From: Planctomycetota bacterium
GTDB taxonomy: Bacteria > Planctomycetota > PUPC01 > JACPCR01
Direction of reading: 5' to 3'
DNA: 16,378 nucleotides
NCBI GenBank assembly: GCA_027625095.1
Contig: JAQBXN010000165.1
Location: 1 to 16,378 of the forward strand
Part shown: positions 1 through 16,378 of the stretch, one piece after another
How the letters are laid out: each line of letters starts with the position of its first letter
How positions within the stretch are numbered: position 1 is the stretch's first letter
Translations under genes and position numbers: made by a program
The notes under the pieces: generated by a model
Database searches by the model: none
Told to the model about the DNA's origin: nothing
The model's input: the letters and a program-made list of their open reading frames with translations, nothing else

Positions 1-65
1 TTGCCGTGGTTTAAATCAAATCATGAATTCGCGCTTCTCTGGGCTGATGTAAAACTCCGAAACTA

Positions 66-593
66 ATGGGTAGTGCTCCATTTCAAGTAAACGTGGTTGT
101 TTCTGATCCTGTGTTGGACAGCATTGATTTCACAACTTCTGATCACGCGTCTGCATTAAAATTTGCTGGGCAAACAAGTATAGGTGTTAAAGTCAAATAC
201 AAGGATGAGAAGGCTTATGCTACGATCAACATTGTTGTTGCAAATGTAACCCAAAACCAGACGACAACAGTTACTCTTACCAAACAGTCAGACAATAAGA
301 CGTATTTGGGATCTTTTAATCCCGCAAACGTTGGTGCGGCGGCGAATGACCAGTTGAAGGCTAAAGTGCCAAATCTTGCTGCGACTGCATTGGCAAGATT
401 TATTGCACCAACGATCGTATATGTGGGACAGCATCGTTATTTTGAAAGCGGTTCGCTTCCGTCGACAAGCATCGACATTGACCAGTACATGCTCAAGCGC
501 AGTTCTAAACGAGCTCATGATCTTCGCCCGATCGGCGGATCAGACCGGGCTGGCAATAGAGACAGAATTCGAAGGGCCCTTAGATTGACGTAA
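66..593 (+). CDS. hypothetical protein, beta-rich and T/N/Q/V-rich; no recognisable family
   Basis: 175-aa ORF from the six-frame track. All three forward frames are closed upstream, with stops at 12-14, 24-26 and 45-47 in-frame, so the ORF cannot extend further 5'. No Shine-Dalgarno is visible before ATG 66. Composition (VVVSDPVLD…TTTVTLTK…) resembles an Ig-like or adhesin-like beta domain, with no signal peptide. It could be an orphan or remnant fragment. Confidence 0.3.
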   Translation: MGSAPFQVNVVVSDPVLDSIDFTTSDHASALKFAGQTSIGVKVKYKDEKAYATINIVVANVTQNQTTTVTLTKQSDNKTYLGSFNPANVGAAANDQLKAKVPNLAATALARFIAPTIVYVGQHRYFESGSLPSTSIDIDQYMLKRSSKRAHDLRPIGGSDRAGNRDRIRRALRLT

Positions 594-614
594 ATGATTT
601 CTCCCACTCGCCCT

Positions 615-641
615 TGAAAAACTGTCCCGCCTCCATACAAT
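615..641 (+). promoter_or_regulatory. putative sigma70-like promoter (TTGAAA – 15 nt – TACAAT) upstream of the MamK-like gene
   Basis: TTGAAA at 615-620 and TACAAT at 636-641 are separated by 15 nt, about 120 nt upstream of ATG 763. The call rests only on hexamer resemblance; the spacer is shorter than the optimal 17 nt. Promoter rules in Planctomycetes are poorly defined. Confidence 0.2.
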
Positions 642-762
642 TCGTCCGTCATTGAGGCCCCTACCTCACAGGACGTTTCAGTCCACCCTCTCCCAACCTA
701 ACCTTTATTGCCCGGCGTCTCTGCGTCTTTAATTTTTCCCCATAAGACCGGAGGCCACCCTC

Positions 763-1968
763 ATGCCCGAGGAAAAACTGGATTCCGCGGTCATCCGACC
801 CGAAGAATCGTCCACCATATTTCCTGATTCCATCGACTCTACCATCCGAGCTGCCAGTTCCAACGCGAGGAACCCCATCCCCAGTAAGAACACTGGAATG
901 GTGCAGAAAGAGTCTTTTGGCACCCCAACCCCGCTCTATGTTGGTATCGATCTTGGTACCTCCCGCAGCTCTGTTTGCGCTTCGAACGGACGACGTGCTT
1001 CGTTGCCCACTGTCGTAGGCTGGCCCAAGGATCCGATCGCACGCGGTTTCCTCAAAAAAGACATCGTCTTTGGTGAAGAGGCTATCGCGAATCGATTGTC
1101 CATCGAAACTGTCCGGCCTGTCGAGGTCGGTGTCATCAAAGTGAGTGCAAGTCAAAAGCCTGGCATCGGCCGCCTGGAAAAGCCGGATAGCAAAGTCAGA
1201 GAAGCTGCCTCTGAATTCATCAAGCATCTCATTGAGCTTTGCGAACCGCTTCCCAATCAGCAGGTCTTTGCAGCGATAGGGACTCCCGGTCAGATCGATC
1301 TTGCCCACAAGGAAGCCCTGCTCGAAGCCGCAAAGGAATCTGTTCACCAGATCCACCTTACCACCGAACCTTTTGCCGTCGCCTATTCTCTTAGCAGTCT
1401 TCACCATGTGCTTGTCGTGGATATCGGAGCTGGGACGACTGATCTGTGCCGCGTTCATGGCAGCCTGCCGGATAGTGAAGACTATCTCACGCTTGAGCAG
1501 GCCGGAGACTTCATCGATTTTTGTCTCTACGAACTCTTGGAGAAAAACCACAAGGGCGCTCAGTTCTCCCGCCAGCAGGTGACACAGATCAAGGAGCAGT
1601 TCTCCAGCGTCGCGCCGGGCGAACCGATCGAAGTCATTTTGCCTGTGAATGGTGTGCCGACAAAGCACAACATTACCAGCGATATGAAGCAGGCGTGCAG
1701 CAGTATCATCGAACCCATCGCCACGGCCATCCGCAAACTGGTCGGTTCGTACGATCCGGAATTCCAATCCAAGCTTAAGTCGCAAATCTGGCTTTCCGGT
1801 GGCGGCTCGCTCATCAACGGCTTGCCGAAAGCCCTTGAGCATGCCATTGGTCCCCTCGGCGCAGGCACCTCAGTGCGACGTGTGCCTGACCCTGTTTTTG
1901 CAGGTGCTGACGGCGCTTTGAAGCTGGTGCAGACGATGCCAGCAGATTATCGGAAGGTGCTGTCGTAG
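763..1968 (+). CDS. mamK-like: actin-family filament ATPase, MamK-like (MreB/ParM/Hsp70 superfamily)
   Basis: Phosphate-1 motif LYVGIDLGTSRSSV follows a ~50-aa N-terminal extension, as in MamK (LFLGIDLGTSHTAV…VVGYPKD versus our …VVGWPKD). Phosphate-2 VVDIGAGTTDL, IKEQFSSV, adenosine motif WLSGGGSLINGL and C-terminal PDPVFAGADGALKL all line up with the corresponding MamK blocks (IIVDIGAGTTDI, VKEQFSFV, IVFAGGGSRIRGL, KDPTFDGCRGALRL). A strong GGAGG RBS lies at 751-755. An alternative internal start at ATG 898 would remove the N-terminal extension. The overlapping minus-strand ORF 661-1842 is an antisense shadow. Confidence 0.85.
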   Translation: MPEEKLDSAVIRPEESSTIFPDSIDSTIRAASSNARNPIPSKNTGMVQKESFGTPTPLYVGIDLGTSRSSVCASNGRRASLPTVVGWPKDPIARGFLKKDIVFGEEAIANRLSIETVRPVEVGVIKVSASQKPGIGRLEKPDSKVREAASEFIKHLIELCEPLPNQQVFAAIGTPGQIDLAHKEALLEAAKESVHQIHLTTEPFAVAYSLSSLHHVLVVDIGAGTTDLCRVHGSLPDSEDYLTLEQAGDFIDFCLYELLEKNHKGAQFSRQQVTQIKEQFSSVAPGEPIEVILPVNGVPTKHNITSDMKQACSSIIEPIATAIRKLVGSYDPEFQSKLKSQIWLSGGGSLINGLPKALEHAIGPLGAGTSVRRVPDPVFAGADGALKLVQTMPADYRKVLS

Positions 1969-2128
1969 TCAGTGGACTGAGCAATCTCTCATAATTACTC
2001 GGAACCAACGCCGCATTCGTAGGAGGGAAGGCAGTACACCCAAAGAACCGGGTTACCTGCCTGGCTTACCATAAGGGTGTGGTTTCTCTTTTGACTGCTG
2101 TTTGCATTCGATAAAGCATTCGCCCAAA

Positions 2129-3088
2129 TCATCTCTTCACACTTTTATTGTCACCTGCAGCCAGTGCGAGCACCTGACTCAACGTGGCGAAGCTCAGATC
2201 TCCGGGCGTCGTCATCTTCAGTGCTGACATCGCAAGCCCATACTTGAGCGCTTTATCGGGATCGTCCTTGAAATAGCCGTAGAGAAATCCGCCGACAAAG
2301 GCGTCCCCCGCGCCGATTCGGTCGATCTCTTGAACCGTGTGACCCGCCTCCTTCAGGGTTTTTCCTTCGGCACGGACGATCGCTCCCTCGCCGCCAAGCG
2401 TCAATACCGTCCATTTTGTTCCAAATCGCGCGGCCGCGGCTTCTACCATTTTTTCCGCGCTGCCTTTGATGGCGAAGAGATCTTCCGCATCGTCGGACGT
2501 CATGAACAAAACATCTGCTTCCTTCATCAGAGGCTCGAGTACCTCAGAGGCGCGACCAGGAGGCCAGAGTTTCTGACGATAATTCACATCAAACGAGATC
2601 GTCAGCCTATCCTCTTTCGCCCTGGCAATCGCAGTGGTCACACATTCCGCGCATGACGGACTGAGCGCCACCGTAATGCCGGTTACGTGCAGGTGCTTTG
2701 CTTTCTTGAGCACGCTCCAATCTACACTTTCCGGATCGAGCCTGCTGGCAGCCGATCCTGCCCGGTCGTACACAACCTCCGTTGAACGAGGCGGCGCGCC
2801 CAACTCCATAAAGGCTACTCCGTTGCGGCCTTCGTCCGTCCAACGCACTTGAGATACATCCACGCCGTGTGCTCGGATCATGTTCGTAATACGCCTGCCG
2901 ACGGGGTTATTCACCAGCCGTGAAAACCAGCACGACCGCAAACCCAGACGGCTGAGCGCAACCGCCACATTTGATTCGCTGCCGGCACACAAGACCTCAA
3001 ATTCATCCGCTTGTTCGAGTGTTTTATTGTTTTTTGGAGAAAGGCGAAGCATCGTTTCGCCAAAGGTGACAACGTGATATTTACTCAT
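2129..3088 (-). CDS. kdgK: 2-dehydro-3-deoxygluconokinase (PfkB-family carbohydrate kinase)
   Basis: N-terminal HVVTFGETMLRLSP matches the KdgK VIGECMIELS block. FDVNYRQKLWPP…DVLFMTSDDAEDLF matches FDNNYRPRLW…DIAFLTLDDEDALW. The PfkB signature-2 GAGDAFVGGFLYG is present with the catalytic Asp. The 319-aa length is typical. Confidence 0.85.
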   Translation of the reverse strand: MSKYHVVTFGETMLRLSPKNNKTLEQADEFEVLCAGSESNVAVALSRLGLRSCWFSRLVNNPVGRRITNMIRAHGVDVSQVRWTDEGRNGVAFMELGAPPRSTEVVYDRAGSAASRLDPESVDWSVLKKAKHLHVTGITVALSPSCAECVTTAIARAKEDRLTISFDVNYRQKLWPPGRASEVLEPLMKEADVLFMTSDDAEDLFAIKGSAEKMVEAAAARFGTKWTVLTLGGEGAIVRAEGKTLKEAGHTVQEIDRIGAGDAFVGGFLYGYFKDDPDKALKYGLAMSALKMTTPGDLSFATLSQVLALAAGDNKSVKR

Positions 3089-3420
3089 GGTGGTCCATTT
3101 GTTTATCAGTAAAAAGCGTCTGACGGCCGCCCCATTTTATACCTTCGCACTGATGGTGCGGATAACGTAATCTGGAGATCCTTCCGGACAGCCGCAAGCC
3201 CTGACTCCATTCTCAGGACTGAAATCGGGGTGTGATTCCCGAGACTTGTGGCAAACAATCTATTGACAATCTTGCTCACTTCCACGACAAAAAGTCTCGT
3301 GCCGATCTGTTTCGACGAGAACTGAATAACGAGGCAGGTGAAATACCTGGGGCAACGGGTACGGCAACCTGAGTTTCTTCTTGGCGGTAGGAATGATCTG
3401 TCCTCAGGAGGCAAAAGGCC

Positions 3421-4104
3421 ATGGAGTTTTTCCAGCAAATTGTCACAGTTGGGATGCTGCCCTATACCATCTTTCTGGGCATCGTGGTGGCTTACTGGCT
3501 GTTTATGATTATCGGTTTTGTCGGAATCGATTTGCTCGATTTTGATATCGACATGCCGGACGTCGATGGGCTCGACGGCGCAGCCGACGCGGTCGGCGAT
3601 GGCGCGATTGAGTCCGCTGGAGACGCGCTTGAAGGTTCGATGGGCGCGTTCAAGTCCCTCCTTGTATTTCTGAATATCGGCACTGTGCCGGCCACCATCG
3701 TGCTCAGTTTCATCTCGGTAAAGCTCTGGTTTCTGGCCTTCGTTTATAACTTCTGGCTGCCGGCATCTTTGCGCGGGATTTTTCCACCGGTGGTAATGGG
3801 GCTTCTGGCTTTTTCCGCTTTCTTCGTTGTCAGCACTGCGCTCACACACATCACGACCAGGCCATTCCGGCGCCTCTTTCTCCACAAGACCACACACGGA
3901 GAACATCAGCTTGTTGGAAAAATCTGCATCGTGAAGACCTCGAAAGTAACGAATTCGTTCGGCCAGGCTGAACTTAAGGTCGAAGACTCTGACTTATTGA
4001 TTGCGGTTCGAACTAAAGAAGAACTCGGCTTCAAAAAAGGTGACGAAGCCATCATTATTGATTACGAAATCGAGAAAAACGTTTACGAAATTGTTCATAT
4101 TTGA
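3421..4104 (+). CDS. NfeD/YqiJ-like membrane protein (flotillin partner; N-terminal TM helices plus C-terminal OB-fold-like beta domain)
   Basis: Three hydrophobic helices (LPYTIFLGIVVAYWLFMIIGFVGI; LLVFLNIGTVPATIVLSFISVKLWFLAFVY; VVMGLLAFSAFFVVSTAL) are separated by an acidic D/G/A-rich linker. The C-terminal ~80-aa soluble beta-rich segment (GKICIVKTSKV…GDEAIIIDYEIEKNVYEIVHI) is typical of the NfeD OB-fold. The gene sits immediately upstream of, and 43 nt from, the SPFH/flotillin gene, as in yqiJ–yqiK pairs. AGGAGG RBS at 3405-3410. Confidence 0.7.
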   Translation: MEFFQQIVTVGMLPYTIFLGIVVAYWLFMIIGFVGIDLLDFDIDMPDVDGLDGAADAVGDGAIESAGDALEGSMGAFKSLLVFLNIGTVPATIVLSFISVKLWFLAFVYNFWLPASLRGIFPPVVMGLLAFSAFFVVSTALTHITTRPFRRLFLHKTTHGEHQLVGKICIVKTSKVTNSFGQAELKVEDSDLLIAVRTKEELGFKKGDEAIIIDYEIEKNVYEIVHI

Positions 4105-4147
4105 ACCTGGCGTTGTGGTTTTTTAGTCCTATTGGAGGGGAAACATT

Positions 4148-6208
4148 ATGGCTCCTTTCATCGCCCTCGGATTCGCCGGATTTATTATCCTGGTCGGAAT
4201 CCTGATCCTGATTATTCGGTGCTATCGCAAAGTCTCACAGGGCACGGCGCTCATTATCAACCAGACCCGCGGCAAAGTGATCGTTTCCTTTACTGGCGGC
4301 GTGGTCATCCCGATCATTCACAAAGCTGAGTACATGGACATCTCTGTCAAGGCGATGGAGATTGACCGCAGCGGCTCGAACGGCCTCATCTGTGAAGACA
4401 ACATTCGCGCCGACATCAAAGTCACCTTCTATGTGCGTGTAAACAAAACCGAAGAGGACGTGAAACGAGTGGCCGGCCTCATCGGATGCGAGCGTGCTTC
4501 CAAACGGGACACCCTGGAAGAGCTCTTTTCCGCAAAGTTTTCAGAGGCACTGAAGACTGTCGGAAAGCAGATGGAGTTCACGACGCTGTTTACCGAGCGT
4601 GAGAAATTCAAGGAAGCCATCATAAATATCATCGGCGCCGATTTGAACGGTTACAAGCTCGAAGACGTCGCCATCGATTATCTCGAGCAGACGCCTCTCG
4701 AATCCCTCGACGTAGACAACATCCTCGACGCTCAAGGTATCCGGAAGATCGTCGACCTTACCTCGATCGAATCCATCGCCACTAACAGTTTCCGGCGGAA
4801 CAAGGAGAAAACGATCAAGCAGCAGGACGTCGAAGCCAGGGAAACAATTCTCGAGCTGGAAAAGCAGCTGGCCGACGCCGAGGCCCGCCAGAAACGGGAG
4901 ATAGAAACCATCCAGGCCCGCGAACAAGCAGAAACCGAGAAAGTGCGCGCCGAAGAACATCTCAAGTACGAACGTGCCCAGATTCAGACCGCCGAAGAGT
5001 TGGCTGTTGCTCAAGAAAACAAACAGCGTCAGATTGAGATTGCACGTAAAGCCCGTGAACGCGCCGTATTGGTGGAGGGAGAACGAGTCGAACGCGACCA
5101 GCAGCTCGAGGCGGTTGAACGTATTCGCCTTGTCACACTGAAGGACATCGAGAAGGAAAAGGCCGTCGAGATCGAGAAGAAGAACATTCAGGAGGTCATC
5201 CGCGAACGCGTCATCGTTGAGAAGGGCGTTGCTGTGGAACAGGAGAAAATCAAGGACACAGTCGAGCTCGCCGGCGCCGAACGTCAGCGCCAAATCCAGG
5301 TAATCGCCGCGCAGCGTGAGGCTGAGGAAAACATGGTTATCGAGGTCAAGGCCGCGGAAGCCAAGGAAAAGGCCGCTAAGAGTCTTTACGAAGAGGCTAT
5401 TACTCAGGCCGAGGCAAGACACCTCTCTGCGATCAAAGAATCCGAGGCCAAAAAGGTGCTCGCCGAAGGCATTATCGCCGAGCGTTCCGCTGAAGGACTG
5501 GCGCAGGTAAGAGTCCGAGAATCCGAGGCCAACGCTATCGAGCTGCAGGGCAAGGCAGAAGCCTCGGCCGCGATGGAAAGGGCGAAGGCAGACGCATTTG
5601 CAATCGAGTCAAGGGGTGGAGCTGAAGCCAAGGCAGCGTCCGCCAATTACCACGCTAAGGCCCAGGGCATTGAAATCACCGGCTTCGCAGAGGCCAAGGC
5701 CATCGACCAGAAGGCCGAGGCCATGAAAAAATTCGACGCGGTCGGTCAGGAGCACGAGGAATTCAAGCTCCGGCTCGGTAAACAGGAACGTGTCGAAATT
5801 GCTCAGATCGACGTCAACCGCCAGATCGCCGAGGCCCAGTCCCGCATCCTCGGCGAGGCGTTGAAGTCAGCCAACATCGACATCGTCGGCGGCGATGGCC
5901 AGTTCCTGAACAACTTCTTCAAATCCATCACCCTGGCCAAGTCCCTGGACGGCTTCGTCGATAAGAGCGACGTCATTCAAAAGCTCTCTAACGGCGATAT
6001 CAACAGCCTGATGGCAAAGGTCAAAGACCTGATCGGCCGCGAAGGCCTGGGCTCGGAGGACATCAAGAATCTGACAGTCTCCGCTCTGCTGGCTCGCCTA
6101 GCCCTCAAGGGCAAGGACGACAACATCCGGGATGAGGCAACGGGTCTGCAGGGCCTGGTCAAGAGCCTCGGTGCGGAAGATCTGATGGCCATGTGGTTAG
6201 CGAAGTGA
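4148..6208 (+). CDS. flotillin-like SPFH/Band-7 domain protein (YqiK/FloT family) with long Glu/Ala-rich coiled coil
   Basis: An N-terminal membrane anchor (FIALGFAGFIILVGILILIIRCY) is followed by an SPFH domain (KVSQGTALIINQTRGKV…ISVKAMEIDRSG…DNIRADIKVTFYVRV). Then comes a ~270-aa EA-repeat coiled coil (…QLADAEARQKREIETIQAREQAETEKVRAEE…) and a C-terminal flotillin tail. GGAGGGG RBS at 4133-4139. The minus-strand ORF 4541-5422 is a low-complexity shadow of the EA repeats. Confidence 0.9.
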   Translation: MAPFIALGFAGFIILVGILILIIRCYRKVSQGTALIINQTRGKVIVSFTGGVVIPIIHKAEYMDISVKAMEIDRSGSNGLICEDNIRADIKVTFYVRVNKTEEDVKRVAGLIGCERASKRDTLEELFSAKFSEALKTVGKQMEFTTLFTEREKFKEAIINIIGADLNGYKLEDVAIDYLEQTPLESLDVDNILDAQGIRKIVDLTSIESIATNSFRRNKEKTIKQQDVEARETILELEKQLADAEARQKREIETIQAREQAETEKVRAEEHLKYERAQIQTAEELAVAQENKQRQIEIARKARERAVLVEGERVERDQQLEAVERIRLVTLKDIEKEKAVEIEKKNIQEVIRERVIVEKGVAVEQEKIKDTVELAGAERQRQIQVIAAQREAEENMVIEVKAAEAKEKAAKSLYEEAITQAEARHLSAIKESEAKKVLAEGIIAERSAEGLAQVRVRESEANAIELQGKAEASAAMERAKADAFAIESRGGAEAKAASANYHAKAQGIEITGFAEAKAIDQKAEAMKKFDAVGQEHEEFKLRLGKQERVEIAQIDVNRQIAEAQSRILGEALKSANIDIVGGDGQFLNNFFKSITLAKSLDGFVDKSDVIQKLSNGDINSLMAKVKDLIGREGLGSEDIKNLTVSALLARLALKGKDDNIRDEATGLQGLVKSLGAEDLMAMWLAK

Positions 6209-6236
6209 ACGTAATACGTAATACGTAATACGTAAT
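6209..6236. repeat. tandem heptamer repeat (ACGTAAT)x4 – left arm of an inverted-repeat pair
   Basis: Four perfect ACGTAAT units run from 6209 to 6236, directly abutting the flotillin stop codon (TGA 6206-6208). Each unit junction creates the palindrome TACGTA. Confidence 0.9.
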
Positions 6237-6304
6237 CAGACTCCTCGCTCGATACCATCTACTCACGCCACCTCACCCTCAGGAGTATGAACTACTAGGA
6301 TTGG

Positions 6305-6784
6305 TTGAATTCAGTTCCCGCAGCGATCAGTGAAGATGTGGTGTGGAAAATTACCGCCTACAGGTACGCCTTGTTTATTAGTGAGCTAGCTTGGGTGGAC
6401 TGTGAAAACCTCAACAAGCATCGCCTTGCGAGGAACAATTCCAGCCAGTTGATCAGGGCTGCGGGTTCGATCAGTGCGAATATAGAGGAAGGTTTCTCCC
6501 GCAAATCAGACAAGGATATAGCTCGTATGTACGAATATGCATTGGGTTCAGCAAGAGAGACAAGAGGCTGGTACTACGAATCCAGACACGCTCTCGGAGA
6601 TGAGGTGGCTGACCACCGAATGAAACTTCTTAGAGAGGTCATACAACTGCTGTTAACAATGATCCCTGAGAGAAGAAACTCATACAAAGTCAGAGAATCA
6701 GAAGTCATATATGAAACCAGTCCAAGTGGAAGTGGAGTTGAAGAATTTCAGGACATCCTAAACAACGTCCCAATGCCAGATTAA
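6305..6784 (+). CDS. four-helix-bundle protein of the 23S rRNA intervening-sequence protein family (TIGR02436 / PF05635; DGR Avd-like fold)
   Basis: Family hallmark blocks are present: …WKITAYRYALFISELAWV… (helix 1), QLIRAAGSISANIEEGFSRKSDKD (matches the conserved Q[IL]RRAA.SI.SNIAEG..R.S.K[DE] block), YEYALGSARETRGW (matches A.GS..E.). A ~40-aa C-terminal tail extends beyond the usual ~120-aa bundle. The start is probably TTG 6305 (AGGA at 6296-6299) or GTG 6338/6341; there is no in-frame ATG near the N-terminus. The gene is noticeably AT-richer than its neighbours. Confidence 0.75.
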   Translation: MNSVPAAISEDVVWKITAYRYALFISELAWVDCENLNKHRLARNNSSQLIRAAGSISANIEEGFSRKSDKDIARMYEYALGSARETRGWYYESRHALGDEVADHRMKLLREVIQLLLTMIPERRNSYKVRESEVIYETSPSGSGVEEFQDILNNVPMPD

Positions 6785-6794
6785 CAACTTTCTT

Positions 6795-6821
6795 ATTACG
6801 TATTACGAATTACGTATTACG
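6795..6821. repeat. tandem heptamer repeat ATTACGT-ATTACGA-ATTACGT-ATTACG – right arm, reverse complement of the 6209-6236 repeat
   Basis: The reverse complement of 6795-6821 is CGTAATACGTAATTCGTAATACGTAAT. This matches the upstream (ACGTAAT)4 array at 26 of 27 positions. It ends 4 nt before ATG 6826 of the giant ORF. Confidence 0.9.
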
Positions 6822-6825
6822 CCCC

Positions 6826-9800
6826 ATGGCCGAAGAAGACATCCAACCCAACACAGACGAGCAGCCTCAAGAAGGCCAAGCCCTCGAAGGTGGCGCTTAC
6901 GAGGTTCTCCGCAAACGGCTGCAAGCGCTTGACTCTCAGTTGGTGGATCGTCTCGAAAAACTGAATTCGAAGCGGAAAGAAACCTTCGGGGGGATGGACA
7001 GCCAGATTATCGGGAACGAACGAATTCACACCGATAACAATTGTATTCCCCGAGATCTTGTCGGGCTCGGCCATCTGCTGATCTTTGGCTACAACGTTTT
7101 TATTGGACTGAAAACTGAGACGAAACTGACGGACGTCTTCGCAGTTCATCGCTTCGATGGCGCTGAGTTTCAGGCTGTTGAGCCCACGATTATTGGTCAC
7201 CCGGATTTCATTCGTGATTTTCATGAACTCTACAAGTACTACAAGAACGCCAGATTTCTTCAGTTCGTAAAATCACCCGGTAAACTCCTGATTGTTTTCC
7301 AGGCCGGCGAAAGCATCACCGATAACAAAATCTTCCGATTTCTCATCGAGCGTGATGAATCCCTGGTTTACATCGACGATCGGGGCGACGTCGAATACAA
7401 GCTGCCTGCGCAGCACGACTTCCGATGGACGGTCACTACCCGCGACGATCAGGTGTTCGGCGCCCACCCACACGTCTCCATTCGAGATCAGGTCTTTGTC
7501 GAAACCATCGGCGGCGATCTGACTATCAAAATTGAAGACAACACCCGCTCAGGCGAAGGCATCTACGCAGAGCCCGTCGAAGACCGCGATCAATCCCTCG
7601 ACGACGCGTTCATCGCCTATGCTGAAGTTGGTGACCTGATCCTTCTGAAGATTCTTCCGTATCGTGAAATCAAGTATCGATATATTGTCTTCAACTCAAA
7701 GGATCATTCAGCCGTTCGGATCGACTCCATCGAGCAGGCTTGCATACAGTTGCCGGAAGGACACGGCATAATTTTTCCCAAGGGCTATTACCTTCAAAAC
7801 GGAGTTTATCGGCAGTTTGATGAAGACGTCCAGGGCATGGTCTATCACGACTATATCTCCTCTCCGAACGGCGAGGACTACCTTTACGTCTTCTATCACC
7901 GCGAGCACGGACGCTACATCCTTCTCCAATACAACCTCATCTCCAAGGAGATTTCGAACCCAGTCTTCTGCCACGGCAAATCTTTGTACGAAGATGGAAA
8001 GATGGTGCTCTTCACCGCACCGGACCAAGAACCGCGCCGGAATCATCCGATGCAAATCTGGCAAACGCCGTTTTACGGGGATGCGTACGATGTTCCGCTC
8101 AAAGCGGACACGTTCCTCACGAAGGTAGGTAACCGCGATCTGGTGCGCGGCATTTCGGAGGGATTCACTATCAGTCGGCTCGTCCAGACAGAACGCGCCA
8201 CGCTGACAACTTACGAAGATCTGATTACCTCGTGTACCAACATGATGGACGGGTATCACTGGCTCGCCCATGAGGAAACATTCAATGTTCGGGAGATAGT
8301 TGTCGAAGTCAAGAGCGCCGGCATTGCTGCCATTGATGAGTACGAAAAGGTTCTCCGAATCAAGCAAAACACGGCTGGCCAGATCAAAGAGAACCAGGAA
8401 GCAGTTCGGAAATTGACCCTTGAGACCACACCCGACCGCATGCGCAGCATCGATGATTTCGTTAACGGGCTAAGCGAGATTCGAAGTCGCAGGGGCAAAG
8501 TCATTTCTTTGCGCGAGCTCCGATATGCAGATCTGCCGGCCATCGAAGCGATGGACCAACAGCTCGAAAGGTCCAACGAGGATGTCTCGATCGGCTGCGT
8601 TGATTACCTGCTCCTGCCAGATTCGCTGAATCCATACATTGATCGGAACCAGGAGATCGAATCCGGACTGGGCGAAATCCAGAAGGTGGCGGAACTAAAA
8701 GATGAGCATAAACAACTCGAAGACCTGGCATCAAGACTCGACCTGCTTACAGATATCGTCAATAACCTGAATATCGAAGATGCCACCAAGACCACGCAGA
8801 TTGTCGATGCGATCACAGACGTTTATTCCGGAGTAAATCGCACCAGAGCCCAGATCCGAAACCTGCATCAGGATCTCGGCAAAGCCGAGGCCCGGGCCGA
8901 GTTCGCCGCGCAATACAAATTGCTCAGCCAGAGTATTACCAACTACATCGGCATGTGTGATTCAGTCGAAAAGTGCGACGAATTTCTCACCAAATTAATG
9001 ATCACTATCGAAGAGCTTGAGGGCCGCTTTTCGGACTTCGAAGAATTCGCGGAGAAGCTCGCGGAGAAACGTGAAGAGGCATACAACGCGTTCTCAAACC
9101 GCAAGCAGGTGCTCGACGAAGAGCAGAAGCGAAAGGTCGGGGCGCTCATCTCCTCTGCCGAACGAATCCTGAAAGGGATCATCAACCGGGCCGAGAGCTT
9201 CAGCAATGTAGATGAGGTCAACGCATACTTCGCATCGGATCTGATGGTCTCGAAGCTTCGGGACATTATTAAGCGCTTCTATGACATGGATGAATCGGTC
9301 AAGGCCGATGATTTTTCCGGTCGCTTGAAAAGCACCAAGGACGAAATTCTCCGCCGTCTGCGAGACAAGTTAGACCTGTTCGAAGGAGGCGATAACGTTA
9401 TTTCATTCGGTGATTACAAATTCACCGTCAACACGCAGAAGCTGGAACTCACTACTGTACTGCGTGACGAGGAAATGCTCTTCCATCTGACCGGAACGGA
9501 TTATTACGAGGAAATTCGAGACGAAGAGTTTCTTAAGACTCGTGAGTTGTGGCGGCAGGAAATCATCAGCGAGAACCGTGATGTGTACCGGGGAGAATAT
9601 CTCGCTTATAAGATCTTGATGGCCGCGGCGAACAATAAAGACGGTTTCATCCTGACAGAACTAACCGAACTGGTAAGTGAAGAGAAAACGCTCCTTGATC
9701 GTGTGCGCGCTTATTCGGGGAGCCTCTATAACGAAGGCTACGACAAGGGTATTCACGACTGTGACGCGACAAAAATTCTGCAGGCTCTGATCGGGCTGTA

Positions 9801-11880
9801 TAACACTACCGCCTTGCTGCGTTACGATTCAGAGTCCCGGGCCTTTGCCATCCTTTTCTGGTGCTTCTACCCGGACAAAGAGGAGAAGCTCCAGCTCCGC
9901 AATAAACTCAGAAGCTTCGGTGCGCTGGGCAAGATATTCGAATTCAAGGATGTGAACCCGGCTTATGTCATTGAAATTCGAAACGCAATGGGGCCGTTCT
10001 TTGAAAGCCTCGGAAGGAAGGTCTGCGGCCCGACCCTGAGTCTGGCAGCGGAGTATCTCTACAACGAACTGCAGGACAGCGATCTCCTGGAGTTCACGAT
10101 TAACGCTCTCGCGCAGGAGTTACATGACCATTTCTTCGACTATCTCGCCAAGAAGGGCAAAGACGAAGATTTTAGGTCCGACATTGGTGCGCTGAACGGC
10201 AGCACAAAACCACAAATCGATCTGATTCATGATTGGGTCTCAACCTACGTGCGCACTCAGGAAGATGCAGACTCCGGGCATTTTGTGTGGGAGGTTGTTG
10301 CGCTCATTGCCGCGGGTGAGGTGATTAATCGTGATACTACGTCTGTGACGACGTTCGCTGAGGTAGACGGCCTGCTTGGCCAGCATCGGCTTATTGGAAA
10401 CAAGAAACTCAAGATTCATTTCGATCTGTTCCTGATTCGCCTCAAACAGTTCGCAGAGGAGCAAGTGCCTCTGTTTCAAAAGTACCAGCAACTTCGAACT
10501 CAACTCACCCAGGCGCGTCGCAAGGAACTCAGACTTTCCGAATTTGAGCCGAAGGTCATGGGATCATTTGTGCGCAATAAATTGATAAATGACGTTTACC
10601 TGAATCTGGTGGGCGCTAACTTCGCTAAACAGATGGGGGCGGCCGGCGATTCAAAGCGGACGGATCTGATGGGACTGCTGCTGCTCATCTCCCCGCCGGG
10701 TTACGGCAAAACCACTCTGATGGAATACATCGCCAGTCGTCTCGGACTTACCTTCATAAAGATTAACGGCCCTGCTATTGGACATGCAGTGACGTCGCTC
10801 GATCCGGCTGAAGCCACGAATGCAACCGCACGGGAAGAATTGCAGAAGCTCAATCTCGCCTTTGAGATGGGCAACAACATCATGATCTACCTGGATGACA
10901 TCCAGCATTGTAATCCGGAACTCTTGCAGAAATTCATCTCACTCTGCGACGGCCAGCGCAAAATCGAAGGTGTCTATAAGGGTAAGACCAAGACTTACAA
11001 CCTGCGCGGCAAGAAGGTCTCGGTCGTCATGGCCGGAAACCCATACACCGAGAGCGGTGATAAATTTCAAATCCCGGACATGCTCGCCAACCGTGCTGAC
11101 ACCTACAATCTGGGCGACATTTCCAGCACAGAGAGCAAAGCGTTTGAAATGAGTTTCATCGAAAATGCGATGACCTCGAATCCTGTGCTGAGCAAGATCA
11201 GCAGTCACGGCCACGATGACATTTACCGGCTCATGCAGATCGTCGAGACCGGCAGCCGGCAGGGAGTCGAGTTGGAACACGGCTATTCGTCCGAGGAGGT
11301 GACCGAGATAGTGAATGTCCTCAGCAAACTGTTTCGGGTCCGTGACGTAGTCCTGCGGGTCAATCAGGAATACATTTATTCAGCTGCGCAAGAAGACGAC
11401 TATCGTACCGAGCCGCCCTTCAGGCTCCAGGGCTCATATCGCAACATGAACCGTATCGCGGAGAAGATCTTTCCGGTGATGACAGATAAGGAAGTCGAAA
11501 GGTTGATTCTCGATAGCTACTACAACGAAGCCCAAACCCTGACCTCCGGCGCCGAATCCAATCTGCTCAAGTTCAAAGAGATCATTGAGATCCTCAGCGA
11601 AGAGGAAAAAAAACGCTGGTCAGCTATCAAGAGCGAATTCAATCGCCGCCAGTCACTCGCCGGTATGGACGACGAAGACGACATCGGAAAAGTCCTCTCC
11701 CAGCTCAGCGGCTTCAACAAAAACCTTGGCGACATGCGCGAAGTCATCGCGGGTGCAGCAAATTACCTCGCCCAGAATATGGACAAGGGCTTCAATCAAA
11801 ATCTGAAAATAGTAGTGGACGAAAACCTGCTCAAGATTCTGTCCAAGGGCAGCGCGGCCGTGAAAAAGGCGAAGGAGTAA
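6826..11880 (+). CDS. giant (1684 aa) multidomain protein with C-terminal MoxR/AAA_5-type AAA+ ATPase domain; the N-terminal ~1250 aa are uncharacterised (beta-rich N-terminal region, central coiled-coil/helical region)
   Basis: A single uninterrupted 5055-nt ORF. The C-terminal AAA+ module has Walker A LLISPPGYGKTTLMEY (Lys at nt 10708-10710), Walker B NNIMIYLDDIQH (DD at 10894-10899) and sensor-1 VSVVMAGNPYTESGDKF. An arginine-finger region IPDMLANRADTYNL fits the MoxR pattern NP.E..G.Y.LPEAQLDRF. A central region (~aa 560-800: …LERSNED…EIQKVAELKDEHKQLEDLASRLDLLTDIVNNLNIED…) looks coiled-coil. No Shine-Dalgarno precedes ATG 6826. Antisense ORFs inside it (7708-8367, 8256-8576, 10939-11280 and others) are rejected as shadows. 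Confidence 0.8.
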   Translation: MAEEDIQPNTDEQPQEGQALEGGAYEVLRKRLQALDSQLVDRLEKLNSKRKETFGGMDSQIIGNERIHTDNNCIPRDLVGLGHLLIFGYNVFIGLKTETKLTDVFAVHRFDGAEFQAVEPTIIGHPDFIRDFHELYKYYKNARFLQFVKSPGKLLIVFQAGESITDNKIFRFLIERDESLVYIDDRGDVEYKLPAQHDFRWTVTTRDDQVFGAHPHVSIRDQVFVETIGGDLTIKIEDNTRSGEGIYAEPVEDRDQSLDDAFIAYAEVGDLILLKILPYREIKYRYIVFNSKDHSAVRIDSIEQACIQLPEGHGIIFPKGYYLQNGVYRQFDEDVQGMVYHDYISSPNGEDYLYVFYHREHGRYILLQYNLISKEISNPVFCHGKSLYEDGKMVLFTAPDQEPRRNHPMQIWQTPFYGDAYDVPLKADTFLTKVGNRDLVRGISEGFTISRLVQTERATLTTYEDLITSCTNMMDGYHWLAHEETFNVREIVVEVKSAGIAAIDEYEKVLRIKQNTAGQIKENQEAVRKLTLETTPDRMRSIDDFVNGLSEIRSRRGKVISLRELRYADLPAIEAMDQQLERSNEDVSIGCVDYLLLPDSLNPYIDRNQEIESGLGEIQKVAELKDEHKQLEDLASRLDLLTDIVNNLNIEDATKTTQIVDAITDVYSGVNRTRAQIRNLHQDLGKAEARAEFAAQYKLLSQSITNYIGMCDSVEKCDEFLTKLMITIEELEGRFSDFEEFAEKLAEKREEAYNAFSNRKQVLDEEQKRKVGALISSAERILKGIINRAESFSNVDEVNAYFASDLMVSKLRDIIKRFYDMDESVKADDFSGRLKSTKDEILRRLRDKLDLFEGGDNVISFGDYKFTVNTQKLELTTVLRDEEMLFHLTGTDYYEEIRDEEFLKTRELWRQEIISENRDVYRGEYLAYKILMAAANNKDGFILTELTELVSEEKTLLDRVRAYSGSLYNEGYDKGIHDCDATKILQALIGLYNTTALLRYDSESRAFAILFWCFYPDKEEKLQLRNKLRSFGALGKIFEFKDVNPAYVIEIRNAMGPFFESLGRKVCGPTLSLAAEYLYNELQDSDLLEFTINALAQELHDHFFDYLAKKGKDEDFRSDIGALNGSTKPQIDLIHDWVSTYVRTQEDADSGHFVWEVVALIAAGEVINRDTTSVTTFAEVDGLLGQHRLIGNKKLKIHFDLFLIRLKQFAEEQVPLFQKYQQLRTQLTQARRKELRLSEFEPKVMGSFVRNKLINDVYLNLVGANFAKQMGAAGDSKRTDLMGLLLLISPPGYGKTTLMEYIASRLGLTFIKINGPAIGHAVTSLDPAEATNATAREELQKLNLAFEMGNNIMIYLDDIQHCNPELLQKFISLCDGQRKIEGVYKGKTKTYNLRGKKVSVVMAGNPYTESGDKFQIPDMLANRADTYNLGDISSTESKAFEMSFIENAMTSNPVLSKISSHGHDDIYRLMQIVETGSRQGVELEHGYSSEEVTEIVNVLSKLFRVRDVVLRVNQEYIYSAAQEDDYRTEPPFRLQGSYRNMNRIAEKIFPVMTDKEVERLILDSYYNEAQTLTSGAESNLLKFKEIIEILSEEEKKRWSAIKSEFNRRQSLAGMDDEDDIGKVLSQLSGFNKNLGDMREVIAGAANYLAQNMDKGFNQNLKIVVDENLLKILSKGSAAVKKAKE

Positions 11881-12362
11881 TGGTGACTGACAACCTTGAC
11901 CCCTTCGAAGAACTATGTGCAATTGTCGATACGCTAAATGAAGAGGGTATCGAGTTCGCAGTCTGTGGTGGCCTTGCTGTGGCCATCTACGGCTATGCTC
12001 GCACGACCCAGGATATCGATATCCTGGTCAAAGAAGAAGATCTCGAAAGCATACAAAACGTAGTCCGGCCTCTTGGATTTGACATCGCTTCAGGCTTTAT
12101 GCGATTCAATAGTGGCACCCCTGGTGAACGAACGATCTTCCGCATTCTGAAGATCGTTGGTTCTCACGATTTAATGTTAGATTTGATTCTTGTGGGCGAC
12201 TTCCATACCGAAGTCTGGGAAAGCAGATCAGTGGCGGAGTATCAGGGCAGGAAATTTTCGATAGTTTCACGGTTGGGATTGAAAAAGATGAAGGAAAAGG
12301 CTGGCAGAGCAAAGGACCTTACAGACATTGAAGAACTGGGCTTAAACAATGTCGGACAGTAA
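11880..12362 (+). CDS. minimal nucleotidyltransferase-fold protein (Pol-beta superfamily; AbiEii/DUF1814-like or MNT-like core)
   Basis: FAVCGGLAVAIYGYARTTQDIDILV fits the NTase-fold motif hG[GS]-x(9-14)-DhDh. It resembles the AbiEii core GGTAL…R.S.DIDF and the MNT block ARG…SDIDLLV. The C-terminal KEKAGRAKDLTDIEEL block is common in this group. The start ATG overlaps the stop of the giant gene (TAATG, 11878-11882), and AAGGAG lies at 11870-11875. Confidence 0.55.
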   Translation: MVTDNLDPFEELCAIVDTLNEEGIEFAVCGGLAVAIYGYARTTQDIDILVKEEDLESIQNVVRPLGFDIASGFMRFNSGTPGERTIFRILKIVGSHDLMLDLILVGDFHTEVWESRSVAEYQGRKFSIVSRLGLKKMKEKAGRAKDLTDIEELGLNNVGQ

Positions 12363-12783
12363 CGTAAACAAAGAGCCCGCTAGGGTAGATATGTCCCCTG
12401 AAGGCATAATCAATCGCTTGAAGAAATCGGCAGCCCTCTACCGCATGTCACTGAAACTTGGAATGTTCAGGCCTGCAAACGTGCCACAGTTCGTCGATCC
12501 GGATAAACGGCTTTTGCGCCTGCCCGATGAACTCATCAGGGACGAAGACGGCTTTCTTCGCGTGGCCGGTTCACGAGTCGGTTTTTTCCGTCTGGTCAGC
12601 CTCCATCGCAGCAAAGGCCTGGATGCCGTTGAACTCAATAAATACTTCTACGAGGAATATGACCGCCATGTATCAGTCTGTTATCTCATGGCGGTGCTGA
12701 AATTCTACGAAGAGAATAAAACAGTCATCGACCTTTACGTAGATTCTTACGAAGACGGTAAGTCCGAGGCACATTCTCGATAG
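12349..12783 (+). CDS. hypothetical 144-aa protein, overlapping partner of the nucleotidyltransferase-fold gene; possible HEPN-like partner (weak)
   Basis: The ORF overlaps the preceding gene by 14 nt (ATG 12349 inside …AACAATGTCGGACAGTAA). It contains an R-x4-H motif (FRLVSLHRSKG), loosely compatible with HEPN. It is predicted mostly helical with no TM segment. The 300-aa ORF on the opposite strand (12673-13575) is rejected. Confidence 0.45.
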   Translation: MSDSNVNKEPARVDMSPEGIINRLKKSAALYRMSLKLGMFRPANVPQFVDPDKRLLRLPDELIRDEDGFLRVAGSRVGFFRLVSLHRSKGLDAVELNKYFYEEYDRHVSVCYLMAVLKFYEENKTVIDLYVDSYEDGKSEAHSR

Positions 12784-12792
12784 ACCGCACCA

Positions 12793-15700
12793 ATGCCCAT
12801 CCCAATCCAATGCCCCAATCCGGAATGTAAGAAGAGTCTCAGCCTGCCAGAGGAGCACGCGGGCAAGGCAGTAAAGTGCCCTGCTTGTGGCAAGACGCTG
12901 AAGGTACCGGAAGGGATTACCAAGTACGGCGAATTCAAAATTGTGCGCCAGATAGGAAAGGGCGGAATGGGCACAGTTTATGAGGGTCTTCAGGTAAGCC
13001 TGCAGCGGCGAGTGGCGCTCAAGGTGCTCGACCCCAATTTCTCCAGCAATGCACGATACCTCGGGCGTTTTGTCCGTGAGGCAAGAGCTGCAGCGGCCAT
13101 CCAGCACCCGAACATTATCCAGGTGTTCGACATTGGCGAGGACAATGGAAGACATTTCTTCGCCATGGAATTCGTGGAAGGCGAAAACGCTTTTGAAAAA
13201 CTTAAGCGTGATGGAGCGTTTTCCGTCAGGGCTGGCCTCGAGATCGCTGGCCAGATTGCGAAAGCGCTTCAGGCCGCGGGGAAGCAGTCCATCATCCATC
13301 GGGATATCAAGCCGGACAACATCATGCTGGGCCGGGAAGGCCAGGTAAAACTTGCCGACCTCGGGCTTGCCAAAAATGTCGAAGATCAAACCACGGTCAC
13401 GCAGAGCGGCGCGGCCATCGGCACCCCACATTACATCGCGCCAGAACAAGCAAAAGATGCGGCCAATGTGGATCACAGAGCCGACATCTATGCACTCGGA
13501 GTAACCCTCCTGCATCTGCTTACAGGCAAGCGGCCATTTGACGGCGACAAGCCCTGGGACATTGTCGAAAAGCATGTGAACCAGCCACTGCCGAAAGGCG
13601 CCGACCTCGGCGTCGAACTCCCTGACGCGGTTGACCGGTTAATTCAGAAGATGGCGGCCAAGGAACCCGACAATCGTTTTCAGGACTACGAATCGCTGCT
13701 CACCGCAATTGAGACTGCCCAGAATGACAAGGAGGAAAAACGTCCTGAAAAGGTCATCCAGCAGCCCAAACTCAAACCGAGGCGTGATACGCCGCGCAAG
13801 AAGAAGATTCCAATCGCGCTTTATGCAGGGCTGACAGCAGCCATTGCTGTGGTCATTGGCATCACAGTAATGGTGTTCGATTCAGGAGGTCCTCAGCCGC
13901 ACCGTATGGTGGGTTACAAGAAAATAGAGAAGACGGTTGCCTCTACGACCACCATCCCCAAGCCGCCCTCCGCCGGTCAAGTCCCTCCCAAGACGACCTT
14001 TGCGACCTTCAAGGAGGTTAATGACTATGTAAAAGAAAATCCGGACGCCTATGGCGAAATCATCGGGATGTATCGAAAGATCTCGGACAGCATCGACAAC
14101 GTCAATGACAAAATGCGGGCGGACGCACTCATCAACTCATGGAAAAGAAAATGGGAGGAAGCTGCGGCCGAGGCCCTCAACGGAACTCAAAATAACGTGA
14201 AGGCTCATCTCGCAGCATCGCAGTTCGGGATGGCCCAGACTGCTTTGAATGACTTCCCGGTTGCATTGCTTCATCAGGGTGTAGTGGAAGAAATTGATAA
14301 GCTCCGGTTGCAGATTGAAGCAGCCAAAGACGCGTTTATCGCCGAACTTAAGTCACGCGGAAAGCCGATTCTTGAAAAAGAGCCCGGCGATCTCTCCCGT
14401 GAAGATATTTCCACCTTGAACTGGGTATTGAAGCGAACCCAAAGTGGCGAACTCGGCCTTTCTTTTCTCCAAGCGAAGGAAGTTCGTGATTTTTCGAAGC
14501 AAGTCTCTTCTGCAGTATCCCGATACAGAGCACATGAAGACAGACGAATCGCACTTAAGAGTCAATTCTGGGATTCCTATCGGCGTCTCATTACAAGCAA
14601 GCAGTTCGAGCAGGCACGCACGACCGTCCAGGAGGCCGAACCTCTGGAGGCGGAGGAAAAGAGCCTGCTGATCAGGCACACCTCTCTGATCGAAAAATCA
14701 CTTGAACCGGCAGCCAGAAATATGCCCCTTGAAAAGGCGCTCCATCAATTTCACTTCGGCGAAGAGAGGGATTCTATCCCTGAATTCGAGCTCGCATCGA
14801 AATCCGGACAAGATGTCCGTTTATATCTTCACCTGCTGGGTGCAGATTTGCCGGAATGGATGAGTGGTGCTTTTGAGATTCCAGAGGAATCAGAGGATAG
14901 TCACGGAAATCCCATTCGAAAAGGTGTGGATAAGAAGTCGGGGCTGCCATTTGAAATCCGTAATAGATCGTCCGGAATTCATTTCATGCTCCTTCCAGCC
15001 GGACAGTTCATGATGGGAAGTCCCGAAACTGAACAGGATCGCCACTCAGACGAAGGTCCATTACATCCTGTGGGAATCACCCGCCCTTTTTACATGGGCA
15101 AGTATGAGGTCACCGGTGCGGATTGGGAGAAGGCCAACGGAGCCAAATGGGCTTATGCTCGAGGCGAAGATTTCCCACTTACAGAGATTCGCAAATTGAC
15201 CGCAATGATGTTTGCCAGCCAGTTGAGCCGGCAACTGGCCGGAGGACGGCTTCGACTGCCGACTGAAGCCGAATGGGAATATGCATGCCGGGCCGGCAGC
15301 ATCACGCCTCTGCATTACGGCACAGATCCGGAATATGCAATGACCGCGGACTACGGGTGGTTCAAAGAGAATTCCGGCGGCAAGGTTCGACCGGCCGGGA
15401 TGAAGAAACCGAATGACTGGGGTCTCTACGACATGATCGGAAACGTCTGGGAATATGTTCTCGACAACTACGATGTCTACCCTACTGAACCGGAGACTGA
15501 CCCTTACTATCCGCCCATTGGAACGATCCCGCGCACCATCCGAGGCGGCGGTGTTTTATCTGATGCCGGCCAGTTGAGATCTGCCGAGCGCAGTAGAAGC
15601 AGGTTTGGGGCCAGTGATGAGAGCAACGGATTCAGGCTAATGCTCGAGCAGTCGCGCAAAGAGCACCAGGTACCTGGCATGCCGAACCCGGTTTTCAAAA

Positions 15701-16248
15701 ACCTGTTTAAGGCCAGAGAGCAGAAATCATGGGTGCGCTCGGGCGATGGCTTTTTTAATTGGGGATCAGGCCTCGGCTGGACGGACGGTGGCCCTGGCGG
15801 CATTGTCTATACCGCAAAGAAATATCAAAATTTCATCCTCAGATTCGATTGCCTGGCCAGCGATCTCTTGAAATCGGATGCCGGCATTTTCTATCCCATG
15901 AATGGACAGGACCTCACCAGGGATAAGACGGAGCACACCTTCAAAATCGAGCTGTCAGGCCCCAGGACCGGGTCAATTTCCCATAAAGACGAAACACTCC
16001 GATCCACCGAACTGCCACTCCAGCCGGGATGGAATTCCATCGAACTCATCGTATGGGAACGTGATGTCTATACCACCCGGGAGGGAGTTGCCCTTACCCA
16101 TTGGCAGCGACCCTCTGCTAAAGAAGGCCTCCTGGCAATCGAAGGAGTAGCACAACAGTTCTGTCTCAGGAATTTCAGAATCCTGGAATTGCAGCAGAAA
16201 CCGGCGGAGTTCATGAAAAGCCTCAATGACAAGGCGGCCGCGCTGTGA
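12793..16248 (+). CDS. membrane Ser/Thr protein kinase: N-terminal Zn-ribbon, Hanks-type kinase, single TM helix, FGE-sulfatase-like domain, C-terminal DUF1080-like (jelly-roll / 3-keto-disaccharide-hydrolase-like) domain
   Basis: Zn-ribbon CPNPEC…CPACG. Kinase motifs are GKGGMGTVY (P-loop), VALKVL (β3 Lys), HRDIKPDN (catalytic loop), KLADLG (DFG→DLG variant) and GTPHYIAPE. A K/R-rich linker precedes the TM helix IPIALYAGLTAAIAVVIGITVMVF. FGE-sulfatase-like blocks include FMLLPAGQFMMGSP, RLPTEAEWEYACRAGS, NDWGLYDMIGNVWEY and RGGG. The C-terminal GWTDGGPGG…FKIELSGP…GWNSIELIV block resembles DUF1080. The gene starts 9 nt after the previous ORF. Confidence 0.88.
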   Translation: MPIPIQCPNPECKKSLSLPEEHAGKAVKCPACGKTLKVPEGITKYGEFKIVRQIGKGGMGTVYEGLQVSLQRRVALKVLDPNFSSNARYLGRFVREARAAAAIQHPNIIQVFDIGEDNGRHFFAMEFVEGENAFEKLKRDGAFSVRAGLEIAGQIAKALQAAGKQSIIHRDIKPDNIMLGREGQVKLADLGLAKNVEDQTTVTQSGAAIGTPHYIAPEQAKDAANVDHRADIYALGVTLLHLLTGKRPFDGDKPWDIVEKHVNQPLPKGADLGVELPDAVDRLIQKMAAKEPDNRFQDYESLLTAIETAQNDKEEKRPEKVIQQPKLKPRRDTPRKKKIPIALYAGLTAAIAVVIGITVMVFDSGGPQPHRMVGYKKIEKTVASTTTIPKPPSAGQVPPKTTFATFKEVNDYVKENPDAYGEIIGMYRKISDSIDNVNDKMRADALINSWKRKWEEAAAEALNGTQNNVKAHLAASQFGMAQTALNDFPVALLHQGVVEEIDKLRLQIEAAKDAFIAELKSRGKPILEKEPGDLSREDISTLNWVLKRTQSGELGLSFLQAKEVRDFSKQVSSAVSRYRAHEDRRIALKSQFWDSYRRLITSKQFEQARTTVQEAEPLEAEEKSLLIRHTSLIEKSLEPAARNMPLEKALHQFHFGEERDSIPEFELASKSGQDVRLYLHLLGADLPEWMSGAFEIPEESEDSHGNPIRKGVDKKSGLPFEIRNRSSGIHFMLLPAGQFMMGSPETEQDRHSDEGPLHPVGITRPFYMGKYEVTGADWEKANGAKWAYARGEDFPLTEIRKLTAMMFASQLSRQLAGGRLRLPTEAEWEYACRAGSITPLHYGTDPEYAMTADYGWFKENSGGKVRPAGMKKPNDWGLYDMIGNVWEYVLDNYDVYPTEPETDPYYPPIGTIPRTIRGGGVLSDAGQLRSAERSRSRFGASDESNGFRLMLEQSRKEHQVPGMPNPVFKNLFKAREQKSWVRSGDGFFNWGSGLGWTDGGPGGIVYTAKKYQNFILRFDCLASDLLKSDAGIFYPMNGQDLTRDKTEHTFKIELSGPRTGSISHKDETLRSTELPLQPGWNSIELIVWERDVYTTREGVALTHWQRPSAKEGLLAIEGVAQQFCLRNFRILELQQKPAEFMKSLNDKAAAL

Positions 16249-16378
16249 GCTGAGGAAGGGAGGCAGGCGCCCCCGCTCCCCCCCACGATCACGTCAAAGT
16301 CAGAAGGCGGGCGGGCATGGGGCCGGTGAGTGCGTGAGGCGAGAGGGCAAGATCGAGCCGATTCGCACTGTTTCAGGG

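Follow-up and report, generated by a model that had tools for sequence, protein, structure and literature searches.

A gene cassette with inverted heptamer arrays and a four-helix-bundle protein gene at a flotillin-ATPase operon junction in Planctomycetota

Judged by its sequence, segment 6209-6821 of the 16,378-nt stretch of Planctomycetota DNA analysed here (the window) represents a copy of a gene cassette that is widespread and belongs to a large and sharply defined family. Comparison of orthologous loci shows that the cassette was inserted, in the ancestor of a Planctomycetota clade, into the 7-11-nt spacer of two translationally close operon genes, and also that the copy in the window is old and vertically inherited and no recent arrival. 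The explanation that we favour as a whole, and to which slightly better than even credence is given, is that of a selfish, heptamer-armed cassette for a four-helix-bundle (4HB) protein which was anciently inserted, is transcribed by read-through and forms an RNA stem resembling that of the intervening sequences (IVSs) of 23S rRNA.

Table 1. Features of the cassette and its two host genes (positions in the window).
Feature	Positions	Strand	Remarks
Upstream host gene, 686-aa flotillin/YqiK-like	4148-6208	+	Native TGA 6206-6208 abuts the cassette
Left arm (ACGTAAT)4	6209-6236	+	Fits family unit RCGTRAW
Cassette leader	6237-6286	+	AGGAG at 6281-6285, just 5' of the family's ancestral ATG
Family-start relic ATG AAC TAC TAG	6287-6298	+	Codon 4 is a stop; orthologues CAA or CAG
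4HB protein gene, PF05635/TIGR02436	6305-6784	+	TTG 6305 to TAA 6782-6784; alternative GTG 6338
Right arm ATTACGT ATTACGA ATTACGT ATTACG	6795-6821	+	Reverse complement of left arm, one mismatch
CCCC + ATG of downstream host gene	6822-6828	+	Right arm ends 4 nt before the start codon
Downstream host gene, 1684-aa DUF3686 / DUF7902 / AAA ATPase	6826-11880	+	ORF list, domain search

On inspection of the sequence, the cassette makes up the entire gap between the flotillin-like gene and the DUF3686 AAA-ATPase gene (Table 1), so that the original prediction was right in letting the arms reach from the flotillin stop codon to just before the start of the giant downstream gene. It was also right about the arms themselves, which form a real inverted repeat at the predicted coordinates: a repeat search of the window returned 31 nt with 94% complementarity (6210-6240 versus 6791-6821), and arm arrays, all of period 7 or 14, were the only ones that Tandem Repeats Finder reported in the 16.4-kb window at a score of at least 30. 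A 14-mer of the unit has eight matches, all within the two arms, at a chance expectation of 0.03; in 200 shuffles this count was never attained. The left arm has a TAA in each of the three sense-strand frames, and the right arm has stops in every frame of the antisense strand. The predicted richness in A + T holds in part: with a G + C content of 44.9% the cassette differs from its two neighbouring genes (55.6% and 51.2%), but it does not stand out as AT-richer from the small genes further downstream (46.8% and 49.4%). The cassette sequence is identical (651/651) across four independent assemblies.

The ORF enclosed by the arms matches both PF05635 (E = 2.4e-14, 53.9 bits, cutoff 33.8) and TIGR02436 (E = 5e-17, 62.1 bits, cutoff 24). 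Profile searches of the PDB returned 2gsc (2e-5) and 2rld (1e-3), and no sequence-level match to Avd at E < 0.01. The AF2 model of the protein (pLDDT 84) has four long helices, and a Foldseek search with this model found 2rld first (TMt 0.89, rmsd 1.7), followed by 2gsc and then by the Avd chains of the DGR complexes 8ub7/8ube (TM 0.79), in agreement with the predicted IVS-protein family and Avd-like fold. The motif RxxxSxxxNxxE, which is conserved in the subfamily alignment A1, is present in the window as R-AAG-S-ISA-N-IE-E, and the leading G of the published motif GxxRxxxSxxxNxxE is missing in the ~160-aa subfamily. As indicated by comparison of the window's gene with an orthologue (pN 0.144 vs pS 0.889), the 4HB protein is under purifying selection. 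In the subfamily alignment the family N-terminus is MNYxEW, and the locus L134 reads atgaactatcag at the family start; codon 4 of the ancestral frame being a stop here, the protein of the window may be N-terminally shortened or decaying. A PADLOC search gave no match of the 4HB gene to a defence system.

Homologues of the upstream gene are named flotillin family protein or YqiK, and in all orthologous loci the DUF3686 ATPase gene is its conserved partner. The claim of an insertion at this operon junction is borne out by cassette-free junctions in relatives. In L213, which has a 74% identical flotillin, the two genes are joined as TGA-gggcgaa-ATG, and the upstream stop context GCGAAGTGA is the same as at the flotillin stop of the window, while L130 and L131, with a 65% identical flotillin, have a gap of 11 nt. 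In relatives within this range of identity (65-74%) the flotillin-ATPase distance is thus 7-11 nt and repeat-free, and the cassette is likewise absent from L125, L127, L129 and L214, where the spacers are unrelated and heptamer-free. No target-site duplication is visible between filled and empty sites, but as the comparison spans species that are only 74% identical, a short one may have been erased. In L003 the DUF3686 gene looks split, which is due to a scaffold gap of Ns.

In the Planctomycetota relatives L115-L124, L212 and L134 a cassette resides at the same junction, in L115-L124 again with CCCC-ATG directly 3' of it, and the trees of the 4HB and flotillin proteins are congruent. Insertion as well as duplication within the family (see below), both part of the original mobile-element reading, are upheld, with the correction that the copy in the window did not arrive recently. 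The arms have nevertheless changed: the window has (ACGTAAT)4 / (ATTACGT)4 where L115 has ACGTAAT(GAGTAAT)3 / (ACTCATT)3 ACGTATTACG, and between the window and its closer Planctomycetota relatives the inner repeat units were altered on both arms in matching manner. Since the cognate arm duplexes of the window and L115 have predicted energies of -37.9 and -45.1 kcal/mol, respectively, as compared to -25.9 and -26.3 kcal/mol for the cross-species pairs, this comparison shows that the arms turned over in situ yet remained complementary. A swap for a foreign cassette as the source of the matched changes is unsupported despite a third-codon identity between the window and L115 that is lower in the 4HB gene (0.40) than in the flanks (0.57-0.65), as the congruence of the 4HB and flotillin trees makes turnover in situ the simpler assumption. 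In the DNA alignment with L115/L121, the leader of the window's cassette is unalignable to that of the orthologue. In general, the heptamer units drift fast between close orthologues, the 4HB proteins of which are meanwhile 74-79% identical.

With respect to the family as a whole, 62 non-redundant metagenome loci of the ~160-aa 4HB subfamily were compared. Period-7 arrays, whose background density is 0.25 per kb, are present upstream of the gene in 53 of these loci, downstream in 57 and on both sides in 50, and in 48 of the 50 two-sided loci the pair is inverted; one array is missing in 12 loci, and L215 is another such case. The heptamer build of the arms, which had been called unusual, is rather a hallmark of a large cassette family. 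Its unit has the consensus RCGTRAW, and both arms carry the identical unit in 34 of 57 loci, in contrast to 8.1 +/- 2.4 after re-pairing of arms between loci. In 36 of 36 loci the upstream gene points in the same direction as the cassette, and the upstream array starts between -20 and +10 nt from the stop codon of that neighbour in 35 of the 36. Stops in all three frames were found in 50 of 64 upstream arrays on the sense strand and in 4 of 64 on the antisense strand. A three-frame stop block as a universal rule was rejected, as 7 of the 64 arrays, e.g., those with ACGTCAA or GCGTGTT units, are stop-free in every frame. The polarity of units of the ACGTAAT/ACGTATT type is ambiguous. The window fits every feature of the family, namely a 4HB gene of the MNYxEW subfamily, an upstream RCGTRAW array, a downstream array that is its reverse complement and a position immediately after the stop codon of a co-directional gene.

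Unit type tracks protein similarity (66.5% vs 61.3% identity; 0 of 1000 permutations gave so extreme a result), and the nearest relative has the same unit in no more than 19 of 64 cases. L180 contains a divergent paralogue with a different inverted heptamer of its own, GATATTG/CCAATAC, and in L102 the heptamer is GTCCGGA. At least 585 relatives exist in metagenomes (585 of the 600 candidates listed encode one), and the family spans Planctomycetota, Chloroflexota, Verrucomicrobiota, Kiritimatiellota and Bacteroidota, amongst others. Contig L199 has two cassettes that are ~95% identical up to the outer ends of their arrays, and this pair shows that members of the family can duplicate within a genome. 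Array length differs even between near-identical loci, with 12.1 units in L163 vs 10.1 in L169. Searches of plasmids (at 1e-10) and of viral contigs found no relative. Cultured organisms were searched for a carrier of a clean cassette, and the upstream array of Pontiellaceae B12219 proved to be degenerate. No prior description of the heptamer-armed 4HB cassette architecture was found in the searchable literature.

Outside of the cassettes, the same unit is found in other settings. Of 108 genome loci with (ACGTAAT)3, 70 are solo arrays, 27 are hairpins and 6 have a 4HB gene, so that (ACGTAAT)n had to be dismissed as a specific marker of such genes; these six are still about 15 times a rough expectation that is built on assumed figures. 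There are several (ACGTAAT)3 loci per MAG in other genomes, and period 7 dominates also elsewhere in the contigs that carry cassettes.

At the RNA level, the duplex of the left and right arms of the window (-37.9 kcal/mol) contrasts with -8.9 +/- 2.8 kcal/mol for shuffles, and the stem of ~27 bp that had been postulated for a read-through RNA is predicted as a long-range pairing in both the MFE and the centroid fold, although the fold of the whole transcript is not unusually stable (z = -1.4). A consensus scan of 5900-7100 found no promoter-like or terminator-like site, and Rfam gave no match in 5800-7200 at E <= 1. The favoured explanation takes the cassette to be a small selfish unit that would consist of a ~160-aa 4HB gene with its own ribosome-binding site and two inverted RCGTRAW arrays and that, being promoterless, would depend on read-through of the upstream gene for its transcription. 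In this transcript the arms would pair and loop out the cassette in the same layout as is seen in 23S rRNA, where intervening sequences with an ORF are excised by RNase III. Cleavage of the arm stem by RNase III is plausible; it would free the 4HB mRNA and split the operon mRNA into a flotillin half and an ATPase half, while an uncut stem might keep the two host cistrons near each other. The inward-facing TRA triplets of the arms, in turn, might halt incoming ribosomes in any frame.

The sole sequence-based test of selection at the RNA level, however, gave no RNA-specific bias towards G·U: amongst the mismatches in 53 stems there were 33 G·U vs 43 A·C on the sense strand (p = 0.30). The complementarity could therefore be maintained at the level of DNA and not by RNA selection, e.g., through conversion of one arm by the other or through repair that is templated within quasi-palindromes. 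This mismatch spectrum would also suit a mobile element that acts on DNA, whose arrays would be the ends (hairpin, cruciform or recombination sites) for an enzyme encoded elsewhere, with the 4HB gene as cargo or accessory and the RNA stem as a by-product. We regard such an element as a possibility on the unlikely side. The copy pair of L199 with its identity ending exactly at the array ends, the abundance of solo arrays and short-loop hairpins of the unit in many genomes and the changes in array length between near-identical loci argue for it. Conversely, domain searches of the ORFs of the window found no transposase, integrase or HUH gene, and no reverse transcriptase gene either, just as the original prediction had noted for transposase and reverse transcriptase; there is no visible target-site duplication, and the strict co-orientation with the upstream gene would be unexpected unless imposed by selection. 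Unlikely, though compatible with the favoured explanation, is a self-flanked regulator, i.e., a 4HB protein which would autoregulate by binding the heptamer arrays in the form of RNA or DNA, with arrays of the same unit elsewhere as its targets. For this purpose the protein is taken to be an oligomer that resembles pentameric 2GSC, 2RLD and Avd. The correlation of unit type with protein similarity, the separate heptamers of L180 and L102, the part that Avd chains have in the DGR ribonucleoprotein (8ub7) and the purifying selection on the 4HB protein would all be in line with a regulator; the quick drift of the units between close orthologues with well-conserved proteins and the scarcity of nearest relatives with the same unit speak against it.

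Very improbable is a remnant or accessory of a DGR, for which only the similarity in fold to the Avd chains could be adduced. A search of the window revealed neither a reverse transcriptase domain in any large ORF nor a TR/VR-like pair, the only direct repeat of at least 30 nt being a 32-nt match of 72% identity; in addition, the architecture occurs without need of a reverse transcriptase in all 80 sampled loci, and viral contigs hold no relatives. Hardly conceivable, finally, is an ordinary resident gene that was flanked with repeats by chance slippage, even if tandem heptamers are common in the intergenic DNA of many prokaryotes (bioRxiv 10.1101/309039). It is refuted by the family-wide statistics, i.e., the inversion of nearly all array pairs and the matching of units between arms, besides the failure of all 200 shuffles to reproduce the arrays and the existence of empty sites.

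Structures of the PF05635 'IVS protein' family have been available since 2006, but to our knowledge it has no known function outside DGRs, and we know of no explanation for the origin and spread of intervening sequences. The cassette family connects PF05635 proteins with heptamer arrays as well as with a layout that resembles that of IVSs but lies outside of rRNA. For genome annotation, it accounts for the 'four helix bundle protein' genes that are wedged in unrelated operons, cas operons included, or that often lie on ~1-kb contigs, and it may be part of the cause for the abundant 7-base repeats between bacterial genes. A further-reaching and rather doubtful proposal is that the 4HB gene and its arms constitute an autonomous new class of mobile element, in which the protein would recognise the arrays, be it in RNA or in DNA, and promote spread or RNA-level excision, and of which solo arrays and hairpins would be footprints or non-autonomous derivatives. 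If true, this would explain why intergenic repeats of period 7 are so abundant in prokaryotes, for which no cause is known so far, and would, after 30 years, give the IVS-protein family a function.

Amongst the known systems, REP/BIME elements and MITEs are short hairpin-forming repeats that occur in many copies in transcribed spacers after stop codons. RAYT transposases are associated with REPs, IS transposases and target-site duplications with MITEs. Unlike the cassette, these elements have no tandem heptamers and no enclosed gene, and neither a transposase nor a duplication was found at the window; with IS/MITE-type elements the cassette accordingly shares the inverted arms but not the transposase and the visible target-site duplication. 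STRRs are tandem heptamer repeats in the intergenic DNA of cyanobacteria. TAACTGA repeats are known from Beggiatoaceae, Cyanobacteria and Bacteroidetes (PMC4679880), and heptamers have been called the 'most abundant intergenic periodic repeat' by Mori et al. (bioRxiv 10.1101/309039); such repeats occur in many phyla, often adjoin start or stop codons and are of unknown function (PMC4679880; bioRxiv 10.1101/309039). Period, intergenic location and proximity to start or stop codons are thus common to STRR/TAACTGA repeats and the arms of the cassette. However, the former belong to another unit family and, going by their descriptions, are direct arrays that enclose no gene, whereas the cassette has two arrays of opposite polarity around a specific protein gene.

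A total of 18 genes of the PF05635 family have also been reported inside cas operons, e.g., between cmr3 and cmr2 in Pleurocapsa PCC 7327, and were read as candidate CRISPR-associated functions (Zhang, Doak & Ye 2014, PMC3936711). Compared by description only, they resemble the cassette in that a member of the same family is wedged between neighbouring genes of an operon, from which only very short gaps separate it, but flanking repeats or insertion are not mentioned there (PMC3936711). With Avd of DGRs the 4HB protein shares the four-helix-bundle fold, the Avd chains ranking directly behind 2rld and 2gsc, but not a sequence match, and the window is without RT, TR and VR.

The closest parallel might be drawn to the 23S rRNA intervening sequences of Leptospira and Coxiella. 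The cassette of the window differs from these by its location between two protein-coding genes at an mRNA operon junction, without an rRNA helix (none of the six genome cassettes lies inside rRNA), and by arms that are tandem heptamer arrays with the conserved unit RCGTRAW and start at a stop codon; furthermore, RNase III excises the intervening sequences, whereas such excision of the cassette is a prediction. The IVS of Coxiella burnetii has 428-444 nt, an S23p ORF and a terminal stem of 28 bp that contains one mismatch and is cleaved by RNase III in its middle, and 23S IVSs are regarded as selfish and sporadic elements whose means of spread is unknown (PMC4990558). The cassette of the window, with its 613 nt similar in size to that of Coxiella, likewise encodes a PF05635 protein, has terminal inverted repeats that would form a ~28-bp stem with one mismatch, is co-oriented with the host transcript and, as seen from the cassette-free junctions in L213, L130 and L131, is sporadic in its distribution.

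The cassette between the flotillin-like and the DUF3686 ATPase gene consists of a single gene for a four-helix-bundle (4HB) protein bracketed by two inverted arrays of heptamers, and direct reading of the window bears out the arms, coordinates, and stop and start positions of the original prediction (see table). As claimed, the arms form an inverted repeat; it measures 31 nt at 94% complementarity. No tandem arrays besides the arms were found by Tandem Repeats Finder in the 16.4-kb window, and all eight matches of the 14-mer of the unit fall within the arms (0.03 expected, 0/200 shuffles). With a G + C content of 44.9% the cassette is indeed AT-richer than its neighbouring genes (55.6% and 51.2%), but not distinctly so when compared to the small genes farther downstream (46.8% and 49.4%). 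The window is a contig from a JGI metagenome; its locus recurs unchanged in an NCBI MAG and in ENA assemblies, and the cassette agrees at 651/651 positions across all four. Of note, the independent Logan contigs L005 (6170-6197) and L006 (2455-2482) both terminate at the final base of the left arm, suggesting a branch of the assembly graph caused, e.g., by array-length variants in the population or further repeat copies.

Features of the cassette in the window and arms of orthologous cassettes (L134, L115, L212)
Feature	Window position	Description
Stop codon (TGA) of 686-aa ORF	6206-6208	abuts the left arm directly
Left arm	6209-6236	(ACGTAAT)4
Ancestral 4HB start, ATG AAC TAC	6287	from orthologue alignment
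4HB ORF	6305-6784	above curated thresholds of PF05635 and TIGR02436
Right arm	6795-6821	ATTACGT-ATTACGA-ATTACGT-ATTACG (ATTACGT-type, x4)
ATG of 1684-aa ORF	6826	preceded by CCCC, directly after the right arm
L134, left arm		(ACGTAAT)3(GAGTAAT)2
L134, right arm		ACTCATT-ACTTATT-ACTCATT
L115 / L212, left arm		ACGTAAT(GAGTAAT)3
L115 / L212, right arm		(ACTCATT)3-ACGTATTACG

That the cassette has been inserted, as proposed, is borne out by orthologous sites devoid of it: the junction reads GCGAAG-TGA-gggcgaa-ATG, with a 7-nt spacer, in locus L213 (flotillin 74% identical), and the spacer comprises 11 nt in Lentisphaerae loci (65%) and 173-531 nt, with neither 4HB gene nor heptamers, in four further relatives (71-73%). 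The loci L115-L124, L212 and L134 (86-89%) carry the 4HB gene at precisely the same junction, and the congruence of the 4HB tree, (window,(L134,(L115,L212))), with the flotillin tree shows a single acquisition followed by vertical inheritance; the insertion is an old one. Among orthologues, the inner units were altered complementarily on both arms and the outermost remained unchanged. Predicted duplexes of cognate arms reach -37.9 kcal/mol in the window and -45.1 kcal/mol in L115, as compared to only -25.9 and -26.3 kcal/mol for arms combined across species and -8.9 +/- 2.8 for shuffled arms. Since array length varies among near-identical loci and unit type tracks protein similarity weakly, the arms turn over quickly.

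The window protein belongs to a subfamily of ~155-170 aa with a conserved MNYxEW N-terminus, comprising 486 protein clusters at E <= 1e-5 among 500 candidates scored, with source names including Planctomycetota, Chloroflexota, Verrucomicrobiota, Bacteroidetes and Pontiella. A metagenome scan yielded at least 585 relatives among 600 candidates; 80 loci were retained for analysis, and arrays were counted in the 62 non-redundant loci with sufficient flank. Period-7 arrays are present upstream in 53, downstream in 57 and on both sides in 50 of these, against a background of 0.25 per kb in the same contigs. The arms are matched and inverted: the arrays have opposite orientation in 48 of the 50 pairs, the consensus units of 31 pairs being exact complements, and 34/57 loci share the same unit on both arms, as compared to 8.1 +/- 2.4 (maximum 19, 2000 trials) upon re-pairing of arms between loci. 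ACGTAAT conforms to the family consensus RCGTRAW, the median array has 5 units, and the median stem spans 27 positions at ~91% Watson-Crick pairing. More distant 4HB genes have other inverted heptamers, GATATTG/CCAATAC (L180) and GTCCGGA/CGGACTT (L102).

Insertion takes place at a stop codon and in fixed co-orientation with the upstream gene, which is co-directional in 36/36 loci; in 35/36 the upstream array starts within -20 to +10 nt of its stop codon, for which TRA in the first unit often serves. On the downstream side, the neighbour points the same way in 36/48 loci and usually starts 5-50 nt past the array. Since 7 is not divisible by 3, units containing TRA give stops in all three frames, found in upstream arrays in sense (50/64) versus antisense (4/64) and in downstream arrays in antisense (50/65) versus sense (5/65). 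In L199, two cassettes 3.5 kb apart are ~95% identical across arms and gene, and as identity stops at the outer array ends, arms and gene duplicate as one unit. It is highly probable that the window cassette is a member of this family and an insertion. Many cassettes (L156, L157, L167, L172, L195, L205, L209, L194/L201; as read from the 30 nt ahead of the upstream array) are preceded by genes whose products terminate in ...PVDALRNE*, which we take to be the C-terminus of FtsX/MacB-type ABC permeases. Such genes are either a favoured target or mark one ancient insertion common to a large family of paralogues. In Pontiellaceae bacterium B12219 (L215, 2455-2500), a 4HB gene behind metH with degenerate upstream units (CGTGATG AGTGACG ATTGAAA CGTGAGG CGTGATT) and no downstream array is apparently a decayed cassette.

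Heptamer arrays extend beyond the cassettes. (ACGTAAT)3 is present at >108 loci in genomes from many phyla, with several in each genome and most of them intergenic, and with divergent promoter regions under-represented; of 108 loci, 27 are short-loop hairpins, 70 are solo arrays and only 6 contain a 4HB gene, each surrounded by inverted period-7 arrays. Elsewhere in the cassette-bearing contigs, periods 7 and 14 dominate among tandem repeats. Other junctions there (L180 226-2537; L197 391-2855, 7265-7289; L161 389-2773; L189 1768-1894) harbour period-7 arrays of unrelated units (GATATTG, GGAGATT, ATTAGAA, AAATCCG and others), and direct GCGTGAC arrays flank a 658-aa ORF in L161. In these genomes, heptamer arrays seem to be a feature of gene junctions in general. 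A solo array of ~14 TTTCACG units, the unit of both L199 cassettes, lies between two genes in L199 (6142-6238) with neither 4HB gene nor partner arm. Intergenic heptamers have been described as abundant and unexplained (PMC4679880; bioRxiv 10.1101/309039), and PF05635 genes as wedged into cas operons (PMC3936711) as well as in rRNA insertions; a literature search found no paper connecting the two.

The best homologues are annotated as Planctomycetota, and the host genes, coding for a flotillin/YqiK-like protein and a DUF3686/DUF7902/AAA ATPase, form a pair kept across many phyla. In more distant relatives (L127-L131, 1-2972) AAA ATPase, TerB-like and YqiJ-like proteins precede this pair, suggesting that it belongs to a larger conserved module, of a membrane-stress or defence-like kind. 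Behind the ATPase gene, overlapping genes (11880-12783) for a 160-aa nucleotidyltransferase (weak NTP_transf_5/AbiEii matches) and a 144-aa protein without family match the 4HB gene in their rate of divergence (~74% identical to the orthologue) and are a possible toxin-antitoxin-like pair. The adjoining 1151-aa protein (12793-16248) has N-terminal Ser/Thr kinase, FGE-sulfatase and 3-keto-disaccharide-hydrolase-like domains; the match of its kinase part to the PADLOC defence models PD-T4-6 (1.8e-87) may merely reflect a generic kinase domain. Upstream of the operon, this Planctomycetota contig has a gene for a MamK-family actin-like protein (763-1968), which matches NF040964 at E 1.2e-95 but does not reach the equivalog cutoff, and outside the window, ~7 kb upstream of the cassette, MAG contig L004 has a DDE_Tnp_1 transposase gene (4463-5209) which nothing ties to the cassette.

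The assignment of the encoded protein to the family of 23S rRNA intervening sequence (IVS) proteins, with a fold related to Avd, the accessory protein of diversity-generating retroelements (DGRs), likewise stands. The subfamily profile matches 2GSC and 2RLD, pentameric proteins of known structure, and the AlphaFold model (pLDDT 84, four long helices) superposes on 2RLD (TM 0.89), 2GSC and next on Avd chains of DGR ribonucleoproteins (TM 0.79). In the window, codon 4 (6296-6298) is an in-frame TAG, being CAA or CAG in orthologues, and TTG stands at the second Met codon (6305), both agreeing across all four assemblies; the TAG change also yields AGGA 4 nt upstream of this TTG. Translation would therefore have to restart at TTG 6305 or GTG 6338, or else the gene may be beginning to decay. 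As judged from orthologue comparison, it evolves faster than its flanks (amino acid identity 74% vs 89%; third-position identity 0.40 vs 0.57-0.65), and pN of 0.144 vs pS of 0.889 shows that purifying selection still acts on it.

No promoter-like or terminator-like sites were found for the cassette, which would be transcribed by read-through, with the arms pairing within the transcript. The predicted stem is present in both the MFE and the centroid fold of 6190-6840, in agreement with the original prediction, and its formation in vivo is rather probable. A dsRNA of ~27 bp would be the type of substrate cut by RNase III, and such cleavage, which is suggested here tentatively and by analogy, would free the 4HB mRNA and split the operon mRNA into a flotillin and an ATPase half. 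However, G·U mismatches are not in excess over A·C in the stems (33 vs 43, p = 0.30), which speaks against an RNA-only view and makes upkeep of the arms, or a mobility mechanism, at the DNA level a serious rival. The 4HB protein might also bind the arrays, a possibility compatible with the main explanation.

The reading of the cassette as an IVS-like insertion is supported, and it is rated as an IVS-type element residing in mRNA with heptamer-array arms. The precedent for RNase III cleavage is the Coxiella IVS, which encodes a protein of the same family and has a 28-bp stem with one mismatch that is cut in mid-stem (PMC4990558).

Follow-up and report, generated by a model that had tools for sequence, protein, structure and literature searches.

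A computational survey has already reported an operon of PspA and flotillin genes that encodes a protein described as "beta-propeller + coiled-coil + AAA+ ATPase", and has proposed chaperone-like membrane dynamics for it (Ravi et al., 2024, mSystems, PMC11237479, section 19 and Table S3). In Pfam terms this protein is DUF3686 + DUF7902 + AAA; the example neighbourhood given is that of Dokdonia donghaensis ANH61663.1. It is the only paper describing the operon that our literature searches found. The searches returned no experimental study of any member of the DUF3686-AAA+ family, and the ATPase is not mentioned in the papers on SPFH evolution, on P. aeruginosa SPFH proteins and on ESCRT.

Two better-known kinds of system bear on such a protein. 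ATPases of the MoxR family, CbbQ/NorQ type (AAA_5), measure ~260-500 aa, stand alone and have a VWA partner gene (CbbO, NorD). SPFH cages associated with AAA+ machines (HflK/C-FtsH, prohibitin-m-AAA protease), and membrane cages of flotillins, are described in Qiao et al. 2022, as cited in PMC13086221, and in excerpts of PMC13376388 and PMC11260169; FtsH and m-AAA are membrane-anchored, protease-bearing members of the classic AAA clade. The window, by which we mean the whole 16,378-nucleotide stretch of Planctomycetota DNA analysed here, carries the following three-gene module:

3421..4104, + strand: YqiJ/YuaF (NfeD)-like small membrane protein, 227 aa, first gene of the module
4148..6208, + strand: YqiK-type flotillin, 686 aa, second gene of the module
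6826..11880, + strand: giant AAA+ gene (DUF3686-DUF7902-AAA+), ATG start, 1684 aa

A typical member of the DUF3686-DUF7902-AAA+ family

The limits of the giant open reading frame are exactly those of a first-pass annotation made from the sequence alone, which however took its architecture to be unusual, left ~1250 aa unassigned and suggested that the N-terminal region might be a novel module. That region is DUF3686 (PF12458), matched at E=5e-187 (622.3 bits against a Pfam gathering cutoff of 25) over profile positions 2-448 of 448. DUF7902 (PF25472) is matched at E=2e-23 (82.8 bits, cutoff 26), and about 520 aa of the supposedly unassigned sequence thus lie in these two families; residues 1285-1408 match Pfam AAA/AAA_5. 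The same four Pfam families, DUF7902 included, were found in 19/19 homologues scanned. More than 5,860 homologous protein clusters exist, in at least 10 phyla, with cross-phylum identity of 44-50%; the 120 homologues listed are collinear with the query at 46-99% identity, and cover 80-100% of it (most of them 96-100%). A DUF3686 search of 1.84 billion representatives gave 713 matches, and among the best 150 of these a single architecture is common to the family: all proteins of at least 1,600 aa but one have DUF3686 at the N-terminus. Full-length matches labelled "DNA repair ATPase", which the annotation had named as a possible end to the protein's novelty, do exist and remove the architectural novelty; the label itself comes without a defined function. 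The family is widespread and already catalogued, and the protein is one of its ordinary full-length members.

Other searches were less productive. No NCBIfam family model matched the protein, the only hits being sub-threshold ones to the P-loops of RuvB and CDC48, and sequence searches of the PDB reached no further than the ~35-residue P-loop of p97 and RuvB, whether the query was the single protein or a 19-sequence profile, so that no structural homologue is found by sequence. Phage and viral collections held no relatives of the family, whose distribution is patchy and includes copies on megaplasmids. Scanning the window for Rfam families and tRNAs gave no hits. The 1684-aa protein has no TM-like segment (its 19-residue Kyte-Doolittle mean peaks at 1.52) and is predicted to be soluble.

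The label carried by so many relatives implies that the family is a DNA-repair ATPase, perhaps akin to RuvB or to SMC proteins. Its backing consists of the Pfam PF12458 description and the NCBI name, a weak RuvB_N P-loop match (E=2.6e-4, 21.2 bits, cutoff 27) and the presence of RuvB among Foldseek matches. Set against these, the NCBIfam RuvB score is 21.6 bits where the cutoff is 282, Pfam scans show no repair, DNA-binding, nuclease or other nucleic-acid domain above cutoff, 80 loci contain no repair or recombination neighbours, and we found no supporting literature. We consider this reading scarcely credible: "DNA repair" is an unsupported annotation, and correcting it would be useful because many genome and plasmid records bear the name.

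Domain layout and the ATPase module

The features of the protein, with residue numbers and, where given, window coordinates, are these:

aa 39-478, 6940..8259, + strand: Pfam DUF3686
aa 599-679, 8620..8862, + strand: Pfam DUF7902, inside the helical-bundle region of aa ~490-851
aa 852-1275, 9379..10650, + strand: middle region
aa 858-896: first small beta subdomain of the middle region (AF2 model)
aa 922-1163: helical domain of the middle region (AF2 model)
aa 1168-1198: second small beta subdomain of the middle region (AF2 model)
aa 1199-1270: pre-AAA helices of the middle region (AF2 model)
aa 1276-1450, 10651..11175, + strand: AAA+ alpha/beta core
aa 1289-1297, 10690-10716, + strand: Walker A, SPPGYGKTT, with K1295
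aa 1352-1361, 10879-10908, + strand: Walker B, IMIYLDDIQH, with D1357 and D1358
aa 1378-1393, 10957-11004, + strand: pre-sensor-1 beta-hairpin
N1405, + strand: sensor 1, VVMAGNPYT
R1423, 11092-11094, + strand: Arg-finger candidate, MLANRAD
aa 1451-1653, 11176..11784, + strand: helical lid and C-terminal helices

The layout first proposed, of a beta-rich N-terminal part, a helical middle, an AAA+ core and a helical C-terminus, broadly stands, with some of its details overstated. DUF3686 comprises a helix (aa 24-54), an all-beta domain (aa 60-413), which AlphaFold models as beta-propeller-like, with some seven sheets of four strands each, and the helices with which the helical bundle begins. Between the propeller and the AAA+ module, ~800 aa are predicted to be helical bundles, interrupted by two small beta subdomains. 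The long helical region of aa 490-851 is modelled as successive helices of 14-58 residues with short loops between them, and looks like hairpins or bundles rather than the one continuous coiled coil formerly placed at 560-800. In the middle region, block pLDDT of the AF2 model (m959c2d667a81) is mostly 80-95 and domain-wise conservation 0.43-0.69. The model puts helices throughout aa 922-1270 apart from the second beta subdomain, the AAA+ core at aa 1283-1449 and the helical C-terminus at aa 1456-1653. The C-terminus had been described as a ~230-aa acidic tail; it has 38 D+E to 32 K+R, its pI of 5.3 does not fall below that of the whole protein (5.1), and part of it is AAA+ lid.

The ATPase motifs noticed in the first-pass annotation withstood alignment. 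Walker A, Walker B, sensor 1 and the Arg-finger-like motif are all invariant in alignments of 19 and of 39 homologues from many phyla, with no loss of Walker or sensor residues, and 91/175 residues of the AAA+ core are invariant. In the AlphaFold model Walker A follows beta1, Walker B and N1405 close beta3 and beta4, respectively, and R1423 immediately precedes beta5, the positions expected of the AAA+ fold. The lid region contains a further invariant motif, YRTEPPF(R/K)LQGSYRNMNR (aa 1526-1543), whose R1539 is a candidate for sensor 2. Invariance of the four motifs predicts competence as an ATPase. Walker B reads DD where DE is usual, which leaves room for slow hydrolysis or for a role as a nucleotide-dependent switch.

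As to class, the module has the pre-sensor-1 hairpin and is closest to solved MoxR structures; its structural type is that of the MoxR/CbbQ/NorQ-dynein-midasin group (AAA_5), with the catalytic residues all invariant. The module does not fall in the classic AAA clade (PF00004: FtsH, Vps4, p97), whose members lack this hairpin and would have their nearest structures within that clade. Pfam AAA_3 (PF07726, MoxR proper) is matched by 0/19 homologues at E<=0.01.

A dynein-like architecture was considered and set aside: Foldseek returned dynein at E=2e-7, but with TM scores of 0.13-0.17 and a very large rmsd, and we treat these matches to the model as similarity of the AAA module plus generic helices. 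That the helical region and the AAA_5 module are an evolutionary relative of the linker-plus-AAA unit of dynein and midasin is speculation to which we would attach only a faint chance. An alternative that draws on the same propeller and arm makes the protein mainly structural or mechanical and not an unfoldase, a ring-shaped hub with six propeller-tipped helical arms that would serve as a clathrin-like membrane coat or tether, or as a linker of the dynein/midasin kind swung by ATP hydrolysis; this we judge very unlikely.

Gene order around the ATPase gene

The first-pass annotation had suggested that the protein's coiled coil might interact with that of the upstream flotillin. The link to the flotillin is strongly borne out by gene order, though not by the coiled-coil argument. 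In 73/75 informative loci (about 97%), from at least 10 phyla, a ~700-aa YqiK-type flotillin gene lies directly upstream on the same strand; the other two (L023 and L033) have no upstream flotillin despite 10 kb of upstream DNA. A YqiJ-like gene is found upstream in 51 loci, usually before the flotillin. The window follows the family in this, its ATPase gene standing downstream of the YqiJ/NfeD-like and YqiK-type flotillin genes, and the order is likewise kept in Sulfidibacter, in Gimesia and on plasmid pQBR103 (genes PQBR_RS00460-00470), where a yjfKLMC-like cluster lies directly upstream. Pairwise identities of ATPases and flotillins are correlated (Mantel r=0.84, with 0/999 permutations as high), as is to be expected anyway of adjacent genes from the same genomes.

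The window's flotillin shares 50% identity over 692 aa with its Gimesia orthologue. An N-terminal membrane anchor is followed by an SPFH/Band_7 domain, an extended helical stretch rich in Glu and Ala, and a C-terminal region (aa ~560-686) that is conserved. Scanned at full length it gave no Pfam match, but the N-terminal 231 aa scanned alone match Band_7 (PF01145) at E=6e-12; the missing full-length match is a filter artefact and not evidence against SPFH. The YqiJ-like protein has 30% identity with the orthologue in the equivalent position in Gimesia and on its own matches YqiJ_N weakly (E=0.1). Of 19 orthologues, eight match Pfam YqiJ_N (best E=3.6e-8), two NfeD and one YqiJ_OB, and in the PDB the family profile matches B. 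subtilis YuaF alone (E=0.11).

When the genes of 82 neighbourhoods were clustered, no families but those of ATPase, flotillin and YqiJ-like protein recurred in more than 13 of them. No VWA-domain partner gene is recurrent nearby, nor does the ATPase itself contain a VWA family. Smaller clusters of neighbours were scanned (PspA, CesT-like, HTH, PLD, rhomboid): Bacteroidota loci carry PspA_IM30 (E=9e-41) and CesT_Tir_1 (E=1e-56), Pseudomonas has phospholipase D (PLD) and Xenorhabdus a rhomboid gene. The only recurrent extra neighbours, PspA, CesT-like chaperone, phospholipase D and rhomboid, are membrane-related.

The window also has lineage-specific insertions, a four-helix-bundle cassette before the ATPase gene and a nucleotidyltransferase pair behind it. 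The four-helix-bundle gene, the nucleotidyltransferase, a 144-aa ORF and a downstream Ser/Thr kinase gene were rejected as parts of the system, none being conserved beside homologues.

Such surroundings raise the question of an anti-phage or abortive-infection defence system, in which the three-gene module would sense infection at the membrane. The four-helix-bundle IVP cassette, the AbiEii-like nucleotidyltransferase pair and the Ser/Thr kinase are of the type found in defence islands, in other genomes the interval between flotillin and ATPase genes has received TA, immunity and IS genes, and patchy distribution, megaplasmid copies and 44-50% identity across phyla would suit such a role. The window's defence-type neighbours, however, recur in 0/80 loci and are absent from the 72% relative, the conserved accessory genes (PspA, CesT-like) point to envelope stress, and the lack of homologues in phage or viral collections also speaks against defence. 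In PADLOC-DB 2.0 the ATPase matches only IetA, over 29 P-loop residues (E=9e-4), and the flotillin nothing; with no model matched we give the defence reading less weight, and hold it to be unlikely.

Proposed function and comparison with known systems

We propose that the protein is the ATP-hydrolysing third component of the YqiJ/NfeD-like and YqiK-type flotillin module, a hexameric remodeller of flotillin/envelope-stress assemblies, and put the probability of this at roughly 0.55. A direct contact between ATPase and flotillin is inferred solely from gene order and co-inheritance. By analogy with other MoxR-type ATPases, the DUF3686-AAA+ protein would form a hexameric ring, in which the N-terminal beta-propeller and the helical-bundle arm may replace the separate VWA adaptor usual for these enzymes. 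Propeller and arm would dock the ring onto flotillin assemblies at the cytoplasmic face of the membrane, and ATP hydrolysis would remodel these in envelope stress, by assembly, opening, disassembly or release of clients. The ATPase thus probably powers remodelling of flotillin membrane assemblies.

A more specific version, which we advance tentatively as quite possible, is that the family is a dedicated ATP-driven assembly/disassembly machine of bacterial flotillin cages, the MoxR-type ring sitting on the cytoplasmic flotillin dome by way of its propeller-and-arm adaptor and opening or recycling it. If so, it would be the first enzymatic partner of bacterial flotillins and an experimental handle on the role of flotillin microdomains.

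The target of the ATPase might instead be cargo held by the flotillin, either PspA/ESCRT-III-like polymers, disassembled in the manner of Vps4, or unfolded membrane-protein clients, with the flotillin as platform. This is what the PspA and CesT-like chaperone genes in the same operon of Bacteroidota would suggest; Ravi et al. (PMC11237479) propose ESCRT-analogous dynamics and suggest that abbreviated operons use PspA encoded elsewhere, and unfolded proteins are reportedly stabilised by flotillin microdomains, according to an excerpt of PMC11222466. We rate it as doubtful, if still a contender beside remodelling of the flotillin assemblies themselves.

The window adds nothing new in kind, being a routine member of a catalogued family with an operon already in the literature. 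The family deserves attention for its ~1,700 residues, its 44-50% identity over more than 10 phyla and a gene order locked to flotillin. What bacterial flotillins do is a matter of continuing debate, and a conserved ATPase partner would make the question directly testable in Pseudomonas, Proteus, Myxococcus or flavobacteria.

Compared with the operon of PMC11237479, the window has the identical domain order and the identical upstream partners, YqiJ/YuaF-like and then Band-7/flotillin; the Bacteroidota loci found here reproduce the full operon (HTH regulator, CesT_Tir, PspA, YqiJ-like, flotillin, ATPase), and the window corresponds to its "abbreviated operon", without the PspA/CesT dyad and with no difference of kind. 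The MoxR ATPases differ more: the module here makes up the last fifth of a chain of 1684 aa, has DD and not DE in Walker B, and lacks both a recurrent VWA gene nearby and a Pfam AAA_3 match. The likeness to HflK/C-FtsH and prohibitin-m-AAA protease, of an SPFH scaffold with a hexameric AAA+ at the membrane, derives in this case from gene order only, and the 1684-aa protein, unlike FtsH and m-AAA, is predicted to be soluble, resembles AAA_5 and lacks a protease domain. Vps4 with ESCRT-III (PspA/Vipp1/Snf7 superfamily) offers a further parallel, an AAA+ protein linked genomically to membrane-remodelling polymers, which extends to those lineages in which PspA belongs to the same operon.

An intact ATPase of a catalogued family

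The first-pass annotation described a 1684-aa protein encoded at 6826-11880 (+ strand), with a MoxR-like AAA+ module and a remainder left unassigned. The frame is as described, with an ATG start and 1684 codons, and the four motifs quoted for the module lie within aa 1289-1425; the remainder proved to be far from unassigned, about 520 aa of it belonging to DUF3686 and DUF7902.

Pfam domains and motifs of the ATPase
aa 39-478: DUF3686 (PF12458, 'ATPase involved in DNA repair'), end-to-end match, E=5e-187
aa 599-679: DUF7902, E=2e-23
aa 1285-1408: AAA and AAA_5, both over gathering score
aa 1289-1297: Walker A SPPGYGKTT, K1295
aa 1352-1361: Walker B IMIYLDDIQH, D1357 and D1358
aa 1400-1408: sensor 1 VVMAGNPYT, N1405
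aa 1419-1425: Arg-finger candidate MLANRAD, R1423

Alignments of 19 and of 39 homologues from many phyla show no variation at K1295, D1357, D1358, N1405 or R1423; the AAA+ core is the best-conserved part of the protein (91 of 175 residues invariant), and the propeller is also substantially conserved (66 of 357). No TM-like segment was found by Kyte-Doolittle analysis (19-residue mean, maximum 1.52), the peak being a beta-strand of the N-terminal domain. The ATPase is soluble, and its AAA_5-type module is intact and extremely conserved. The Walker B acidic pair is invariant as DD, not DE, which is unusual for this clade and could make hydrolysis slow. With a pI of 5.3, the C-terminal tail, earlier called acidic, does not exceed the whole protein (5.1) in acidity.

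More than 5,860 relatives came up among 5.8 billion clustered proteins. Among the 120 listed, query coverage is 80-100% (most 96-100%) and identity 46-99%, the usual NCBI name is 'DNA repair ATPase', and the named organisms are Lentisphaerae, Planctomycetota, Verrucomicrobiota, Bacteroidota, Acidobacteriota (Sulfidibacter) and delta-proteobacteria. Scanning one genome per species found the gene in at least 564 species, adding Kiritimatiellota, Omnitrophota, Myxococcota, Clostridia, Gammaproteobacteria (Pseudomonas, Xenorhabdus) and Actinomycetota; plasmid and chromosome records supplied Proteus mirabilis, Vibrio, Streptomyces, Deinococcus and the P. fluorescens megaplasmid pQBR103. The N-terminal 480 aa, searched for other fusions against 1.84 billion representatives, gave 713 matches: in the best 150 all proteins of at least 1,600 aa except one carry DUF3686 N-terminally, so that the domain is essentially restricted to a single architecture, and the shorter proteins look like fragments. 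Phage and viral collections yielded no relatives; that the three-gene module of ATPase, flotillin and small membrane protein is a defence system is unlikely.

Our literature search found no paper mentioning DUF3686 or PF12458. The operon is described computationally by Ravi et al. (mSystems 2024, PMC11237479), who propose chaperone-like, ESCRT-analogous membrane dynamics, and whose Table S3 gives the gene order of the Dokdonia donghaensis neighbourhood; the Bacteroidota order recovered independently here is the same. Their paper reports no experiments on the family, nor did we find any elsewhere in the literature searched. As a protein the ATPase is typical of its family, which is known and catalogued and has an operon already described in silico: the first-pass observation was confirmed and its interpretation borne out in part, but not its claim of novelty. 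The interest of the ATPase is modest and rests on the family rather than on the copy in the window.

Genes around the ATPase

The genomic context is the most informative result on the ATPase.

Other genes and elements in the window
763-1968: divergent actin/MreB-like ATPase, 401 aa (MreB_Mbl E=3e-16, Actin E=2e-9)
2129-3088: PfkB sugar kinase, opposite strand to the adjoining actin/MreB-like gene
3421-4104 (+): small membrane protein, 227 aa, upstream of the ATPase on the same strand
4148-6208 (+): flotillin, 686 aa, N-terminal 231 aa matching SPFH/Band_7 (E=6e-12)
6210-6821: cassette between flotillin and ATPase genes, arms 6210-6240 and 6791-6821
6305-6784: cassette gene for an IVP four-helix-bundle '23S rRNA intervening sequence protein' (PF05635 E=2e-14, TIGR02436 E=5e-17)
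11880-12783: nucleotidyltransferase (160 aa) and overlapping 144-aa ORF, 3' of the ATPase
12793-16248: Ser/Thr protein kinase, 1151 aa, fused to FGE-sulfatase and 3-keto-disaccharide-hydrolase-like domains

Upstream DNA is informative in 75 of 80 loci carrying ATPase homologues; in 73 of these 75, flotillin lies immediately 5' on the same strand. The small protein, judged as a family to be YqiJ/YuaF (NfeD)-like, lies upstream in 51. Both genes also stand ahead of the homologues in Sulfidibacter and Gimesia, and the copies of the latter share 50% (flotillin) and 30% (small protein) identity with those of the window. Linkage of the ATPase gene to flotillin and the NfeD-like protein is near-obligate. 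Pairwise identities of ATPase and flotillin go closely together (Mantel r=0.84, a value reached in 0 of 999 permutations), which speaks for co-inheritance, not contact. The full-length flotillin of the window matched nothing in Pfam, NCBIfam or PDB, its Glu/Ala-rich long helical region apparently tripping HMMER composition filters; precomputed annotations of its orthologues likewise read '-'.

No conserved gene was found 3' of the ATPase in the 80 loci, and no recurring DNA-repair gene near it. A function in DNA repair, as annotated, is most improbable, and the family name is probably a misnomer.

Lineage-specific additions beside the module are all membrane-related. Pseudomonas chromosomes have a PLD-type (HKD) phospholipase gene directly 3' of the ATPase and Xenorhabdus a rhomboid gene 3' of it; in pQBR103 (L084, NC_009444.1 86401-103317) the genes directly 5' of the module are a rhomboid gene and a DUF2491, DUF350, DUF1190 and glutathionylspermidine-synthase-like cluster that resembles yjfKLMC of E. 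coli. Bacteroidota loci carry PspA_IM30, CesT_Tir_1 and an HTH regulator upstream. That the ATPase acts on PspA polymers, or on clients held by flotillin, is a rather unlikely alternative.

The cassette is a discrete insert flanked by a 31-nt inverted repeat, 94% complementary, with tandem CGTAATA heptamers (none expected by chance), and RNA folding predicts that the two arms base-pair. An 89%-identical relative (L085) has the same cassette with a perfect 27-nt inverted repeat whose heptamer is GTAATGA instead, a change shared by the two arms; a 72% relative (L086) lacks the cassette. One possibility is a mobile element of IVS type, with the stem serving for RNase III-type processing of the operon mRNA. 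In about 16 genomes (L010, L036, L039, L043, L047, L079 and others) unrelated small genes occupy the same gap: DMP19-like, DUF3997, AbiEii-type nucleotidyltransferase, IS200-like transposase, lipoprotein and esterase. Selfish or accessory genes seem to have entered it repeatedly.

The nucleotidyltransferase, with weak NTP_transf_5, Aminoglyc_resit and AbiEii matches, has its start 1 nt into the stop codon of the ATPase (TAATG); the 144-aa ORF has no family match. The two resemble a pair of toxin-antitoxin type and occur in the 89% relative, but neither in the 72% relative nor in any of the 80 loci, hence a lineage-specific hitch-hiker outside the three-gene system. The 1151-aa kinase has strong PADLOC matches (PD-T4-6, mad6) confined to its kinase domain, and its gene is not conserved in the 80 loci. 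The actin/MreB-like and PfkB pair is kept in L085.

Predicted structure, proposed mechanism and ATPase class

Two AlphaFold2 models, each on a 39-sequence alignment, jointly span the ATPase: aa 1-520 (pLDDT 86.9, pTM 0.83) and aa 490-1684 (pLDDT 83.8, pTM 0.63).

Predicted structural elements of the ATPase
aa 24-54: helix, after a disordered tip
aa 60-413: all-beta, propeller-like domain, about seven groups of four strands, then helices
aa 490-851: helices of 14-58 residues with short connecting loops
aa 858-896: small beta subdomain
aa 922-1163: helical domain
aa 1168-1198: second small beta subdomain, then pre-AAA helices
aa 1283-1449: canonical AAA+ alpha/beta core
aa 1378-1393: pre-sensor-1 beta-hairpin, within the core
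aa 1456-1653: helical lid region

The Foldseek result is consistent with this picture. Its best dynein matches have TM scores of just 0.13-0.17 and were not taken as dynein-like architecture, which we rejected. A mainly structural or mechanical part, as coat or linker, is very unlikely for the ATPase.

MoxR-type ATPases form hexameric rings that remodel a target via an adaptor. SPFH proteins form membrane-attached cages, some of which work with AAA+ machines, FtsH and the m-AAA protease among them (PMC13086221, PMC13376388, PMC11260169). From these two bodies of knowledge we infer, with a probability of roughly 0.55, that the ATPase, which has a propeller and a helical arm built in, would assemble as a ring, would dock through its propeller-tipped arms to flotillin assemblies on the cytoplasmic side of the membrane, and would spend ATP on building up, opening, taking apart or unloading these in envelope stress. 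That flotillin itself is the substrate we suggest only tentatively.

MoxR proper is defined by an AAA_3 match and a VWA partner. The ATPase has neither: the AAA_3 profile matched none of 19 homologues scanned, and no VWA gene recurs in the clustered gene neighbourhoods. The first-pass label 'MoxR-like' thus fails for MoxR proper but is correct, on the structural evidence of AlphaFold2 and Foldseek, at the level of the AAA_5 / MoxR-dynein-midasin group.
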